From assembly GCA_014728085.1 (NCBI GenBank), contig WJMF01000164.1, positions 1,418 to 65,417 of the forward strand: a stretch of 64,000 nt of DNA. The letters run 5' to 3'. This document shows, piece after piece, positions 1-64,000 of this stretch (its first letter is position 1; each line of letters starts with the position of its first letter). The translations under genes were made by a program, and so were the position numbers. This DNA comes from Candidatus Zhuqueibacterota bacterium (GTDB lineage Bacteria; Zhuqueibacterota; Zhuqueibacteria; Residuimicrobiales; Oceaniaggregativiventaceae). The notes beneath the pieces are model-generated. The model saw only the letters and a list, made by a program, of their open reading frames with translations. It made no database searches and was not told the origin of the DNA.

Positions 1-387
1 AGTTTTTTTAAAAATTGTTTTTTATCCATTTACAACGCCTTGATTTGGACGGTAAAGCAGATGTCTTTTATTTGATGGAAATCAAGCTTAATTATTTCGG
101 TTTCAGGGTTTGATATATCTGCCTGAAAACCGGATGCATTTTTTGTGGCGAGCGGCATGTCAAAGTCACATCCGATTCATAACGCAAGCGTTTAAAGATA
201 TTTATTCAGGTTTGAAAAGCGCTAAAAAATAGCTATTTTACCAATAAGGCACAAGAGATTTTATCGAAGGTTGAACGGAACCGGGTGTAACGCTCTGTTT
301 TTTTCAGGAGGCCCTAAAGCCAGGTTGCGGGAACCCCTTTTGTGCTCTACCGTTTAATGGTTCGGTGACTCGTACTAATTTTTTTTC

Positions 388-416
388 TTGAGAAAGTCAA
401 TATTTTATAATATATT
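388..416 (+). promoter_or_regulatory. Putative sigma70-type promoter of the TPR lipoprotein gene (TTGAGA-17 nt-TATATT)
   Basis: -35 TTGAGA at 388-393, a 17-nt spacer, -10 TATATT at 411-416. It lies about 25 nt upstream of the ATG at 442, which is preceded by a GAGAGGA SD. This argues against the TTG at 388 being the real start. Confidence 0.3.
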
Positions 417-441
417 GCCCCGTCTTATGATTGAGAGGATT

Positions 442-2436
442 ATGAAGAAACTATTTACCATTTTTACCGGTGTCATTTTTTTATCTTTGGTTCTTGCCTG
501 TGGCTCCGGACAAAAGCTGCGACAGTCCGATTCCATTCCGCAGGGATCATATGACCGGGAAGCAATGGATCATATGATTGACGGTGCGATTGCGGAATTG
601 CTGGGACAACCACAAACTGCATTGCTGGAATATCACCAGGCAGCAGAGATCGATTCCTCTTCTCCGGGTATATATCTTGCTATGGCAGAGAATTATTATA
701 TGTTGGGAGAGTTTAAGAGTTCTATACGTCAAGTTAGCAAAGCCCTGCAAATCGATTCCGACAATCTCGCTGCTCTTGAGCTTTTAGCCATTACTTATGA
801 AAAGCTGGAAGCATATTCCAAAGCGTTAAATGTCCTGGAGCGATATGCTGAACTGCAGCCCGGGGATCTGGAAATATTATACAATTTGACTTCTCTCCAG
901 GTTATCAACAAGCAGTATGACAAGGCTTTTTTAACCTATAGAGATCTGGTTGAGCGTGGCCTCGAAGATGTTGAATATCGTTTGGGAATTGGTCATCTGT
1001 TTTTACAAGCGACTGCATTTGAGTATGCGGAAAAGATATATCTTGACATTTTAACCGATTTCCCCGCCCGGGAAGACCCTTATCTGGCATTGGCCGCGGT
1101 TTCCAAGGCCCAGGGGGATACCACCCGAGCTGAAGTGTGGTACCGAAAAGCAGCGCTTAAAAACCCTGATTTCAACGATGCCAAAATGGAATTGCTCAAT
1201 ATTTATGAAAAAAATGACCAGTATGACAAGGCGATTACATTTTATCAAGCCCTCCTTGAGAAAGATTCAACAAATCTGGACAACAAAATCGCTTTGGCCA
1301 AGCTCTATTATCAAAATGGTGATACGTTAAAGGCAGCTCGCTGTTTTAGGAAAGCTGTGCGGGATCATCCCAATAACGAGAGTGCTTATTTGTCTCTTGC
1401 GTCCCTGCAAAAGATCATGGGAGATACCCTTGCTGCGACGAAAACCTATGAGCGTGCTCTGGAAAAGAATACAACGTTTTTAACCATTAGAGCACGGCTG
1501 CGAGACATTTATGTTGATAAGCAGCGTATCGGTAGAGCCATTGAGCTGTATGAACCGCTCAAAAATGCGGATTCAACCTATGTCGGTGCAAATATCGAGA
1601 TTTCAAATTTATTCATGTATCGCGGTGATACCCTGCAAGCTATTGAGCAGATAGAGTCCCTTTTGCAAACAGACTCGGAGGATTGGCGCGTTCCCCTGAC
1701 TCTGGGGCGTTATTACTTTCTCGTCAATGAAAACAGCCGTGCAGCAGACCTTTTCAATCAGGTGCTTGAGCAGCGACAGGATATTCCGGCTTTATGGGTG
1801 TTGCGTGGTATCAATTATATGCGGATGGATAGTGTTAAACAGGCGTTGGATAACTTTTTACAGGCTGTTCAGCTTTTTCCGAAAAATGCAGAAATGAATT
1901 TTTACACCGGCTTTCTGCTCAATCGTGAACGAAATTATTCTCAGGCAATATACTATCTGCAGGAATCATTGGACAGAGAACCCGATAACATTCAGGCCAT
2001 GACCACTCTGGCAAGCGCCTACGATGAATTGAAAAATTTTAACCAGTCGGAAGAGTTGTACTTAAAATTGATAGAGCTGGCTCCGGAGAATCCACTGATT
2101 CTCAATAATTACGCCTATCATTTGGCTGTCCGGGGAATCCGGCTGGAGGAAGCCCTGAGAATGGGTTTGCGGGCCATTGAAGAGGATTCGGAAAACGCCG
2201 CTTATCTGGATACGGTTGGCTGGATCTATTTTCGTTTGCAGGATTACGAAAAGGCGGTTGAGTATATTCGCAAGTCCATAACCTTACAGGGTGATTCTGC
2301 AGAAGTATATGAGCACCTTGGTGATGCCTATAGTCAGCTCGATGAAAATGAAAAAGCCAGACAAGCCTATGAGAAAGCGCTGGAGCTCGATCCAGCGAAA
2401 AGCCAATTGAAAATCAAGTTGAATTTGGATAAATAG
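442..2436 (+). CDS. Tetratricopeptide-repeat (TPR) lipoprotein
   Basis: The ORF is 388..2436; the probable start is the ATG at 442 (MKKLF...) with an SD. The signal peptide ends in a lipobox-like LVLAC. About 600 aa of 34-residue TPR-like repeats follow (AxxYxxLG / AxxxYxxAL periodicity). Confidence 0.8.
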   Translation: MKKLFTIFTGVIFLSLVLACGSGQKLRQSDSIPQGSYDREAMDHMIDGAIAELLGQPQTALLEYHQAAEIDSSSPGIYLAMAENYYMLGEFKSSIRQVSKALQIDSDNLAALELLAITYEKLEAYSKALNVLERYAELQPGDLEILYNLTSLQVINKQYDKAFLTYRDLVERGLEDVEYRLGIGHLFLQATAFEYAEKIYLDILTDFPAREDPYLALAAVSKAQGDTTRAEVWYRKAALKNPDFNDAKMELLNIYEKNDQYDKAITFYQALLEKDSTNLDNKIALAKLYYQNGDTLKAARCFRKAVRDHPNNESAYLSLASLQKIMGDTLAATKTYERALEKNTTFLTIRARLRDIYVDKQRIGRAIELYEPLKNADSTYVGANIEISNLFMYRGDTLQAIEQIESLLQTDSEDWRVPLTLGRYYFLVNENSRAADLFNQVLEQRQDIPALWVLRGINYMRMDSVKQALDNFLQAVQLFPKNAEMNFYTGFLLNRERNYSQAIYYLQESLDREPDNIQAMTTLASAYDELKNFNQSEELYLKLIELAPENPLILNNYAYHLAVRGIRLEEALRMGLRAIEEDSENAAYLDTVGWIYFRLQDYEKAVEYIRKSITLQGDSAEVYEHLGDAYSQLDENEKARQAYEKALELDPAKSQLKIKLNLDK

Positions 2437-2448
2437 ATTATCACACCG

Positions 2449-3237
2449 TTGAAAATAAAAGTATATGTTTACCTTGTTTTCATTTGTATTGCCGGGTTTT
2501 TTGGCCATTGCGCCCATATGGCGCCCCGCCCGGCGCTTGGCATCAACGAAGAGCGACTCGAGGTTATCAAAGAAGCCTTGTTTCGTAATTTTTACCATAT
2601 CAAAACCTTTAAGGGGTATGGCACTTTAAATGTCCTTACACCGGTTGAATCATTCAAAGCCGATATAGAGGCATTGATTGTAAATCCCGACTCGGTTTAT
2701 GTAAAACTTGAAGCAACTCTGGGAATAGATGTTGGGATGTTATTCGCAAGCCGGGAAGGATATTTACTCTATTCTCCTCGCCAAAACACGTTTTACAGGG
2801 ATGACTCGGCGGTTTTGGACTTGCAATCCTTTATTGGAATGAAATTAACCTTTGGAAATTTACTCGAGACATTATTGGGGCTCGAGTTGCTGGATGGGTT
2901 GAATGAGGCAACCGTCAGTGCCGTGCCATCGGAAGCGGAGATCACGGTTTCCGGGATGGTGGGAAATTTTGAGGCCATCTATACGATCGATCCGGCCAAA
3001 GGTGTTGTGAAAAATACCAGGATTTATGATACGGATAACCGCTTGATTCTTGCCGCCAAATACAGTCGCTTTATTTATAGCAGAGGGAGCTATATGCCCA
3101 AAACCATTCAAATAATAAAGCCGATAACCAAAGAATCGATCACCTTGTTTTATACTTTTGTCAAATTAAACGAGTCGATAAAACATGAGCAATTTAGAAT
3201 AAAGATTCCGGATAATGCCATTCGGGAAGAGTTGTAA
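2449..3237 (+). CDS. Hypothetical secreted protein or lipoprotein (possibly DUF4292/LolA-like)
   Basis: 262-aa ORF with a hydrophobic N-terminal signal-like segment. It sits immediately downstream of the TPR gene, as seen in FCB-group TPR + DUF4292 pairs. Start codon uncertain (TTG at 2449). Confidence 0.5.
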   Translation: MKIKVYVYLVFICIAGFFGHCAHMAPRPALGINEERLEVIKEALFRNFYHIKTFKGYGTLNVLTPVESFKADIEALIVNPDSVYVKLEATLGIDVGMLFASREGYLLYSPRQNTFYRDDSAVLDLQSFIGMKLTFGNLLETLLGLELLDGLNEATVSAVPSEAEITVSGMVGNFEAIYTIDPAKGVVKNTRIYDTDNRLILAAKYSRFIYSRGSYMPKTIQIIKPITKESITLFYTFVKLNESIKHEQFRIKIPDNAIREEL

Positions 3238-3238
3238 T

Positions 3239-4195
3239 ATGTTTAAAAAAGAAAAAGATCCATCTCTTGGCTGCAGTATCATTTTGCCGCTTTACAATGA
3301 AGAAGAATCCATATATGAACTGCACGAGCGTCTCCATAGCGTTTTACAGTCAACCGGACTGATCTATGAGATTATTTATATCGATGACGGCTCAACAGAC
3401 CGGTCTGCTGAAATGGTGGAAGCCCTGTATCAAAAACATGGCGATATAAAATTTATCCAGTTTCGGCGTAATTACGGCAAATCTGCTGCATTGTCGGCCG
3501 GATTTAAGGCGGCCAGGGGCCAATACGTTATTACGATGGACGCAGATTTGCAGGACGATCCGGCCGAGATTCCCGCACTGATCGCCAAACTCGAAGCGGG
3601 TTATGATCTCGTTTCAGGCTGGAAAAAGGTCCGCCGGGATCCGTTAAGCAAGCGTTTAGCTTCCCGGATTTATAATTTTTTTACTTCTGTGTTCAGTGGA
3701 ATACGATTGCATGATTTCAACTGCGGACTCAAAGCATACCGCCATCAGGTGATTAAATCGATAGATGTTTATGGTGAGATGCATCGATACCTGCCGGTGA
3801 TGGCCTTTAAAGATGGTTTCCGGGTTACTGAAATACCGGTTCGACATCATCCGCGTAAATATGGAAAGTCAAAATATGGAGCTGCCCGATTCTTGCGCGG
3901 TGCTTTTGATCTGATTACCATCACTTTTCTCACCCGTTATAAGAAACGACCTTTACACTTGTTTGGATTGATCGGCGCATTATCGGTTGTGCTTGGTTGT
4001 GCGGTCTTGATCGTATTGACCATTCAGAGAATTTTTTATCAAATATACCTGAGCAACAGGCCTATACTGTTCCTCGGCGTGCTGATGGTGATCGTTGGTA
4101 TTCAGTTTATATCTATCGGTTTACTGGGAGAGATGATTACAGCCCAGCGACAAGAGTCAGATCATTATTCAGTCAAACGAACATTGGGGATTTAA
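3239..4195 (+). CDS. GT2 polyprenyl-phosphate sugar synthase (GtrB/ArnC/CsbB/DPM1-like)
   Basis: N-terminal GT-A fold with SIILPLYNEE...YIDDGSTD...DADLQDD (DxD). Two C-terminal TM helices, the hallmark GtrB/CsbB architecture. ATG at 3239 directly follows the upstream stop. Confidence 0.88.
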   Translation: MFKKEKDPSLGCSIILPLYNEEESIYELHERLHSVLQSTGLIYEIIYIDDGSTDRSAEMVEALYQKHGDIKFIQFRRNYGKSAALSAGFKAARGQYVITMDADLQDDPAEIPALIAKLEAGYDLVSGWKKVRRDPLSKRLASRIYNFFTSVFSGIRLHDFNCGLKAYRHQVIKSIDVYGEMHRYLPVMAFKDGFRVTEIPVRHHPRKYGKSKYGAARFLRGAFDLITITFLTRYKKRPLHLFGLIGALSVVLGCAVLIVLTIQRIFYQIYLSNRPILFLGVLMVIVGIQFISIGLLGEMITAQRQESDHYSVKRTLGI

Positions 4196-4277
4196 GAGGT
4201 GCCGACAGAAGCTGGCCGGTTTGTTCCATTCGACTTTCCCGGATCATAAAAGAGAATTTTTTGTGAAAAAGGCATTG

Positions 4278-5588
4278 ATGGTTACATATTATTTTCCGCC
4301 GTCCGGTGGATCCGGCGTTCAGCGCACGCTTAAATTTGTCAGGTACTTGCCGGACTTTGGTATTCAGCCGGTGGTTCTAAGCGCCAGAAATGCAAATTAC
4401 CCGATTTTGGATCAAACACTCGTGGATCAAATTCCTCCTCACGTTAACGTCTATCGTTCTTTACTTTTTGAGCCTTATTCTCTTTACCGCCTGTTAACAG
4501 CTCGGCAAACTGAAGAATCCACGGATATTGCCACACTCAGTTTTACCGAAACCGACCGGGCCTCTTTGGCAGAACGGTTATCGGAATGGGTTCGTTCTGT
4601 TTTCTTTATCCCGGACGCGCGAATCGGCTGGTTGCCTTTTGCTGTACTCAAGGGGATAAGGGTTATTCAACGGGAGAGACCCGATATTATTTATTCCAGC
4701 GCTCCGCCTTATACCACTCACCTGATCGCCCTGGTGTTATCAAAATATTTTCGTCTGCCATGGGTAGCGGATTTTCGCGATTCCTGGATCGGTTGGCTTT
4801 CCACGCCTCAATGGCGACCCCCTCTTTCTCGTGCACTGGAAATGAAAATGGAACGCGCAGTTTTGCGCCATGCGCAGCGAATTATTACCGTTTCCCGCGG
4901 GGTTCGGGCGGATTTATACAGCAGGCATTCTCACTTGCCACCGGACAAATGGATTCTTTTACCCAATGGCTATGATCCTTCCGATTATGGTCGGGCCAGA
5001 CCTCGCGATCCCCGGCTGGTAATAACCTATCTGGGCTCCATGTATGGTCGGCGAAACCCCGAAACTCTGATCGAGGCACTGGAGCTTCTTTATCGTAATG
5101 ATAAAACATTGTCCGAGCGGATTCTCATTCGTTTGGTCGGGCGTATCGGCAAACCCATTCTCGATCGCATTAAAACCTCTTTGGTGTCCGGGCTTTTCCA
5201 GATCATCTCCTATGTTGATCATGCTGAAAGTCTTGCCTATTTAATGGCAACCGATCTTTGTCTTCTGATCATCGATGATGCACCCGGGAATGAAGGCATT
5301 CTGACCGGCAAGCTTTTTGAATATATTGGATCCGGACAGCCTATTCTGGCATTAGCGCCAAAAGGTGAAGCTTTTGATTTAATCAAGGGACAAAACCTCG
5401 GCGTTTGTGTAACGCCCAACGATGTCGATAGTATGGCCGATACTCTTAAGAGGTTTTTGCACTTACATTCAACCCATGGCCGGATTCCCAAAGTCGACTC
5501 TGCTGTAAAAGAGCGGTTTGACCGGCGTTATCAGAGCGGTATTTTGGCCGGTCATCTGAAACGATGTATTCGTAAAGGAGATATATGA
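4278..5588 (+). CDS. Glycosyltransferase, GT4-like (GT-B fold)
   Basis: The ORF is 4221..5588 (TTG start); the likely start is ATG 4278 or GTG 4263. N-terminal MVTYYFPPSGGSGVQR... is typical of the Glyco_trans_4 N-domain. The C-terminal half is a GT1-type domain. Confidence 0.75.
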   Translation: MVTYYFPPSGGSGVQRTLKFVRYLPDFGIQPVVLSARNANYPILDQTLVDQIPPHVNVYRSLLFEPYSLYRLLTARQTEESTDIATLSFTETDRASLAERLSEWVRSVFFIPDARIGWLPFAVLKGIRVIQRERPDIIYSSAPPYTTHLIALVLSKYFRLPWVADFRDSWIGWLSTPQWRPPLSRALEMKMERAVLRHAQRIITVSRGVRADLYSRHSHLPPDKWILLPNGYDPSDYGRARPRDPRLVITYLGSMYGRRNPETLIEALELLYRNDKTLSERILIRLVGRIGKPILDRIKTSLVSGLFQIISYVDHAESLAYLMATDLCLLIIDDAPGNEGILTGKLFEYIGSGQPILALAPKGEAFDLIKGQNLGVCVTPNDVDSMADTLKRFLHLHSTHGRIPKVDSAVKERFDRRYQSGILAGHLKRCIRKGDI

Positions 5589-6784
5589 TCTCTAAAACGG
5601 TTGCGATGCTTCTGGAAAAGGAATTTCCCACTGATTTGAGAGTGATGAATGAAGCGACGGCACTGCGCAACGCCGGAATACGGGTTGTGATTTTTTGCCT
5701 AAACTTTGGAAGCTTGAAACCGATTGAAGAGATCGAGGATGGGATTTTTGCAATTCGTAACGCCATTCCGCAACACGTGTTCAACAAGATTCATTCTACA
5801 GTCGAATTTTTCCCCTTTTACAACCGTTGGTGGAAGCGTTTTATCCGTTCATGGAATGTCTCTTTTGATGCTATTCATGTACATGATTTACCCCTTGCCC
5901 GTGTCGGATGGCAGCTTGCCGAAAAAGCCGGTGTCAAGTGGGTTTTAGATCTGCATGAAAATTATCCCGCAGCCCTGAAAATCTGGAGCTTTAGCCGAAC
6001 ATGGCCGGGCCGCTGGATTTATCGCCAAAAAGGCTGGAGACGCTATGAGCGAACAGCAGTTAAACATGCCGACCGGGCGATTGTGGTGACTGAAGAAGCT
6101 ATGGATCGATTTATTGAATCCGGATTCGAACCAGAGCATTTTGTTGTGGTTTCCAATACACCCGACCTGGAAACCATGCGATCGATATCCTTTGAAGAGA
6201 AAGCAGGATCGCGATTTCGTCAACACCTGAATATGGTTTTTACCGGTGGTTTGGGATTGCATCGCGGCCTGGAAGTGGTCATTAAGCGATTGCCTGATTT
6301 GCACGGGCAAATCCCCAATCTTAAATTATGGTTGGTTGGCGACGGCAAAGAGCGGCCAAGCCTGGAATCTCTTGCAAGGCATTGTAAGGTTGAGGACTCT
6401 ATCGAGTTTACCGGTTGGCTTTGTTTTTCAGAAGCGATGAAAATTGTTGCCAACAGTGATATTGCTTTGCTCCCGCATTTGCGGACCGAACATACCGAAA
6501 CAACCATACCGCATAAATTGTTTCAATACATGTATTTAAAAAAGCCTGTTGTTGCCTCGGATTGTACACCCATACGGCGCATATTGGATGAAACCGGGTC
6601 TGGTTTGTTATTTTCAACACAGGACCCGAAAACGCTGGACAGTTGCGTTTTACGGTTGAGAGAAAAGCCTTTGCGGGATGAGTTGGGGATGAATGGACAC
6701 AAGGCGGTGAAAACGACCTGGAACTGGCAAAACAGCAGTAAAAATTTGGTAAAGATATATCATGAATTCTTTAAAGAAAAATAA
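5585..6784 (+). CDS. Glycosyltransferase family 4 (GT-B, retaining)
   Basis: ATGA overlap with the upstream gene. C-terminal GT1 domain with EX7E-like PHKLFQYMYLKKPVVASD. Confidence 0.85.
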   Translation: MISKTVAMLLEKEFPTDLRVMNEATALRNAGIRVVIFCLNFGSLKPIEEIEDGIFAIRNAIPQHVFNKIHSTVEFFPFYNRWWKRFIRSWNVSFDAIHVHDLPLARVGWQLAEKAGVKWVLDLHENYPAALKIWSFSRTWPGRWIYRQKGWRRYERTAVKHADRAIVVTEEAMDRFIESGFEPEHFVVVSNTPDLETMRSISFEEKAGSRFRQHLNMVFTGGLGLHRGLEVVIKRLPDLHGQIPNLKLWLVGDGKERPSLESLARHCKVEDSIEFTGWLCFSEAMKIVANSDIALLPHLRTEHTETTIPHKLFQYMYLKKPVVASDCTPIRRILDETGSGLLFSTQDPKTLDSCVLRLREKPLRDELGMNGHKAVKTTWNWQNSSKNLVKIYHEFFKEK

Positions 6785-7496
6785 AAACAGCAGCCGGCAA
6801 TATTATGAGGCGGTAGCTCACCGTACCAATATCTGGACATGCGCTCCCGGCTCACCGACCTATTATCAGGAAATGGTGCGGTATGAAAGAATTATTGCCG
6901 AGCTTCCCGAGAGCGGCCTTGCTGTTGACCTGGGCTGCGGAAACGGGTATTTATCCTATCTCATGTCAAAGCGAGGATTGACCGTAATTTCCGTAGATCT
7001 GTCGATCAGCAGATTACAAAATTTACGCACCGCCATTGCCACAGAAGCACCGGACCAGGTGCAGAGTGATATTCATCAGACCGGTTTGCAATCCGCTTTC
7101 GCAGATGTGATCGTCTGTTCGGAAGTTATCGAACACATTCAAAAATACCAACAGGTCCTTCAGGAGGCGGAACGAATTTTAAAACACGACGGGATATTCA
7201 TTGTTACGGTTCCTTACAAGGAAAGATTAAAAAAAATTATCTGTCCGCACTGTCATAAATATTTTTATGCAGACGGACATTTGCACAGGTTTGATCGAAA
7301 CAACCTGGCAACAGATCTGGAGAGGTCTGGTTTGACCATACTCAAACAAAAGCGTTTCCGGCACCGGCTTTTGGTGCACCTTCAGTACCATCTGAAACTG
7401 AGATACGGATTCGTTTTGCGTTTTTTAGATCAGCTCTTCTCTGCCATTCACCCCGAGTATACCTGGTATCTTTTGGTCAAGAGCAAAAAAAAGTGA
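6762..7496 (+). CDS. Class I SAM-dependent methyltransferase with C-terminal CxxC/H zinc-ribbon-like motif
   Basis: Motif I VDLGCGNGYLS, acidic motif II and CPHCHKYFYADGHLHRF. Overlaps the upstream GT by 23 nt. Confidence 0.8.
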   Translation: MNSLKKNKNSSRQYYEAVAHRTNIWTCAPGSPTYYQEMVRYERIIAELPESGLAVDLGCGNGYLSYLMSKRGLTVISVDLSISRLQNLRTAIATEAPDQVQSDIHQTGLQSAFADVIVCSEVIEHIQKYQQVLQEAERILKHDGIFIVTVPYKERLKKIICPHCHKYFYADGHLHRFDRNNLATDLERSGLTILKQKRFRHRLLVHLQYHLKLRYGFVLRFLDQLFSAIHPEYTWYLLVKSKKK

Positions 7497-7563
7497 ACGG
7501 TTTGTTGTATGTAACGACTTGCTTTTTTCATCAAATTCTTATAAGTTTGAGAGTTGTGTAAAA

Positions 7564-10095
7564 ATGAGTGAGGTTATTGTGACAGCAAAAAAACGGGTTA
7601 AAAAGGAAAAACCGCAAGAATCGTCGACTTTTACGCCAGACCAAAAGCCGGCGTTGTTTATGATCATTATCCTGGCGATTTTATTAATCGTGCTTTATCA
7701 CCAGGTTATACTCGGGGGTATGGTGTTTCAGCCCCCGGACCGGATGACAACTCTGGCACTGCAGCCGTTTGTTCAGCAGGCTCTTAGTCAGGGTATTTAT
7801 CCTTTGTGGTGTCCCTATGTTTTCAGCGGCATGCCTTCATTTGCCAGCATGCTCACGGTTCCCATGATAAATATTGTTGACTGGTCGATGCGTACGGTTC
7901 TGCAATTCATTTTGCCACGGACGCCGGATCCCAACTTTATTTTTATTTATCTTAATTTTCTTTTACTTGCGGCTACTTTGTATTTGCTCCTGCGTCAGCA
8001 AAAAATCTCACCATTGGCGGCTTCTTTTTCCGCCATCGCAGTGACTTTATTACCACAGTTTGTTGCGTTTGTCTCATTTAGTCATAATACCAAATTTTTG
8101 TCCGTGGTTTTGATACCGTTGATTTTTTATCTCACCAAAAAAATGTTTGAAGAACGCTCTCTGTTGTATTTTTGTCTGACGGCGCTGGCCATCGGCTTTC
8201 AGCTCTTTCGGGCTCATGTTCAGGTGACGTATTATACCTTTCTAATGTTAGGGATATATTTACTGTTTACAGCTGTTACGCGGTGGCGCGAAAATCGCTC
8301 CTTAAAGCCCTTTTTAATTAATGCCGGCCTGTTGATCGGAGCTATCGCTGCCGGGCTATTGCTATCATCCGTAATTTATTTGTCTGTATATGAATATCAA
8401 CACTATTCGATCCGGGGATCCAGTGAAAATAGCGGCCTCGATTATGATTATGCCTCCAGCTGGTCTTTTCATCCGCTTGAAATGGTAACCTTTATCATTC
8501 CTTCTTTTATGGGATTTGGCGGCCAGACATATTGGGGAAAAATGCCATTTACCGATTATCCCCTCTATTTTGGTATCGGGGTATTGTTTTTGGCAGGACT
8601 TGCACTCGTTTTACGCCGGGATCGAAAGACATGGTTTTTTACAATCTTGGCCATTTTTGCTTTGGTGGTCTCTTTTGGAAAACATTTACCGGTTCTTTAT
8701 ACGCCGATGTTCAAGCTATTGCCTTTTTTCAATAAATTTCGGATTCCCAGTATGATTCATATACTGTTGAATTTTTCAATGGTTATCCTGGCGGCATATG
8801 GATTGCAGGCACTTTTCGATTATCGGAAGCAATTGGCGAAAATGAAAAAGCCGGTAATAACACAGTCTCTGCGGCGTTATTTATTTATTTTCCTGGCGGT
8901 GGTGGGGATATTTTTGTTGTTTATGTTGTTTGCCAAATCGCTTTTTATCGAATTGATTGCCGAAAGCAGAGCGCGTATGCAGCCGGCGCAACGGGAACTC
9001 GCTTATAACAATGCTTTTCTGGACAGTTTTAAAGCTCTCATTTTTATCGCCATTTCTGTTTTTATCATCTTTCAATTTCTCAGGTTTAAACTTTCCAGAT
9101 CGTTTCTCGGGGTGACCCTGATCGTCTTGATGGTAATCGATTTTTGGATTATCGATTTTAAAATTATCAATCCTCGTCCGCCTGCGAGCGAGACGGCTCA
9201 TTTTTCCGGTAATGCTGCTGTCAATTACATAAAAAAGGATAAATCGCATTATCGAATTTTTCCGGTTCTGGACAACAAAGGCGGTAACTGGTACGCCTAT
9301 CACCTTATCGAAAGCATCAATGGCTATTCTGCAGCAAAGTTGCGAATTTATCAGGATTTCCTCGAAGAAACCGGCTTTGCATCACAGGATCAATATGGGT
9401 TGAATCCCTTTATCGCCAATTTCTGGAATTTGTCGGTTCAGGAAGGAAAGTTAACGCCACAAAGGAAACCGCCACAGGCCCGCAATCAGAACCAGATCGA
9501 TTTTCACAACACGGTTCTCGATATGCTCAATGTAAAATACCTGGTGATAAATTATCTGCCCATTCCCGATCCCGGATATCAGAGGGTTCAGCATCAGCAA
9601 CCCTGGGTTTTTGAAAACGTTGACGTATTGCCGCGTGCTTTTTTCGCCGATACCGTGCAGGTGATGGAAGGGCGGGAGACGATATTTTCCTATATGAAAA
9701 GTGGAAAATTCGATCCCCGTCAAACCGCAATTGTGGAGAAAAATCCTCCTTTTGATATACTACCATCCGATCGCAACCGGGTTCGTTTGCAAGATTTTGG
9801 GCTGCATCATATTCGTTTAAATGCGGAGGTATTCAGTCCGACGGTTATGGTGCTGAGCGAGATTTACTATCCGGCAGGATGGCGGGCCTTTGTTGATGGT
9901 GTCGAAACCCCAATATATAAAACCAACTATATTTTACGTTCAGTTTTTCTCGAACCTGGTAATCACACGATCGAATTTATATTCAAGCCAAAACGTTTTT
10001 TTCTGGGAATATGGATCAGTATTGGTACGCTTTTGTTGTTGTTAATACCTGTCGGTCTTTGGTTGTATAGGACCAAATATAAAAAACGGGCGTGA
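7564..10095 (+). CDS. YfhO-family membrane protein (GT-C-type glycosyltransferase), paralog 1
   Basis: The ORF is 7519..10095 (TTG); the likely start is ATG 7564. About 13 predicted TM helices plus a C-terminal soluble domain, about 850 aa like B. subtilis YfhO. Shares conserved C-terminal motifs with the ORF at 11675..14056. Confidence 0.8.
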   Translation: MSEVIVTAKKRVKKEKPQESSTFTPDQKPALFMIIILAILLIVLYHQVILGGMVFQPPDRMTTLALQPFVQQALSQGIYPLWCPYVFSGMPSFASMLTVPMINIVDWSMRTVLQFILPRTPDPNFIFIYLNFLLLAATLYLLLRQQKISPLAASFSAIAVTLLPQFVAFVSFSHNTKFLSVVLIPLIFYLTKKMFEERSLLYFCLTALAIGFQLFRAHVQVTYYTFLMLGIYLLFTAVTRWRENRSLKPFLINAGLLIGAIAAGLLLSSVIYLSVYEYQHYSIRGSSENSGLDYDYASSWSFHPLEMVTFIIPSFMGFGGQTYWGKMPFTDYPLYFGIGVLFLAGLALVLRRDRKTWFFTILAIFALVVSFGKHLPVLYTPMFKLLPFFNKFRIPSMIHILLNFSMVILAAYGLQALFDYRKQLAKMKKPVITQSLRRYLFIFLAVVGIFLLFMLFAKSLFIELIAESRARMQPAQRELAYNNAFLDSFKALIFIAISVFIIFQFLRFKLSRSFLGVTLIVLMVIDFWIIDFKIINPRPPASETAHFSGNAAVNYIKKDKSHYRIFPVLDNKGGNWYAYHLIESINGYSAAKLRIYQDFLEETGFASQDQYGLNPFIANFWNLSVQEGKLTPQRKPPQARNQNQIDFHNTVLDMLNVKYLVINYLPIPDPGYQRVQHQQPWVFENVDVLPRAFFADTVQVMEGRETIFSYMKSGKFDPRQTAIVEKNPPFDILPSDRNRVRLQDFGLHHIRLNAEVFSPTVMVLSEIYYPAGWRAFVDGVETPIYKTNYILRSVFLEPGNHTIEFIFKPKRFFLGIWISIGTLLLLLIPVGLWLYRTKYKKRA

Positions 10096-10098
10096 AAA

Positions 10099-11559
10099 TC
10101 AGGACTTGAAAATGACCGAAATTCGTTTCCAGAGAAAGAAGAAATACAGGAGAACGATTAAAGCAGAGACAAAACTCATGCCCCATACAGAGACGGGCAG
10201 AAATTTAAAAATCGTTAAAACCACAATGGTTGAAAGACTCCATTTGATATCAGAGGAGAAAACGGCCCGCAGGGTTTTTTGCCAGGGTACCTGAGCCACT
10301 TCGCCGGTCCAGAGCAGTAGCCAGCCATAGCAGAGAACCCCGGAAAAAGAAAAAATTGCCAAAGCCAGGCGGGGGCTGTCTGCAACGCCACCGATGATCA
10401 GGGCGGCGATGCGGGAAGCCAGGATAAAAACATTGAACAGCAATCCTTTTTCCTGTTTTTCCGAAATGTTGATAATATTGGAAAGCGGAGACGCCAGAAG
10501 CAAAATAAATGCCCAGGGCGCCATAATTTGGACATAAACGCCGGCCTCCGCCCATTTTTGTCCCAGCAAAACGATAAAGAGTTCTTTGCCGACAAAGGTG
10601 AGAACCAGAAGAGGGACGAATCCGATTTGCGATAGCATTTTTACGGTTTGTAGAAAAATCAAATCGATCTTTCCTTCTCTATGGGCCTCGGCGCCTTTTT
10701 GGAAAAAGACCTGGGCAATGGCACGGCCAATGACATTTATCGGCATTCGGATAACTCTGTCACCCATCATATAGAACCCTACGATTGTTGTATTAAAAAA
10801 CAGCGCCAGGAAAAGTGTTGGAACTTGCCAAGAGAAGGTATTGATTAAACTTGCCCACAGGGAAAATTTTGGAAATTTCTTATATTTTTTCATTTGAGCG
10901 ACAAGGTTACGTCCGCTTATGCCCTTTTTAAAAATATTTTTGTCATTTTGAATAATGCCGAAGAGATGAATACAATCCTCGGAAATTTTACCGACAAACA
11001 ATCCAAGGATGAGACCCAAAGGTGAGGGGTAGAACAACAAACCAAAAAGAATCTGTATCAACACCATCAGGCCACCATAAGCAATTCTGCCCTGTGCGAG
11101 CAGTTTATAACGGTTGCGACGGGTGTTCCAGAAATTGACTGCGTTATAGCCGCCAAAGAGAATGATTCCAAAACCGGTGAGCCAGAGGTAGGGACTCAGT
11201 TGTGGAGCGTTGAGAAGGGCAGAAACAGGTTCCCTGAATATATAGAATAGAACACCACTGATCAGCGCGACGATTAATGAAAAAAACAGATGAAGTATCA
11301 TAAGATGCAGGCCGTCCCGATGTTCACTCGGTAACAGAATAGCAAATTCATAACGAAGTCCTGAAACAATGGAGAGCGTCAGAATAATGGTGGTGAGTAG
11401 CTGTAATATGCCAAAGATTTCAACAGGATAGATTCGCGACAGAACCGGGGCAGACAATACAATCATCGCCTGACTGATCGTGGTTCCCAATCCCAGTTTG
11501 AATGTGTCATTGATGAGTGAGTTGCTGCTGCGAAATTTTAGAAATGACATAGCGTCCAT
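10099..11559 (-). CDS. MOP-superfamily polysaccharide/oligosaccharide flippase (Wzx-like)
   Basis: 486 aa with about 12-14 TM helices. The N-terminal pattern is typical of polysaccharide biosynthesis (PST) flippases. Stop codon is 4 nt after the YfhO1 stop. Confidence 0.75.
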   Translation of the reverse strand: MDAMSFLKFRSSNSLINDTFKLGLGTTISQAMIVLSAPVLSRIYPVEIFGILQLLTTIILTLSIVSGLRYEFAILLPSEHRDGLHLMILHLFFSLIVALISGVLFYIFREPVSALLNAPQLSPYLWLTGFGIILFGGYNAVNFWNTRRNRYKLLAQGRIAYGGLMVLIQILFGLLFYPSPLGLILGLFVGKISEDCIHLFGIIQNDKNIFKKGISGRNLVAQMKKYKKFPKFSLWASLINTFSWQVPTLFLALFFNTTIVGFYMMGDRVIRMPINVIGRAIAQVFFQKGAEAHREGKIDLIFLQTVKMLSQIGFVPLLVLTFVGKELFIVLLGQKWAEAGVYVQIMAPWAFILLLASPLSNIINISEKQEKGLLFNVFILASRIAALIIGGVADSPRLALAIFSFSGVLCYGWLLLWTGEVAQVPWQKTLRAVFSSDIKWSLSTIVVLTIFKFLPVSVWGMSFVSALIVLLYFFFLWKRISVIFKS

Positions 11560-11674
11560 TTTTAGTTGAATTTAAGAAATCAAAAGCATTTTTCCACGAG
11601 AAAAATATTCGCTTGAACTATTGTCACAAATTTCTCAAATTACGGAGAAAATGCAAAAAGATTCTGGATAAAGA

Positions 11675-14056
11675 ATGAATGTTTTCAACCAAAGATCCAA
11701 AACGACAATCATCGCCGGCATGGTGATAACAGTCATATTGCTTTTGCTCATTCAATACCAACCCGCTTTGCTGCAGGACACCCGCATCACTGATCTCAAT
11801 CACAAGGCATTGCTGAAATACGATGAAAAACACGACCAAACGGGAGAGTCCATATCTCATCCACAGTGGCTACCCTATATTTTCTCCGGCATGCCCTTGG
11901 TAACGGATATATTAATTGTTCCAAAGACTGATATTGTGGATCAGGGGTTGCTGGATTTTTTCAACTGGTTTTCTTTTGCGCTCGGCGAGCCATTGATTTA
12001 TTTGCTAATCATCAACAGTGTAATATTTTCATGGTTCGTATTTATTTATCTAAAACAACAAAACCTTTCTACCGAATCGGCTCTTTTCCCGGCTCTGACG
12101 CTTCCATTTTTACCGCTTTTTACGGATTTGACAACGCACGGACAGCACTCGGTTTTTTATACATTTACATTATTGCCGGTTTTACTGGTTGTTATATCAA
12201 AATTATCGCAAAAGCAGAATGCTCTGTATTTATGCCTGAGTGTATTGCTCTTTGGATTCATGTTCCTGCGGGGAAGTTTATCACTTTCAGTGATGATTAT
12301 TGTCTTTCTGGTGTTTGTATTTTTGTTGTTACGTCCGGCAGCGGGCAGTGGCGACAGGTGGTTTTTCCTTTTCTTGATGGTTGTCGCTATTACGGCAGGT
12401 TTTTTGCTGTCTGCGGTACACTATTTCCCCGTGATTGCCGGTTCCTCTTTTCTAACCGAGTTGACGCAAGAATCCTTACATTTTGAGAATCCGTTCAAAG
12501 CATTTAGCGCGGTAATCCCTTCTTTTCTTCAAGTCACATCGTCTGGAACGGATTTTTCACGGCTTTATATGTACCTGGGAGGGGTTATCTTTTTCTTGGC
12601 AGGGATTGCGATGTTTTTTCGGCGGGACCGCCAAACCCGTTTTTGGAGCTTTGTTGCCCTGATCTGTTTTCTTCTTTTTTCAAGTGGATTTATGCTTATC
12701 AAACCTGTTTCGCACGACATTTTGAATCTGGTTTATTTGTTTTCGGCCTTTGCTTTTTTCGTTTTGGCCGCCTATGGAATTCAGTATCTGCAAGAGGTAT
12801 CCGTCGTGCAGAATGGCAACAAAAAATTTCTAAGAATCTATTTTTTTGTTTTTTTTGCAGTAATGTTGCTTTTTCTTATCTATCTGATTTTTGCCCGCAA
12901 TCAGTATTTAAATGTCATCGCCACTGAGGGCGTTTTTCTGACGATTCCTGAGCGAATTCAGCATTATTCCACTTTGTTATTTGATTTGATTCGAATCTTG
13001 TTTTTTCTGATTATAACATTCTATTTTATCGGACTCTGTTTGGAGCAAAAAGTAGGAATTCGCAGTCTGGTGCTCATTTTAGCGGCTATTGCTTTATTGG
13101 ACTTTGGATTCATCAACAGGCGCCTGGTTGAAACAGATTTGCATTATAACGAGGATACATATTTCAATGCCACCCCAACTGTTTATTTTATAAAATCCGA
13201 CAAGAGTATTCATCGGGTTTTGCCCATTCAAAACACAAAATGCGCCAACTGGTATGTTTTGCATGAAATTGAGAGTATTGCCGGTTTTGCACCTCAAGTC
13301 CCCGTGTTTTATAGCAGCTTTCTTGAGCAAACGGGATACAGGTATCCGTTTAATGGGTTTTTGGCCAAGTACTGGCGCATGACCATGATCAATAAAAAAC
13401 CAGAGTGGGAAGCGGTTCCCCTCATGGAAATACCGGTAAACCGTTTGAATTTTGATTATGCCATGCTGGACATGCTTAATGTAAAATATATTGTTTTGGA
13501 TTCGCTGCAAATTCCTGATCCGCGTTATGAGCTGGTCTATGATACCGGTAGACAACGCGTCTATGAAAACACACGTGTCTTGCCCCGTGTTTTTTTCGCC
13601 GATACGGTGAAAGTGATTATCGGTAAATCTCACATTTTTGAATATATGAAGAATAGACATTTTGATCCCCGCAAGACAGCGATCCTGGAGGAGGATCCGG
13701 GATTTACTCTGTTTGATGCGGATAGCAATCAGGCAGAGATCGTTTCTCTTTCGGCGCATGAAATTGTCATAGACGCCAATGCCCATAAAAACACGATTAT
13801 GCTATCAAGTGAGCCCTATTATCCCGCTGGTTGGAAAGCATATATCGATGGTATTGAGACCAGGATTTATGTAGCGAATTCCGTTCTGCGCTCAATTTGT
13901 TTGCCGGCCGGAGAACATCGTATTGTATTTCGATATCACGCAAGTGGCTATAGTTTGGGAAAGTGGACGAGTCTGAGCGTACTTTTATTCATTTTGGTCT
14001 TGCTGCTTGCCGTGCTCGCAGTATATATTAGAAATCAAACACAGAAGGCGTTATGA
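11675..14056 (+). CDS. YfhO-family membrane protein (GT-C-type), paralog 2
   Basis: 793 aa and multi-TM. Matches YfhO1 in LDMLNVKY[LI]V, P[RA]FFADTV, YYPAGW[RK]A[FY][VI]DG[VI]ET[PR]IY and the C-terminal TM segment. Confidence 0.8.
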   Translation: MNVFNQRSKTTIIAGMVITVILLLLIQYQPALLQDTRITDLNHKALLKYDEKHDQTGESISHPQWLPYIFSGMPLVTDILIVPKTDIVDQGLLDFFNWFSFALGEPLIYLLIINSVIFSWFVFIYLKQQNLSTESALFPALTLPFLPLFTDLTTHGQHSVFYTFTLLPVLLVVISKLSQKQNALYLCLSVLLFGFMFLRGSLSLSVMIIVFLVFVFLLLRPAAGSGDRWFFLFLMVVAITAGFLLSAVHYFPVIAGSSFLTELTQESLHFENPFKAFSAVIPSFLQVTSSGTDFSRLYMYLGGVIFFLAGIAMFFRRDRQTRFWSFVALICFLLFSSGFMLIKPVSHDILNLVYLFSAFAFFVLAAYGIQYLQEVSVVQNGNKKFLRIYFFVFFAVMLLFLIYLIFARNQYLNVIATEGVFLTIPERIQHYSTLLFDLIRILFFLIITFYFIGLCLEQKVGIRSLVLILAAIALLDFGFINRRLVETDLHYNEDTYFNATPTVYFIKSDKSIHRVLPIQNTKCANWYVLHEIESIAGFAPQVPVFYSSFLEQTGYRYPFNGFLAKYWRMTMINKKPEWEAVPLMEIPVNRLNFDYAMLDMLNVKYIVLDSLQIPDPRYELVYDTGRQRVYENTRVLPRVFFADTVKVIIGKSHIFEYMKNRHFDPRKTAILEEDPGFTLFDADSNQAEIVSLSAHEIVIDANAHKNTIMLSSEPYYPAGWKAYIDGIETRIYVANSVLRSICLPAGEHRIVFRYHASGYSLGKWTSLSVLLFILVLLLAVLAVYIRNQTQKAL

Positions 14057-15261
14057 AAAAACCGGATCTTTCTTTTCATAAAACCATATATATGTTTTCC
14101 GGGACCCTTAAAGGGCTCTTTTTTATCCTGGTTGTAATTTGCATATTGGTTATTATCATATATATCCAGAGTTTAATCAATGATCTGAGGGCCCAAACCA
14201 GGGAATGGATAGAACTGCGGGTTCAGGAGATACAACAGCTGGCTTCGGATGAACAGGCGGGAGACAACCTTACCTGGGGTCTGGAGAATATCATCCAAAA
14301 AACAGAGCTGCCACTGATTGTCACCGATCAGAAAGGCAATCCGGCGGCATGGTCAAACATCGGTGTAGCCCGTGATGATTGGTCGCCTGAAGCTATAAAT
14401 GAAGTACAGCGGCTGTTGAAAAAAATGCAGAGCAACAACCGGCGGTTCCCGATTACCTATAGGGGGCAGGTGGTCAATTATCTCTATTATGGTGATTCCA
14501 GGCTTACCACCCAGTTGCGTTACCTGCCTTTTATAACTATCTTCGGCCTCGGATTATTAATCTTTGCGGCCTTTATGGGATTCAGTAGCATAAAACATAG
14601 CGAACAACGCTATGTATGGGTGGGTATGGCCAAGGAAACCGCTCATCAACTCGGGACCCCTTTATCATCGCTGATGGGATGGCTTGAGATCATCAAGTTG
14701 CATCCGAATGATCCGTCGCGCATTAAACAGATGGCCGAAGATATGACCATTGATGTTAACCGTCTGGAGCAGGTCGCGGCGCGGTTTTCAAAGATCGGAT
14801 CGAAGGCAGAACTTACTATACAGGAGATCCATCCTGTTCTTCAGGAGGTGATTGCTTATTTTCAAAAGCGCTTACCCCAGAAGAGCAAAGATATTCAGCT
14901 GATAGCGGATTTAAAACCGGTTAAGCGGGTGGCTCTGAACCGGGATCTGTTTGTATGGGCAGTGGAAAATTTAATCAAAAATGCCCTTGACGCGGTAAAG
15001 CGCAGAAATGGTAAAGTAACCATTCGAACCGGTATGCTGGAGGACGAAAACAAGATTTATATTGATATCGAAGATACCGGTGTTGGGATTCCTGTGCAAA
15101 ATCGTCGAAATGTTTTCAAGCCAGGCTATAGTACAAAAAAGAGGGGATGGGGATTGGGCCTGAATGTGACAAAGCGCATTGTGGAAGAGTTGCACAAAGG
15201 AAGGGTATTCATCAAGGAGACTCATATAGACAAAGGGACAACCATGCGGATCGTGCTGTGA
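14053..15261 (+). CDS. Two-TM sensor histidine kinase (HisKA + HATPase_c)
   Basis: ATGA overlap with YfhO2. TM helices at about residues 20-40 and 150-175. H-box AHQLGTPLSSL, N box NLIKNALDA, G1 DTGVGIP, G2 GWGLGL. Confidence 0.88.
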   Translation: MKKPDLSFHKTIYMFSGTLKGLFFILVVICILVIIIYIQSLINDLRAQTREWIELRVQEIQQLASDEQAGDNLTWGLENIIQKTELPLIVTDQKGNPAAWSNIGVARDDWSPEAINEVQRLLKKMQSNNRRFPITYRGQVVNYLYYGDSRLTTQLRYLPFITIFGLGLLIFAAFMGFSSIKHSEQRYVWVGMAKETAHQLGTPLSSLMGWLEIIKLHPNDPSRIKQMAEDMTIDVNRLEQVAARFSKIGSKAELTIQEIHPVLQEVIAYFQKRLPQKSKDIQLIADLKPVKRVALNRDLFVWAVENLIKNALDAVKRRNGKVTIRTGMLEDENKIYIDIEDTGVGIPVQNRRNVFKPGYSTKKRGWGLGLNVTKRIVEELHKGRVFIKETHIDKGTTMRIVL

Positions 15262-16001
15262 CGGATTTGAGCGATAAAGTTGTTTTGGTAACCGGGAGTT
15301 CCAGAGGGCTGGGTAAGGGAATGGCCTGCGGCCTGGCACGTCATGGCGCTTCGGTGGTTGTCCATTATCTGCAAAACAGGGAAGCGGCAGAGCAAACCGG
15401 AGAGGAAATTTCAAAGATTGGCAGGGAACCCCTGATTGTACAGGCGGATGTCCGTCAATGGCAACAGGTTCAGTCTCTTATCGATAAAGTGATCCGGTTT
15501 TATGGACGTATTGATGTGATGGTAAATAATGTTGGAGCTTTTTTGCAGTCTTCCCTGGCGGATTTGGATATAGAGTCCTGGCATAATTTGTTGGATAGCA
15601 ATCTGAATAGCGCTTTTTATTGTTGTAAAGCGGTTTTACCTTATATGCGTGAACAAAAGTGGGGCAGGATTATCAATATCGCTGTGGCAAATGCGGACCG
15701 GATTCATGCTTATCAAAGAATTACCGCATATGCTATTGCCAAAACAGCGGTTTTAATTTTGACAAGATCTTTTGCTGTTGAGGAAGCGAAAAGTGGAATT
15801 ACTGTAAACGCCATCTCACCCGGCTTTATGGATAACGGAGGTATTTCAGAACAGGAAAAAACCAGACAGAGTCTAATGGTTCCTCAAAAGCGTTTGGGCA
15901 CCGTTGATGATTTGTTGCCTGTCATTTGTGCTCTTATCGACGATCGGAGCCGTTATGTAACCGGTAGCAACACGGTGGTCAGCGGAGGCTGGGGGCTCTG
16001 A
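15258..16001 (+). CDS. SDR-family oxidoreductase (FabG-like 3-oxoacyl-ACP reductase family)
   Basis: The ORF track starts at 15147 inside the HK gene; the real start is GTG 15258 (GTGA overlap with the HK stop). TGSSRGLGKG glycine motif, YAIAK (Y-x3-K) and NNVG. Confidence 0.85.
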   Translation: MTDLSDKVVLVTGSSRGLGKGMACGLARHGASVVVHYLQNREAAEQTGEEISKIGREPLIVQADVRQWQQVQSLIDKVIRFYGRIDVMVNNVGAFLQSSLADLDIESWHNLLDSNLNSAFYCCKAVLPYMREQKWGRIINIAVANADRIHAYQRITAYAIAKTAVLILTRSFAVEEAKSGITVNAISPGFMDNGGISEQEKTRQSLMVPQKRLGTVDDLLPVICALIDDRSRYVTGSNTVVSGGWGL

Positions 16002-16002
16002 A

Positions 16003-16737
16003 CTATTGTCGCGGAAATTCAAGCTCGTTTGCTACCTCATCCATTAAAGTGTCTCCCTGTTTGGATTTTTTTTCAGTGGAAAACCCGGAGGTGGTTACAT
16101 AAATTTTATAATAATAACCATAGGCGGGATAGGAATAGACCGAATTGCCATAAACGCCTTCGATTAGCGGCAACCGTTCACCGATGTTGTAGAGAAAGCG
16201 CCAAAAGCCGTTGTTTTGGCCGGCAACCAACGTGTAGGGTGTTACTTGTTTGCTTTCGGCGCTTTTAACATCGGAATATCTTCCGGCAACGCGGGTCAGT
16301 CTGTACATCGTATGCAGGCCGACAAAGGTAACCATGTTTTCCCATTTGAGAATATCTCCTTCAACTGTCCACTGGTCTCCTTTTAACGGAAAGGTATGCG
16401 GTTGCTGTTGTACACCGTCGATAACGGGGATGAATACGAGTTCAAAATCGGCCAATTCGATAGGGGTTGGCCGGCATTGGACGAAGGCGACCAATTGTTG
16501 TTTTGTAAAAGCGTGAAAAGCGCGCAAGTAGGCGGCAGTGGAAAATAGAGCAATTGCGGTGAGTAGCAAGATCAGTGAAACAATACATCCGAGTCTGGGG
16601 CTCTTTTTCTTTTTTTGGGTTTCCTTCTTCTTAAAAGCATTGCGAAGGGCCAATAAGATATAGGCTGTGATGAGCGTAACAACGAAAAGCAAAGCATAGA
16701 CAAGGATTGTGTTCATGTCTGCAAAGAGTTCTCTCAT
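16003..16737 (-). CDS. Hypothetical membrane protein (2 N-terminal TM helices + about 170-aa soluble domain)
   Basis: ATGA overlap with the upstream GT9 gene. Lys-rich loop between the two TM helices. No recognisable family. It is the last gene of the minus-strand LPS-core block. Confidence 0.55.
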   Translation of the reverse strand: MRELFADMNTILVYALLFVVTLITAYILLALRNAFKKKETQKKKKSPRLGCIVSLILLLTAIALFSTAAYLRAFHAFTKQQLVAFVQCRPTPIELADFELVFIPVIDGVQQQPHTFPLKGDQWTVEGDILKWENMVTFVGLHTMYRLTRVAGRYSDVKSAESKQVTPYTLVAGQNNGFWRFLYNIGERLPLIEGVYGNSVYSYPAYGYYYKIYVTTSGFSTEKKSKQGDTLMDEVANELEFPRQ

Positions 16738-17771
16738 TTGATTTCCTCATAAATCAACATCTTGAACTTTTCAATCACCTGTTCCACTGTGATTTCATTC
16801 ATACAATTGTACCGGTCACAGGAGGAACAGGTTTTACATTTTGTTATATTCGGCATCAACACGCAGGCGCTGTTATTATAGGGCCTCCAGCGGTTGGGAT
16901 GACAGGGGAGCAGGGGACAATAGAGACCTATAACAGGGGTTCCAACGGCCACAGCGAGATGCAAGGGTCCTGTGCTGTTGGCAATGACAAGTTTTGCCTT
17001 TTTTAACAACGCTCCCAGCTCTTTGATGTTAAGTTGACCCTCCAGTCGAATTGGTTTGGTTGTTGACAAATGCATCATCTTGTCGATGAGCGGTTTTTCG
17101 TTTTGCGTGCCGCTAACGAGAACCATCTCATTCATCTCGTTTTGGATGCGGTCTGCAAGAAGAGCAAATTTTTCTATTGGCCAGTCGAGAGCGGAACCAC
17201 CACTGCCCGGATGAATCACGATGAAGGTTTTTTTAAAAGGCTTGAGCAACGCGTTGATTTTTGTATTGGCCTCGGGAGGTATGTAAAAATAAAATCGGAC
17301 ATTATGCGGACGAGCGTCTAGTGCGGCGGCGAGGTCGAGATTCAGGTCTACTTCATGTCTGCCGCTTTTTTTGCGATGATGCGGGATCCGCAGGGTAAAG
17401 AAAAAAGAATAAGGTCTGTACCGGGTTCCGACCCTGACCGGTATTCGCGCCAACCAGCAAATCAGCGCCAGACTGAAAGTGGGGTGGAGCAAGAGGGCGG
17501 CATCAAAGCGTTGTGATTTAATTTTTTTTAAAAGTTGAAAAAATATCGTCAGGGGGCTTCTTCCCGAACCAGTCAGAAGGATTTGGTCCAGGTGCGGATG
17601 TCCCTGAACAACTTGATATGTATAGGGTTTGATCAGCATGGCGATATATGCGGCGGGATAACGTTTTCTCAGAGCGGTGAGAACCGGAGTGGAAAGGATA
17701 ACATCGCCCATTCGGTCGGTGCGAATGACGAGAAAGCGTTTGTATAAAGTTGTGTTTTCTTTTTTTGTCAT
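16734..17771 (-). CDS. GT9 family glycosyltransferase (LPS heptosyltransferase-like) with C-terminal Cys4 cluster
   Basis: N-terminal MGDVILSTPVLTALRKRYP matches the RfaC/RfaF GT9 signature. C-terminal KCKTCSSCDRYNC tail. Confidence 0.85.
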   Translation of the reverse strand: MTKKENTTLYKRFLVIRTDRMGDVILSTPVLTALRKRYPAAYIAMLIKPYTYQVVQGHPHLDQILLTGSGRSPLTIFFQLLKKIKSQRFDAALLLHPTFSLALICWLARIPVRVGTRYRPYSFFFTLRIPHHRKKSGRHEVDLNLDLAAALDARPHNVRFYFYIPPEANTKINALLKPFKKTFIVIHPGSGGSALDWPIEKFALLADRIQNEMNEMVLVSGTQNEKPLIDKMMHLSTTKPIRLEGQLNIKELGALLKKAKLVIANSTGPLHLAVAVGTPVIGLYCPLLPCHPNRWRPYNNSACVLMPNITKCKTCSSCDRYNCMNEITVEQVIEKFKMLIYEEIK

Positions 17772-18409
17772 TAGATCGCTTCCAGAACGGTGTTGATTTC
17801 GAGTGCGGAAATGGCCCCTTCTCTGATAATGCGAACAGGATTTTTGGTAACATCGATTACCGTCGAGGGCACATTGGAGGGTGAGGGGCCGCTATCGACG
17901 ATGCAGTCCAGTTGATCGCCAAAATAGTCATAAACGTCGTGAGCTGTGGTTGCGGCCGGGAAATTGCTCTTGTTTGCACTAGTAGAAACAATTGGAAATC
18001 CGCAATTTTTTAACAGAGCTAAACAAATGGGGTAATCAGGGATGCGTATAGCGATCGTTTTGGTTTTTCTTGGCGCAAAATCCTGTAAATTTGATGAGGC
18101 AAGAAAGACCATTGTTAATGGGCCCGGCCAAAAATTTTCAGCCAGTATTTCAGCTGATCCGGGAATCTCTTCAACGAGATAACGCACCTGAAGAATATCG
18201 GCTGCGATTAAAATCATGGCTTTGCTTTGGTCGCGGCCTTTAAGGGTAAAAATTTGATCGACCGCATTGACGTTAAACGCATCGCACCCTATTCCATAAA
18301 TCGTTTCTGTGGGATAGCCGATCACACCGCCGGTTTGTAAAACGTGGCCTACCCGGCTGATCAGATCGGGTTCCGGTTGAATGGGATCTATTTTGAGTAT
18401 TTTATTCAT
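17771..18409 (-). CDS. tsaC: L-threonylcarbamoyladenylate synthase (YrdC/TsaC family)
   Basis: 212 aa; GGVIGYPTETIYGIGCDAFN YrdC signature. Confidence 0.85.
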   Translation of the reverse strand: MNKILKIDPIQPEPDLISRVGHVLQTGGVIGYPTETIYGIGCDAFNVNAVDQIFTLKGRDQSKAMILIAADILQVRYLVEEIPGSAEILAENFWPGPLTMVFLASSNLQDFAPRKTKTIAIRIPDYPICLALLKNCGFPIVSTSANKSNFPAATTAHDVYDYFGDQLDCIVDSGPSPSNVPSTVIDVTKNPVRIIREGAISALEINTVLEAI

Positions 18410-19427
18410 AAAGACGATGCTGTTTTAAATAGGTTATGGTTTCCTCAAATATTCTTTTGGGCTTAATAGCTGTCATACATTCATGTGTTTTTATCGGGCA
18501 TTCCGCACTGCCGTGCATACCACATGGCCGGCATTCGAGATTGGTTTGTATGGTTTTATAGTCAACTTTATACGGATAAAACCCAAACGCCGGTACTGTT
18601 GGCCCGAAAATTGCGATAACAGAGGTATTCATAGCGGAGGCCAAATGCAGAGGGGCGCTGTCGTTGCTGATCAGCAGAGAACAGTTGCCGATGACTTGTG
18701 CTGATTCCAAAAGAGACAATTGGTCGACGAGGTTGAGGATGTTTTTGTGATTTGTCGGCAGCGTTTTGACCAATTCCCGATCCTTTGGTCCGCCTAGTAA
18801 GATAACACTAATATTTGCTCTAAGCAATGCTGAAATCAAAGCAGCATAATATCGAGTGGGCCACCGTTTGGTAAACCAGACGGAGCCCGGCGCGACGGCG
18901 ATAACCGGTTTATTCAATTTTTCGATAATCTGTCCGGCTTTTTGTTTCTGGGCATCGCTGGTAATGAGCGTGAGTTTTGGCTCAATTTTACGATTCAGAT
19001 ACGATTCCAGCAGTGAAATATTTCTCTCCACCTCGTGTATATGCTGTTTGTATTCTACGAGATGCGTCATTAAAAAGGACCCTGCGCTTTGATCGAATCC
19101 TATTCTTTTTGGAACCCTTGCCAGTTTGGCCAACAGGGCACTTCGCAATGAGCGGTGTGGAATCAGAGCCAAATCATATTTTTCCCGTTTTAGCGTTTGA
19201 ACAACTCTGTAAAATCCGGCACAACCTTTGTCTTTGTTTTTTTTATCGTAAGCAATGAACCTTGTTACTGCCGGGTCATGTTCATAGATACCGGCTACAA
19301 GTGGTATGCCCAATATGTGAACGTCGGCATCTTTGAATGCTTTTCTGGTTTCATGTACCAATGGTGCCAGCAGAACAAGGTCACCGATAAATGCTGTATG
19401 TATTATTAAAACTTTATTGATGCTCAT
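18402..19427 (-). CDS. GT9 family glycosyltransferase (WaaF/WaaC heptosyltransferase-like) with C-terminal Cys4 cluster
   Basis: VLIIHTAFIGDLVLLAPLVHE GT9 N-terminus. C-terminal CRPCGMHGSAECPIKTHEC. Confidence 0.85.
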   Translation of the reverse strand: MSINKVLIIHTAFIGDLVLLAPLVHETRKAFKDADVHILGIPLVAGIYEHDPAVTRFIAYDKKNKDKGCAGFYRVVQTLKREKYDLALIPHRSLRSALLAKLARVPKRIGFDQSAGSFLMTHLVEYKQHIHEVERNISLLESYLNRKIEPKLTLITSDAQKQKAGQIIEKLNKPVIAVAPGSVWFTKRWPTRYYAALISALLRANISVILLGGPKDRELVKTLPTNHKNILNLVDQLSLLESAQVIGNCSLLISNDSAPLHLASAMNTSVIAIFGPTVPAFGFYPYKVDYKTIQTNLECRPCGMHGSAECPIKTHECMTAIKPKRIFEETITYLKQHRLYE

Positions 19428-20340
19428 GTTTTCTGTTTTCGGGCTTTGTTTTCCACCTTTTGTGCATCCAGAACCACTGATCAGGATATTCCAGGATATA
19501 TTTCTCCAATAATTTTGTATGGCGTTGTGTCAGTGTTTTTACTGTCTCTTGATTGAACGCTTTCAAATCATCTGTTTTAATTTTTTCAAAATAAATATGA
19601 TGGCGATTGTCATTTTTTCTCACAGTGATGCAAAAGACAATCTCTGCTTTTTGCTTTAGGGCAAAGACAGCCGGCCCTGTTGGTGTCGAAGAGGGTTGTC
19701 CCAGGAAATCGACGAAAACGCCATCCTCATGAGCGTCCTGATCTGCAAGCAGAAGGATAATTTGATTCTGTTTTAGTGCCTGAAGCACGCTTCGCACAGA
19801 TACACCCAGCTTGATAAGGGTTATGCCCTTGGACTCTCGGGTATTTCTAATCAAGCGATCAACCAGGGCATTGCTTTGCGGTTTAGCTACGGCCTGAATG
19901 GGAAAATTTTCGCCGGCAATAGCTGCGCACATGAATTCCCAGTTGTCGAAATGCCCGCTGACGCATAGGGTACCTCTGTTTTTTTTTATGGCCTGATATA
20001 AAACGTCTGGTTGATGAAAAGCAATTCGATTCCCGAGTTGTTCTTTGGTCATTTGCTCTAGTCGGATGAATTCAAATATCGTTTTGGAAAAATTTTGATA
20101 GGCCTTTAGTGCAATCTGTTGTAACTCTTTTTTGGATTTTTGTGGAAAAGCACGGGATAAATTTAGAAGAGATGTCTTTCGGCGAACGGGTATAAAATGA
20201 AAAACAAACCAGCCGAGTTGCTCCGCACTTGTAAGGGCCCGGGGTTCTGATAACATTCTGATCGGTTTGATAACCAATAGAACAAAAATGTATTCAATAA
20301 AATGTTTGATTTTTTTATGCGTTTTCATCTGCATTATCAA
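19414..20340 (-). CDS. lpxL: Lipid A biosynthesis lauroyl/myristoyl acyltransferase (LpxL/HtrB family)
   Basis: 308 aa with N-terminal TM. H(X)4E acyltransferase motif SGHFDNWE. Family-typical length. Confidence 0.8.
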   Translation of the reverse strand: MIMQMKTHKKIKHFIEYIFVLLVIKPIRMLSEPRALTSAEQLGWFVFHFIPVRRKTSLLNLSRAFPQKSKKELQQIALKAYQNFSKTIFEFIRLEQMTKEQLGNRIAFHQPDVLYQAIKKNRGTLCVSGHFDNWEFMCAAIAGENFPIQAVAKPQSNALVDRLIRNTRESKGITLIKLGVSVRSVLQALKQNQIILLLADQDAHEDGVFVDFLGQPSSTPTGPAVFALKQKAEIVFCITVRKNDNRHHIYFEKIKTDDLKAFNQETVKTLTQRHTKLLEKYILEYPDQWFWMHKRWKTKPENRKHEHQ

Positions 20341-20461
20341 CCGGTATTCTTTCTGAACAAGGTGCCAGGGATGATGACAGTTGAGTTGAAAAATATGATT
20401 TTAAACTGCTGAATGACAATAACAATAAAAATAAGCAAATATTATTATAATATCAATATGG

Positions 20462-21406
20462 TTATTCCTCTTCTTCAACGTATGTCTCTTTTTCCCAGGT
20501 CTTTATTTTTTTTCTATTGCGTAGCCAGACGAGCGGAATGGCGATCAAAAAAAGCAAAATAAACAAAAGGCCCAGATAATTCTGAATATCATAGAGCCAT
20601 AGCCAGCGGTAGTTTTGGCGTACATAATTCTGCCATTCCTTTTCAAAGGCTGCAAAATTGCTACCGGTGGCATGCAGGAAGATTTTGTCCATGTTCTCGT
20701 TGTTTCGCAAACCTGTCAGTATTTTCTGAATGGCATCTATATCATAGGTCTTTAAAATATATTCAACAACACTAAAACTCTGCTGATAAGCGAGTTCTGC
20801 TTTAAAACGATGAAACGAGATCACATCATCGAGCTCCCGCAATGGAATAAGAGAGTTGGTAAAGACAGCTTTGGAGAGTGCGGTCATGGTTTTCCACTTG
20901 ACATCTCTCGAGTAAAACAGCGCAAGTCCTTCATCAAGCCATCTGGGGATATAGCGATTACCGATAACTTTATGCAAGACGACGTGCAGTATCTCATGCG
21001 CCAGTGTGATTTTTACACTGGTTTCACTTCTATTCCACCGTGGTGATTTTAACAGAATAGTGTTTACGGCGGGAAAGGCAAACGCTTCTGCCCAATTGGG
21101 AGGATCTCCTCTAAGGTAAGAGCGGAACTGATCTCGATTGGCTGCAATTATTACCTTCACCGTATCTTTTTGCTCGACCTGTAAATCATAGGCTATTTCC
21201 TGATACAAGATTTGGCAATGGTTGAGTGTTTGTTTGGCATAAAGAGAATCAATTGGGGCGTAAAAGACGTTAATATATCCCTTACTCGCCGTGTTGAGAG
21301 GAGGAATCCGGGGTTGGGCGAATCCACATTGAATCGCGATGTGGAGAAAAAAAAGTAATCTGATAGCGACTTTCATAGACAATTCCGTTATAGAATTTGA
21401 TTGCAA
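20462..21406 (-). CDS. Putative membrane-anchored zinc metallopeptidase (HExxH...E, peptidase_MA-like)
   Basis: Signal peptide (likely start MKVAIRLL). HEILH followed 19 aa later by DEGLA (gluzincin-like third ligand). Single C-terminal TM helix and acidic tail. Confidence 0.6.
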   Translation of the reverse strand: MQSNSITELSMKVAIRLLFFLHIAIQCGFAQPRIPPLNTASKGYINVFYAPIDSLYAKQTLNHCQILYQEIAYDLQVEQKDTVKVIIAANRDQFRSYLRGDPPNWAEAFAFPAVNTILLKSPRWNRSETSVKITLAHEILHVVLHKVIGNRYIPRWLDEGLALFYSRDVKWKTMTALSKAVFTNSLIPLRELDDVISFHRFKAELAYQQSFSVVEYILKTYDIDAIQKILTGLRNNENMDKIFLHATGSNFAAFEKEWQNYVRQNYRWLWLYDIQNYLGLLFILLFLIAIPLVWLRNRKKIKTWEKETYVEEEE

Positions 21407-21476
21407 AAGTATTTAAACGGGCAATGATTAAAGCGGGGCTGGGAACAATGGACATGAAACCGTCGTCATCAAAGGA

Positions 21477-22574
21477 TTAATTGTTATTTTTAACTTGTAA
21501 TAGATCTTTGGGAATACGGTTGATATTTTTTTTTGAGGTTTTTATAACAAGTGATGACGGTAATATTTTTTTTCGTCCGAGGTTTAGCAATGATGCAACC
21601 GGATTATGGATGATCTGTTTATCTTTGTTTTCTAACGTTGCGGATTGCTTTTGCTGTATATCGGGTTCTATCAGTACATTTTCATCCAGCAGAGTTTTAA
21701 TTTGACGCAGAGCGGTTAACGCATCGGTGTCACAAGACATAACACCATTAAAAATGGTTTTGGGTTTCCGGAAGGATCCGGCCAGGGTTTTTCCATCTAC
21801 GGCGTTTCTCAGGTCTTTTCGCAATTGTAAAAGATCGGATTTTTGTACCGGTATTGTATTTGCAAGGTTTTTCCAGAGGTCTGCTCTTTTCGAATGTTCT
21901 TTTACCAGATGGTTGTACGAGTATTCAATTTTTGCCGAAAGCATTGTGTTGGTGAAATGCAGCTTAAATGACCCTTCTGACCAAAGAACAAGCTTATACA
22001 AAGCGGTCAGGGGATCGAAATCATATAACCCTGCATTTACAACGATTCCCTTATTGACTGTTATTTTTCCTTCTAATTGTTCCTGTACCAAACGGATGAT
22101 ACCGCAGTTGCCGCCGATTTCAAACAGTTGTACCAGATCAAATATATTCATGTTTCTCAGACTGCCACTGCAATTGTCGCTGGAGGGTACCGCCCTGTGC
22201 ACTTTTTCAGATTTTTCTGATAATATCAACTCAATTCTGGCGACCAATTCTTCTGTATAAAATGGTTTTGAGATAAAGTCATCGACATTGAGCGACATAA
22301 TCCTGATTTTGCTTTCTTGTGCGACTTTTTTGGCCGTGGCTATCAATGGAACCGTATGCAGGCGGGGATGGCTCTTGATCTCTTTAATGAGACCGATGCC
22401 ACAATAGGATGGATCAAAAACAATCAAATCAGGTTGTATGTTGTGCAGGGCGGATATAATATTGTTTTTTTCCATTACTGAAACTTCAAAGCCGTTGTTG
22501 AACAGGGTCTCGAGCATTTTGCTTGTAATATTGTCGGCAAATGCGATAGTGATTTTGGGGTTGGTAAGGATCAT
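21477..22574 (-). CDS. Response-regulator receiver domain + DUF4388 (PATAN) domain protein
   Basis: REC features: ...AD, phospho-acceptor D in IVFDPSY, T in IATAKK, K in ISKPF. Then GSLRNMNIFDLVQLFEIGGNCGIIRLV, the DUF4388 signature. ATGA overlap with the upstream gene. Confidence 0.75.
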   Translation of the reverse strand: MILTNPKITIAFADNITSKMLETLFNNGFEVSVMEKNNIISALHNIQPDLIVFDPSYCGIGLIKEIKSHPRLHTVPLIATAKKVAQESKIRIMSLNVDDFISKPFYTEELVARIELILSEKSEKVHRAVPSSDNCSGSLRNMNIFDLVQLFEIGGNCGIIRLVQEQLEGKITVNKGIVVNAGLYDFDPLTALYKLVLWSEGSFKLHFTNTMLSAKIEYSYNHLVKEHSKRADLWKNLANTIPVQKSDLLQLRKDLRNAVDGKTLAGSFRKPKTIFNGVMSCDTDALTALRQIKTLLDENVLIEPDIQQKQSATLENKDKQIIHNPVASLLNLGRKKILPSSLVIKTSKKNINRIPKDLLQVKNNN

Positions 22575-24361
22575 TGTTTTTGCTGCCGTTTTGCGTAGGT
22601 TTTCAGAAGCGATTTTAAAATCGTTTTAATTTGATTTTTTTCAAGCTCAGCTATACTGTTCACTTGTTCGTGATTTTCCACATTCAGTTTTTTGCAGAGT
22701 CGATCGATGTTTGGCTCTTTGGCCGGATCTTGAGGCGATATAAAAGCGATCTGTACGGGAAATGAGTTTATTGTTTCTAGTGCTCTGAGAAGATATCTCA
22801 AATAATTGAAATTCGCCCTGGATTCATCTATAAGTAATAATATACCGATAAGAGAATCTTTCAAGCGTTCGATAACCGGGTCAAATTCTTTGCCAAGGGG
22901 TAATCCGAGAAGATTTAAGGAATATTTGTTTTTTATATTGATTACCCCACATGAAAATGGCGTTGAGTCTTTGGTATCTGATGGTTTTCGCGACACCGGT
23001 ACCAGTGTTTCTATAAACCGGGTACCAAGGTCAGGTTGATTGCTCAGAATCAGAATATGATTTTCCGATTTTGGGACAACAGAGGTTTTTTGGGGTTCGG
23101 CAGGCTGGATAATGGGATGAGGCTCTTCCTCATGTTGCTCTGGTACTTTGAGCAGCTCGTCCGCAGGATGAGGTGATTTTTCCGGCGGATAAACCATGCC
23201 GGAATCCTTTTTTTCGGTATTTTCGAGTTGCCAGTCATCTTCTTCAGCTGCTTGGCGGAAGATTGAAAACGGATCATTATCCATGTCGGAAAAATTTTCA
23301 GAATCCAGAACCGGGTATTCAGGGATTTCGCTTTTTGATCCCGTTTCCTCAACGATATCGGCCGTATCTGTGTCGGGAGCGGATTCTGGTTCGACAGATG
23401 AATCCTTTGGAACGTACAGAAATCCAAGATCGTATAATTTAACGATTCGTTTGAGCAAGTTAATTTCATCCATCTCGCTTTTCTGGAGTATTTTTTTCAA
23501 TGTTTTATGACCGTCAAACAGATTGACAAAATGCTCCAACTCTGGTTCCATTTCCTGACTGGAGACAATTTTTTGAAAATTTGTCGTTGTCATAAGGACT
23601 GCATCAAGAGGAGGAAGCTGGTGCAAAAGTTTTTGACGTTCATCCATTATCTTTGCTCCCTGAAGTAATAATCCTAAATTGCCTATTCTGATTTCATCGG
23701 GTTCTTCGACCGGATGAAAATCCATTGCGAAATGCCCCTGTTGCCAGGACATCATTTTATAAATTGCGTCTTCGGCTGCCAATTTGTGGAAACGAGCTGA
23801 GATCACCACTCCATTGCTGAAAAGAATACGGCCATTTGAACCGTTTTGTGACAGAGAGAGCGTTCCGGACTTTTTTTGAATTCCAAAGGTTTCGATGAGC
23901 TGAACGAGTTTCAGATTTTCGAGATTGCCCGAGAATTTTTGCTCCGTTTTTTCAAGCCTTCTGAGAATCATCTTGGTGCGGGCCACGATTTCTCTGGCGT
24001 GAATGGGTTTAACGATATAATCTTTCGCCCCGAGTTTCAAGCTTTTTTGTTTGTGCCAGATATCGCTTTTTTTTGTCAAGAACAGAACGGCCGGTTTGGG
24101 TGTACGGGTCACTTTTTGTACTTTTGATAGAATTTTATATCCATCGACCCCTTCAGCATCGATTTCAGTCAACACAGCGTCGTAACGATGGTGCTCAATT
24201 TTTTCGAATGCTTGCGCGTTTGAAGAGACCTGGTCGATGTTGATATTCGAACGAAAAAAATGGTCTGAAAGCATATCCAAATTATTGCTATCAACGTCGA
24301 CAAGGAGTACGTGTTTTTTGTTCATTTTAATCCTGAAAGGGAATCGTTGCCAGCCACTCAC
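22571..24361 (-). CDS. Response-regulator receiver + DUF4388 (PATAN) + acidic/Pro-rich linker + uncharacterised C-terminal domain
   Basis: Likely start MNKKHVLLVDVD (24325). REC acceptor D in VLTEIDAEGVDG and K in DYIVKP. DUF4388 signature GNLENLKLVQLIETFGIQKKSGTLSL. E/D/P-rich linker. About 130-aa C-terminal alpha/beta domain (LLLIDESRANF...). Confidence 0.75.
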   Translation of the reverse strand: MSGWQRFPFRIKMNKKHVLLVDVDSNNLDMLSDHFFRSNINIDQVSSNAQAFEKIEHHRYDAVLTEIDAEGVDGYKILSKVQKVTRTPKPAVLFLTKKSDIWHKQKSLKLGAKDYIVKPIHAREIVARTKMILRRLEKTEQKFSGNLENLKLVQLIETFGIQKKSGTLSLSQNGSNGRILFSNGVVISARFHKLAAEDAIYKMMSWQQGHFAMDFHPVEEPDEIRIGNLGLLLQGAKIMDERQKLLHQLPPLDAVLMTTTNFQKIVSSQEMEPELEHFVNLFDGHKTLKKILQKSEMDEINLLKRIVKLYDLGFLYVPKDSSVEPESAPDTDTADIVEETGSKSEIPEYPVLDSENFSDMDNDPFSIFRQAAEEDDWQLENTEKKDSGMVYPPEKSPHPADELLKVPEQHEEEPHPIIQPAEPQKTSVVPKSENHILILSNQPDLGTRFIETLVPVSRKPSDTKDSTPFSCGVINIKNKYSLNLLGLPLGKEFDPVIERLKDSLIGILLLIDESRANFNYLRYLLRALETINSFPVQIAFISPQDPAKEPNIDRLCKKLNVENHEQVNSIAELEKNQIKTILKSLLKTYAKRQQKQ

Positions 24362-24467
24362 TTATAAAAGCTTATTCTTTATCCCTCCGCTCAGAAAACG
24401 GACAAGAATGTGATTATTTTAAAATTATTTAAAATTTATCGCTCTGTCAAGTTATTTCTGACTAAAA

Positions 24468-24500
24468 GGGCCGGATGAGTGCTCGTCCGGCCTTTTTTTT
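24468..24500. terminator. Rho-independent terminator (11-bp GC-rich stem including one G:U pair, then T8 on the plus strand)
   Basis: GGGCCGGATGAG-TG-CTCGTCCGGCC followed by TTTTTTTT. Preceded by AAAAG, so it can act bidirectionally. Lies between the zf gene stop (24512) and the REC-DUF4388 gene start. Confidence 0.7.
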
Positions 24501-24511
24501 GGAAGACAAAA

Positions 24512-25171
24512 TCAGGTTTCCCAGAGGATCCCCTTTAATATTTTTTCAAAAGAGGTTTCTGTTTCTGTGGCAGGTCCCTTGTGCAAATATAAAATCTGTT
24601 CGTGCAAATCTGATACGCTAATATAAGGGATGTGAGCAGCTCCTATGCTGTTGAAAGATACGCGTTGGATTGTCGGAAAATCTATCGATACACGGCTGTA
24701 ATCAATAGGGGTCGGATTCCACAAATATACCAGATTCGATTTTTGTTCAAAATCGGTGATAAACCGCAGAATAATTTTGTCTCTGGGCGTTTGTGCGAGG
24801 TTGTATTCAAATAGTTTGGAACGACCCTTTTCTCCCTGTGCTGTGAAGAGCAGGCGCAAGCGATAGGGATCACCATGTCCCAGCATTTTCGGGCCCTGAG
24901 GATCGCAAATAAAGAGGCTGAACAGGGACTGATTTGCATGCAATGATTTTGCAAAACTCAGAACGCGATTTGATATCGGCTTGTTCAATTCGCGGGCCAG
25001 AATATGATAGAAGAGTTGATACTTGCGGGCTTTGTTGCGACAATCCGGGCAGTTTGCCAAGTGTTCCTTGAGTTGCTTTGAATTTCCATCAGCATGTCCG
25101 ATAAGAGAATACATTTCAAGATGTGTTTTTTGCGGACATGTTTGCTTGATTTCATTCATAATTCGATTCAA
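24512..25171 (-). CDS. zf-HC2 (putative anti-sigma factor-type zinc finger) protein
   Basis: N-terminal HLANCPDCRNKARKY fits the H-x3-C-x2-C zf-HC2 motif of anti-sigma factors. 219 aa, no obvious TM. Confidence 0.55.
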   Translation of the reverse strand: MNRIMNEIKQTCPQKTHLEMYSLIGHADGNSKQLKEHLANCPDCRNKARKYQLFYHILARELNKPISNRVLSFAKSLHANQSLFSLFICDPQGPKMLGHGDPYRLRLLFTAQGEKGRSKLFEYNLAQTPRDKIILRFITDFEQKSNLVYLWNPTPIDYSRVSIDFPTIQRVSFNSIGAAHIPYISVSDLHEQILYLHKGPATETETSFEKILKGILWET

Positions 25172-25263
25172 TCATTTTGTTCGACCACTCTGGCGTAACA
25201 AAGTGTTACACTCAATTACTTTTATGTAACATACAAGCAAACAGTCTGATTTACGGAAAAAAA

Positions 25264-26349
25264 TTACAATAGTTCTTTAAGGTGTTTGCGAAATTCCCGC
25301 TTGGCTACTTTGGCGAGGTATTCAAAAATTGAGCGCTCTTTGGTGCGATAATCTTGTTGGCTCAAGTGGGGCATATAATATCTGAGGTTTCTAAAATAGG
25401 AGGAACTATCTTTTTTTTGAATGAGGTCATACAAAACATCGCAAAGCGCGTTGGAATATATTTGCGCTTTGTCGTGCTTGAGTTTACCGGTACGAAGATA
25501 CTGCGAGTCAATTTTCTGGTTTACTTTTATCATTACCACGTGAACATAATTTTCAATCTCTTTCAGTTCTATCGTATCCTGCGGTGTCGGAACATGGTCA
25601 TCGGAAAGGATGCGCTCTTTGAACGTCTGGAATTTCATACTTCGCACCAGTTTGACAATAGTATCCAGGGCGATGAAATTTTGAAATTCTCTCAGTTCAT
25701 GCACATGTCTGAAAAGCTTTCGGATAGAGGTTGAAACTGAATCATTGGGATTATAGCTCTCTAAAAACCGTGAACTCAGCAAATCTTCGGGGATCGGGGG
25801 GTTTTGGCGCCGTATATATCTTTCGATTTGAGGGGTAATTTGAATATTATCGATTGGTATATTGTGTCCATTTGTATAGAACACATACTCTTTGCCCATG
25901 TCTTTAAACAGGCGCAGCGTGTCGGAATTCCGTACAGCCACCTTGATATTACGTACAATTTTTGCGCCTTCCGGATCTCTTTCGCGGAAGATCCTGGCCA
26001 GTTCTTGTTTGGTTTTTCGGACAATTAACCGCCGGGTTAAAACCAATATTTCAGCATCATTGAGGTCCGGCGTTTCGGAAAATTTTGTTTCATAATAACG
26101 TTTTAACTGTGGAAAGCAGTCGTTTTCATCACGACTGAAAAGCTCAGCAATACAATCGATAGCGAGGTCTTCAAGCTCCACGTCGGTATCGAGGCGTTCT
26201 CCGGTAATACGCTTTCCCAAAAGTTCCTGGAATTTGAGATAGCTGAGGGAGATTTTCTGGGACAGGTGAATGAATTGCATCAATTCGGTTTGATGATAGG
26301 TTCCGCTACAGATGTTGTGGACAAGTTCAGATAAGTTTGATATGCTCAT
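25264..26349 (-). CDS. Hypothetical protein (361 aa); possible highly divergent sigma-like partner of the downstream zf-HC2 protein
   Basis: No clear family. Weak resemblance to sigma region 2 (ELEDLAIDCIAELFSR...). Sits immediately upstream of the zf-HC2 gene on the same strand. Confidence 0.45.
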   Translation of the reverse strand: MSISNLSELVHNICSGTYHQTELMQFIHLSQKISLSYLKFQELLGKRITGERLDTDVELEDLAIDCIAELFSRDENDCFPQLKRYYETKFSETPDLNDAEILVLTRRLIVRKTKQELARIFRERDPEGAKIVRNIKVAVRNSDTLRLFKDMGKEYVFYTNGHNIPIDNIQITPQIERYIRRQNPPIPEDLLSSRFLESYNPNDSVSTSIRKLFRHVHELREFQNFIALDTIVKLVRSMKFQTFKERILSDDHVPTPQDTIELKEIENYVHVVMIKVNQKIDSQYLRTGKLKHDKAQIYSNALCDVLYDLIQKKDSSSYFRNLRYYMPHLSQQDYRTKERSIFEYLAKVAKREFRKHLKELL

Positions 26350-26589
26350 AATGCCGGCTACACTTTATTTAGTCTGCTTTTCATTTTCCCGCTCGACAAT
26401 TCGTGGGGATTCGCTGTTATGTTTTCGTGTTGCTCTGAATAACCTACGGGCCTGAAATAAAAGATACCGTCATAAAGAAGCAAATCATATACCAAACCGA
26501 GGCAAAACAATTTTGACATAAAGGTTTGTTTTTTTTGACTAAAAAAACAGGGAGGAACAACCCACACCTGTGAGAATTGCTTTACGGTG

Positions 26590-26618
26590 ATACACTGTCT
26601 CATCATGAGACAGTGTAT
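26590..26618. promoter_or_regulatory. Perfect 14-bp-arm palindrome (operator/UAS candidate or strong RNA hairpin)
   Basis: ATACACTGTCTCAT-C-ATGAGACAGTGTAT. It lies 5 nt downstream of the sigma-54 activator stop and about 240 nt upstream of the 25264..26349 gene start. Confidence 0.5.
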
Positions 26619-26622
26619 TGGG

Positions 26623-28005
26623 TTAGTTTTTTACCATGGGCAGGCCATATTTTTTGGCTTTCCGATAAATCGTAGCTCTGCCGATACCCAGTTTTTTGGC
26701 TGTTTTTGAGATATTGCCTTCGCATTCCAGCAGGGCTTGTCGCAAAGCTTGTTCTTCCAGTTTCTCTATCCATCCCGCCAGAGTTTTGTCCGATTCATAG
26801 ATTCGTTTTTCACCGAGAGCGCGAACCGCTGCCGGAAGATCGTTGGCAACAATTTCAGGGCCATTGGAGAGCACAACCGCTCTTTCAATAGCGTTTTCCA
26901 GCTCCCTGACATTTCCCGGCCAGTTATAGGCCATCATCAGTTCCAGGCCGTCGGCGGAAACACCCTCGATTTTTTTGTTTTCCTGAAGATTATATTTTCT
27001 GATAAAATGGGCAATCAGGGCCGGGATATCCTCTTTCCGCTCCCTCAGAGGAGGTAATTTTATCGGAAAAACGGAGATTCGGTAATAGAGATCTTCACGA
27101 AACTCGTCGTTTTTCATTGCTTCTTCTATATCCTTGTTGGTGGCTGAAATAACCCGCACCTCAACTTTGACCAATTCATTGCCGCCAACCCGTTCAAATT
27201 CCCGTTCCTGTAAAACCCTCAAGAGTTTTGACTGTGTTGCCGGACTCATAAGGCCGATTTCATCCAGGAAAATTGTGCCGCCGTTGGCCTGTTCGAATTT
27301 ACCGATACGTCTGGTCGTTGCGCCGGTAAAGGCTCCTTTTTCATGACCAAAGAGCTCGCTTTCCAGCAGCGATTCAGGAAGGGCGCTGCAATTGACAGCA
27401 ACGAATGGCTTGGCGCTGCGGCTGGAGGAGTGATGATGGATCGCTCTGGCAATCAGTTCCTTGCCGGTACCGCTTTCACCCTGTATTAAAACCGTAACAT
27501 TGCTGTCGACCACTTTTTCAACCGTTTTAAAAACATCCTGCATGCCACCGCACTGACCGATAATGTTTTCAAAAGCATATTTATTTTTCAATTCGGAACG
27601 CAACTCATCCACTTCTTTGCGGAGAGAGCTGTTCAGCAAGGCATTGTTTACGGTCACGATGAGACGATCGCGTTGAAATGGTTTGGTGAGAAAATCATAT
27701 GCTCCCAATTTCATCGACTGGACAGCCCGTTCTATGGTTCCATGAGCTGTCATCATGATAACCGGAATTCTCGAATCCATTTGTTTGATTTGTTTCAGAG
27801 TTTCCAGACCATCGATTCCGGGCATTTGTATATCGAGCAGAACCAGATCGGGGATGCTTTCCTTGAGAGAGTTCAAACACGCCTCACCGCTCAGGGCGGT
27901 TCTGATTTCATATTTTCCTTCTTTTCGAAGGCTGGCCTCGATCATTTTACCAATATTTTTGTCATCATCTACTACAAGAATTATGGGTTTTGGTAAATTT
28001 TGCAC
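26623..28005 (-). CDS. Sigma-54-dependent Fis-family response regulator (NtrC-type: REC + AAA+ + HTH)
   Basis: REC (VVDDD..., LLDIQMPGIDG, KLGAYDFLTKP). Walker A GESGTGKE. GAFTGA motif ESELFGHEKGAFTGA. C-terminal Fis HTH. GTG start with GGAGA SD. Confidence 0.92.
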   Translation of the reverse strand: MQNLPKPIILVVDDDKNIGKMIEASLRKEGKYEIRTALSGEACLNSLKESIPDLVLLDIQMPGIDGLETLKQIKQMDSRIPVIMMTAHGTIERAVQSMKLGAYDFLTKPFQRDRLIVTVNNALLNSSLRKEVDELRSELKNKYAFENIIGQCGGMQDVFKTVEKVVDSNVTVLIQGESGTGKELIARAIHHHSSSRSAKPFVAVNCSALPESLLESELFGHEKGAFTGATTRRIGKFEQANGGTIFLDEIGLMSPATQSKLLRVLQEREFERVGGNELVKVEVRVISATNKDIEEAMKNDEFREDLYYRISVFPIKLPPLRERKEDIPALIAHFIRKYNLQENKKIEGVSADGLELMMAYNWPGNVRELENAIERAVVLSNGPEIVANDLPAAVRALGEKRIYESDKTLAGWIEKLEEQALRQALLECEGNISKTAKKLGIGRATIYRKAKKYGLPMVKN

Positions 28006-28066
28006 TATATTCTCCAGTTAAAAAATGATCAATAATACCCTATTTCTTATTCTATCAATTAATTGT

Positions 28067-28094
28067 AAAAATATCAAGCAAATTTTGTATTGCA
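28067..28094 (-). promoter_or_regulatory. Putative sigma70-type promoter for the sigma-54 activator gene (TTGCAA-16 nt-TATTTT on minus strand)
   Basis: Minus-strand -35 TTGCAA (plus 28089-28094) and -10 TATTTT (plus 28067-28072), about 60 nt upstream of the GTG start. Confidence 0.25.
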
Positions 28095-28116
28095 ATGAAA
28101 CAGTTTATGGATTTGT

Positions 28117-29127
28117 TCATATATTTAACAACAAACAAATATCGCTCTCTTTCGGATTTAACAATTCTATCTCTATGTTGAGATAGTACCACAATTTTTG
28201 ATTCATGAAGGGTGCCAGCTTGTACCAATCTTTTTCTGTTGTTACAATCCAGTGTAAACCGAGTCGCTCCGCACGGGATTCAATGGTTCTGATTTCTTCA
28301 GAACGGTAGTGGTGGTGGTCTTTGAACTGATATGATTTTGAAATATTTGCTCCAAGCGTTTCCAGCGTTCGAATGAAATTTTCCGGATTAGCGATGCCGG
28401 AAACGGCGACAATGTTTTGATCTCTCAGTTCGCTACAGGGAACTTTGCGGCTTGCGCTGACCAGATTCTTTACCGAATATGTAGCTCGTATACTCTTTTT
28501 CCGGGAAAACGGCAGCTGTTGATTTCGATTTTTAGAAGAATTTATCCATAAAATATCGGCTCTTTTCAGTGACCGTTTAGACTCCCGCAATGGGCCTGCC
28601 GGCAGAAGATAACCATTACCAAAATAATTCTGACCATTAAAGGTTACAACATCTGCATCGCGGTAGAGCCTCCGATGCTGAAAAGCATCGTCAAGCAGAA
28701 TGATATCGGGCTGAAAATCCCGTACCAGCGTTTGTCCACCGCGACAGCGGTCAGTATCGACCAAAATGGGCACACATAGTCGTTTTGCGAGCATGTACGG
28801 TTCATCTCCGGCTTTTTGCCAGGACTCGAGTATATCTTTACCATCGCAGACCAATAGTTGTTCCCGGCTTTTTCGTCCATAGCCCCGGCTCAGAATAGCG
28901 ATTTTTTTGCCCTGATCCATATAGTGTTTTGCCAAAAAGGCCACCGTTGGCGTTTTGCCGGTTCCACCAACTGTCAGATTGCCGACGCTAATAACCTTTG
29001 TCTTTAATTTGCATATGGGTAATATACGATGATCATACAGGAGGTTCCTGAAGACGGTAATAGCATGATAGATAGCCGAGAACGGCAACAATATGCAGGC
29101 CGGCCATTTTTTATTGAAAATATTCAT
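28117..29127 (-). CDS. lpxK: Tetraacyldisaccharide 4'-kinase
   Basis: The ORF is 28117..29229; the probable start is MNIFNKK (29127). P-loop VGNLTVGGTGKTP matches LpxK. Confidence 0.88.
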   Translation of the reverse strand: MNIFNKKWPACILLPFSAIYHAITVFRNLLYDHRILPICKLKTKVISVGNLTVGGTGKTPTVAFLAKHYMDQGKKIAILSRGYGRKSREQLLVCDGKDILESWQKAGDEPYMLAKRLCVPILVDTDRCRGGQTLVRDFQPDIILLDDAFQHRRLYRDADVVTFNGQNYFGNGYLLPAGPLRESKRSLKRADILWINSSKNRNQQLPFSRKKSIRATYSVKNLVSASRKVPCSELRDQNIVAVSGIANPENFIRTLETLGANISKSYQFKDHHHYRSEEIRTIESRAERLGLHWIVTTEKDWYKLAPFMNQKLWYYLNIEIELLNPKESDICLLLNI

Positions 29128-29764
29128 CCGCCTCCCGGTCCAACGCTTTGAGTGCATTCTCGACTTCAAGTCTGTATGGTTCCAATTCGGATATAGGAAT
29201 TTTGGGCGGAATGATGATAGGCCTGCCATAGAGCAGACAGACTCTGGAAAATGGCCAAAACAACATAAAGCGATCCCACGAAGTGAGGCATATTTTTTTA
29301 CGCGCTGAAAAGGTCAGGGGGAGGATACAGGCACCGGTTCGTTGTGCCAGCGCAACAACCCCCAGCTTAACGTGGTGTCTCGGACCTTTGGGGCCGTCAG
29401 GCAAGATGGTACACGTTTTACCTTTTTTAAGCAATGAGAGCATCTGACGAAAAGCCCGGCTTCCTCCGCGCGTGCTGGAACCTCTGACGGTTTGATATCC
29501 CAGCCTGTGCACGGTTTGGGCGATCATTTCTCCATCATGATGCTCGCTGACCATGGCGGTAATTCCCTGATATCGGTGTATATAGATCGGAATCAGCATT
29601 TTGCCATGCCACAGGATAGCGATTACGCCTCTCTTTTCTGCGATAGCGCGATCCCAGCGGTGGCGATATTTTACATGTATACGACAAACGTTGCCAAAGA
29701 ACAGTATTACAAGCCATGCTAGTTTTGTTGCAAGTATAAATAAAATTTTCTTTTTCTTATTCAT
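29111..29764 (-). CDS. DUF374 lysophospholipid-acyltransferase-like protein (LpxJ-type lipid A secondary acyltransferase family)
   Basis: 217 aa with N-terminal TM. The DUF374 family is typically found between lpxB and lpxK. Helicobacter LpxJ belongs to this family. Confidence 0.7.
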   Translation of the reverse strand: MNKKKKILFILATKLAWLVILFFGNVCRIHVKYRHRWDRAIAEKRGVIAILWHGKMLIPIYIHRYQGITAMVSEHHDGEMIAQTVHRLGYQTVRGSSTRGGSRAFRQMLSLLKKGKTCTILPDGPKGPRHHVKLGVVALAQRTGACILPLTFSARKKICLTSWDRFMLFWPFSRVCLLYGRPIIIPPKIPISELEPYRLEVENALKALDREADEYFQ

Positions 29765-29806
29765 GTTACAAATAAATCTAGGGTTATACTGTGTTAAAAA
29801 TCACAT

Positions 29807-30949
29807 TCATCCAATTCCATTGGACTTGATCATTTGTAAAGCAATATCCGCAGCTTTTTCTGCGGCACCGGGTTCGCCCAGCTTTTTTTTAATGCTCTTC
29901 AGTTTATCAATTGTTTTGGTTCTGTGGTTTTTATCATAGAGAAGAACCTCGAGATGTTTTGCCATTTTATCGCTATCGAGGTTCTGAACAAATTCCGTTG
30001 CTACTTTTTCTCCCGCGATAACATTGGCCAGGCCAATATAGGGCAGCTTGACCATGAGTTTGCCGATCAGATAGGTCAGGGGCGATACCCGGTATAGAAT
30101 CATAAACGGGGTCATTAGAAATGCGGTTTCGAGTGTCGCCGTGCCGGACGCCACCATAGCACTCCGGGCATATTTTACAAGAGAATAGGTGTCATTTTCA
30201 ACAATTGTACTTTCACTGTCGAGTTTACAGCAGGCCCTGATTTGGGACTTGCTAAGGGTTTCTGCTTTACCGATGCAGATTTGCAATTCCGGGTGTTTTG
30301 ATTTGACTTTTTTTGCGGTTTCGAACATGACCGGTAACAGGTTTTGTAGTTCCTGTTTGCGGCTCCCCGGCAACAGAGCGAGAACAGGGCGTTCGGCGTC
30401 CAATCGCCAGGTCTTGAAAAATTCATTCTTGTCGGTAAATGCGTTCAGGCTTTCGACGAGGGGGTGTCCGACAAAATCGGTAGGCAGGCCGTATTTTTGA
30501 AAGAAATCCGTTTCAAAGGGAAAAAGAACGGCCAGTCTGTCTATATATCGGGCCATTTTGGCTGCCCGGTGTTGTGCCCAGGCCCATACCTGCGGAGCGA
30601 TAAAATAAAAAACAGTGCACCCCATTTTTTTTGCTTTTTTAGCAAACCGTAAATTAAAGCCGGGATAATCGATCAAAATGACCAGATCCGGTTTTTCGGC
30701 TTTTATTTGATCCACCAGGTCATAATAAAGACGCCGGAAAAAAAAGATGTGACGGGCTATTTCAACCAGACCGATATAAGCGAGGTCATTGATATGATAA
30801 ATCAGCCTCATGCCGGCCTGTTGCATGCGATTACCACCGACTCCGAACACTTTCAGGTCCGGTTCTTTTTTTAAGAGTGCTTTAATCAGCGCCTCGCCGT
30901 GGAGATCTCCGGAGGCTTCGCCGGCAACAATCATGATTTTTTTACTCAT
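29807..30949 (-). CDS. lpxB: Lipid-A-disaccharide synthase
   Basis: The ORF extends to 31039; the likely start is MSKKIMIVAGEASGDLHG (30949). LpxB N-terminal signature. About 380 aa. Confidence 0.9.
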   Translation of the reverse strand: MSKKIMIVAGEASGDLHGEALIKALLKKEPDLKVFGVGGNRMQQAGMRLIYHINDLAYIGLVEIARHIFFFRRLYYDLVDQIKAEKPDLVILIDYPGFNLRFAKKAKKMGCTVFYFIAPQVWAWAQHRAAKMARYIDRLAVLFPFETDFFQKYGLPTDFVGHPLVESLNAFTDKNEFFKTWRLDAERPVLALLPGSRKQELQNLLPVMFETAKKVKSKHPELQICIGKAETLSKSQIRACCKLDSESTIVENDTYSLVKYARSAMVASGTATLETAFLMTPFMILYRVSPLTYLIGKLMVKLPYIGLANVIAGEKVATEFVQNLDSDKMAKHLEVLLYDKNHRTKTIDKLKSIKKKLGEPGAAEKAADIALQMIKSNGIG

Positions 30950-31946
30950 CAATGTCCTCGGGGGATATGGTTTTGAACTGTTGGGAGATGATGTTGACGA
31001 TTTGAGTGGCCACTTTAAGTGCCTTGAGGCCATCCTCACCGCTGACGACCGGCTTTGTCTGGTTCTTTATGGCATGAAAAAAATGTTTCCATTCTTCCTG
31101 CATGGCATCAGTTTGCGGAATTTGCAGACGGTTAAAGAGAATTTGCCGTTTCCTTTTCGCCTGTTCGATCTGTCCGAGTATCATACTGTTCGAGGTTACA
31201 TCTTTATCCGAATCAACCAGTTGAATGATTTCAGAGGAGCGTTGTAAAAAATCGACAGAGATATAAGCGTCGCGCTGGAAAAGACGAATTTTTCTCATTT
31301 TTTTCTGGGAGATTCGACTGGCTGTGAGATTGGCAACGCAACCATTTTCAAATTGTAATCTGGTGTTCGCGATATCGATTTGATCGGACACGACGGCGAC
31401 ACCATTGGCATCAACTCTTTTCACATCACTCTTTACCATGCTCAGTATAATATCTATATCATGAATCATCAAATCCAATACAACAGCGACATCAGTACCT
31501 CTTGGAACAAACGGAGCCAGCCGATGTGACTCGATAAACATGGGTTGCAGAAAAACATCGTTGAGTGCGAGCATGGCGGGATTAAACCGCTCAATATGTC
31601 CTACCTGCAAGCGTACGTTTTCCTCTTTTGCCAGTTGAACCAGTCTCTTTGCCTGATCGATGTTCTCGGCAATCGGTTTTTCCACAAAGACATGTTTTTT
31701 CGCTTTGATTGCAGCAAGAGCCACCTCAAGGTGAAATGATGTTGGAACGATGACGCCGACGATATCGACATGTTTGAGAAGCTCTTCATAGCTTTCAAAG
31801 GCTTTACAGCGATAAGTTTTGGCAATTTTTTTACATCTCTCGCCATCTGTGTCGTATACACCGACAAGGTTTGCCTGTGTCAACTGCGTGATTGCATTGC
31901 AATGATAATTACCCAGTTTTCCCACACCGACGATTCCGACATTCAT
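30942..31946 (-). CDS. Gfo/Idh/MocA-family NAD(P)-dependent oxidoreductase (GnnA-like candidate)
   Basis: Start ATG 31946 (ATGA overlap with the upstream GAF gene). Rossmann motif GIVGVGKLG and EKP motif VFVEKP. Its 3' end overlaps the lpxB start by 8 nt. Confidence 0.8.
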   Translation of the reverse strand: MNVGIVGVGKLGNYHCNAITQLTQANLVGVYDTDGERCKKIAKTYRCKAFESYEELLKHVDIVGVIVPTSFHLEVALAAIKAKKHVFVEKPIAENIDQAKRLVQLAKEENVRLQVGHIERFNPAMLALNDVFLQPMFIESHRLAPFVPRGTDVAVVLDLMIHDIDIILSMVKSDVKRVDANGVAVVSDQIDIANTRLQFENGCVANLTASRISQKKMRKIRLFQRDAYISVDFLQRSSEIIQLVDSDKDVTSNSMILGQIEQAKRKRQILFNRLQIPQTDAMQEEWKHFFHAIKNQTKPVVSGEDGLKALKVATQIVNIISQQFKTISPEDIDE

Positions 31947-32413
31947 GTTACTTTTCCTTTCCATATGGATTTCAACAGCTCTGTAATTTTTTCCAGGTCC
32001 TCTTCGTCTTGACGATTAAAGTCATTAAACGCATCGCTATCGATGTCCAGCACCGCTTTGATTTGATTTTGATGATCCCGAACCGGAACGACGATTTCTG
32101 ATTTTGATCTTTCGTCACACGCCACATGGCCGGGAAATTCATGGACATTTTCAACGATGATGGTCCTATTCTGTTTAGCGCATTCGGCACAGACTCCTTT
32201 TTCCAGATTGAGCTTCACACAAGCGGGAGAGCCCTGAAACGGTCCCAATAGCAAATGATCCTTTTTTACAAAGTAGAATCCCACCCAAAAGAAATTCAGA
32301 GAATCTTTTAGAATCGCGGCCGTATTGGCCAGTGTCGAAACCGTATTAATGTGCCTTAAAACCTGGGCGCGAATTTTTTTACGGGCCCAACCATATTTAT
32401 CATTTCTGTTCAT
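31943..32413 (-). CDS. GAF-domain protein (free methionine-R-sulfoxide reductase / YebR family)
   Basis: 156 aa with a conserved Cys pair (ACVKLNLEKGVCAEC), typical of fRMsr GAF proteins. Confidence 0.75.
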   Translation of the reverse strand: MNRNDKYGWARKKIRAQVLRHINTVSTLANTAAILKDSLNFFWVGFYFVKKDHLLLGPFQGSPACVKLNLEKGVCAECAKQNRTIIVENVHEFPGHVACDERSKSEIVVPVRDHQNQIKAVLDIDSDAFNDFNRQDEEDLEKITELLKSIWKGKVT

Positions 32414-32925
32414 TCTTTCCTCTGCATGGAATCTGTTTTCAGGATTTTACGGATATGGGGAATCAACCCACCATGATTAAAGATATCGATAATTTCTTCG
32501 GGCAAAGGGGGAAAATGATATTCGACGCCTTTGTGGACAACAATACCGCGATCCAGTCTGATTTCAATCCGTTCTCCTTTGTTTAGCTGGTCATATAATT
32601 GAGGTAAGACCAGAGCCGGTAATCCGGCATTGATACAATTGCGGTAATACAGTCTGGAGAAAGACTTTGCGATCACCGCACCTACTCCGGCATATTTCAG
32701 GCAGAATGCTGCTTGCTCTCTCGAACTGCCACAACCGAAATTTTTGCCGCCCAGCACGATATCTCCGTTTTGCACCAGGGTACTAAACTCGGGATCGAGA
32801 TCTTCCAGGGCTAATTTTGCCATCTCCCCGGGATCAGTAACGGTATAGGTATATTTACCCGGAAAAATGACATCTGTATTGATATTGTCGCCATATTTCC
32901 AGATTCTACCCGTGATTTCAGACAT
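32410..32925 (-). CDS. leuD: 3-isopropylmalate dehydratase small subunit (aconitase-family swivel domain)
   Basis: The ORF extends to 32967; the likely start is MSEITGRIWKYGDNI (32925). LeuD-type swivel domain. 8-nt overlap with leuC. Confidence 0.85.
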   Translation of the reverse strand: MSEITGRIWKYGDNINTDVIFPGKYTYTVTDPGEMAKLALEDLDPEFSTLVQNGDIVLGGKNFGCGSSREQAAFCLKYAGVGAVIAKSFSRLYYRNCINAGLPALVLPQLYDQLNKGERIEIRLDRGIVVHKGVEYHFPPLPEEIIDIFNHGGLIPHIRKILKTDSMQRKE

Positions 32926-34189
32926 GTTTCCCTCCGCTTGATTTGATAAAGTCCCGGCAGTCTTCAATTTGACCGGTTAATGCAGACACTGCGGCGGTTA
33001 GTGGGCTGCTCAGAAAAATCTCACTCTCTTTGCAGCCAAAGCGTCCCTTGAAATTCCGATTGGAGGTGCTCAGAGTAACCTCTCCGGGAGCAAGAACACC
33101 CTGGTGATTTCCCATACAGGGTCCGCAGCCGGGATTTACCAGCACGGCACCGGCCTCGATCAAATCTTTTATATAACCGGCTTGCAGAGCTTGCAGATAT
33201 ATTTGATTGGACGCGGGTATAACAACCATTCTGAGATGGTTGTGAATTTTTTTATTGCGCAAAACATCTGCGACGATTTTAAAATCTTCAAGCCGGGCGT
33301 TTGTACAAGAACCGAAAAAGATTTGATCGATTTTGGTGCCTTTTACCCGGCTTGCCGGTTTGACGTTGTCTACTGTGTGGGGACAGGCAATTTGAGGTTC
33401 CAGATCACTAATTTCAAATTCATAATTTTCCTCAATACGAGCATCCGGATCGGAATATTGCGGCTTGTAATGAACGCGGGCCCGGTTTTTCAAATAGGCA
33501 GCGGTTTTAGCGTCGGGCTCTATATGGCCATTCTTGGCTCCCATTTCCACAGCCATATTTGTCAGAACCATACGGCCGGCGATACTCATTTCTTCGACCA
33601 CGGGGCCGGCAAACCACACGGATTTGTAGAGAGCACCGTCGGCCTTGAGGTCTCCGATAATTTTGAGAATAATATCTTTTGCGGATATTGCTGCCGGGAT
33701 TTTTCCTTTTATCGTTATTTTTATCGTTTCCGGCACCCGAAACCAAATTTTACCGGTGGCAAAAATAGCCGCCATTTCACTGCGACCGATACCGGTGGCA
33801 AAGGCCCCAAACGCACCATAAGTGGTGGTATGCGAATCACTGCCGACTATTATCTTTCCGGGTAACGCGAATCCTTCTTCACAAATCACCTGATGACAAA
33901 TACCCCGATCTATATCATAAAAGTGATCGATTTTTTGTTCTTTAATAAACTCTCTTATCTCTTTATGATTTTGAGCGAATTTTTCATTCGCAGCGGGGAC
34001 GCAATGATCGAGTATGACAATATGGCGGTCAGGCTTGTCGATTTTTTTAATGCCGATCTGTCTGAAGGTTTTGGCGATTGCTGCAGTATTATCGTGGCTC
34101 ATTGCAAAATCCGGTTTAATCTCCAGAATTTCACCTGCAGAAACAGATCTTTCCCTGCTTAATATCTTTTCTACAAATGTTTTTGCCAT
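32918..34189 (-). CDS. leuC: 3-isopropylmalate dehydratase large subunit (short / archaeal-type aconitase family)
   Basis: 423 aa. Aconitase catalytic-domain motifs and Fe-S Cys ligands (GSCTNARLED, CGPCMG). Confidence 0.88.
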   Translation of the reverse strand: MAKTFVEKILSRERSVSAGEILEIKPDFAMSHDNTAAIAKTFRQIGIKKIDKPDRHIVILDHCVPAANEKFAQNHKEIREFIKEQKIDHFYDIDRGICHQVICEEGFALPGKIIVGSDSHTTTYGAFGAFATGIGRSEMAAIFATGKIWFRVPETIKITIKGKIPAAISAKDIILKIIGDLKADGALYKSVWFAGPVVEEMSIAGRMVLTNMAVEMGAKNGHIEPDAKTAAYLKNRARVHYKPQYSDPDARIEENYEFEISDLEPQIACPHTVDNVKPASRVKGTKIDQIFFGSCTNARLEDFKIVADVLRNKKIHNHLRMVVIPASNQIYLQALQAGYIKDLIEAGAVLVNPGCGPCMGNHQGVLAPGEVTLSTSNRNFKGRFGCKESEIFLSSPLTAAVSALTGQIEDCRDFIKSSGGKHV

Positions 34190-34192
34190 ATT

Positions 34193-34732
34193 TTATTCCT
34201 CACGGAGAAGATTTAATGTTCGAATGACCCGATAAGCCGGGTGGTTGTTGTTTTTATAGGCTTTTGAATGATGCGTTGCCGGATAGTTGTGATTTCTTTG
34301 CTGTTCGCAATAGTCCAGCCACTTTTCAGCATTATAGTTGATTTTTCCGGCTTTGGACAAAGTATAAATATCCTGCAGTCGCTGTTTAAAAAGCAGCATT
34401 GAATGTTTTCCCTGCAGGGTGTTGACGAAGAGTGTCCAAACCCGATCCAGCGACACTCCTGCTGCTTTTACAGGGCGCAGATTGAGACGAACATATTCAT
34501 GCGTAAGGGATAACGGTTCAATCAGGGGCTCCTGTTTGTTTTCTTTCATCTCTTTCCATTCCAGGCGCAGGGCTTCAAATGCCCGGTGTTTGTTCTGCAA
34601 TAAATGTTCGGCTCCAAAGACACCCTGATAGAGCATTTTATAAATATCCTGAAATTCCAATATCTGGTGTACCGAGTGGTGATAGCCAAGCAGATCTTTG
34701 AGATCGACGGGTTTATAGAGTGTATTGATCAT
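34193..34732 (-). CDS. Hypothetical protein (179 aa)
   Basis: ORF tightly packed between hemW and leuC. No recognisable motifs. Confidence 0.5.
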   Translation of the reverse strand: MINTLYKPVDLKDLLGYHHSVHQILEFQDIYKMLYQGVFGAEHLLQNKHRAFEALRLEWKEMKENKQEPLIEPLSLTHEYVRLNLRPVKAAGVSLDRVWTLFVNTLQGKHSMLLFKQRLQDIYTLSKAGKINYNAEKWLDYCEQQRNHNYPATHHSKAYKNNNHPAYRVIRTLNLLREE

Positions 34733-34775
34733 CTGGTACTAATATATTAAAATTATTTCAAAAGCACATTTTTTT

Positions 34776-35963
34776 TTAAAGCAAAAAAGAGACAATTTCC
34801 GAACATATAGTATCATAAAGTAAAAGTCCGTTGAGGGTCAGGTACAAGCTGTTACCATTGTGGCTGAGACAGCGATTGTTCTCTGAAAGCGAAAAGGGTG
34901 GTGTAGAGTCGTCGAGACCGTTCCAGTTTTTGGACAGGGGTTGCAGGGATTGCAGTAGATCCTGGGCATAGGACTCTTTCCAGCGCTGCAAATCAATGCC
35001 ACTTTTTTGGCGCAGTCCGAGAAAGATGGTTTCTATCTTTTGTTGATTTGTACTTGGTTGTTCACAGGACTCGAGGGGAGATTGATCACAATGCAAGCGG
35101 TTGGTGTAACGATTAATATCAGCGATATTCCAGCATCTGCGAAGGCCATCAAATGAATGAGCCGCGGGGCCAATTCCCAGATAGGGATTTTTTTGCCAAT
35201 AATTTTGATTATGTACGGATTCTTTTCCTGGCAGGGCAAAATTTGAGATTTCATAATGTTCATAGCCGGCATTTTTCAGCGTCCCGGCTGCATATATATA
35301 CATCTCGCGTTCCAATTCTTCATCGCACGGCATCACTTTATTTTTTCGCAGCGCTTGAAACAGAGGTGTTTCCTCTTCAATGGTCAAACCATATACGGAA
35401 ATATGATCGGGGTTAAGTGAAAGCGATCTGGAGAGATTGGATTTCCAAGTTTTCATGGTTTGACCGGGGATGGCAAAAATAAGATCGATACCGACATCTG
35501 AAAAACCTGCCAGGCGGGCCTGCTTTATGACGGTCTCGGCATCCTTTTTGCTATGAAGACGCTGCAGCATCAGCAGGTCTTTATCGCAGAATGATTGAAC
35601 ACCGACAGATAAGCGGTTTATACCCATTCGGCGTAAATCGGAAAGCTTTTGCGATGATACGGTCCCGGGATTGATCTCGAAGGAGATTTGAGCTTCGGGC
35701 AACCGGTTCCATTTTTTTTTGAGAATGGAAAGGATATATTCTATAGACAGGGATTGCAGAACCGAAGGCGTGCCGCCTCCAAAATAGATGGATTTCAGAA
35801 TAAACTCTGGAGGAGGAAAAAGTAAACAATAGTGTTCAATTTCTTTTTGCAGTGCCAGCAAATAGTCATCGATACGGGTCAGATCTGTGGATGAATAGAA
35901 ATTACAATAGTTGCATTTTTTAAAACAGAAAGGCACATGGATGTAAAGAGAAAAGGTATGCAT
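34776..35963 (-). CDS. hemW: Radical SAM heme chaperone / coproporphyrinogen-III-oxidase-like protein
   Basis: CxxxCxxC (FCFKKCNYCNF) radical-SAM motif near the N-terminus. 395 aa HemN/HemW family layout. Confidence 0.85.
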   Translation of the reverse strand: MHTFSLYIHVPFCFKKCNYCNFYSSTDLTRIDDYLLALQKEIEHYCLLFPPPEFILKSIYFGGGTPSVLQSLSIEYILSILKKKWNRLPEAQISFEINPGTVSSQKLSDLRRMGINRLSVGVQSFCDKDLLMLQRLHSKKDAETVIKQARLAGFSDVGIDLIFAIPGQTMKTWKSNLSRSLSLNPDHISVYGLTIEEETPLFQALRKNKVMPCDEELEREMYIYAAGTLKNAGYEHYEISNFALPGKESVHNQNYWQKNPYLGIGPAAHSFDGLRRCWNIADINRYTNRLHCDQSPLESCEQPSTNQQKIETIFLGLRQKSGIDLQRWKESYAQDLLQSLQPLSKNWNGLDDSTPPFSLSENNRCLSHNGNSLYLTLNGLLLYDTICSEIVSFLL

Positions 35964-35965
35964 CC

Positions 35966-36697
35966 CTAGCGAATAATATTAAAAATTCGATTCCATCGGA
36001 TTTTTTCGCTCAAATCCCACAGGGGTACATATTTATCCCAGGACCAGTAGATCACCATGGCTTCTCCGACGATATTTTCCATCGGCATAAATCCCCAATA
36101 TCTGCTGTCCTGACTGTTATCCCGGTTGTCGCCGAGCATAAAAAGATGGTCAGGAGGAACGGCCACAGGACCATAATTTTGTTGTCGCGCGTTTTTGTTG
36201 GAATGTACCCGAATGGTATATTCGGCACCATTGTTGTTTATAATCCGGTAATAGTCAATATAAAACCCCTCTACCGGATCGAATTGGTTTTTGGCGATGA
36301 GGTTTTTTTCTCCCTCCGGCTCGCCGTTTACAAAGACGTTACTTCCTTTAATTTCTATCGTATCTCCCGGCACACCGATACAGCGTTTGATATAATCCAG
36401 GGATTCATCGAGAGGATATTTAAAAACAATGATCTGGCCGCGTTTCGGTTCTTTAAAAGCAGGAAATCGATAAGAGGGAAGTTTGATATCGACGAGCGGA
36501 ATGCGCTCCGGGGTCTTGGCACCATAAACAAATTTGTTCACCAGCAAAAAATCACCCACCAGCAGCGTATCTTTCATCGAGCCTGTGGGTATACGAAAGG
36601 CCTGAACCACCAGCATTCTCAGAATGAGTGCTGCGATAAGCGCAACTCCAAATGCTTCCGCATATTCGAATATGGCATTCCGTTTTTTGTTTTTCAT
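35966..36697 (-). CDS. lepB: Signal peptidase I
   Basis: N-terminal TM. GSMKDTL (Ser), KRCIGVPGD (Lys) and GDNRDNSQDSRYWGF (box E). Confidence 0.9.
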   Translation of the reverse strand: MKNKKRNAIFEYAEAFGVALIAALILRMLVVQAFRIPTGSMKDTLLVGDFLLVNKFVYGAKTPERIPLVDIKLPSYRFPAFKEPKRGQIIVFKYPLDESLDYIKRCIGVPGDTIEIKGSNVFVNGEPEGEKNLIAKNQFDPVEGFYIDYYRIINNNGAEYTIRVHSNKNARQQNYGPVAVPPDHLFMLGDNRDNSQDSRYWGFMPMENIVGEAMVIYWSWDKYVPLWDLSEKIRWNRIFNIIR

Positions 36698-36863
36698 CTC
36701 CAGTCCTCATTATAACAAAATGTGATATCATCTATCCGGAGTCAAGCCCGGATCTCTATAATTGATGTTCAACTCTTTTTTCCCGCCCGGTTCGATCGGG
36801 TTGAATCGTATCATTATCTGGTTTATAAAATTAAGCGCAGACGTTGCGATAATTGCAAACAAT

Positions 36864-38465
36864 TTAATAAATCCATTCCAATTTTTCCAACTTTTTCTGT
36901 GTTATATATGTTCCCGATAAAAATACAACGACGGCATAACCTGTCGACAGCAACAGGGATAGAAGGAAAAGATCCGTCATGTAACCCAGGGCCAGAATGA
37001 GAAAATCGATCGAACCAAATAAAATAATTGCCAGCATCAGCCACAAGGTGCCACCGCTGTGCAGCATATTTCTTGGATGGTCCCAGTTAAAATTGACAAA
37101 ATAAATGGCAACCACCATTCCCAGGGCCACGGCGCCGGCAAGTATACCGTTTAATATTATAAAAAAAATACCGAAAAACTGCAGTGGGGCGCTGCTCAGA
37201 ACGGACAGGATGGCCAATGCCAGGGTTGCCACAGGCAAAAAGGTGGCATATGTTGTAAACCATTTTGCGCCGAAAAGGGTCTGGCTGGCCAGAGGTGCTT
37301 TTTTCAGATGATAAAAGGATTTTCTCTCAATAGCAAGTAATTTTACTGTCGACAAGGCGGCAAAGATTGCTGTAAAGAGCAAAAGCGATGCAAAGGCATG
37401 AAAGTCAAAGAGGGATAGCAGGTCATTTTTTTCGTATATAATAAAAGGAAAAACCATCAACATAATGAGAAAGATAATACTTTGGGCGAATTGTCTGGCA
37501 TCCCGTATAATGAGGTTGAGATCTTTTATTAAAAGAGCAAGAAAAGGGGGTCTTTTTTTTTCGAGATGTTTTTCGGTTTGATGTTTATGTATTAGGGCCG
37601 GACGGTTTTCCTGAAAGGTTTTTAATTTACGGGTTAGTATAAAACTGAACATTATTGCCGGAATGGTCACCAACAGAATCGGAAACAACCTTACTATAGC
37701 GCCGGATGGATGATTCTGTGCGCTCTGGGAAAAAATATTTACCAGCCAATGAGACGGAAGCAGGTCGAGCCAGCTATGGGTATTGAATTGCGCCAGCTGC
37801 TCGAGTCGTTGAGGATTGAAAGAGGTTGAAATTGGATCGAGTTGGGAGAATCGAAAAAGTTGAAAACCGGCCCACAAAGCGACAAAGACAAAGGCAACGA
37901 GGATGGTTGTGATATATTTTGCGCGCTGAGCAGAGAGGGCGGTTAACAAGAGGATTGCACAAATATTCGCAATTGCATAAGCGAGCGCCAAAAAGGCGAT
38001 GACCGCCAATAAAACAATAAACAGAAACCAGGCAGAGATTTCATAGTTGATGTAAAAGGCAATAAGCAGGGGGAGCCCAAAGTAGAGAAAAAGGGTCGAA
38101 TTTATCAGACAGCCCTGAATAAATTTAGCCGCCCAGATGTCGGCTTCGGGAAGCGGTAAAGAGCGCAAAAGTGACAGATCTTTGCTGACAAAGGGTAAAT
38201 GCAGGGAGAGCGGGATGCCGGTGAAAACAAGAAGCGCAAACAGTCCCAATAACGAGAGATTGACAAATCCGGTTGCGGGCAAAAGAGCGTTGTCTGAAAG
38301 AACGCTCCAGGATTTGAAGAGCTGGTTGATCTGGGCATAGATATAGACCGGTAAAATGAACAGCACTCCCAGCGACAAGAGACGATACCTTTTAATACCG
38401 GAGCCCGAATCAAGAAAGGTATTCTTGATTTGCAGCCCTCTGTTCAGCAACAGTTTGAGTATCAT
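36864..38465 (-). CDS. Polytopic membrane protein, putative ABC-2-type permease partner
   Basis: 533 aa with more than 10 TM helices. ATGA overlap with the ABC ATPase gene upstream. Confidence 0.65.
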   Translation of the reverse strand: MILKLLLNRGLQIKNTFLDSGSGIKRYRLLSLGVLFILPVYIYAQINQLFKSWSVLSDNALLPATGFVNLSLLGLFALLVFTGIPLSLHLPFVSKDLSLLRSLPLPEADIWAAKFIQGCLINSTLFLYFGLPLLIAFYINYEISAWFLFIVLLAVIAFLALAYAIANICAILLLTALSAQRAKYITTILVAFVFVALWAGFQLFRFSQLDPISTSFNPQRLEQLAQFNTHSWLDLLPSHWLVNIFSQSAQNHPSGAIVRLFPILLVTIPAIMFSFILTRKLKTFQENRPALIHKHQTEKHLEKKRPPFLALLIKDLNLIIRDARQFAQSIIFLIMLMVFPFIIYEKNDLLSLFDFHAFASLLLFTAIFAALSTVKLLAIERKSFYHLKKAPLASQTLFGAKWFTTYATFLPVATLALAILSVLSSAPLQFFGIFFIILNGILAGAVALGMVVAIYFVNFNWDHPRNMLHSGGTLWLMLAIILFGSIDFLILALGYMTDLFLLSLLLSTGYAVVVFLSGTYITQKKLEKLEWIY

Positions 38466-39235
38466 GTTCCGGCATTCCCCTGTAGAAAAGATTGTAAAGA
38501 GGAGTCGTTTTTGCTTCCGATGATGTTTAAAAAGATATTTTCCAGGTCATTGTATCCGCTTTCTGTTTTTAATTGCTGAAGGGTGGCGACTTTGTGTAGT
38601 TTTCCCTGATGAATAATACCGATCCGGTGACACATCTTTTCCGCCAGTTCGAGGATATGGGTGGACATGAAAATGGTTTTACCCTGTTTTATCAGGCCAT
38701 CGAGCAGGGTTTTGAATGTGCGCACGCTTTCCGGATCGAGTCCGATTGTGGGTTCATCCAGAAAAAGCACTTCCGGATCATGAATGAGGGCACCGACAAG
38801 AGCGACTTTTCGCCGCGTTCCGTGCGAGAGTTCATCGATCAGAGCATCGGCGTGTTCTGCGAGCTCGAAAATATCAAAGAGCTGGTCCATTCTCCTTTTT
38901 GCAAGGGTTGGCGGTATTTTATAAATGTCTGCTAAAAAGCGAATAAATTCATGTGTTTTGAGTTTTTCATAGAGAAAGGGTTCTTCGGGGACAAGGCCGG
39001 TCATTCGCTTGGCTTTGACCGGATTTTCCTGAATGTCGATGCCGTGAATCCAGACTTTGCCTCGGCCGGGGCGAAGCAGTCCATTCATCATCTTTATGGT
39101 TGTGGTTTTCCCCGCTCCGTTCACACCCAAGAAGACAAACAATTCATTCTCAACCCTCAGGGACAAATCATCAACAGCAATGAACGAACCGTATTTTTTT
39201 GTCAAATGCTCTGCTTTAATCATGCTCTGCCTCAA
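38462..39235 (-). CDS. ABC transporter ATP-binding protein
   Basis: Walker [10 protein letters not shown], signature LSHGTRRKV, Walker B LFLDEPT. ATGA overlap with lepA. Confidence 0.9.
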
Positions 39236-41028
39236 TCGACCTTAAGGATGGACAGAAACGCTTCCTGGGGCACCTGGACTTTGCCCAGTTGTTTCATCCG
39301 TTTTTTACCTTCTTTTTGTTTTTCCAGGAGTTTGCGCTTGCGGGTAATATCGCCGCCATAGCATTTTGCAGTTACATTTTTCCTCAGTGCTTTAACGGTT
39401 TCGCGGGCGATCACCTTGCTGCCGATAGCGGCCTGAATAGCGACCTGATACATCTGGCGCGGTATGAGTTCGCGTAATTTTTCACAAACCCTTCTTCCCC
39501 ATTCGTAGGCTTTTTCGCGGTGAACCACCACAGACAGGGCGTCTACTTTTTCTCCGTTTAGCAGAATGTCGAGTTTGACAACATCTCCCGGTCTAAAGCC
39601 GACAAATTCATAATCAAAGGATGCATACCCCCGGCTTAGGGATTTCAAACGATCATAAAAATCGAAAATTACTTCAGCCAGGGGGAAATCGTAATGCAGG
39701 ACGGCTCGTGTTGTATCGAGATACTCCGTATTGTGATAAATACCACGTCTTTCCATTGCCAGGGGCATAATATTGCCGATGAATTCAGATGGTGTCAGAA
39801 TGTTGGCTCGAATATAGGGTTCTTCAATACGGTCGATGTTGCCGGCTTCCTGCAAGTCGGCGGGATTATCGACTTTGTGCATTTCATTGTTAGCGTCGTA
39901 GATATGAAACTCAACATTCGGCACAGTGCTCACCAGATCGAGTTCATATTCCCGTTCAAGCCGTTCCTGAATGATTTCCATATGCAGAAGACCTAAAAAT
40001 CCGCAGCGAAAACCGAACCCAAGGGCCATCGAGGTTTCCGGTTCGTAGAATAGTGAAGAATCGTTTAATTTCAATTTTTCGAGGGCACTGCGAAGATCTT
40101 CATAATTTTCTGCATCCGAAGGAAACATTCCGCTGAAGACCATGGGTTTGACTTCGCGATATCCGGGCAATGGCTTGGTGGCGGGAGTTTCGACAGTAGT
40201 TATCGTGTCACCGACCCGCGTATCTTTTACATCCTTGGCACCAGCGATGACATAACCCACTTCTCCTGCCGAGAGCTTCGTGGTGCGAATGTTGCCGAAG
40301 CGAAAGACACCCACCTCCTGTAGTTCAAAGGTTTTTCCCGTCGACATGAATTTGATCATTTCACCCGGGACAAGAGAACCTTCGACAATGCGGACATAGG
40401 CAATGGCACCACGGTAGGTATTGAAGACGGAATCGAAGATAAGCGCCCGAGTGGGGTGATCACTGTCACCGCCAGGAGGCGGAATTTTATTTACAATCGC
40501 ATTGAGAACCGATTTGACGCCCTCACCTGTTTTGGCGCTGGTTAAAAGGATTTCTTCCTCTTTACAGCCAAGCAGTTCGATGATTTGCTGTTTTATTTCT
40601 TCGACTCTGGCACTGGGTAGATCTATTTTATTGATTACCGGGATGATCTCGAGATCGTTTTCGATAGCGAGATAGAGATTGCTGACGGTTTGAGCTTCCA
40701 CGCCCTGGGCGGCATCGACAACCAGAACCGCCCCTTCACAGGCCGCCAGGCTTCTCGATACTTCATAGGTAAAATCGACATGCCCGGGCGTATCGATGAG
40801 GTTGAGATTATATTTTTGCCCATCATCGGCCTGGTATTCCATCGTGATGGCGTGCATTTTTATTGTAATGCCGCGTTCGCGTTCCAGATCCATATTGTCA
40901 AGGATCTGCTCCTTCATTTCCTCTTTGGTCATTGTTCCGGTAATCTCCAACAACCGGTCGGCCAAAGTTGATTTGCCGTGGTCTATATGCGCGATGATGC
41001 AAAAATTTCGAAGTTTGTCTTGTTTCAT
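39232..41028 (-). CDS. lepA: Translation elongation factor 4
   Basis: [18 protein letters not shown]-domain. 598 aa. LepA-specific C-terminal domain. Confidence 0.95.
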
Positions 41029-41220
41029 AAATACACTGACCTGATTTTCATAAAGACTAAAAGTTAATGAATTTATCGCGAGAAATCAATAGAAATAAAT
41101 TTATATAAATTCTCTGCTCATATATAGATATTGATTTTCATGGCCGGCTTTATTAACTTTTCAATTGTAAAAAAAAAAAGCCTGTAGAGGCAAAACCATA
41201 TCATTGACAAGGAGAACAAA

Positions 41221-44200
41221 ATGAAAACAGTAAAGACACTTTCCCGCCCGCTTCGACAGGGCGGGGTTTTCGGGCAACGGTTGCTTTTGGTTCTGATCAG
41301 CTTTCTATGGATTGCATTGGGTTTTGCAGAGGAACCATTGATGCGCTTCCCTGATATACACGACAATTTGATCGTTTTTGTTTCCGGTGAGGACATCTGG
41401 TCCGTCCCGGCAGAGGGGGGAATCGCGACCCGCCTGACCATTCATGATGGTGAGGAGAGATATCCCAAAATATCCCCCGATGGTCAGCTTGTGGCCTTTA
41501 CCGGGGAATATGACGGCAATGCTGATGTTTATGTTATGAATATTTACGGCGGTGAGATCACCCGGTTAACCTATCATCCCGGCGAAGATCAGATTGTCGG
41601 ATGGCATGATTTAAAAAACAAGATCATTTTTCGTTCTCGCCGTCATAGTTACAACCGCTTCGAACGACTGTATCTCATTGCCCCTGACGGAACCGGGCTG
41701 GAGCAGTTGATTTTGCATGAAGCGGTACAGGGGAGCTTTTCGCCGGATGGCAATAAAATTGCTTATAATAAAGTGGCCCGGGAACATCGCACCTGGAAGC
41801 GCTACAAGGGCGGATTGGCCCAGGAGGTTTATCTTTATGATCTAAAGGAAGAAAAAGAAATCAATATCAGCAATTTTGAGGGTACCGATCGAATACCAAT
41901 GTGGATCGGTAACAAGATTTTTTTTAGTTCAGATCGCGAGCGGACATTGAATGTTTTTGCGTACGACACCGAGTCGCGAACCATTGAACAATATACAAAT
42001 CACAGCGAATACGATGTGCGGCGGCCCAGCATGGGAGGTGATCGTATCGTCTATGAAAATGGTGGTGACATCTGGATTTTGAATACGCAATCAAAATCTT
42101 ATCAAAAAGTACCTATAGAGGTACGCGCTGATTTTCCCGAGTTGCGACCCTATTTGAAAGAGGTCAAGTCCTATGTTACCGATATCGCGAGTTCTCCTTC
42201 AGGCAACCGGGCAATCGTTGTGGCGCGCGGCGACATCTTTACCATTCCCAAAGAAGAGGGGTCGGTCCGCAATTTAACCGCTTCATCCGGAGCCAGGGAA
42301 AAAGATGCGGTATGGTCTCCGGATGGAAGATATGTGGCCTATTTTTCGGATCAGAGCGGAGAATATAATCTCTATATTCAAAATACTGTAAACAATACAA
42401 CTCAAAAACTAACGGATTTTAAAGACGGCTATCGTCATACCTTGAAATGGTCACCCGACAGTAAAAAAATTGCCTTTGCAGATCAAACACTGAGCTGCAA
42501 TTATATCGATGTTGAACGCAAACAAATCGTCAATATTGACAAGGCGAAATATGAAAATGTTGATATATCTCTGGACCAAAAAGCGATATATGATTTCAAC
42601 TGGTCGCCGGACAGCCGTTATGTTGCTTATTCAAAAATGGATGTGGATTTGGTAACCAAGGTCTATATCTATTCTTTGGAGAGCGGAAAAGCACATTGCG
42701 TAAGCAATGGGCTTTTTAACGATTTTCATCCGGTTTTTTCTGCGGATGGAAATCATCTCTTTTTTATCTCCAATCGTCGTTTTGATCCGACGTTCTGTGA
42801 TTTTGAATGGGAAATGGTTTACAAAAACGTTGCCGGTATTTATGCGCTATCGCTTCACAAGGGCGTTCCGTCTTTGTTGAGTTTTCGATCGGATGAGGTC
42901 CGGGCTAACGAAAACGCAAAAGAGGAGACAGACAAAAGCGATTCAAAGGATGTTAACGTCATTATCGAGTTCAACGGACTCGAGGATCGTATAGAAGCCA
43001 TTCCGGTAGAAAGAGGAAATTACAGGCACCTGAGTGCGACGTCCACGGGCCTGTTCTATCTCAATAAAGACAAAGGTGACTTCAATCGATTCGAGTTTCG
43101 CCAGCCGGGGCCGATGGATTTGTACTTTTATTCTTTTGATGAGCGCAAGGAAGAAACAGTGGTGGAAAAGATCGACCGATACCATTTGTCGGCCGATCAC
43201 AAACATATTCTATACCAAAAGAACAACGACCTTTATTTCCTGGATGCCGATGCCAGGAATGGAGACGGCAAGGCTTTGAGTCTCGGTGATTTGACAGTCT
43301 GGCATCACCCTATGGCTGAATGGCTGCAGATTTTTAATGAAGCCTGGCGCATGGAAAGGGATTTTTATTATGAACCCGATATGCATGGTCTGGATTGGGC
43401 TGCAGAGAAGAAAAAGTATGAGAACCTGCTCACACGCGCCACTTGTCGTCAGGATATACGTTTTGTTATCGGTGAACTCATCGGTGAGTTGAATACCTCT
43501 CATACCTATGTATATGGCGGAGACCGAAAACGACAGGCAGAGAGAGTCAATGTCGGTCTGTTGGGTGTGGATTGGCAGGTCGACAAAGACCATAATCTCT
43601 ACAGAGTTGAAACAATTTACCAGGTGCCGGACTGGTCGCGAGAGATATATCCACCTCTGGCCAAACCCGGTGTGAATGTAGAAGAACAGGATTACCTTCT
43701 CAAAGTTAATGATGTACAGGTCACGGCCGATAAAAACATTTACAGTTATTTTCAAAATCTAGCCGGAAAACAGGTTGCCATCACCGTCAACGACGAGCCG
43801 GATTTGCAGGGGGCGCGAACGTTTATCGTCAAGCCGTTGAGAAATGAATATTTTTTACGCTACCTGAATTGGGTGGAACACAACCGTCTGGTTGCTGAAA
43901 AGGCATCGCAGGGGCAGATCGGCTATATTCATCTTCCTGATACCTATCTCGGTTCGGCGGTTGAATTTCCGAAATATTTTTATTCTCAAACCCGTAAAAA
44001 AGGGTTGATTATCGACGGCCGTTTTAATGGCGGAGGTCTGGACCCTGATATTTTCCTGAGAAGACTGGACAAACCGTTGCACAGTTACTGGACCCGGCGC
44101 TACTCTCACGATCAAACCACACCTGCTGTTGTTACCTGGGCACATAAAGTTCTCTTAACCAACCGGCAGGCCGGATCGGGTGGTGACGAGTTGCCTTATG

Positions 44201-44514
44201 AATTCAGACTTCGAAAAATGGGCCCGATTATCGGAACCCGAACCTGGGGAGGGCTTGTTGGTGTTTCGATGTTTATTTCTTTGATCGACGGCGGAGGATT
44301 GACCGCACCGGATTACCGTATTTATGATGTCAAAGGTAAATGGGTTATTGAAAACGAAGGTGTCGAACCGGACATTAGAGTTGATCTCCATCCCGCTGAG
44401 ATGGCCAGGGAATATGATGCCCAGCTCCAGCGAGGCATTCAGGAGTTGATGGACAAGATAAAGGAAGAGCCTCATGTCTGGCCGCAGCACGAGGAATTCC
44501 CGAAAGACAAATAA
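41221..44514 (+). CDS. Tricorn-protease homologue (TolB/WD40-like beta-propellers + PDZ + S41 peptidase domain)
   Basis: 1097 aa with a signal peptide. Repeated SPDG[x]x[VI]A[YF] propeller blades. C-terminal S41-like region (LIIDGRFNGGG). Confidence 0.85.
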   Translation: MKTVKTLSRPLRQGGVFGQRLLLVLISFLWIALGFAEEPLMRFPDIHDNLIVFVSGEDIWSVPAEGGIATRLTIHDGEERYPKISPDGQLVAFTGEYDGNADVYVMNIYGGEITRLTYHPGEDQIVGWHDLKNKIIFRSRRHSYNRFERLYLIAPDGTGLEQLILHEAVQGSFSPDGNKIAYNKVAREHRTWKRYKGGLAQEVYLYDLKEEKEINISNFEGTDRIPMWIGNKIFFSSDRERTLNVFAYDTESRTIEQYTNHSEYDVRRPSMGGDRIVYENGGDIWILNTQSKSYQKVPIEVRADFPELRPYLKEVKSYVTDIASSPSGNRAIVVARGDIFTIPKEEGSVRNLTASSGAREKDAVWSPDGRYVAYFSDQSGEYNLYIQNTVNNTTQKLTDFKDGYRHTLKWSPDSKKIAFADQTLSCNYIDVERKQIVNIDKAKYENVDISLDQKAIYDFNWSPDSRYVAYSKMDVDLVTKVYIYSLESGKAHCVSNGLFNDFHPVFSADGNHLFFISNRRFDPTFCDFEWEMVYKNVAGIYALSLHKGVPSLLSFRSDEVRANENAKEETDKSDSKDVNVIIEFNGLEDRIEAIPVERGNYRHLSATSTGLFYLNKDKGDFNRFEFRQPGPMDLYFYSFDERKEETVVEKIDRYHLSADHKHILYQKNNDLYFLDADARNGDGKALSLGDLTVWHHPMAEWLQIFNEAWRMERDFYYEPDMHGLDWAAEKKKYENLLTRATCRQDIRFVIGELIGELNTSHTYVYGGDRKRQAERVNVGLLGVDWQVDKDHNLYRVETIYQVPDWSREIYPPLAKPGVNVEEQDYLLKVNDVQVTADKNIYSYFQNLAGKQVAITVNDEPDLQGARTFIVKPLRNEYFLRYLNWVEHNRLVAEKASQGQIGYIHLPDTYLGSAVEFPKYFYSQTRKKGLIIDGRFNGGGLDPDIFLRRLDKPLHSYWTRRYSHDQTTPAVVTWAHKVLLTNRQAGSGGDELPYEFRLRKMGPIIGTRTWGGLVGVSMFISLIDGGGLTAPDYRIYDVKGKWVIENEGVEPDIRVDLHPAEMAREYDAQLQRGIQELMDKIKEEPHVWPQHEEFPKDK

Positions 44515-44534
44515 TCCCGGCTATAAATCGATCT

Positions 44535-44575
44535 AAAAAGGGTGCTCTCACATGGGGAGCACCCTTTTTGTTTTT
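44535..44575. terminator. Bidirectional rho-independent terminator shared by convergent tricorn and S9 peptidase genes
   Basis: AAAAA-GGGTGCTC-tcacatggg-GAGCACCC-TTTTTGTTTTT. 8-bp GC-rich stem flanked by A5 and a T-rich run. Confidence 0.75.
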
Positions 44576-44609
44576 ATATGCTTCTAATCGTCATTACGAT
44601 CATCTGTTG

Positions 44610-46802
44610 TTAATGTCGTTCGGGATTAAAGGGTTTGTCGAGGAGTTGAGTAAACCAAAAGTCTAAAGTTTTTCGGATTTGGTGTTTGTATTTGGGAAAT
44701 CCTATACCATGCCGTTCATTGGGATAGAGCATCAGATCGAAAGTCTTATTGTGGTCCTGCAGAACATCGATGAGCTGTATCGTGTTTTGCATATGCACGT
44801 TGTCATCCATGGTGCCATGGGTGATGAGGAGTTTACCCTTGTATTTTTTCGCATGGCTCATAACCGATCCAAAGGAATATCCCTGTGGATTTTCGTCAGG
44901 GTGATCCATATAGCGCTCTGTATAGACATTATCATATAAATGCCAGTCAGTAACCGAAAACAGGGCGATTCCATGTGTAAAGTATTCACTTGCAAAGGTC
45001 AGCGCCATACAGGTAACATAACCTCCATAGCTACCGCCGGTGATGGCGATTTTTGTTGAATCGACAAAAGGCTTTTTTTGCAGCCATTTGACGGCTGCAA
45101 TCAGATCATGCATTTCCCATTTTCCAAGATTGCGATGCATAAGGGCTTTTCCTTTTTTACCAAAATGACCGGATCCGCGATGATCGACGGACAGGTAAAT
45201 AATTTGATTTTGGGCCAGATAGTAATTGCTGAGGCGATGAAAGTCATTGGTAACGGATTTTGATCCGGGACCGCCATAAACCGAAAAGAGAACCGGATAT
45301 TTTTTCGATTGATCAAAATCAGGTGGCAAAATCCAGCAGGCCGGCAAATCATAGCCATCACCGGACGGAAGGGTAAACAACTCGGGGGTGCCGAGTTTGT
45401 AATGATCCATCCCGGCAAGGCGTCGGTCGCCCAGGGTCCGCAGCGTGTCGCCCCTGGTTGTAAAAAGAATCATTTGCCCGGGGTGATGAATGTCTTCGAA
45501 TCTGTCGATAAAATAGGTGCCTGCCGGAGAGACCTGGCACCTGTGCGTGCCCGGTTTACGGGTGATTTGTTTGAGATTTTTGCCGTTGATATCAATGCAA
45601 AAGAGTTGGGTTTCCGTTGATTTTTTGTTCGCATGAAAATATATTTTTTCATGGTCTTCATCGAGTCGTTCGATATCCCGTACGGCCCAATCGCCCTGGG
45701 TGAGTTGTTTTATTTTTTTGCCATCCAGGGAGCAGAGATAAAGGTGCGACCAGCCGCTTTTATCGCTTATAAATAGACAGAATTGATTGTCCTTCAGTAC
45801 ATGAAGGTCTTCTATAAAGGAAACCCAGGAATCCTGTTTTTCCGTGTAAACCGTTGCACTTTTCCCGTCAAGTGGATCAGCGGCAAATAGCATTAGCAGG
45901 TTTTGATCGCGATTCATCCATTGGTAAATCAGCGTTTTACTATCAGGTGTCCAGGTGGGCCAGGCAACATAGTTGTCCGCTCTGTTTTCAATGTCGATCC
46001 ATACGATTCTGCCATCTTTGATGTGGGCGACACCCAGCTTGACATCAGGAACCGGGTCTCCGGCTTTGGGATAATGCATCCACTCCAGCAGTCCGTGTTT
46101 TCCGTCGGCTTTATAGAGGGGAAAGCGGGGAACCTTTGAATCGTCGAATCTCAGGAAGGCGATCATGTCGCTGTTTGGCGACCACCAGAATGCTTTGTAG
46201 CGGCTGCGCCGGCCCAAAATTTCTTCATAATAGACCCAGGATGCCCGGCCGTTATAGATGACATTACTTCCATCGTCGGTCAACTGGTGCTCAAGGCCGG
46301 TTTCGATATCGAGAACGTAAAGATTATGATTTCTGGTATAGGCAACAGCATTGCCGTCCGGCGACAATGTCGGGTTTTTTTCCTGCAAAGCCTGGGCGGT
46401 GAGGGGTTTTAATTCCTGCTTGTCACGGTTAAAAAAATAAAGATTCCCGTCTTTTTGTAAAATGAATTTACGGTAATCCTCTGTTCGATCGGCGGCCCTG
46501 CGCAATGAAAAACCTTCGGGAAGCAAGGTTTCCTGGGCTTTATAATCCACAACAAGTGTGGTGTCACCGCTCCCGGCATTGATACGGACCAAGCGGTCGC
46601 GATCGACGAGCTCCAGATAGTGGTTCTGGTCCCACCAGCCCCGTATAGCCGGAAGGGAGGTGAGCAAGCGCGGCTCTGCCCGGTTGTAGACCTGATCAAA
46701 GGTTAATTTTTCTCCGGATTTGGCCGGCAAGGTGGTGAGGCCTGCTACAAGCAAAAGAAGAACAACCTGTCTTTTCATAACGGTTCCTTTCCGTAATAAC
46801 AT
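44610..46802 (-). CDS. S9-family serine peptidase (dipeptidyl-peptidase IV / prolyl oligopeptidase-like)
   Basis: Signal peptide (likely start MKRQVVLLLL). N-terminal DPP-IV beta-propeller. C-terminal alpha/beta hydrolase with TGGSYGG (Ser), HGTMDDNVH (Asp) and ERHG (His). Confidence 0.88.
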   Translation of the reverse strand: MLLRKGTVMKRQVVLLLLVAGLTTLPAKSGEKLTFDQVYNRAEPRLLTSLPAIRGWWDQNHYLELVDRDRLVRINAGSGDTTLVVDYKAQETLLPEGFSLRRAADRTEDYRKFILQKDGNLYFFNRDKQELKPLTAQALQEKNPTLSPDGNAVAYTRNHNLYVLDIETGLEHQLTDDGSNVIYNGRASWVYYEEILGRRSRYKAFWWSPNSDMIAFLRFDDSKVPRFPLYKADGKHGLLEWMHYPKAGDPVPDVKLGVAHIKDGRIVWIDIENRADNYVAWPTWTPDSKTLIYQWMNRDQNLLMLFAADPLDGKSATVYTEKQDSWVSFIEDLHVLKDNQFCLFISDKSGWSHLYLCSLDGKKIKQLTQGDWAVRDIERLDEDHEKIYFHANKKSTETQLFCIDINGKNLKQITRKPGTHRCQVSPAGTYFIDRFEDIHHPGQMILFTTRGDTLRTLGDRRLAGMDHYKLGTPELFTLPSGDGYDLPACWILPPDFDQSKKYPVLFSVYGGPGSKSVTNDFHRLSNYYLAQNQIIYLSVDHRGSGHFGKKGKALMHRNLGKWEMHDLIAAVKWLQKKPFVDSTKIAITGGSYGGYVTCMALTFASEYFTHGIALFSVTDWHLYDNVYTERYMDHPDENPQGYSFGSVMSHAKKYKGKLLITHGTMDDNVHMQNTIQLIDVLQDHNKTFDLMLYPNERHGIGFPKYKHQIRKTLDFWFTQLLDKPFNPERH

Positions 46803-47020
46803 CGTCAGGCGTTTCTATTCGAGTTATATTAAAATAGAAAATTTACATTAAAACTCAAGTCGTAAAAATGATGCCTGCTTTATCAATATTCATCTTCCGA
46901 GTATCCTCTCGCCTGCTTCTTTTCGCTTGATTTTACATAAGGCTTTATGTAGATTATTCACATATTTGCGAAATGGCGTTATGAGCGTTTGTTTGCCGCT
47001 ATGGCGGTTATTTCAGGATC

Positions 47021-48052
47021 TTGAAAATGAATACAAAATATTTACTTTGCCTTTTATTTCTGTTTCAACTGTTTTATTTTCATTGCGCTTCCATTTTTCG
47101 GGGGGCGCCGCTGCCGGAGACGGGTTCGGTCGCTTTACGGCCTGACTTTAAACCCGAGAATGTTCATTATCGCCCGGCTTTATCGAATCCCCGTATTGTC
47201 GAGCTTGGGTTCAAAGCTGAATTGGAGATATTAAAGGTAGAGGAACCGTCCACCCCTTATTTGTTGATATGGTCGTTTTTGCCCACAGAGTCCCGGGCGC
47301 AACGGGGCTTTAAAATAAAGCAAATCAAGCCATCCGATTATCTGACCTATATCGATAGTCGTCACGGTAACCGATATGCATACTGGAATCTTGATTCCGT
47401 CGACAAGATTCCGGATATACAACTGCGATTTTCCTGTACTTGCTATGAACAAGATTATGATATCGATCCTGAGCGGGTTGGCGACTATGATCGCACCAGC
47501 GCATTTTATCGTTTTTACACCCGGGAGGATCCGGCCCTGATTCCCTTTGATCAATTGGAAACCAGCACCGTTCGGGTTGAGGAAAAGCAAAACGGCTTTT
47601 ATGCTTTTCAAGCTCTCGGCCGCGGCTATAGCGAAAATGACAGCACGCTTTTGCAACAGCATCGCAACCGGCTTCCGGATACAACGTCGGTGGGGAACAG
47701 TATAAACGCTTCTGTGCTTTTTTTATCCTATTGCCGGGCCAGTGGAATTCCGGCGAGATTGGTGACGGGTTATCGGATCACCGAAAGCGAAGCGGCGCCG
47801 TGGCACTGGATTGAATTCTTTCTACCCGAATACGGCTGGATACCCTTTGACCCCTGTGAACCGGCTGCCCGTATCGGCTACTGGCCCAATCGGTATTTTA
47901 TCTCAACAACCGGAATGAACCTTGAACTTCCCAATCTAAGCCAGTGGGTCTCATCAAACAAAAGTCAGACCCAACGATATGGATTGCGGTTCATCAAAAT
48001 CGTCTCGAATAATATACAGTTAGATAAAACGGTAGATGTAAAGGTTAAATGA
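47021..48052 (+). CDS. Transglutaminase-like domain protein (secreted)
   Basis: Signal peptide. Cys-His-Asp triad context YCRASGIPARLVTGY ... WHWIEFFLPEYGWIPFDP. Confidence 0.8.
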   Translation: MKMNTKYLLCLLFLFQLFYFHCASIFRGAPLPETGSVALRPDFKPENVHYRPALSNPRIVELGFKAELEILKVEEPSTPYLLIWSFLPTESRAQRGFKIKQIKPSDYLTYIDSRHGNRYAYWNLDSVDKIPDIQLRFSCTCYEQDYDIDPERVGDYDRTSAFYRFYTREDPALIPFDQLETSTVRVEEKQNGFYAFQALGRGYSENDSTLLQQHRNRLPDTTSVGNSINASVLFLSYCRASGIPARLVTGYRITESEAAPWHWIEFFLPEYGWIPFDPCEPAARIGYWPNRYFISTTGMNLELPNLSQWVSSNKSQTQRYGLRFIKIVSNNIQLDKTVDVKVK

Positions 48053-49194
48053 AATTCCATTTGCCCCGGTTGGGTAACAGCCCCTATAGACTCGAAAAGC
48101 CGGAGGATGTCGCTACACCGCGGCTGATTCTGTTCGAGGATCGAATTCAGGCAAACATTCAACAAATGAGAGCGCTTTTAGCTGCGCAACATCTTGACCT
48201 GTCGTTTCGAAATTTATGTCCCCATGTAAAAACACACAAATCGGCCTATATAACCGGACTTTTAAAAAACGAGGGGATATCTTTTTTCAAGAGCTCTCTC
48301 AATGAAGTTGATTTGCTTGTAAAGTGTGGGGTTGACAAAATTTTCATCGCTTATCCGTTATTGTTACACGATGCGAGACGCTTGTTTTCATGGATGCAGG
48401 AAAACGATAAAATCGAGTGGTTTGTTCAAATTTCACATCCGGCACATGTTGATATTTTAAAACAAACCATGCCTGCAACGATACCGGCGCTTTATTATTA
48501 CCTGGATATCGACGTCGGCATGCACCGTACCGGTGCCTCGCCCGACTCTGCCCTGCAGTTGTGTCGTTATGCTGAAAAAATGAACGGTTTGAGATTTGCC
48601 GGCATTCATGCGTATGCCGGTCACAATCACAGCGCCGAGGCATCAGAGCGGCAGCACATTGCACATCAGAGCATGACCGACCTGCTCTGGTGTAAAAACC
48701 GCTTTACCCGGGAAGGGATAAACGTGCCCTCCGTCATGATTGGCGGCACTCCGGGGTTTCTGGCTGATCTGGAGGTTCTGTCGCAGGCCAATCCGGAAAT
48801 GACACTTTTTGTGTCCCCGGGAACATGGATATATTCGGACTCGGATCACGCAGGTATTTTGGATAATACCTTTGAGGTTGCAGCCTTGCTTTTGGCACAG
48901 GTCGTTGATTTGCCGGCGGAGGGACTGGCGACGTTGAACATCGGCCACAAGCGCTGGTCCATTGATCAGGGCCTGCCTGATGTTTTTAATGAAGCGGATG
49001 TGCGAATTAAAAGTTTTAGTGAGGAACATACCGTTCTGGCTCTGCCGGCGGGAAAAAATCTGAACATCGGCGATTATATCCTGATGGCTCCAAAGCATGT
49101 GTGTTCAACGGTGAATCTTTGGGAGTATGGTATTTTGGTCGATTCAGAAGGACAAATTAAACAGACTATTCAGATTGATGCGCGAAATCGTTAA
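48049..49194 (+). CDS. PLP-dependent D-serine deaminase-like / D-threonine aldolase-like enzyme (alanine-racemase N-domain fold)
   Basis: ATGA overlap with the upstream gene. PLP-lysine context CPHVKTHKS. About 380 aa, matching the DSD1 family layout. Confidence 0.75.
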   Translation: MKFHLPRLGNSPYRLEKPEDVATPRLILFEDRIQANIQQMRALLAAQHLDLSFRNLCPHVKTHKSAYITGLLKNEGISFFKSSLNEVDLLVKCGVDKIFIAYPLLLHDARRLFSWMQENDKIEWFVQISHPAHVDILKQTMPATIPALYYYLDIDVGMHRTGASPDSALQLCRYAEKMNGLRFAGIHAYAGHNHSAEASERQHIAHQSMTDLLWCKNRFTREGINVPSVMIGGTPGFLADLEVLSQANPEMTLFVSPGTWIYSDSDHAGILDNTFEVAALLLAQVVDLPAEGLATLNIGHKRWSIDQGLPDVFNEADVRIKSFSEEHTVLALPAGKNLNIGDYILMAPKHVCSTVNLWEYGILVDSEGQIKQTIQIDARNR

Positions 49195-49229
49195 CGGTGA
49201 TTGTAAATTGGCTAATATGGGGTAAAATT

Positions 49230-50999
49230 ATGAAAAAGGTCATTGTTTTTATTTTGTTGTTGGTTGTTGTCGCTGTTGCAACAGAAAAATTGTCTACAGT
49301 GCGGCCCTATGAACCCATCGTTATCAATGGCTGGTCCGCTCGGGAATATACCGGTGTGCCGGTGAATGAGATTTTTGTTTTTGCCTATGACAGCGACAGC
49401 GAAAGCTGGAGCATGATACCCTTCCAGATCGACGAACGGGTCAAGCTTGACGATCCGTTTTATGAAAATCGCGCTCCGCGGCATTTCTATGTCCAGCCCA
49501 ACACGAACAGCTTTATGTATTCCATAACAGACACATTGCCGGAATGGGATGTGGATGATGAGCTTTCCTTTATGGCGGCGGATCTGGGAGACAAGGCTCC
49601 GGATGATAGCTGGATCGATAATGAAGAGGCAGTAACGCACGACCGGCTGGAACTCAGATTTGTCGATCCATTGAATAGCGACTGCGAAGGGTATGCTTAC
49701 CTCTACCGCTCCTCTACATTAACCATGCCGGATTCGGTGGCGACAAAATACGGTATGAGCTTTGAACCCTATCAGCATATCGTTGAAAGTAATATGTACA
49801 GGGTGCGGCTTCAGCGGCAACAGACGAGCGCGCAGAACGGTTTATTGTCAAATGTATCCATCAAATCGCCGTTTGGGACGGGAGTTGATATTTTTGATAT
49901 CCAAAAGTTGCGTTTTCAGGGCAGTATCACCAGGGGATCATTTTATCTTCCGATTGGTAAAAATGGAACGCCGGCAGGAGACGAGGATTTTCTCGTTGTC
50001 TATGATAATGAAGACTATTTATCCTATACGGCAAATCCCGTCGTTCGCGTGGTCCGTGAAGTGCGGCAGACGGTGGGAGGACAAAATTCACGGATAGATG
50101 AATTTGGCTTTTATGTGCGGACAAAGTTTTATCCCTTCAGCGGCACAATCGAGGGAGGAGCCAGTCTGCATTCGGATAGTCTGAGTTCAGAACTCGATCC
50201 GGGTGAAGATTATTACGTGGAGCTGGAATACATTCGGCAGTCCTGGGATTTAAACGCGAATGCCGCCGGCATGCGTTACTATAACCGCCATAACACCGGC
50301 ATTGTTGTGGACGGCAACCCGGACCAGGTGGATACATCCGTTGATGTGCCCATCTCGGAATGGAACATGGTCAGCGGTGAACAGGGCACCTTTTTCAATT
50401 ATGTTGAACTTGAGGAAAGCAACTGGCAAAGCGTACAGTTATATTACCGCGACAATGCCGGTGGCGGTGTTTCCGATGATATTGATGCTGAAAACAGCGA
50501 TACAGGTGACATGAAAAGTTATGGCGATCATGGATTGATGATGCACCGCCAGACCGATCCCGGCAACATCAACCTCGAATTGGGGTTCATCGCCTATTTT
50601 TTGCCTGCCAATAAGGATCGGGTGTTTGCCGAAAAACTGGCGACCTGGATACAAACCCCGATCCGACCTCCTCAGCATCGGCTTGTGGCCGGTGTTGATG
50701 ATGTCGCGCATTCGGTGCCGGATGCTTTCAGGCTCTGGCAGAATTATCCCAATCCTTTCAACGGCACCACCAGGGTTCGCTTTGCCTTGTCGCGGCCTCA
50801 GCATCTGGTCATATCGGTCTACGATTTGACGGGCAAAGAGGTGGTCAGACTGGCTGATGACCATTTTCCCGGCGGTGTGCATGAGCTGGCCTGGGCGGCG
50901 ACAAATTCCCGGGGAGAGAGTGTTGCTTCGGGGCTTTATATTCTAAAACTATCCGCTGCCGATGTTGTTCAAACCCGAAAACTGGTCTATATCAGGTAG
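49230..50999 (+). CDS. Secreted protein with C-terminal T9SS sorting domain (Por_Secre_tail)
   Basis: The ORF is 49197..50999; the likely start is MKKVIVFILLL (49230). The last about 80 aa contain NYPNPFN...VYDLTGKEV...GLYILKL, characteristic of the T9SS CTD. N-terminal domain is unknown. Confidence 0.8.
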   Translation: MKKVIVFILLLVVVAVATEKLSTVRPYEPIVINGWSAREYTGVPVNEIFVFAYDSDSESWSMIPFQIDERVKLDDPFYENRAPRHFYVQPNTNSFMYSITDTLPEWDVDDELSFMAADLGDKAPDDSWIDNEEAVTHDRLELRFVDPLNSDCEGYAYLYRSSTLTMPDSVATKYGMSFEPYQHIVESNMYRVRLQRQQTSAQNGLLSNVSIKSPFGTGVDIFDIQKLRFQGSITRGSFYLPIGKNGTPAGDEDFLVVYDNEDYLSYTANPVVRVVREVRQTVGGQNSRIDEFGFYVRTKFYPFSGTIEGGASLHSDSLSSELDPGEDYYVELEYIRQSWDLNANAAGMRYYNRHNTGIVVDGNPDQVDTSVDVPISEWNMVSGEQGTFFNYVELEESNWQSVQLYYRDNAGGGVSDDIDAENSDTGDMKSYGDHGLMMHRQTDPGNINLELGFIAYFLPANKDRVFAEKLATWIQTPIRPPQHRLVAGVDDVAHSVPDAFRLWQNYPNPFNGTTRVRFALSRPQHLVISVYDLTGKEVVRLADDHFPGGVHELAWAATNSRGESVASGLYILKLSAADVVQTRKLVYIR

Positions 51000-51004
51000 A
51001 GCGT

Positions 51005-51808
51005 ATGATGACAAGATCTTTATTCTATATATTTGCAAGCCTGCTTGTTGTGGGCGGGTGCTCAGTTGATCACGGCATTGCCCCCCTGCCGGGCCGCCTT
51101 GAAGTGGATGTCTCTTTTCGCGGCGAGGCACCGCCGAACACACGGGGAATCTATCTCATTGTGGCGCCGCAATTTCCACCGCATGCGATCAATGAACTCT
51201 ATCAGGTGCCCAATAGTCTGCCGCTGGATCAGAAACAGATTTCCACCGGGATCGATTTGCCCTATGGTCACTATGATGCCTTTGCGCTGTGGTGGTACAG
51301 CTCAGATACCAAATCCAATCTCGCGGATATACTGGCCATGCCATTGGACTATACCAATTTCTATCTGCCAATGGGGTTTGATATCACGCGGGAACAGCCG
51401 GTGGTGAAAAAGTCGTTGATCGCGGACTGGAACGGCGTCAACCGCGATGCCGCCATCAAGGGGACGATAACCTTTAACGGTCCCTTTCCGGACAACACCC
51501 TGGCGGTTGCGGTTGCGGCGTTTAAATACAAGCCGGAAGCACCGGTACACTTTCTCATCTATTTGAAATCCATTGATTTTGGTGTTGATGAGAATCCCTA
51601 TGATTTTATTTTGCCGGTTCGACGCGGGGGGACCGGTTATATCGCGGCTTATTGGTTGCCGGAAAATGCGGCATTAATGGATTTTAGAGAGATCGGCGTC
51701 TATCGCGATCCGGCGGCACCGGAACATCCGGGCAAGGTAACGCTTTCCAGCGGCGAGACCAGAAGCGGTATAAATATCGAGGCTGACTGGAACAAGATAG
51801 AGGATTGA
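51005..51808 (+). CDS. Hypothetical lipoprotein
   Basis: Signal peptide with lipobox LVVGGCS. 267 aa, no known motifs. Confidence 0.6.
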   Translation: MMTRSLFYIFASLLVVGGCSVDHGIAPLPGRLEVDVSFRGEAPPNTRGIYLIVAPQFPPHAINELYQVPNSLPLDQKQISTGIDLPYGHYDAFALWWYSSDTKSNLADILAMPLDYTNFYLPMGFDITREQPVVKKSLIADWNGVNRDAAIKGTITFNGPFPDNTLAVAVAAFKYKPEAPVHFLIYLKSIDFGVDENPYDFILPVRRGGTGYIAAYWLPENAALMDFREIGVYRDPAAPEHPGKVTLSSGETRSGINIEADWNKIED

Positions 51809-51815
51809 TCGGCAA

Positions 51816-53966
51816 ATGCAAAAATACGCTATAATTGTCTTTATATTGATTTGCAGCCCGGGTATTATCTTTGCGCAACATACGGGGCTGAGCGGTCGGG
51901 TCGTTGATTCGGAAGACGGTACCCCCCTTGCCGGTGTCAATATACAGATACTGGGTACGACAAGGGGTGCGAGTACGGATTTACAGGGAAAGTATATTAT
52001 TGAAAGAGCTCCGGTGGGCAGTTTTACGGTGCGGGCCTCAATGATCGGATACCGGGCCAAAATATTTAAAGAGGTACGATTACGGGTTGGTCAGAACAAC
52101 CGGCTCGATATAAAATTGGTCGCAACGCCCATTGAATTTGATCCGATTGTTGTTTTGGGCGGAAAATCCAAACAGAGGCTGGATCAGGCGCCGGTCTCCA
52201 TTTCCGTGATAACCGCCAAAGAGATCGAACAGCGCAATCCGGTCGATTTGATAGAGGCGCTGGAAACCATGCCGGGTGTGCATTTTGTCGGAAATCAGAT
52301 CAATATACGCGGATCGACGGGTTATACGTTTGGAGCCGGCAATAAAGTTTTATTGCTTTTGGATGGCGTCCCGGTATATGCCAGCGATACCGGCGAGTTC
52401 AATTGGGATATGCTTTCCCCTTTTGATGTGGAGCAGATCGAGGTTTTAAAGGGTGCAGGCTCGACATTGTGGGGAGCTTCGGCGCTGGGTGGCGTCGTCA
52501 ACATTATTACCAAAGATCCTTCGCCGCAGGGCAAACTCGGCATTTCCTACAGTGTTGGACGCTATGACGATCCTTTTTACCAGGAGTGGTATTGGACGAA
52601 TCATGAACGGCTGCATTTCACCCGGGAAGATGTCAGTTATAGCAAGCGAATCGGCTCGTTGGGTTTGCGTTTGTCGGCTTCCCGCTTTATGTCTACGGGA
52701 TACAGGGAGCTGGGCGATGCGCAAAAGATTGCTCTGACGGGAAAGCTCGATTATCGGTTTGGCGATGTGTTGTGGAACAACTATATTGCTTATAGTAAGA
52801 TCGATCGCGGATTTTTCCTGCAGTGGAAGAGCCAAAATGATCCTTACGAGGTTGACCCGCGTAATCTGGGAAACCAGGCTGACGTCAATCAGCTAAATTT
52901 TTACACCAAAGTAACCATTCCATTTTCCGCCAAGTTTTCAATTCAGTTTCGGGGATCTTTTGTTCGTACGTTGATGGGCAATCAATTCAGCAGCAGCGCT
53001 GATTTTAATCCTGCTATCGGCCAGGGGGTTGAGGTACAATTTGATTATCTTCCTGTTTCTCCTCACCATTTTACCGGCGGCGTGCAGTTTCAGTACGATG
53101 CCGGAAGTGCCAAATTTTTCGGCGATCACAAAGGATATTTTATTGGTCCCTATTTTCAGGATGAATGGAAAATAAATGACAACCTTCGCGTCACCACCGG
53201 CTTTCGCTATGACCGCTATCAGCTCATTAACGGATTAAAGGAAGACCTCTTCAGTCCGCGCCTGGGCATAAACTGGCAACCCTGGTCCACAACGACGGTG
53301 AGGGGATCGGTAGGCAGCGGCTTTCGGGCTGCCACCATTGTGGAACGCTTTTTTGAGTATAATGTGATGAATTTTAAAGTTTTATCCAATCCGGACCTCA
53401 AAGCCGAGAGTTCCTGGGCTTATGATATCGGATTCAGGCATTACTTTACAGATTTTTTTAATATCGATGTTTCATTTTTTGATAACGAGTACTGGGAATT
53501 GATCGAAGCGCATATGGATTTGATTCGGGGTCAGATCCAGTTTCGCAATGTGCCGCGGGCGCGTATTCGAGGCGTTGAATTGTCGGTGAACACCTCTTTT
53601 CCGATCTATTTTCTGGAGGTTGATCTGCAAACCAGTATGACGACAATGGATCATGAAAATTTACATGTTAACGCCCCCCTGCCCTATCGGCCGGAGACAA
53701 TCGGAAACCTCAAGGCCGCGCTTCGATTCAAAACGTTTCAATGGCAGCTGGATTATCGTTACGCAAGCCGGATCGAAGCGGTTAAGGTTTACCCCATAAA
53801 CGAACGGGTACCAATGAAGATCATTGACACCCGTTTATTATACCGATATAACCAATTCGCCGTTCATTTTGCCGTGAACAATTTATTGCAATACAACTAT
53901 GCGCCTATGGAGAGTAATCTTTTGCCGATGCGTCATTTTGTTCTTGGCGTTAAAGCGGAATTTTAA
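51816..53966 (+). CDS. TonB-dependent outer-membrane receptor with N-terminal carboxypeptidase-regulatory-like domain
   Basis: Signal peptide. CarbopepD_reg-like LSGRVVDSEDGTPLAGVNIQI. Plug (VLLLLDGVPVY) and 22-strand barrel. Ends in a C-terminal Phe. Confidence 0.88.
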   Translation: MQKYAIIVFILICSPGIIFAQHTGLSGRVVDSEDGTPLAGVNIQILGTTRGASTDLQGKYIIERAPVGSFTVRASMIGYRAKIFKEVRLRVGQNNRLDIKLVATPIEFDPIVVLGGKSKQRLDQAPVSISVITAKEIEQRNPVDLIEALETMPGVHFVGNQINIRGSTGYTFGAGNKVLLLLDGVPVYASDTGEFNWDMLSPFDVEQIEVLKGAGSTLWGASALGGVVNIITKDPSPQGKLGISYSVGRYDDPFYQEWYWTNHERLHFTREDVSYSKRIGSLGLRLSASRFMSTGYRELGDAQKIALTGKLDYRFGDVLWNNYIAYSKIDRGFFLQWKSQNDPYEVDPRNLGNQADVNQLNFYTKVTIPFSAKFSIQFRGSFVRTLMGNQFSSSADFNPAIGQGVEVQFDYLPVSPHHFTGGVQFQYDAGSAKFFGDHKGYFIGPYFQDEWKINDNLRVTTGFRYDRYQLINGLKEDLFSPRLGINWQPWSTTTVRGSVGSGFRAATIVERFFEYNVMNFKVLSNPDLKAESSWAYDIGFRHYFTDFFNIDVSFFDNEYWELIEAHMDLIRGQIQFRNVPRARIRGVELSVNTSFPIYFLEVDLQTSMTTMDHENLHVNAPLPYRPETIGNLKAALRFKTFQWQLDYRYASRIEAVKVYPINERVPMKIIDTRLLYRYNQFAVHFAVNNLLQYNYAPMESNLLPMRHFVLGVKAEF

Positions 53967-55759
53967 AAATACATGCCGCGATAATCCTCGATATTCGATT
54001 TTTCCTTTTGTCTTGTATACCATTGATTGTAAATCATGTTCTGGCGTCGGTTTATCAGCTGATAGAGCAGGCTTGTTTTTTGGCCGGCATAGTTCTCTTC
54101 GTTGATATCCTTTTTATCGATCAGCTGAATGAGATAATAACCACGACTGCCTTTGACCGGTTTGGAAATTTCGCCAACTTGCAGCGCATAAGCGGCGCCT
54201 GTCACTCTGGGTTCCCGGCCTATGCCTTTGATGGATGCGGACACATTGACCAGGTCTGAGGATTTTACCTGCAAGCTGTCCTGCATTGCAGCCTCATCCA
54301 GCGGTGTTCCTTGTTGGATTTGTTCGTAAATCCGTTTAGCCCGGTTTTTTGCCACTTGCATCCTTTTTTCTTCTTCGAGTTTATTGATGATTTGATTGCG
54401 AACCTCTTCCAGGGGTTTGGTGTGTTCGGGAATGACCTCTGCAACCTCAACAACATAAAAGCCTTTTGCCGTGTTGTAGACAGGGCTTACAGTGCCGACT
54501 TGACTACGATATGCAAAGCGGTTAATTCGCTGTTCCATACCAATTCCTGGAATAAAGGCTTCTTTTTCAAAGGGCGGAGTAATTTGTATTTCTATTCCTT
54601 CTGCCTGTGCAACTGTATCCAAATTGGTCTCTATGGCGAACTCGGAGATGTATTCCGCTTCTTCTCGCTGAGATTCAACAGTCATGGGTGAGGCTTCAAA
54701 TTTCAGGAGAATGTGACTGGCCCGAACCTGCATTTCGCCCTGTTCGCGTTTTTTGTCGACAACTTTGATAATGTGAACGCCGAATTGTGAGGTGACGGGG
54801 CCGACAATGTCACCTTCCCGGGCATTGAATGCAGCTTGTTCAAATGGTTTTACCATTTGTCCCCGGCCAAAATATCCGAGGTCGCCGTCTTGTTGTGCCG
54901 AGCCGGGATCCTGGGAGTAAATTTTGGCCAGCTCACCAAAATTGGCTCCTTCTTTGGCTTCTTTTAACAATTCTTCGGCTTCGTTATAGATTCGCTGGGT
55001 ATCAGCGCTTGTCGTCGAGGTTTCCAGAAAGACATATTTCAAACTGCGCCGTTCATTCTCATGATATTCTTCTTTGTGTTGTTGATAATGCTCTAAAATT
55101 TCGGTATCGCCGGGAGCCTGAACTTCCTTCGCATAGTTGGTCGCATTGAAAAAGAGATAATCTATTTTGATTTTGGCGTTTTGTTTGAGATATTCAAGAT
55201 AAGTATCTGTTTCCGAAACCAATACGGATGCTTTGAGCATTCTGTCGAGTTTCTCATAGGGCAGGCTGGCTCTGACATAATTTTCGACCGGGACCCAATC
55301 CGCGCCGGGATTGTTAAGCGCCTGTTGATACTTTTCCATATTGAAATTTCCGGCCGAATCCTGGAACACCTCCTGATTTTTGATCAACTCCGGCGGATCA
55401 TTAAAAATGGTTTGAACCACTTCTTCATTGGTTGCATCCAAATTCATTTTTTGGATATAATCCGCAATCAGGCGTTGCTGTACGAGCCCCTCGAAAACCT
55501 GATTTTCGAGCTGTTGCAGCTGATATCCTTCCGGGTCTTCACCGGATCGTTCGCGATATTGTGCCATTTGAGATTGATATTGATTATAAAATTCATCATA
55601 AGATATTTCATCGCCATTTACTTCACCAATAACGCCGCGGGTCTGGGTTTGTTTAACTCCGCCCATACCCCAATTAAATATGATGGTTGCTATAAACGCT
55701 CCCACCAATATAAGCAGAATTGTCTTGGTGTTTTGTCGCATTCGATTCATTAAAGCCAT
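53963..55759 (-). CDS. ppiD: Periplasmic chaperone PpiD/SurA-like parvulin peptidyl-prolyl isomerase
   Basis: N-terminal TM. Parvulin domain DLGYFGRGQMVKPFEQAAF...GPVTSQFGVHIIKV. 598 aa. Confidence 0.8.
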   Translation of the reverse strand: MALMNRMRQNTKTILLILVGAFIATIIFNWGMGGVKQTQTRGVIGEVNGDEISYDEFYNQYQSQMAQYRERSGEDPEGYQLQQLENQVFEGLVQQRLIADYIQKMNLDATNEEVVQTIFNDPPELIKNQEVFQDSAGNFNMEKYQQALNNPGADWVPVENYVRASLPYEKLDRMLKASVLVSETDTYLEYLKQNAKIKIDYLFFNATNYAKEVQAPGDTEILEHYQQHKEEYHENERRSLKYVFLETSTTSADTQRIYNEAEELLKEAKEGANFGELAKIYSQDPGSAQQDGDLGYFGRGQMVKPFEQAAFNAREGDIVGPVTSQFGVHIIKVVDKKREQGEMQVRASHILLKFEASPMTVESQREEAEYISEFAIETNLDTVAQAEGIEIQITPPFEKEAFIPGIGMEQRINRFAYRSQVGTVSPVYNTAKGFYVVEVAEVIPEHTKPLEEVRNQIINKLEEEKRMQVAKNRAKRIYEQIQQGTPLDEAAMQDSLQVKSSDLVNVSASIKGIGREPRVTGAAYALQVGEISKPVKGSRGYYLIQLIDKKDINEENYAGQKTSLLYQLINRRQNMIYNQWYTRQKEKSNIEDYRGMYF

Positions 55760-55899
55760 AAATAATACCTCGTTGCTTATTTTTTACAAGATCTTTTTGG
55801 CGGAATTTTTATAATTAAGAAATATACTCAGCCATTCAATAAAAATCAAGGTGTTTTTGTTTTTCTAATTTCAGGTTTTTATTCAAATTACAATTTTTG

Positions 55900-55928
55900 T
55901 TGATTTTTTGGTCAAAAACAGTTAATAT
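55900..55928 (+). promoter_or_regulatory. Putative sigma70-type promoter of the PTS operon (TTGATT-17 nt-TAATAT)
   Basis: -35 TTGATT at 55900-55905, a 17-nt spacer, -10 TAATAT at 55923-55928. About 70 nt upstream of PTS IIC. Confidence 0.3.
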
Positions 55929-55999
55929 TATATTCAACCCGAGCCCGCGCACAGGGTTTCCTGATTTTTTAGAATTCAATCATTTTCCCGGAGTTTTTT

Positions 56000-56686
56000 A
56001 TGTGGCTTGAACTGCTAGCTGTTGCCTTATGGGGAGGTATTGTAGCGCTGGATACGACAGCAGCATTCCAGTTTATGGTTTCGCAACCGATTGTTGCAGC
56101 TTCTGTAGTCGGGCTATTGATGGGAAATTTTCCCCTGGCTTTTGCTGTGGGGTTGTTTTTGCAGTTGATTTGGTTGAATGAACTGCCTGTTGGCGCCGCC
56201 TATTTTTCCGAGGGCAATATCGGATCTGTTGTTGCTGCGGCTGTGGCAATTTTTAGCGTTGAAGTTACAGGGCGTCCGACGTCTTCCCTGGCCCTTTCAC
56301 TTTTGTTTGGGGTATTAACAGCGTATATCGGCGGCAAGGTTGTCCTTTTAATGCGTAATTTTAACGGTAAGCGATATCATGCTTTATTAACAATTGAATC
56401 CCTTAAGGTTTCGCACATCGAGCGGGCGCATTTATGTTCTCTCTGGTTTTTATTTTTCAGTGGAGTTGTCACGACTTTTGTTTTGATTTTTTTGGGAGGC
56501 AGAATTATACTTCCTCTGGTTATTGATTTTTTGCCTCTTTTTGTTGATAACTGGCTGGCTCCGGTTAGCAGCGCCTTTTTGGGTATTGGTTTTGCAATTT
56601 TATTTTATATTTTTTACAGCAAAAGAGAGTGGTGGTTGCTCCTTGCATCGGTCGTGGGCGGATTTATTTTGGTTTCTTTGATATAA
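56000..56686 (+). CDS. PTS mannose/fructose/sorbose-family IIC component
   Basis: 228 aa and polytopic. ManY-like N-terminus and Gly-rich TM pattern. Confidence 0.75.
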   Translation: MWLELLAVALWGGIVALDTTAAFQFMVSQPIVAASVVGLLMGNFPLAFAVGLFLQLIWLNELPVGAAYFSEGNIGSVVAAAVAIFSVEVTGRPTSSLALSLLFGVLTAYIGGKVVLLMRNFNGKRYHALLTIESLKVSHIERAHLCSLWFLFFSGVVTTFVLIFLGGRIILPLVIDFLPLFVDNWLAPVSSAFLGIGFAILFYIFYSKREWWLLLASVVGGFILVSLI

Positions 56687-56687
56687 A

Positions 56688-57449
56688 ATGGAGTCGTTTG
56701 TTATGGAGCGTATCAAACGCTCGGATCTATATCGCATTCTTTTTAAAAGTTTTTTGATACAGGGCTCCTGGAATTTTCAGTCAATGCTGGGATTGGGTTT
56801 TTGTTATTGTCTCATACCTGTTTTAAACCGGCTTTACGGTGACGAACGAGAACGTCAGGCTTTTTTAAGACGACATATAGAATTTTTTAATGCACATCCC
56901 TATTTCAGTACCTGGAGCCTGGGTGCCGTTTCCAAGCTGGAAGAAGAAGCTAAACACAAAAAATGGAAAAACCATCAACCTATAAACTTGTTTAAAAACC
57001 GGACAGTGGGGGTGCTGGGTGTTATCGGTGACCGGCTTTTTTGGAATGGATTCAAACCGGCAGCAGCGGCCATGGCCGTAACGATCGGCTTGTTTAGCTG
57101 GGTGGCTATACCGCTTTTTTTGATCGTTTACAATATTCCGCATCTATATGTGAGGATAAAAGGATTGAATCTTGGATATCGAAAAGGATTTGATATTGTA
57201 TCGAATCTTTCCGTGCGTCGTTTTGAGAAATATTTTAGCCTGGCCAGCAAAGCCGGAGTTGTTTTTACCGGTTTATATTTTGGGGCAGCAAGCCTGGAGA
57301 GCTGGGGAGGCGGGAGGGCTTCTTTTTTAACCTTTATTACCGCCATTCCGGTCACCCTCTTGTTAACGCGTAAGGGAAAATCTATAGCAATGTGCGTGTC
57401 AGCCTCTGTGGTTTTGGCTGTTCTGTGGGGCGCTATTTTCAGTAGCTGA
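56688..57449 (+). CDS. PTS mannose/fructose/sorbose-family IID component
   Basis: ManZ-like motifs (FNAHPYFS, GDRLFW). Starts 2 nt after IIC. Confidence 0.75.
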   Translation: MESFVMERIKRSDLYRILFKSFLIQGSWNFQSMLGLGFCYCLIPVLNRLYGDERERQAFLRRHIEFFNAHPYFSTWSLGAVSKLEEEAKHKKWKNHQPINLFKNRTVGVLGVIGDRLFWNGFKPAAAAMAVTIGLFSWVAIPLFLIVYNIPHLYVRIKGLNLGYRKGFDIVSNLSVRRFEKYFSLASKAGVVFTGLYFGAASLESWGGGRASFLTFITAIPVTLLLTRKGKSIAMCVSASVVLAVLWGAIFSS

Positions 57450-57462
57450 TAAGGATGAATTT

Positions 57463-57732
57463 ATGTTGAGCAAGGTGTTTAAAATCAAAAATAAAATGGG
57501 TATACATGCACGTCCTGCGAGTTTATTGGTCAAGACCGCCTCACAGTTTGAATCTTCTGTTTATATATCGAAAGACAGTCAGGAAGTCAATGGAAAGAGT
57601 ATTATGGGAATATTAATGCTGGAAGCCGGTTTTGGCAGTGAAATTACCGTCAGCGTTGACGGAAAGGATGAAGCAAGGGCTTTACACGCATTGGAAAAAG
57701 TTATTGATAAGGATCAATTTAACGAAGAGTAA
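57463..57732 (+). CDS. ptsH: Phosphocarrier protein HPr
   Basis: 89 aa. His15 context GIHARPAS. Ser46 context GKSIMGIL. Confidence 0.9.
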   Translation: MLSKVFKIKNKMGIHARPASLLVKTASQFESSVYISKDSQEVNGKSIMGILMLEAGFGSEITVSVDGKDEARALHALEKVIDKDQFNEE

Positions 57733-57739
57733 TATGTAA

Positions 57740-59527
57740 ATGGCACCAGGAAAGAAAAAACAGCAGCAAGTACGGCTTGATGGTCTGGCCGTTTCTCCGG
57801 GTATCGCCATTGGTCCTGTTTATATAAAGGGGAGCAGCATAGAATATGTTGAGAAAAAAAAGCTGACTCCGGAGCAGGTAGAGAGCGAGATCGAAAAATT
57901 TCGGCATGCTATAGAGAACGCAAAAGTTGATATCGAGTGTTTACAGGAAAACGCCGAAAGATCTATAGGAGAGGATAATGCCAGGATATTCGATGCTCAC
58001 AAGCTTATGCTTGAAGATGAAATGATCGTTGACCAGACCATTGCGCGAATAAAAAACAATCTCGAAAACGCAGATTATGCCTTTTCCAGCGTTGTCGATA
58101 CGTTAGAGGCACAGATAAATTCTGCAGAGAGCGATTATTTAAAATCGCGATCGGTGGATCTCTTTGATATAAAGAGACGGGTGGTCGGACATATACTCGG
58201 CAGCGCGGACGAGTGTATTGTACGTTTTTCCAGTGCTGTAATTGTTGTTGCACGGGAGCTCACCCCTTCTGATACGATCAGTTTGGATCGAACCAATACC
58301 CTTGCTTTTGCGGTTGATTTAGGGGGTCAGACATCCCATGCCGCGATTATGGCCAGGGCGCTGAAAGTTCCATCTGTTGTGGGGTTGGGAAAGGCGTCCA
58401 AAACTCTGTCCACCGGAGACGAAGCCATTGTTGATGGTATAGATGGAACGCTCATCCTTTATCCGCGGGAAAAAACAAAGCGATTTTATCGTCAAAAACT
58501 GCAGCGCTACCATCGGTTTGAAGAAAAATTGTCCCGTATTCGAAAATTGCCTGCCCGGACAAAAGACGGAAAAGATATCGAGCTTGTGGCAAACATCGAG
58601 TTTCCGGAAGAGGCGGAGAGCATTCATGAGGAAGGTGCCCAGGGTGTCGGTTTGTACAGAACGGAATATTTGTTTTTAACCCGCAGTCAACTCCCCACAG
58701 AAGAAGAACAGTTTCAGGAATACAAACGCGTCATTGGTGCGATGAAACAACACCCCATTACTATCCGCACGCTGGATATCGGGGGAGATAAAAAACCCTC
58801 ATCCATACAGATTCCTGAAGAAGAGAATCCTTTTCTGGGGTTACGGGGAATCCGCTTATATAAAGATTATGAGGAGATGATAAACACTCAACTTCGTGCT
58901 ATACTGCGGGCAAGTGTATATGGTCAGGTTCGAATTCTTTTTCCGATGATCAATTCGGTTTATGAGATACGGCAATGCAAAGCTCTTGTCGAACAGGTTG
59001 CTGAGCAACTCGGGAATGAACAACTATCCTGTCAGGAAAATATATCGATCGGAGCGATGATTGAGGTGCCATCTTCCGCAATCATCGCTGACTATATTGC
59101 TGCAGAATGCGATTTTTTGAGTATCGGGACAAATGATCTTATTCAATATACACTGGCGGTGGATCGGGGGAATGAACATGTCGCCTATTTGTACCAGGGA
59201 TATCATCCGGCTATTTTGCGATTAATCCGGGATATCGTTGAAAAAGGGCATCAGCAAGGCGTATGGGTCGGTATGTGTGGAGAGCTTGCCAGCGATCCGC
59301 TGATAACGATGGTCCTGATCGGACTTGGTCTTGATGAGTTCAGCGTCAGTCCCATTTCCGTACCATTGATTAAAGAAATTATCCGCCGGGTAGAGTACAC
59401 CGAGTGCGAGAGCTTTGCAGATCGTGTTCTGGGATATGCGTCTGTGAAGGAGGTATCGACTTATCTTCACGAGGTGATGAATAAAAAATTCAAAGATCTC
59501 TTTGGCGGCGATTTGATACATCAGTAG
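57740..59527 (+). CDS. ptsI: Phosphoenolpyruvate-protein phosphotransferase (Enzyme I)
   Basis: 595 aa. Phospho-His region GGQTSHAAIMARALKVPSVVG. PEP-utilising domains. Confidence 0.92.
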   Translation: MAPGKKKQQQVRLDGLAVSPGIAIGPVYIKGSSIEYVEKKKLTPEQVESEIEKFRHAIENAKVDIECLQENAERSIGEDNARIFDAHKLMLEDEMIVDQTIARIKNNLENADYAFSSVVDTLEAQINSAESDYLKSRSVDLFDIKRRVVGHILGSADECIVRFSSAVIVVARELTPSDTISLDRTNTLAFAVDLGGQTSHAAIMARALKVPSVVGLGKASKTLSTGDEAIVDGIDGTLILYPREKTKRFYRQKLQRYHRFEEKLSRIRKLPARTKDGKDIELVANIEFPEEAESIHEEGAQGVGLYRTEYLFLTRSQLPTEEEQFQEYKRVIGAMKQHPITIRTLDIGGDKKPSSIQIPEEENPFLGLRGIRLYKDYEEMINTQLRAILRASVYGQVRILFPMINSVYEIRQCKALVEQVAEQLGNEQLSCQENISIGAMIEVPSSAIIADYIAAECDFLSIGTNDLIQYTLAVDRGNEHVAYLYQGYHPAILRLIRDIVEKGHQQGVWVGMCGELASDPLITMVLIGLGLDEFSVSPISVPLIKEIIRRVEYTECESFADRVLGYASVKEVSTYLHEVMNKKFKDLFGGDLIHQ

Positions 59528-59702
59528 CGATATCGGGAGGCAATAAAATTCTTTCATTCATTTTCCTCCTTTGAATAATTTCTTCTCCATACTCCGCAAA
59601 CCATCCTTTTTGCCGTATTGGTATAGAATAAATTTATTGCAACTCTACAGAAAAATGGCTACTTTTTTGGTATTTGAATAAATCAAAAAGGAGAGGAGAT
59701 AG

Positions 59703-60839
59703 ATGACACGAACACTATTCACTTCAGAATCGGTTACCGAAGGTCATCCGGACAAAATCGCGGATCAGGTTTCCGATGCAGTGCTGGATGCGGTAATGAA
59801 GGATGATCCCCGCGGACGGGTTGCATGTGAAACATTTGTTACCACCGGCCTTTGTCTTGTCGGAGGGGAAATAACGACCGAAACGTATGTCGACATACCC
59901 CGGCTGGTACGAAAAACCATACAATCGATAGGGTACACCAATCCAAGTTTTGGTTTTGATTATGAAAATTGCGCTGTCCTGACCACAATAGACCAGCAGT
60001 CGCCGGATATTGCCATGGGGGTGGATCGTTTGGGAGCAGGCGATCAGGGAATGATGTTTGGATTTGCGATTGATGAGACGCCGGAGTTAATGCCTTTACC
60101 CATATCTCTCGCTCACAAATTAACTCAAAAGCTGGCCATGGTCAGAAAACAGGGAATTTTACCTTATTTGCGGCCGGATGGCAAGTCTCAGGTTACTATT
60201 GAGTATCAGGATGACAAACCCCATTCCATTCATACGGTGGTTATTTCTACTCAACATGATCCTGATATCAGCATAAAGCAAATCAAAGAAGATGTTACAG
60301 AAAATGTTATTGACCCGGTGTTGCCAAAAGAGCTTATACAGGGAGAGGGTCCCATTATCCATATCAATCCGACCGGTCGTTTTGTTATTGGAGGGCCTCA
60401 GGGAGATGCCGGTTTGACCGGCCGTAAAATTATTGTCGATACTTATGGTGGATATTCCCGTCACGGTGGCGGCGCATTTTCCGGTAAGGATCCGACCAAA
60501 GTGGATCGTTCTGCTACATATGCTGCCCGGTATATCGCCAAAAATGTCGTTGCGGCGGAACTTGCAAAAAAAGTTGAAATTCAATTGGCCTATGCTATCG
60601 GTGTTGCTGAACCTGTTTCCATTTATGTCGATACGTTCGGTACCGGTCAAATCGACGACGAAGAGATTGCCAAGCTTATACGCAAAAATTTTGATTTGAC
60701 GCCTGATGGAATCATCAGCGCTCTGGATCTGCGCCGGCCGATCTATCTCAAGACCGCAGCTTACGGACATTTTGGACGTACAGATGTTGATTTTCCATGG
60801 GAACGAACCAATAAAGTGGCTGAATTACAAAAAGGATAA
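59703..60839 (+). CDS. metK: S-adenosylmethionine synthetase
   Basis: [15 protein letters not shown]-terminus, GGGAFSGKD and full MetK layout. Strong SD AGGAGAGGAG. Confidence 0.95.
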
Positions 60840-60842
60840 TAA

Positions 60843-62111
<1,269 letters not shown>

Positions 62112-62257
62112 TCTTTGATGTCTCGCCAGATGGGAGGCCACAGCAAAACGGACTCTTTTCAGCTATATCGGCGATTATTTGAATGGTTTCACGATGAAAC
62201 AAATAAATTTGTCTTTGATGTAAGCAAAACCGGCATTCGGACCGATCCCAAGGTTCG

Positions 62258-63589
62258 GTGTCGGGGATGCAGAGAGGGCCGTGGTTTATTTTTCGGATTA
62301 ATCTGACAAAGTTGAAAAAAAATCGTTTCTTTTGTTTGGTGCTTGTCGGACAATTTCTTGTCTTCGGCATATCCGAATTGTGGGGACAAAACGGGATGAG
62401 CATTGCTCGCGGTTTTGCACTGAGCGGTGCTTACAGCAACATGGCGATGGGAGCGGATGCCCCCTTTTATAACCCTGCAAATCTATCCTATAACCCCTAT
62501 TATGACTTTAGCATCAATCTGATCGGGATTGGATTCGAAACAGCGAATAATGCATTTAATTTAAATCAATATAAACGCTATAACGGCAACTATCTCGATG
62601 AAGCGTCAAAGCAAGATTTGCTAACCTCAATTCCGGATGGCCGCCTTTTTGTTATATCAGCCGGCGAAGCACAACTATTCAGCGCGCATTACAAATCATA
62701 TGCTTTTTCGATTTCGATGATCGGCGACGGCCGTGGGAATGTTGCCAGAGAGGTTTTCGAGCTGGCGCTGTGGGGAAATGAACTGGATCGTCTGTATCGG
62801 TTTTCCCCTATGCTGGGTCAGTCTTCGATGGCGGTTAAAGTCGGATTCTCCGGCGGGCAAACCCTTTTGCGGTCAAAAAAGTGGATTAGACATTTAGGCT
62901 TGGGTTTCGGTCTCTATTATCTGAGGGGAATGGCTTTTTTTGATATCAATCAATCACAAGTCTATTCACTCACCCGTTTTTCAAATGCTGATGCCTTTGG
63001 ACATTTAATTTCCGACAGCGCTGAAGGCGGGAACGGCATGACCTTTAACATCGGCTCCACATTAGAATTTACCGATTGCTGGCGGGTCGGCATCGGCGTG
63101 CAGGATGTTTTTTCATTTTTACATTGGAATCACGGATTGGAACAGTTACAGGCAAATTTTAAACTCTATGACGGTTTTGCAGATAATCTTTTGACCGAAC
63201 AGGGGGATTTTGATTCTCTTTTGGTCACTTCTGACACGACCCTGGCGCTTTCCTCGTTCACACAGGTATTGCCAAGGCGGTTGTTTATCGGCGTTGTCCA
63301 CGCCCACAAATGGATTTCTATTGCTCTCGAGTTCAACTATCATTATCATCGACTGGAGTATCTTCGATCTAACCGGGTGGCTATGGGATTTGAATTTCAT
63401 CCGAGTCAAATGATCAAGATCCGTTCCGGCATAAATTATGACGATCGCATCGGCGTTTCTTTATCAGCCGGCCTTGGAATCATATGGGGAGCGTTCCGGT
63501 GGGATTGGGGTATTCGCTTGAACAACGGCATGACAACGCCGCATATTCGTGGTATTGGGGCGGCAACTTCGTTCTCGTTGCATTATTAA
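62258..63589 (+). CDS. Putative outer-membrane beta-barrel protein
   Basis: Signal peptide (alternative TTG start 62312: KKNRFFCLVLVGQFLVFG). Alternating amphipathic beta pattern. Terminal ...SFSLHY aromatic residue. Confidence 0.6.
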   Translation: MSGMQRGPWFIFRINLTKLKKNRFFCLVLVGQFLVFGISELWGQNGMSIARGFALSGAYSNMAMGADAPFYNPANLSYNPYYDFSINLIGIGFETANNAFNLNQYKRYNGNYLDEASKQDLLTSIPDGRLFVISAGEAQLFSAHYKSYAFSISMIGDGRGNVAREVFELALWGNELDRLYRFSPMLGQSSMAVKVGFSGGQTLLRSKKWIRHLGLGFGLYYLRGMAFFDINQSQVYSLTRFSNADAFGHLISDSAEGGNGMTFNIGSTLEFTDCWRVGIGVQDVFSFLHWNHGLEQLQANFKLYDGFADNLLTEQGDFDSLLVTSDTTLALSSFTQVLPRRLFIGVVHAHKWISIALEFNYHYHRLEYLRSNRVAMGFEFHPSQMIKIRSGINYDDRIGVSLSAGLGIIWGAFRWDWGIRLNNGMTTPHIRGIGAATSFSLHY

Positions 63590-63617
63590 TCGGAATTATA
63601 TAACAGGGAATGTACAA

Positions 63618-63646
63618 GGCCGTCGCATTCCACGGCGGCCTTTGTG
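63618..63646. terminator. Putative rho-independent terminator between convergent genes
   Basis: GGCCGTCG-cattcca-CGGCGGCC (8-bp stem with one G:U) followed by TTTGTG. The T-run is weak. Confidence 0.4.
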
Positions 63647-63651
63647 AATGC

Positions 63652-63948
63652 TCAATCTTTGTTTACCATATATTCATACCTTTTGATAAATTGATCAGAT
63701 GTGAGGTGGGCATAATCCGCCATTTTTTTCAGGAATTTCGTTTCTTTTAAATCTCTTTCTTCCAGGCGAACCATGTAACTTTTGGCGACTTTATAGTAAT
63801 CGCTTTCAATATTAACATAGCGAACCGATGTCTTTTTTGTTTTCGGGTCCAGAATATCCTTGAATTTGAGCGGCATGACTTTACCATTATCGACACAAAT
63901 CATGGCATTGTCCTGAAAGTCCGGAGCGTCGTTTAGAAGATAATTCAC
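63652..63948 (-). CDS. Hypothetical protein (98 aa or longer; may extend beyond the window edge)
   Basis: Lys/Glu-rich ORF convergent with the beta-barrel gene. No recognisable family. Confidence 0.4.
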   Translation of the reverse strand: MNYLLNDAPDFQDNAMICVDNGKVMPLKFKDILDPKTKKTSVRYVNIESDYYKVAKSYMVRLEERDLKETKFLKKMADYAHLTSDQFIKRYEYMVNKD

Positions 63949-64000
63949 TGCATGGTAGCCGAGGTCACGGGTGTATTCCTGATCGAATGGAATGGGATCC

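Follow-up and report, generated by a model that had tools for sequence, protein, structure and literature searches.

We analyzed a gene cluster at positions 3239 to 14056 of a 64-kb stretch of DNA (the window), and all ORFs listed there were confirmed at their coordinates. On the forward strand, the cluster encodes a GT2 enzyme of the ArnC/GtrB/CsbB/PgfS-like polyprenyl-phosphate glycosyltransferase class (3239 to 4195), two GT4 enzymes (GT4a, 4221 to 5588; GT4b, 5585 to 6784), a class I SAM-dependent methyltransferase (6762 to 7496), and two YfhO-family proteins, YfhO-A (858 amino acids; 7519 to 10095) and YfhO-B (793 amino acids; 11675 to 14056). A MOP/Wzx-type flippase gene lies between the two YfhO genes on the reverse strand (10099 to 11559), 3 bp from the convergent YfhO-A and 115 bp from the divergent YfhO-B. 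ORF calls and Pfam matches thus bore out the gene list given in an earlier note on this DNA. Two conserved neighbors lie upstream on the forward strand: a TPR-repeat protein (388 to 2436; Pfam TPR families) and, immediately 5' of GT2, a DUF4292/LolB-like lipoprotein (2449 to 3237; Pfam DUF4292, 55 bits) that also matched NCBIfam LolB1_Flavo weakly, at a score under the cutoff (36.8 bits). The GT2 start codon (ATG at 3239) comes right after the TAA of the lipoprotein gene, and the order TPR, DUF4292, GT2 was conserved in nine KSB1-like and Marinimicrobia loci. Downstream on the same strand are a two-TM sensor histidine kinase (14053 to 15261; Pfam HisKA and HATPase_c) and an SDR-family oxidoreductase (15276 to 16001, start approximate; NCBIfam SDR models and synteny). 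The lipid A and LPS core enzymes that the earlier note had placed in the same window were found as two GT9 genes and an LpxL-like acyltransferase gene (16734 to 20340) and as LpxK and LpxB (28117 to 31039); the LPS core genes sit shortly downstream of the cluster, on the opposite strand. Gene order was identical in a relative with 82% identity (L087), and the locus comparison showed portions of the cluster again in several phyla.

The GT2 matched Pfam Glycos_transf_2 (124.5 bits), and its translation carries a DADLQDD motif. Its top NCBIfam models were ArnC (212 bits) and PgfS (163 bits), with each score below the equivalog cutoff (529 bits for ArnC). It aligned over its full length to ArnC structures (9bhc, 9hwj, and 8vxh; E about 3e-57) and also matched the GtrB structure of sll0501 (5ekp; E = 2e-34), in agreement with the GtrB/CsbB-type class proposed earlier, and the C-terminal TM pair expected of that class was found as two hydrophobic helices at residues 252 to 270 and 284 to 302. 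We infer that its product is an undecaprenyl-phosphate (Und-P) sugar. Of 41 loci whose upstream sequence was long enough, 15 from several FCB phyla had an ArnC-like GT2 no more than 10 kb from YfhO: 6 among 12 KSB1-like loci and 9 among 29 other FCB loci (9 of 30 in a separate count). Because about half of the long-flank loci lacked a nearby GT2, the linkage between GT2 and YfhO is facultative. The YfhO gene of Eisenbacteria, Krumholzibacteriota, and related loci is followed directly by a short TM-less GT2 whose top matches are PpgS, AglJ, and Dol-P-hexose transferases.

Given these ArnC matches, the cluster might be read as an ArnC/ArnT-type system that modifies lipid A or the LPS core to resist cationic peptides and in which the histidine kinase would act as PmrB does. 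The top NCBIfam and PDB matches of GT2 are indeed ArnC, a histidine kinase adjoins, and lipid A and core genes lie in the window. We nevertheless regard this reading as very improbable: the ArnC score is far below the equivalog cutoff, no ArnA, ArnB, or ArnD domains were found among the scanned window ORFs, and the wide conservation of the YfhO family marks it as a core gene and not as an inducible accessory. Both ArnC/ArnT (with ArnE/F) aminoarabinose transfer and GtrA/GtrB/GtrC O-antigen glucosylation resemble the locus in having a diderm host and a GT2 of the same class that serves a periplasmic GT-C, but here the GT-C is YfhO-type, and ArnE, ArnF, and GtrA are missing along with the other Arn proteins; the 64-kb window holds no GtrA-like ORF. 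For the same reasons of score, GT-C type, and Arn domains, we did not place the locus among the lipid A modification systems of the ArnC/ArnT type.

Against Pfam YfhO (PF09586; gathering threshold, 28.5 bits), YfhO-A scored 36.4 bits and YfhO-B scored 32.9 bits, so that both of the proteins assigned to this family by the earlier note do match its profile, with the match spanning only their last 60 to 77 residues (model positions 755 to 835 of 835). All 44 members of our family alignment (A1) matched the same profile (best E = 1.3e-15). The modeled YfhO-A has approximately 13 TM helices, a periplasmic beta-rich domain (residues ∼550 to 824), and a C-terminal TM helix; its true start may lie 15 to 20 codons further downstream. 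Its multi-TM core has a GT-C fold whose first extracytoplasmic loop bears a conserved acidic residue, and the near-invariant D74 is found in the first loop after TM1. Helix order in the model places H189, H233, R299, E321, and R408 on periplasmic loops. The model thus supports YfhO-A as a GT-C enzyme with conserved polar residues on predicted periplasmic loops.

YfhO-B is 31% identical to YfhO-A (791 columns; E = 6e-122) and keeps 24 of the 47 near-invariant family residues; the 23 losses include D74, H189, H233, R299, E321, R408, and K607. Only two close homologues of it were found, and its top scores were to the nearest KSB1 A-type orthologues. Its dN/dS of 0.15 indicates purifying selection. 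Judged by its sequence, YfhO-B is a lineage-specific, recent, and strongly diverged duplicate of YfhO-A that is probably not an equivalent catalyst and may have a new specificity or act as a noncatalytic partner. Of the two YfhO GT-C paralogues described earlier, then, both belong to the family and YfhO-A models confidently as a GT-C, but they are not equivalent.

The YfhO-A family was found in at least 567 species genomes across the FCB superphylum and includes the Bacteroidales YfhO; it is not confined to this genome. Bacteroidales YfhO sequences matched YfhO-A at 24 to 25% identity over 75 to 87% of its length (tblastn; E = 1e-32 to 1e-41), and profile alignment was end-to-end (hhalign; 759 columns, E = 2.8e-60, probability 100%). 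By these alignments YfhO-A is a full-length homologue of Bacteroidales YfhO, where homology refers to alignment and not to orthology from a tree. It is important to note that many "YfhO" annotations refer to a separate YfhO-like family (Nature 2023, PMC10584680). The sahH-adjacent YfhO of Bacteroides and Parabacteroides keeps 38 to 42 of the 47 family-invariant residues, and in Bacteroides finegoldii and Parabacteroides distasonis the YfhO genes adjoin ahcY, matching a July 2026 preprint in which the sahH-adjacent Bacteroidales YfhO was predicted in silico to be the missing O-oligosaccharyltransferase of Bacteroidota and reported as predicted essential (bioRxiv 10.64898/2026.07.27.740950). This in silico prediction was the only paper on a diderm YfhO-family protein found in our literature search, in keeping with the earlier remark that the family is essentially uncharacterized in diderms. 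Because the family is FCB-wide and includes the Bacteroidales YfhO, the question raised by this locus is one that the literature already poses as the hunt for that missing enzyme. The central enzyme of the cluster is a relative of a Bacteroides protein proposed, in silico only, as the long-missing protein-glycosylating enzyme, and the glycosylation cluster recurs over a whole superphylum of two-membrane bacteria.

YfhO-A itself may be such an oligosaccharyltransferase, which we consider possible but unlikely. It would transfer a preassembled, partly methylated oligosaccharide en bloc to Ser/Thr of periplasmic and outer membrane proteins, as the FCB counterpart of Bacteroidota general O-glycosylation; GT4a, GT4b, and the methyltransferase would assemble the glycan on a lipid carrier, and the MOP protein would be its Wzx flippase. 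The carrier could be Und-PP, with a phosphoglycosyltransferase (PGT) encoded elsewhere, or Und-P, with the ArnC-like GT2 starting the glycan as haloarchaeal AglJ does. In favor of this reading are the end-to-end homology to, and residue conservation in, the sahH-adjacent YfhO, together with the prediction made for that protein. Further, the loci for O-glycosylation in Bacteroidota are made up, as here, of a Wzx flippase, glycosyltransferases, and methyltransferases, their oligosaccharyltransferase still being sought (PMC6120980), and the second gene 3' of YfhO in other FCB phyla encodes a GT2-PGT fusion. That fusion was seen only in Eisenbacteria, Krumholzibacteriota, and Zixibacteria-type loci, where it points to Und-PP-linked glycans. 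On the other hand, phmmer searches with Escherichia coli WcaJ and WecA found no PGT of either the WbaP/WcaJ or the WecA type, whether in the window or among the KSB1, Calditrichota, and Marinimicrobia loci examined, and the recurrent linkage is to polyprenyl-monophosphate GT2s. Moreover, the YfhO enzymes characterized in PMC8035078 and PMC12041528 move a single sugar from Und-P, Bacteroidota-type O-glycosylation has been demonstrated in Bacteroidota only, and the preprint's claim is a prediction. The locus also differs from the Bacteroidota (lfg-type) loci, whose O-glycans are attached at D(S/T)(A/I/L/V/M/T) motifs, in that its phylum is KSB1-like, its YfhO is linked to glycosyltransferases as the Bacteroides YfhO is not, and the linked genes include an ArnC-like GT2 and a histidine kinase. 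Wzx/Wzy-dependent Und-PP-glycan assembly was set aside as a class for this locus, as the phmmer searches returned no initiating PGT there.

GT4a is a soluble GT-B enzyme (Pfam Glyco_transf_4) from a large family with 50 to 57% identity in KSB1 and Calditrichota. The Foldseek neighbors of its AF2 model (pLDDT, 87.6) are retaining GT4s (MshA, ManT, BshA, PglA, PimA, and WaaG). It lies directly 5' of YfhO in 11 loci and is a recurrent cytoplasmic partner of the YfhO gene. GT4b (identified by Pfam) is an accessory partner whose gene occurs together with that of the methyltransferase (Pfam Methyltransf_11 and Methyltransf_23): the start of the methyltransferase gene overlaps the end of GT4b, and the pair is also present in three other loci (L002, L061, and L087). 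A methylated sugar is plausible given this co-operonic methyltransferase.

The flippase candidate matched Pfam Polysacc_synt_3 (68.8 bits) and E. coli WzxC (E = 9e-9), with weak matches to the NCBIfam MOP models. In searches with a purpose-built HMM, a MOP gene adjoined the YfhO gene on its upstream side in 15 listed loci. The Wzx-like flippase of the earlier note is therefore present as a MOP protein and a recurrent neighbor of YfhO, but the C55-P-sugar named as its cargo does not follow from these data. The usual cargo of MOP/Wzx proteins is Und-PP-oligosaccharides. The MOP protein here could carry an Und-P-sugar, as proposed for the Wzx-type flippase GacK (PMC8035078), or a separate oligosaccharide. 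The GacI/GacJ/GacK/GacL system of group A carbohydrate side chains is thus a precedent both for a Wzx-type flippase of an Und-P-monosaccharide and for a TM-less GT2 resembling those 3' of YfhO in Eisenbacteria-type loci, but its host is Gram positive and GacL is a PMT_2-type GT-C, not YfhO.

The start of the histidine kinase gene overlaps the stop of YfhO-B (ATGA). The protein has TM helices at residues 24 to 42 and 158 to 176, and its H198, N, G1, and G2 boxes are invariant. No other neighbor of the FCB YfhO family is as constant: a histidine kinase gene lies 3' of YfhO in 18 of 21 KSB1/Calditrichota-like loci, and the same holds for 14 of 50 others. The module boundary drawn earlier, which left the kinase out, was too narrow. 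The SDR oxidoreductase is the third gene of a conserved YfhO, histidine kinase, and SDR trio found in eight KSB1 loci. In all, the recurrent partners of YfhO are GT2, GT4a, the MOP flippase, and, most consistently, the histidine kinase.

This trio could also mean that the genes do not form one pathway: YfhO, the kinase, and the SDR would use donors made elsewhere, and GT2, the GT4s, the methyltransferase, and the MOP protein would be LPS core, O-antigen, or exopolysaccharide genes that are chance neighbors in this lineage. For instance, the trio stands alone in L004 and L005, with no glycosyltransferase within 10 kb upstream; the L004 genome has its GT4a elsewhere on the same 1.78-Mb contig; a GT9 gene lies directly 3' of GT2 in L010 and L051; and LPS core genes are close by here. 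We find this explanation improbable, as GT2, GT4a, and MOP genes adjoin YfhO even in Marinimicrobia, Eisenbacteria, and Calditrichota. Their arrangements differ across these distant phyla, so that shared ancestry of gene order alone is an insufficient explanation.

On balance, we judge it somewhat probable that the locus encodes a multicomponent transmembrane glycosylation pathway centered on the GT-C enzyme YfhO-A. At the cytoplasmic face, GT2 would move a sugar from a nucleotide sugar onto undecaprenyl phosphate. The lipid-linked sugar would then cross the inner membrane, with the MOP protein as the sole nearby candidate for a flippase, and in the periplasm YfhO-A would hand the sugar to an acceptor, an activity suggested by its fold and by the conserved residues on its predicted periplasmic loops. 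The cytoplasmic GT4a, GT4b, and methyltransferase may serve to make the acceptor glycan and methylate it, or else lengthen the donor on its lipid carrier ahead of flipping, and through the cotranscribed histidine kinase the pathway probably responds to an envelope signal. This pathway is favored by the class and topology of GT2, the near-invariant YfhO-A residues on predicted periplasmic loops, the ArnC-like or TM-less GT2 genes near YfhO in other loci, the adjoining MOP genes, the GT-A pairing of described YfhO-family enzymes, and the proposal made for GacK. Speaking against it are GT4a, GT4b, and the methyltransferase, which a simple three-component system does not need, the long-flank loci without GT2, the lack of a GtrA-type flippase in the window, the usual Und-PP-linked cargo of MOP/Wzx proteins, and the GT2-PGT fusion after YfhO in some phyla. 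As acceptor, we rank first Ser/Thr of envelope proteins or their O-glycan, at somewhat less than an even chance, followed by the LPS core or lipid A and, on a par with these, any other acceptor.

The YfhO-family enzymes described to date in PMC8035078 and PMC12041528 are each paired with a GT-A that makes a C55-P-monosaccharide (CsbB/YfhO, GtrB/PgtC2, and PgfS/PgfM1/M2). Like CsbB/GtcA/YfhO glycosylation of lipoteichoic and wall teichoic acids (Bacillus subtilis, Staphylococcus aureus, and Listeria monocytogenes), the proposed pathway combines a GT2 bearing a C-terminal TM hairpin with a YfhO-family GT-C above the Pfam threshold, and a lipid-linked sugar would be spent outside the cytoplasm. 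However, the host here is a diderm in which teichoic acid is not expected, the flippase candidate is MOP/Wzx and not GtrA/GtcA, the Pfam alignment is confined to the C-terminal residues, and GT4a and the histidine kinase are extra conserved partners. The streptococcal GtrB/PgtC2 and PgfS/PgfM1/PgfE/PgfM2 protein O-glycosylation systems (PMC12041528) share the PgfS-like GT2, YfhO-family GT-Cs, and, in PgfM1/PgfM2, two GT-C paralogues per locus, with extracytoplasmic proteins as acceptors. In contrast, their hosts are Gram positive, they lack MOP flippase, GT4, and histidine kinase partners, and the second paralogue here has lost half of the family-invariant residues.

In Haloferax volcanii N-glycosylation (AglJ, AglG/I/E, the AglP methyltransferase, the AglR flippase, and AglB), the glycan begins with AglJ on a polyprenyl monophosphate and grows through cytoplasmic glycosyltransferases and a methyltransferase, and a MOP-like flippase and a GT-C enzyme finish the pathway. 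By analogy, a route of this type would account for all genes here without a PGT. We also considered, as a long shot, a joint reading in which the FCB-wide YfhO is a Bacteroidota-type O-oligosaccharyltransferase and the KSB1-like donor is built on undecaprenyl monophosphate: GT2 would start the glycan, GT4a would lengthen it together with GT4b and the methyltransferase, and the chain, once flipped by the MOP protein, would be passed on en bloc by YfhO-A, with the histidine kinase as a monitor and YfhO-B as a specialized or noncatalytic partner. If true, bacteria would have a counterpart of the haloarchaeal AglJ/AglP/AglR/AglB route in which a PGT is unnecessary. The archaeal system differs in its AglB/STT3 GT-C and in extending glycosyltransferases that are GT2 and not GT4; the GT2 here, as an analogy only, is AglJ-like (87 bits to TIGR04182).

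All of the genes that the earlier note had listed between positions 3239 and 14056 were present. The GT2 gene (3239-4195, + strand) starts with an ATG at 3239, 1 base past the stop of the upstream gene, and is followed by two GT4 genes, GT4a (4221-5588, +) and GT4b (5585-6784, +), and a SAM methyltransferase gene (6762-7496, +); from GT2 through the methyltransferase, consecutive genes overlap or are no more than 26 bp apart. Downstream lie YfhO-A (7519-10095, +), a MOP/Wzx flippase gene convergent with it (10099-11559, −), and YfhO-B (11675-14056, +), which is divergent from the flippase gene with 115 bp between them. Next comes a gene for a two-TM histidine kinase (14053-15261, +), whose start overlaps the stop of YfhO-B (ATGA). 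No response regulator adjoins this kinase, and the closest candidates are an NtrC-type sigma-54 regulator (26623-28005, −) and two REC-DUF4388 proteins (21477-24361, −). A sigma-70 promoter/terminator scan gave 41 hits against an expected 31.8, which is not above background, and operon calls were made without it.

The GT2 has a Glycos_transf_2 domain and aligned from end to end with cryo-EM structures of ArnC (E, ∼3e-57) and with GtrB of Synechocystis (E, 2e-34); its top NCBIfam models were ArnC, PgfS, and AglJ, each under the equivalog cutoff. The C-terminal TM pair expected of it was borne out as two hydrophobic helices (252-270 and 284-302). No GtrA-like ORF was found in the window. For GT4a, a fold search by structure prediction and Foldseek returned only generic retaining GT4s (MshA, BshA, PglA, PimA, and WaaG); judging from the predicted fold, these neighbors give no pointer to the acceptor class and do not separate the readings considered below. 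None of YfhO-A, GT4a, and the MOP protein gave a useful match in sequence searches of the PDB.

Both large proteins matched Pfam YfhO above threshold, in agreement with the YfhO/GT-C assignment made in the earlier note, and the match was limited to their last 60 to 77 residues; in all 44 aligned homologues it was likewise C-terminal only. The AlphaFold2 model of YfhO-A (pLDDT, 84; pTM, 0.83) shows ∼13 TM helices, a periplasmic domain rich in beta structure, and a TM helix at the C terminus. When one genome per species was scanned, at least 567 loci were found to encode relatives. The MAGs carry the labels KSB1, Caldithrix, Marinimicrobia, Ignavibacteria, Chlorobi, Kapaibacteria, Kryptoniota, Eisenbacteria, Krumholzibacteriota, Zixibacteria, Cloacimonadota, and Bacteroidota; several of these labels are unreliable. 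The species-level relative of the window, L046 (CAZSOP010000107.1; 88 to 98% protein identity), bears the title "uncultured Cytophagia bacterium," and its proteins group with KSB1; several other MAG titles in the scan, naming an archaeon, Parcubacteria, Hyphomicrobiales, or Chromatiales, with "binchicken" records among them, also look like taxonomic mislabels. By sequence comparison, the YfhO-A subfamily is a distinct, very large, and conserved predicted envelope gene across the FCB superphylum. A 2023 study placed many proteins annotated as YfhO in a separate, uncharacterised YfhO-like GT-C family (PMC10584680), and in the literature searched, YfhO-type GT-C enzymes had been characterised in Gram-positive bacteria only.

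We compared gene neighborhoods across 86 loci, plus L088. The most constant neighbor was a histidine kinase directly 3′ of YfhO, with invariant catalytic boxes, which was found in 18 of 21 KSB1/Calditrichota-like loci and in 14 of 50 others (mostly Marinimicrobia). After YfhO, this two-TM kinase is almost invariable in KSB1, Calditrichota, and Marinimicrobia; besides the window, it occurs in L001, L002, L004 to L011, L048 to L051, L055, L056, L059, L061, L062, L064, L072, L077, L079, L083, and L085. Within KSB1, the order TPR, DUF4292, GT2, GT4a, YfhO, and kinase recurred (L001, L007, L008, L018, and L088), with an SDR oxidoreductase gene next after the kinase in L001, L007, and L008; the sequence of L019 stops short of the kinase position. 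Of the 41 loci with long flanks, 15 have an ArnC-like GT2 (≥250 bits) no more than 10 kb from YfhO, and 13 have GT4a upstream of YfhO, often immediately adjacent. A MOP flippase gene, detected with a small HMM trained on five MOP sequences, adjoined YfhO in 15 loci, those of Caldithrix and Marinimicrobia among them, and the GT4b/methyltransferase pair was also found in L002, L061, and L087. GT4a and the histidine kinase are previously unremarked partners of YfhO. In L004 and L005, YfhO, the kinase, and the SDR gene occurred alone; therefore, linkage to glycosyltransferases is frequent but not obligatory.

The kinase was absent from Eisenbacteria, Krumholzibacteriota, and Zixibacteria-type loci. 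There (L023, L042, L052, L067, and L084), YfhO is followed by a short TM-less GT2, whose best matches were polyprenyl-phosphate glycosyltransferases, and then by a fusion protein of ∼710 to 760 aa that joins a GT2, CoA_binding_3, and a Bac_transf phosphoglycosyltransferase (PGT), an unusual fused initiating enzyme. Immediately 5′ of GT2 in the window, two genes (388-3237, +) encode a TPR protein and a lipoprotein that is DUF4292/LolB-like; both are syntenic with GT2 in KSB1 and Caldithrix loci, and in Marinimicrobia loci only the TPR gene is. The handling of outer-membrane lipoproteins may possibly be connected with the glycosylation proposed here.

The family also extends to Bacteroidales. 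With tblastn, YfhO-A matched PLSDB records whose labels describe plasmids of Bacteroides finegoldii, Parabacteroides distasonis, Phocaeicola, Prevotella, and Bernardetia (24 to 25% identity over 75 to 87% of YfhO-A; E, 1e-32 to 1e-41), and the gene is named "YfhO family protein" in the annotated records. Profile alignment of the KSB1 family with the B. finegoldii protein ran end to end (probability, 100%; E, 2.8e-60; 759 columns), and the Bacteroidales proteins retain 38 to 42 of the 47 near-invariant positions, defined by a conservation of ≥93% across 81 FCB sequences. In B. finegoldii and P. distasonis, yfhO adjoins ahcY (sahH). The sahH-adjacent Bacteroidales yfhO has been proposed, on in silico arguments only, as the predicted O-oligosaccharyltransferase (O-OTase) of phylum-wide Bacteroidota protein glycosylation, is reported as predicted essential, and would fill a place that by the same account has been missing for >15 years (bioRxiv 10.64898/2026.07.27.740950). 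The YfhO-A family is now implicated, from in silico prediction, in a long-standing question. Unlike the Bacteroides genomes, KSB1-type loci have YfhO physically linked to a GT2 of the polyprenyl-phosphate class, to one specific GT4, to a Wzx-type flippase, and to a sensor histidine kinase, providing concrete partner genes and a donor hypothesis that are testable in tractable Bacteroidota; the near-invariant residues provide a set for mutagenesis. GT4 and GT2 genes beside the Parabacteroides YfhO were dropped as support, as they are unrelated to GT4a and GT2 of the window. Four of the PLSDB records (NZ_OY725917.1, NZ_OY725760.1, OY725987.1, and NC_022111.1; L089, L090, and L092), labelled as plasmids of B. 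finegoldii, P. distasonis, Phocaeicola massiliensis, and Prevotella, carry the housekeeping genes ahcY, upp, and adenosine kinase. These records have the look of either chromosome fragments or a second chromosome, and they were of use here only because they are mislabelled.

The window also contains adjacent MetK and SahH (AdoHcyase) genes (59703-62111, +). We rejected a reading of this SahH gene (60852-62111) as the Bacteroides yfhO-sahH linkage because it is 47 kb from the cluster. The two genes are not neighbors here, so their side-by-side placement in Bacteroides is not an ancestral trait of the YfhO family.

We propose that GT2 would form an Und-P-sugar, that this would be flipped across the membrane, and that YfhO-A would use the flipped sugar in the periplasm. 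This proposal agrees with the enzyme classes predicted, and it fits the finding that YfhO is linked, repeatedly and independently, to putative polyprenyl-monophosphate GT2s. It matches every characterised YfhO enzyme described in the literature consulted (PMC8035078, PMC12041528), and GacK is a proposed precedent for a Wzx-type flippase acting on Und-P-sugar (PMC8035078). The main alternative, which we consider rather unlikely, is that GT4a, GT4b, and the methyltransferase build an oligosaccharide, which is flipped by the MOP protein and moved en bloc; Bacteroidota O-glycosylation loci have exactly the same makeup of Wzx, Gtfs, and Mtfs (PMC6120980). No PGT was found in the window, and the loci of KSB1, Calditrichota, and Marinimicrobia had none either; because the locus lacks one, a variant of this alternative in which the glycan would be begun on Und-P by the ArnC/AglJ-like GT2 is attractive but unproven. 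Haloarchaea begin a glycan on an Und-P-type carrier in this manner. The interpretation put forward in the earlier note is supported in part. The predicted system follows a familiar lipid-carrier/GT-C logic, here with a YfhO-type enzyme in diderms. The two YfhO paralogs are not equivalent.

Of the 47 near-invariant positions, just 24 are kept in YfhO-B. Its substitutions include D74 to N, H189 to Q, H233 to S, Q235 to S, E321 to K, and K607 to V; R299 is lost, and the P-x-F-x-x-F-R-x-P loop (402-410) is deleted. These losses were also seen in a pairwise BLASTP alignment. Only two close homologues were found in a set of 5.8 billion proteins. The top scores of YfhO-B were to the nearest KSB1 orthologues of YfhO-A, and it therefore arose by duplication within this lineage; a horizontal origin from another phylum was rejected on the same scores. 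We also rejected a pseudogene, since the ORF is intact and dN/dS against the L046 orthologue is 0.15 (neighboring genes, 0.05 to 0.34); YfhO-B is under purifying selection. We read it as a putative neofunctionalised or non-catalytic partner.

We infer the function and acceptor of the FCB YfhO family from sequence. LPS core ranks second among candidate acceptors; GT9 and LpxL genes are nearby in KSB1, and a GT9 gene directly follows GT2 in L010 and L051. Should the acceptor be a protein, KSB1-type loci would be of help in defining the pathway; should it be LPS, YfhO-A would represent a new class of LPS-modifying GT-C enzyme. The window encodes two GT9 enzymes, an LpxL-like acyltransferase, LpxK, LpxB, a TonB-dependent receptor, and a SurA-like protein, gene content that marks the predicted host as an LPS-bearing diderm; homologues were named "candidate division KSB1," Calditrichota, and Zhuqueibacterota.

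The GT9, YciO/Sua5-like, GT9, and LpxL-like genes form a block (16734-20340, −), in which the tRNA-modification-like YciO gene sits between two LPS core glycosyltransferase genes, and this block is conserved just 3′ of YfhO, the kinase, and the SDR gene, on the opposite strand, in several KSB1 genomes (L004, L009, L021, L027, and L046). A lipid A cluster (28117-31964, −) comprises LpxK, DUF374, and LpxB, followed by a Gfo/Idh/MocA oxidoreductase, which we presume could mean a GnnA-like route to a GlcN3N-type lipid A backbone. Genes for PTS mannose-family IIC and IID and enzyme I (PtsI) lie at 56000-59527 (+), with an HPr-like 89-aa ORF at 57463-57732 (+), and no IIA or IIB genes were found among the window ORFs scanned. 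Finally, a 600-aa protein (49197-50999, +) carries FlgD_ig and a C-terminal Por_Secre_tail, a type IX secretion sorting domain, which suggests that the organism has a T9SS, like other FCB bacteria.

Follow-up and report, generated by a model that had tools for sequence, protein, structure and literature searches.

A tandem pair of receiver–PATAN proteins with pseudo-receiver features and a GTPase-like C-terminal domain in a KSB1 (Zhuqueibacterota) genome

The 64-kb stretch of DNA analysed here (the window) carries two adjacent genes, here called LONG and SHORT, whose products were originally predicted to be functional receivers with DUF4388 (PATAN) outputs. The question raised by this locus is whether the two proteins can operate as a phosphorylation switch, and what the additional C-terminal domain of LONG may be.

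Layout of the proteins and their receiver domains

The open reading frame of LONG extends from a GTG at 24361 (22571..24361, minus strand); the ATG at 24325 is the likelier start, which gives a gene at 22571..24325 (minus strand) and a protein of 584 aa that is 100% identical to an NCBI protein (P0001). SHORT (21477..22574, minus strand; 365 aa) overlaps LONG by four bases, ATGA (22571..22574, minus strand), in which the stop codon of LONG (TGA) and the start codon of SHORT (ATG) are combined; the predicted tandem arrangement of two overlapping REC and DUF4388 reading frames is borne out by these coordinates. The domain order of LONG is pseudo-receiver, PATAN, winged-helix-like module, acidic linker and pseudo-GTPase, and that of SHORT is REC, PATAN and a C-terminal region. 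The two proteins are shown to be paralogues, each with a REC domain, a PATAN domain and a conserved winged-helix-like module.

The DUF4388 signature was confirmed by Pfam profile search, in which both proteins score above the gathering cutoff (PF14332, 25 bits), with 59.2 bits for residues 132-230 of LONG and 42.9 bits for residues 136-235 of SHORT. The PATAN domain of LONG comprises residues ~130-236 (23618..23938, minus strand; pLDDT about 90). It is followed by a helical, winged-helix-like module (residues ~243-303; 23417..23599, minus strand), recognised by its family consensus (FxxLFDGxxTLxxI...LKRIVKLYxLGF) and by the secondary structure of the model (pLDDT 85-93); this middle region alone had no match in Pfam at E up to 10. 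The linker (residues ~306-420; 23066..23410, minus strand) is acidic and Pro-rich, and its predicted disorder agrees with its composition (115 aa; 16% E, 14% P, 10% D; net charge -21) and with pLDDT below 50 at residues 312-351 and 362-418; it contains the motif HPADELLKV, a short helix is predicted at 387-392, and its length varies from 81 to 403 aa among homologues. In the full-length model of LONG, the packing of the domains against each other carries no confidence (pTM 0.42). The C-terminal region of SHORT carries the motifs NPVASLLNLGRKK and RIPKDLLQVK, and this tail, searched alone against Pfam (E up to 10), yielded no informative match.

The residues of the LONG receiver (residues 1-127; 23945..24325, minus strand) were assigned by its Pfam match (PF00072), by alignment to the solved structures of PhoP and ArlR, and by family columns. 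LTEIDAEGVDG of LONG aligns with ILDVMMPGMDG of PhoP, which places a Glu (E54, codon 24164-24166) in the acceptor column where CheY has D57. The Mg-binding position (CheY D13) is V11, preceded by D10; T84 (CheY T87) and K106 (CheY K109) are kept, and Y103 is present. SHORT keeps the acceptor D54 and K103, and also D14; its Mg-binding position is Asn (N15), its beta3-alpha3 loop is shortened, and its Thr column is occupied by A81, with T80 one residue before. The claim that both proteins keep the acceptor Asp, the Thr and the Lys therefore fails at the acceptor of LONG. Among 83 long-type homologues the acceptor column holds Glu in 60, and among 30 short-type homologues in 24; an Asp at the Mg-binding position survives in just three of the 83 and in none of the 30. 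Judged from these columns, Glu is the family norm at this position in both types of protein. The alignments show that both receivers lack a complete predicted phosphorylation site.

The substitutions D-to-E, DD2-to-N and T-to-A are typical of pseudo-receivers, and a Glu at the acceptor position can serve as a phosphomimetic (PMC12632262); both REC domains match this pattern and not that of the functional receivers originally predicted. Known pseudo-receivers (FrzS, ChxR, plant PRRs) likewise score as REC while lacking catalytic residues; D-to-E and replacement of DD2 by Asn or another residue are their commonest changes, and they function via protein-protein contacts (reviews PMC4395418, PMC12632262). 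PATAN or DUF4388 has no occurrence in PMC12632262.

A conventional two-component reading, in which both proteins are phosphorylatable response regulators and a kinase such as that encoded at 14053..15261 phosphorylates their receivers and thereby switches the PATAN outputs, would agree with the scores of both proteins against Pfam Response_reg (65.9 bits for LONG and 36.2 bits for SHORT; cutoff 30.2), with the Thr and Lys retained in LONG and Asp54 and Lys103 in SHORT, and with the position of this histidine kinase gene 6 kb from the pair. We consider it quite improbable, given the conserved Glu acceptor and the Val at the Mg-binding Asp of LONG, and the Asn, shortened loop and Ala of SHORT; further, the conserved neighbours recognised in ~30 related loci include no kinase, and the adjacent sigma-54 activator, whose REC scores as canonical (113.7 bits), is the likelier partner for a nearby kinase. 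Since the LONG receiver fits the pseudo-receiver pattern, the phosphotransfer assay suggested earlier with this kinase looks unpromising for LONG; SHORT retains its acceptor Asp and could therefore be weakly phosphorylated. The database label 'response regulator' is thus corrected for this family, and a hunt for its kinase is unlikely to succeed.

The C-terminal domain of LONG

The extra alpha/beta domain predicted at the C-terminus of LONG (residues 421-584; 22574..23065, minus strand) was modelled confidently by AlphaFold (pLDDT 89.9, pTM 0.87). Searched in isolation, it had no match in Pfam at E up to 10. Foldseek against the PDB returned matches with probability 1.0, E values as low as 6e-6 and TM scores of 0.5-0.64 to Arl1, Arf1, Rab, MglA (6h17, 3t1q, 3t1o), SR-beta and Era, and the 50 best matches listed were all small or Era-type GTPases or complexes with them. 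The earlier guess had been either Roadblock/LC7 or a P-loop-less GTPase-like fold; the model, the Foldseek matches and the profile matches given below agree on the latter, and Roadblock/LC7 was rejected, with no Roadblock protein among the 50 best fold matches listed and no match in Pfam.

The nucleotide-binding motifs are absent. SNQPDLGT stands at the site of the P-loop (G1, GxxxxGK[ST]), LGLPLG at the G3 site (DxxG/DxxGQ), and ISPQ at the G4 site (NKxD, [NT]KxD); LGLPLG, or YGVPVE in relatives, resembles the switch-II sequence of MglA (TVPGQ/GTPGQ) in position. In 69 long homologues the P-loop motif was never found, and in one subgroup the loop holds an acidic DDD run. The hallmark motif of the domain is F/W-x-Y-x-x-Y-L.

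A profile of the G-like domain (A1) retrieved 447 cluster representatives, and in the distant matches (E 1e-26 to 1e-14) the domain begins with GxxxSGK[ST]. Among these P-loop-bearing relatives, which include P0153, several (P0164 and P0176) score above cutoff for Pfam Arf; the proteins also match DUF4388 and, in some cases, REC. The P-loop-bearing relatives too are without canonical DxxGQ and NKxD. Direct sequence comparison was marginal: against PDB sequences, A1 had Rab12 as its sole match (E 0.08), with the alignment in register, and hhalign of A1 against M. xanthus MglA gave a partial, non-significant alignment; the bridge of fold and profile was therefore needed instead. Through this bridge, the domain is shown to descend from a P-loop-bearing G domain still found in distant (REC-)PATAN-G fusions. 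The G fold and the profile link to the Arf-matching fusions with GxxxSGK[ST] thus identify it as a degenerate MglA/Arf-like GTPase and not as Roadblock.

Whether the domain still works as a nucleotide switch, through non-canonical binding of GTP or ATP despite the loss of Walker A, has to be weighed here. Its fold is intact and confidently modelled, some bacterial MglA groups deviate in G3 and G4 (PMC4316618), and the P-loop-bearing relatives themselves deviate in the same two motifs. The P-loop Lys, the Ser/Thr and the glycines are missing in all 69 long homologues, however, the DDD run of one subgroup would repel phosphates, and G1, G3 and G4 are lost jointly; a working switch is, in our view, very doubtful. 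Loss of nucleotide motifs has a eukaryotic parallel of unrelated origin in pseudo-GTPases such as the Ras-like domain of the dynein light intermediate chain, in which the fold is kept as a scaffold (PMC4359372); a text search of the literature gave no example of a bacterial pseudo-GTPase.

A conserved module and its possible mode of action

The order LONG-SHORT is kept in all 31 informative related loci, and in 29 of these the next gene encodes a separate paralogue of the G-like domain that stands alone and has no P-loop (pG, ~165 aa; hhalign probability 98.9%, E 3e-17, against the fused domain). The same triad is seen around a P-loop-bearing relative, and some copies of pG retain a relic GPxGxAKQ. 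The LONG-SHORT pair is thereby shown to form the core of a conserved module that is shared by KSB1/Zhuqueibacterota- and Calditrichota-like genomes; these loci all come from a single FCB-group lineage, so that the conservation of gene order may partly reflect inheritance. By tblastn, neither pG nor a 124/131-aa protein of the relatives is present in the 64-kb window, whose lineage has lost the stand-alone gene.

Because the on/off chemistry is apparently disabled, LONG and SHORT are probably fixed protein-docking adaptors and not a classical two-component switch, and we somewhat favour reading them as a PATAN adaptor module that depends on neither phosphorylation nor nucleotide. LONG and SHORT would work without phosphotransfer or a GTP cycle, as a stoichiometric complex, and the overlap of their genes is consistent with co-production. 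The Glu-bearing pseudo-receiver would be locked in one conformation, probably an 'on-like' one, and offer a surface for interaction or dimerisation; the PATAN domains would provide the output by binding a membrane-associated machine, in analogy to PatA-type regulators, which bind the type IV pilus motor; and the tethered pseudo-GTPase, permanently 'frozen', could serve as a docking platform for a partner that formerly sensed its nucleotide state. In relatives this partner might be the stand-alone paralogue; MglB/GAP-like proteins and effectors are further candidates.

The cyanobacterial PatA-type regulators (PatA, PixG, PixE, LsiR, TaxP) have PF14332 and PF00072 in common with LONG and SHORT. 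Their PATAN domain can act as an output without phosphorylation, several orphan members being phosphorylation-independent, and it binds PilB1/PilC (10.1101/2021.06.11.447907). They differ in having an N-terminal PATAN followed by a C-terminal REC, whereas in LONG and SHORT the REC comes first; here, further, there are two tandem paralogues in a KSB1 host, with a Glu acceptor in LONG and pilus genes not nearby, and LONG adds the winged-helix-like module, the acidic tether and the G-like domain. Genes for type IV pili, gliding and MglB/Roadblock are absent from the 64-kb window, and the target of the PATAN domains is therefore proposed purely by analogy. The suggested link to T9SS/gliding finds no support within the window; the organism belongs to KSB1 and not to Bacteroidota, and a literature search on motility in KSB1 gave nothing.

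MglA-family small GTPases, known from the Myxococcus polarity module, share their fold with the C-terminal domain of LONG by Foldseek, and MglA/MglB genes are known to adjoin PATAN genes (10.1101/2021.06.11.447907; PMC4316618, Wuichet and Sogaard-Andersen 2014). Here, in contrast to the separately encoded MglA, one polypeptide carries both REC-PATAN and the G-like domain, which is without G1, G3 and G4; an MglB/Roadblock gene was found neither in the window nor in the inspected related loci.

RomR of Myxococcus xanthus consists of a REC domain, a Pro-rich linker and an acidic C-terminus, and recruits MglA. It resembles LONG, by description alone, in its N-terminal receiver and its long Pro-rich/acidic disordered region, and works in a small-GTPase polarity circuit; unlike LONG, it has no PATAN or G-like domain.

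A combination of pseudo-receiver, PATAN and pseudo-GTPase was not found as a described family in the literature, and the LONG/SHORT module adds a new form to the known association of PATAN with MglA. Bacterial polarity and surface-motility control makes recurrent use of PATAN domains and MglA-like GTPases, both poorly understood, and their link, which so far rested on gene neighbourhood, appears here as a physical fusion. With Asp phosphorylation and GTP binding, the two switch chemistries, both lost and the proteins conserved phylum-wide, the module is a natural experiment on non-switching roles of these domains, and the P-loop-bearing to P-loop-less relatives are a ready evolutionary series for biochemical comparison. 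A bolder and rather unlikely proposal is that a whole polarity-type circuit (receiver, PATAN, MglA-like GTPase and partner G protein) was 'fossilised' in KSB1/Calditrichota into a signalling-dead, strongly conserved scaffold; the graded series would then run from an intact P-loop through a relic P-loop to none, and would end, in the window's lineage, with the partner gene gone. On this proposal, a bacterial pseudo-GTPase/pseudo-receiver module would organise an envelope-associated machine by constitutive docking, without switching.

Promoter and neighbouring genes

The pair was originally placed inside an envelope-biogenesis operon. Its neighbours are genes for LpxB, DUF374, LpxK, the sigma-54 activator, a weak zf-HC2 protein, Peptidase_MA_2, LpxL and two GT9 proteins. 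Upstream of LONG, a promoter-like element was found at 24422..24450 (minus strand; TTGACA at 24450-24445, 17 nt, TAATTT at 24427-24422), which is conserved in position and sequence (TTGACA-N17-TAnnTT) in most related loci, and which a generic promoter scan did not list. Between it and the gene for the ZAS-like protein lies a GC-rich hairpin (GGCCGGA-N10-TCCGGCC followed by CTTTT; 24469..24492, minus strand), with comparable hairpins and T-runs in related loci. LONG-SHORT is thus shown to have its own predicted, housekeeping-type promoter behind a terminator-like hairpin. This argues against membership in the operon, as do cysteine-metabolism genes, which interrupt the downstream 'LPS' synteny in one clade, and about nine related loci (the L002 group) that are without the upstream unk361/ZAS-like pair; the LPS-gene setting looks like inherited synteny.

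The neighbour that resembles a zinc-binding anti-sigma factor (ZAS-like; 24512..25171; 219 aa) carries HLANCPDC (HxxxCxxC), scores below cutoff for zf-HC2 (18.7 bits; cutoff 22.2) and matches NCBIfam anti-sigma models weakly (E about 0.03). No sigma-factor partner for it was identified in profile searches of its 361-aa neighbour unk361, which had no match in Pfam, NCBIfam or the PDB and no similarity to RpoE, and was rejected as a sigma factor.

It has been suggested that the pair couples envelope state to gene expression, which would mean that it regulates, or is regulated by, the unit of sigma-54 activator, unk361 and ZAS-like protein, with envelope or LPS state as the input. In 24 loci (window included) the genes follow one another as sigma-54 activator, unk361, ZAS-like, LONG and SHORT, a sigma-54-type promoter before unk361 is conserved in 22 of 22 loci examined, and the HxxxCxxC motif and the flanking LPS genes would fit. 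We judge this coupling improbable, since the hairpin and the independent promoter lie between the two units, LONG-SHORT-pG occurs without upstream unk361/ZAS in the L002 group and in the P-loop-bearing relatives, unk361 resembles neither sigma factors nor anything else detectable, and the points on zf-HC2 and the cysteine genes given above also stand against it.

The 361-aa protein upstream in the L002 locus is unrelated to unk361. An 82-aa ORF at 26358..26606 was rejected as a gene, since homologues are lacking elsewhere and it lies across the conserved sigma-54 promoter (26480-26494). A defence-system reading was also discarded, PADLOC on five proteins of the cluster giving solely a generic REC match (PD-T4-6, E 5.5e-5). 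The rest of the window encodes LeuCD, HemN-like, LepB, LepA, ABC transporter, polysaccharide and YfhO-like genes.

Genes and domains of LONG and SHORT

Two adjacent minus-strand genes encode LONG, a protein with receiver (REC), PATAN, linker and G-like regions, and its REC-PATAN paralogue SHORT. The ORF for SHORT (21477..22574, minus strand) comprises 365 aa. The ORF for LONG (22571..24361, minus strand) is open from a GTG at 24361; the likelier start is the ATG at 24325 (MNKKHVLLVD, with AGGA before it), which gives 584 aa and the same length and sequence as an NCBI protein of 'candidate division KSB1 bacterium'. The stop of LONG overlaps the start of SHORT (ATGA). Both proteins matched Pfam Response_reg (PF00072) and DUF4388/PATAN (PF14332), all above gathering scores; hence, the two genes and the pairing of these domains in each product, as originally predicted, are real. 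The REC, PATAN and G-like assignments are near-certain; in the databases, these proteins carry no label beyond 'response regulator' or 'DUF4388 domain-containing protein'.

The full-length model of LONG (pLDDT 79.4, pTM 0.42) places REC at residues 1-127, PATAN at about 130-236, and a helical/winged-helix-like module at about 243-303, with a strongly conserved family consensus (FxxLFDGxRxLxxI...LKRIVKLYxLGF); residues 312-418 have a pLDDT below 50. Because the pTM is low, no inter-domain packing is claimed. The linker comprises 115 residues (16% E, 14% P, 10% D; net charge -21); homologues have linkers of 81 to 403 residues.

Short-type proteins of the related loci (L001-L034) share a C-terminal motif, yL[TSN]K[SA][ED]LL[LM]IRxKL, often preceded by Arg-rich ERRxxDRR repeats and a 'SRIASFFKR'-like motif; the C-terminus of SHORT in the window (21477-21560) carries degenerate versions (RIPKDLLQVK; NPVASLLNLGRKK). 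A motif resembling it, HPADxLLxV, is found in the linker of eight of 72 LONG homologues, including that of the window (23148-23174). These motifs may be docking peptides.

Receiver sites and the C-terminal domain

Positions in the LONG receiver were assigned by HMMER alignment to solved receivers (M. tuberculosis PhoP, ArlR), in which VLTEIDAEGVDG aligned with VILDVMMPGMDG, and LLVDVDSN with LVVDDEAN; this puts Glu54 at the acceptor position and Val11 at the second acidic (Mg-binding) one, and T84, Y103 and K106 are retained. Of 83 long-type homologues, 60 have E and 21 have D at the acceptor, the D cases being mostly myxobacterial proteins and one KSB1 subclade; the residue in the Mg-binding column is almost always G, S, A, N or H. 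Similarly, among 30 short-type orthologues, gathered from genes neighbouring long-type homologues, the acceptor is E in 24 and D in four, and D was found in none (0/30) at the Mg-binding position. SHORT of the window is among the few with an acceptor Asp (D54); its Mg-binding residue is N15, the Thr column is occupied by Ala81 (Thr80 is adjacent), and its beta3-alpha3 loop is several residues shorter than that of its orthologues.

The original prediction that both proteins keep the Asp, Thr and Lys of functional receivers is wrong for LONG, which retains T84 and K106 with Glu54 as the acceptor, and only partly right for SHORT, which has D54 and K103 with Ala81 in the Thr column. The commonest substitutions in pseudo-receivers are D-to-Glu, DD2-to-Asn and T-to-Ala, and Glu can act as a partial phosphomimetic via the conserved T and K (recent review, PMC12632262). 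The acceptor-site data contradict a classical phosphorylatable regulator pair, which we regard as very unlikely.

The C-terminal region of LONG (residues ~421-584) has no Pfam match. An AlphaFold model of this domain, built from an alignment of 35 homologous domains (A1), confidently predicted a G-domain fold (pLDDT 89.9, pTM 0.87) with alternating strands (6-11, 41-47, 51-60, 75-83, 107-112, 138-141) and five helices. Foldseek returned 295 PDB matches at E <= 0.001, of which the best 50 were small or Era-type GTPases, or complexes with them (probability 1.0, TM 0.5-0.64); Arl1, Arf1, Arf6, Rab/Ypt, EhRho1, Era, MglA (M. xanthus, T. thermophilus) and the SRP receptor complex were among the matches listed. 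No Roadblock protein was among these best 50, and the Roadblock identity considered originally was rejected. The A1 profile alone reached Rab12 only marginally (E 0.08), yet in register: the family's 'G-t-d-d-d-l-r-k' fell on the Rab P-loop GSRGVGKT, 'gvsldkeF' on DTAGQERF, and 'GyillidasR' on GIILVYDITK. The window protein reads SNQPDLGT, LGLPLG and ISPQ at the three G-domain motif positions. GxxxxGK[ST] is absent from the 69 LONG homologues (0/69), and residual, non-canonical nucleotide binding by the domain is given only a slim chance.

An exhaustive search with the G-domain profile over 1.84 billion cluster representatives gave 447 matches at E <= 0.001. The nearer matches are P-loop-less C-terminal domains of 550-960-aa proteins; in the remoter ones (E 1e-26 to 1e-14; mostly 470-535 aa), GxxxSGK[ST] opens the matched domain. 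Such remote relatives exceed the Pfam Arf cutoff of 22.3 (P0164, 26.2 bits; P0176, 31.3 bits) and also match DUF4388, and two others (P0153, P0157) match Response_reg as well. P-loop-less and P-loop-bearing domains aligned collinearly across the whole domain, with a common F/W-x-Y-x-x-Y-L motif, and a switch-II region (YGVPVE, FGVSVD) is at the position of YTVPGQ in MglA. The profile link and the collinear alignment indicate, at the level of sequence, that the C-terminal domain of LONG is a pseudo-GTPase from an MglA/Arf-like G domain previously fused to (REC-)PATAN proteins; the early guess of a P-loop-less GTPase-like fold was right. The P-loop-bearing REC-PATAN-G relative P0153 (locus L083) has Lys at the receiver acceptor position (LVLYKVDL), which suggests that the acceptor Asp was lost before the P-loop in this family.

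The conserved module and its proposed mode of action

One genome per species was scanned, and true relatives were present at 32 loci, whose labels are KSB1, Caldithrix/Calditrichaceae, Ca. Coneutiohabitans (Zhuqueibacterota) or, for several MAGs, generic; ORFs were called and searched by BLASTP with the window proteins and two reference loci. Wherever the sequence extends far enough (31 loci), SHORT comes next after LONG on the same strand, and in 29 of the 31 it is followed by a gene for a 157-196-aa protein. This stand-alone family and the fused G-like domain are homologous by hhalign (probability 98.9%, E 3.4e-17), and most of its members lack the P-loop; a few have a relic GPPGAAKQ or GPKGSAKQ. 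In many loci, genes for a 118-181-aa helical protein of no known family, Peptidase_MA_2 and LpxL follow. The stretch with the stand-alone gene, usually accompanied by that of the helical protein, is at L001:11086-11983 and L002:11614-12607, for example. The stand-alone G-like and helical protein genes are missing only in the window and the 92%-identical locus L003; tblastn of the whole window found neither, and the gap between SHORT and the peptidase gene is only 70 bp. The window contains a reduced form of a conserved module, in which LONG and SHORT are conserved together and appear to be co-transcribed, their reading frames overlapping in the window genome. The same three-gene order surrounds a P-loop-bearing relative (488-aa PATAN-Arf-like, 384-aa PATAN and 158-aa P-loop-less G-like proteins); therefore, the triad predates the loss of the P-loop. 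In the contig of locus L009 (DAOOPF010000047.1), the whole cluster occurs twice in perfect inverted orientation, with the genes mirrored around ~9.1 kb, which is most likely an assembly artefact.

The two pseudo-receiver-PATAN paralogues, one with a tethered pseudo-GTPase, would act via constitutive protein-protein docking instead of switching. The Glu-bearing receiver would be held in, or biased toward, an active-like state and serve as an interaction surface, and PATAN, by analogy, would be the output; PATAN by itself binds PilB1/PilC and suffices for function in Synechocystis, and orphan regulators of the PatA type depend little on phosphorylation (10.1101/2021.06.11.447907). The G-like domain, held on its long acidic tether, would provide a platform for docking of a partner that read the nucleotide state in the ancestor. 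MglA and MglB genes have a known neighbourhood association with PATAN genes (PMC4316618), and a role of the polarity or localisation type is, by analogy, the most natural one to expect. The adaptor mechanism is moderately likely, and the overall account, a phosphorylation- and nucleotide-independent PATAN adaptor module, is on balance probable. REC-PATAN proteins, pseudo-receivers and MglA/PATAN neighbourhoods are already known; the searchable literature yielded no fused REC-PATAN-G-domain family, no P-loop-less derivative of it paired with a stand-alone pseudo-GTPase, and no bacterial 'pseudo-GTPase' module of this type.

Promoters and flanking genes

The upstream order LpxK, sigma-54 activator, unk361 (361 aa) and ZAS-like protein (219 aa) is retained in 24 loci including the window; in about nine loci (the L002 group) it is absent, and ExbB/ExbD and PorP/SprF-like genes are found instead. 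In the window, the ZAS-like gene and LONG are separated by a GC-rich hairpin followed by CTTTT and then by TTGACA-17 nt-TAATTT, and most related loci have a hairpin with a T-run and a CTTGACA...TAnAtT motif at the equivalent site; thus, LONG-SHORT seem to have a housekeeping-type promoter of their own. A dedicated link of LONG-SHORT to the sigma-54/unk361/ZAS-like unit is compatible with gene adjacency, but is unlikely given the separate promoter and the loci without that unit. The stretch from SHORT to the peptidase gene in the window showed no terminator-like site, so transcripts may read through into Peptidase_MA_2/LpxL. In one clade, genes for cystathionine beta-synthase and gamma-lyase separate the stand-alone G-like gene from that of the peptidase, which argues that the downstream 'envelope' neighbourhood is inherited gene order rather than a functional operon. 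Together with the separate promoter, this speaks against the envelope-biogenesis operon proposed originally. The T9SS/gliding context suggested with it found no footing: the 64-kb window contains no pilus, gliding or MglB genes, its remainder being housekeeping, and the host belongs to KSB1 (now Zhuqueibacterota, FCB group), not to Bacteroidota. PADLOC found no defence association.

A sigma-54-type promoter (TGGTATATGATTTGC; 26480-26494, minus strand) precedes unk361 (25264..26349, minus strand), and TGGYAY-N5-TTGC is found upstream of the orthologous gene in 22 of 22 loci, directly 3' of the NtrC-like activator gene (26623..28005 in the window). An 82-aa ORF between the two (26358-26606, minus strand) covers this conserved promoter, has no homologue in related loci and is probably not a gene. 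Unk361 is very highly conserved (45-68% identical across divergent loci), with many invariant residues (e.g. KTKQELxRIFxERDPEGAKIxRNI); it matched nothing in Pfam, NCBIfam or PDB and showed no detectable RpoE similarity. It represents an uncharacterised family, apparently under sigma-54 control. The ZAS-like protein (24512-25171, minus strand) contains a zinc anti-sigma motif, HxxxCxxC (HLANCPDC), with zf-HC2 and anti-sigma profile matches all sub-threshold, and its orthologue comprises only 80-110 aa in several clades.

The Peptidase_MA_2 protein (20462-21406, minus strand), whose gene is conserved after the module in most loci, combines a signal-like segment at the N-terminus with an HEILH zinc motif, a transmembrane helix at the C-terminus and an acidic tail (…YVEEEE). 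Two genes for large paralogous membrane proteins (7519-10095 and 11675-14056, plus strand), with YfhO-like matches in the C-terminal part only, flank a polysaccharide-biosynthesis flippase-like gene, and a histidine kinase gene (14053..15261) follows the second with a 4-base overlap.
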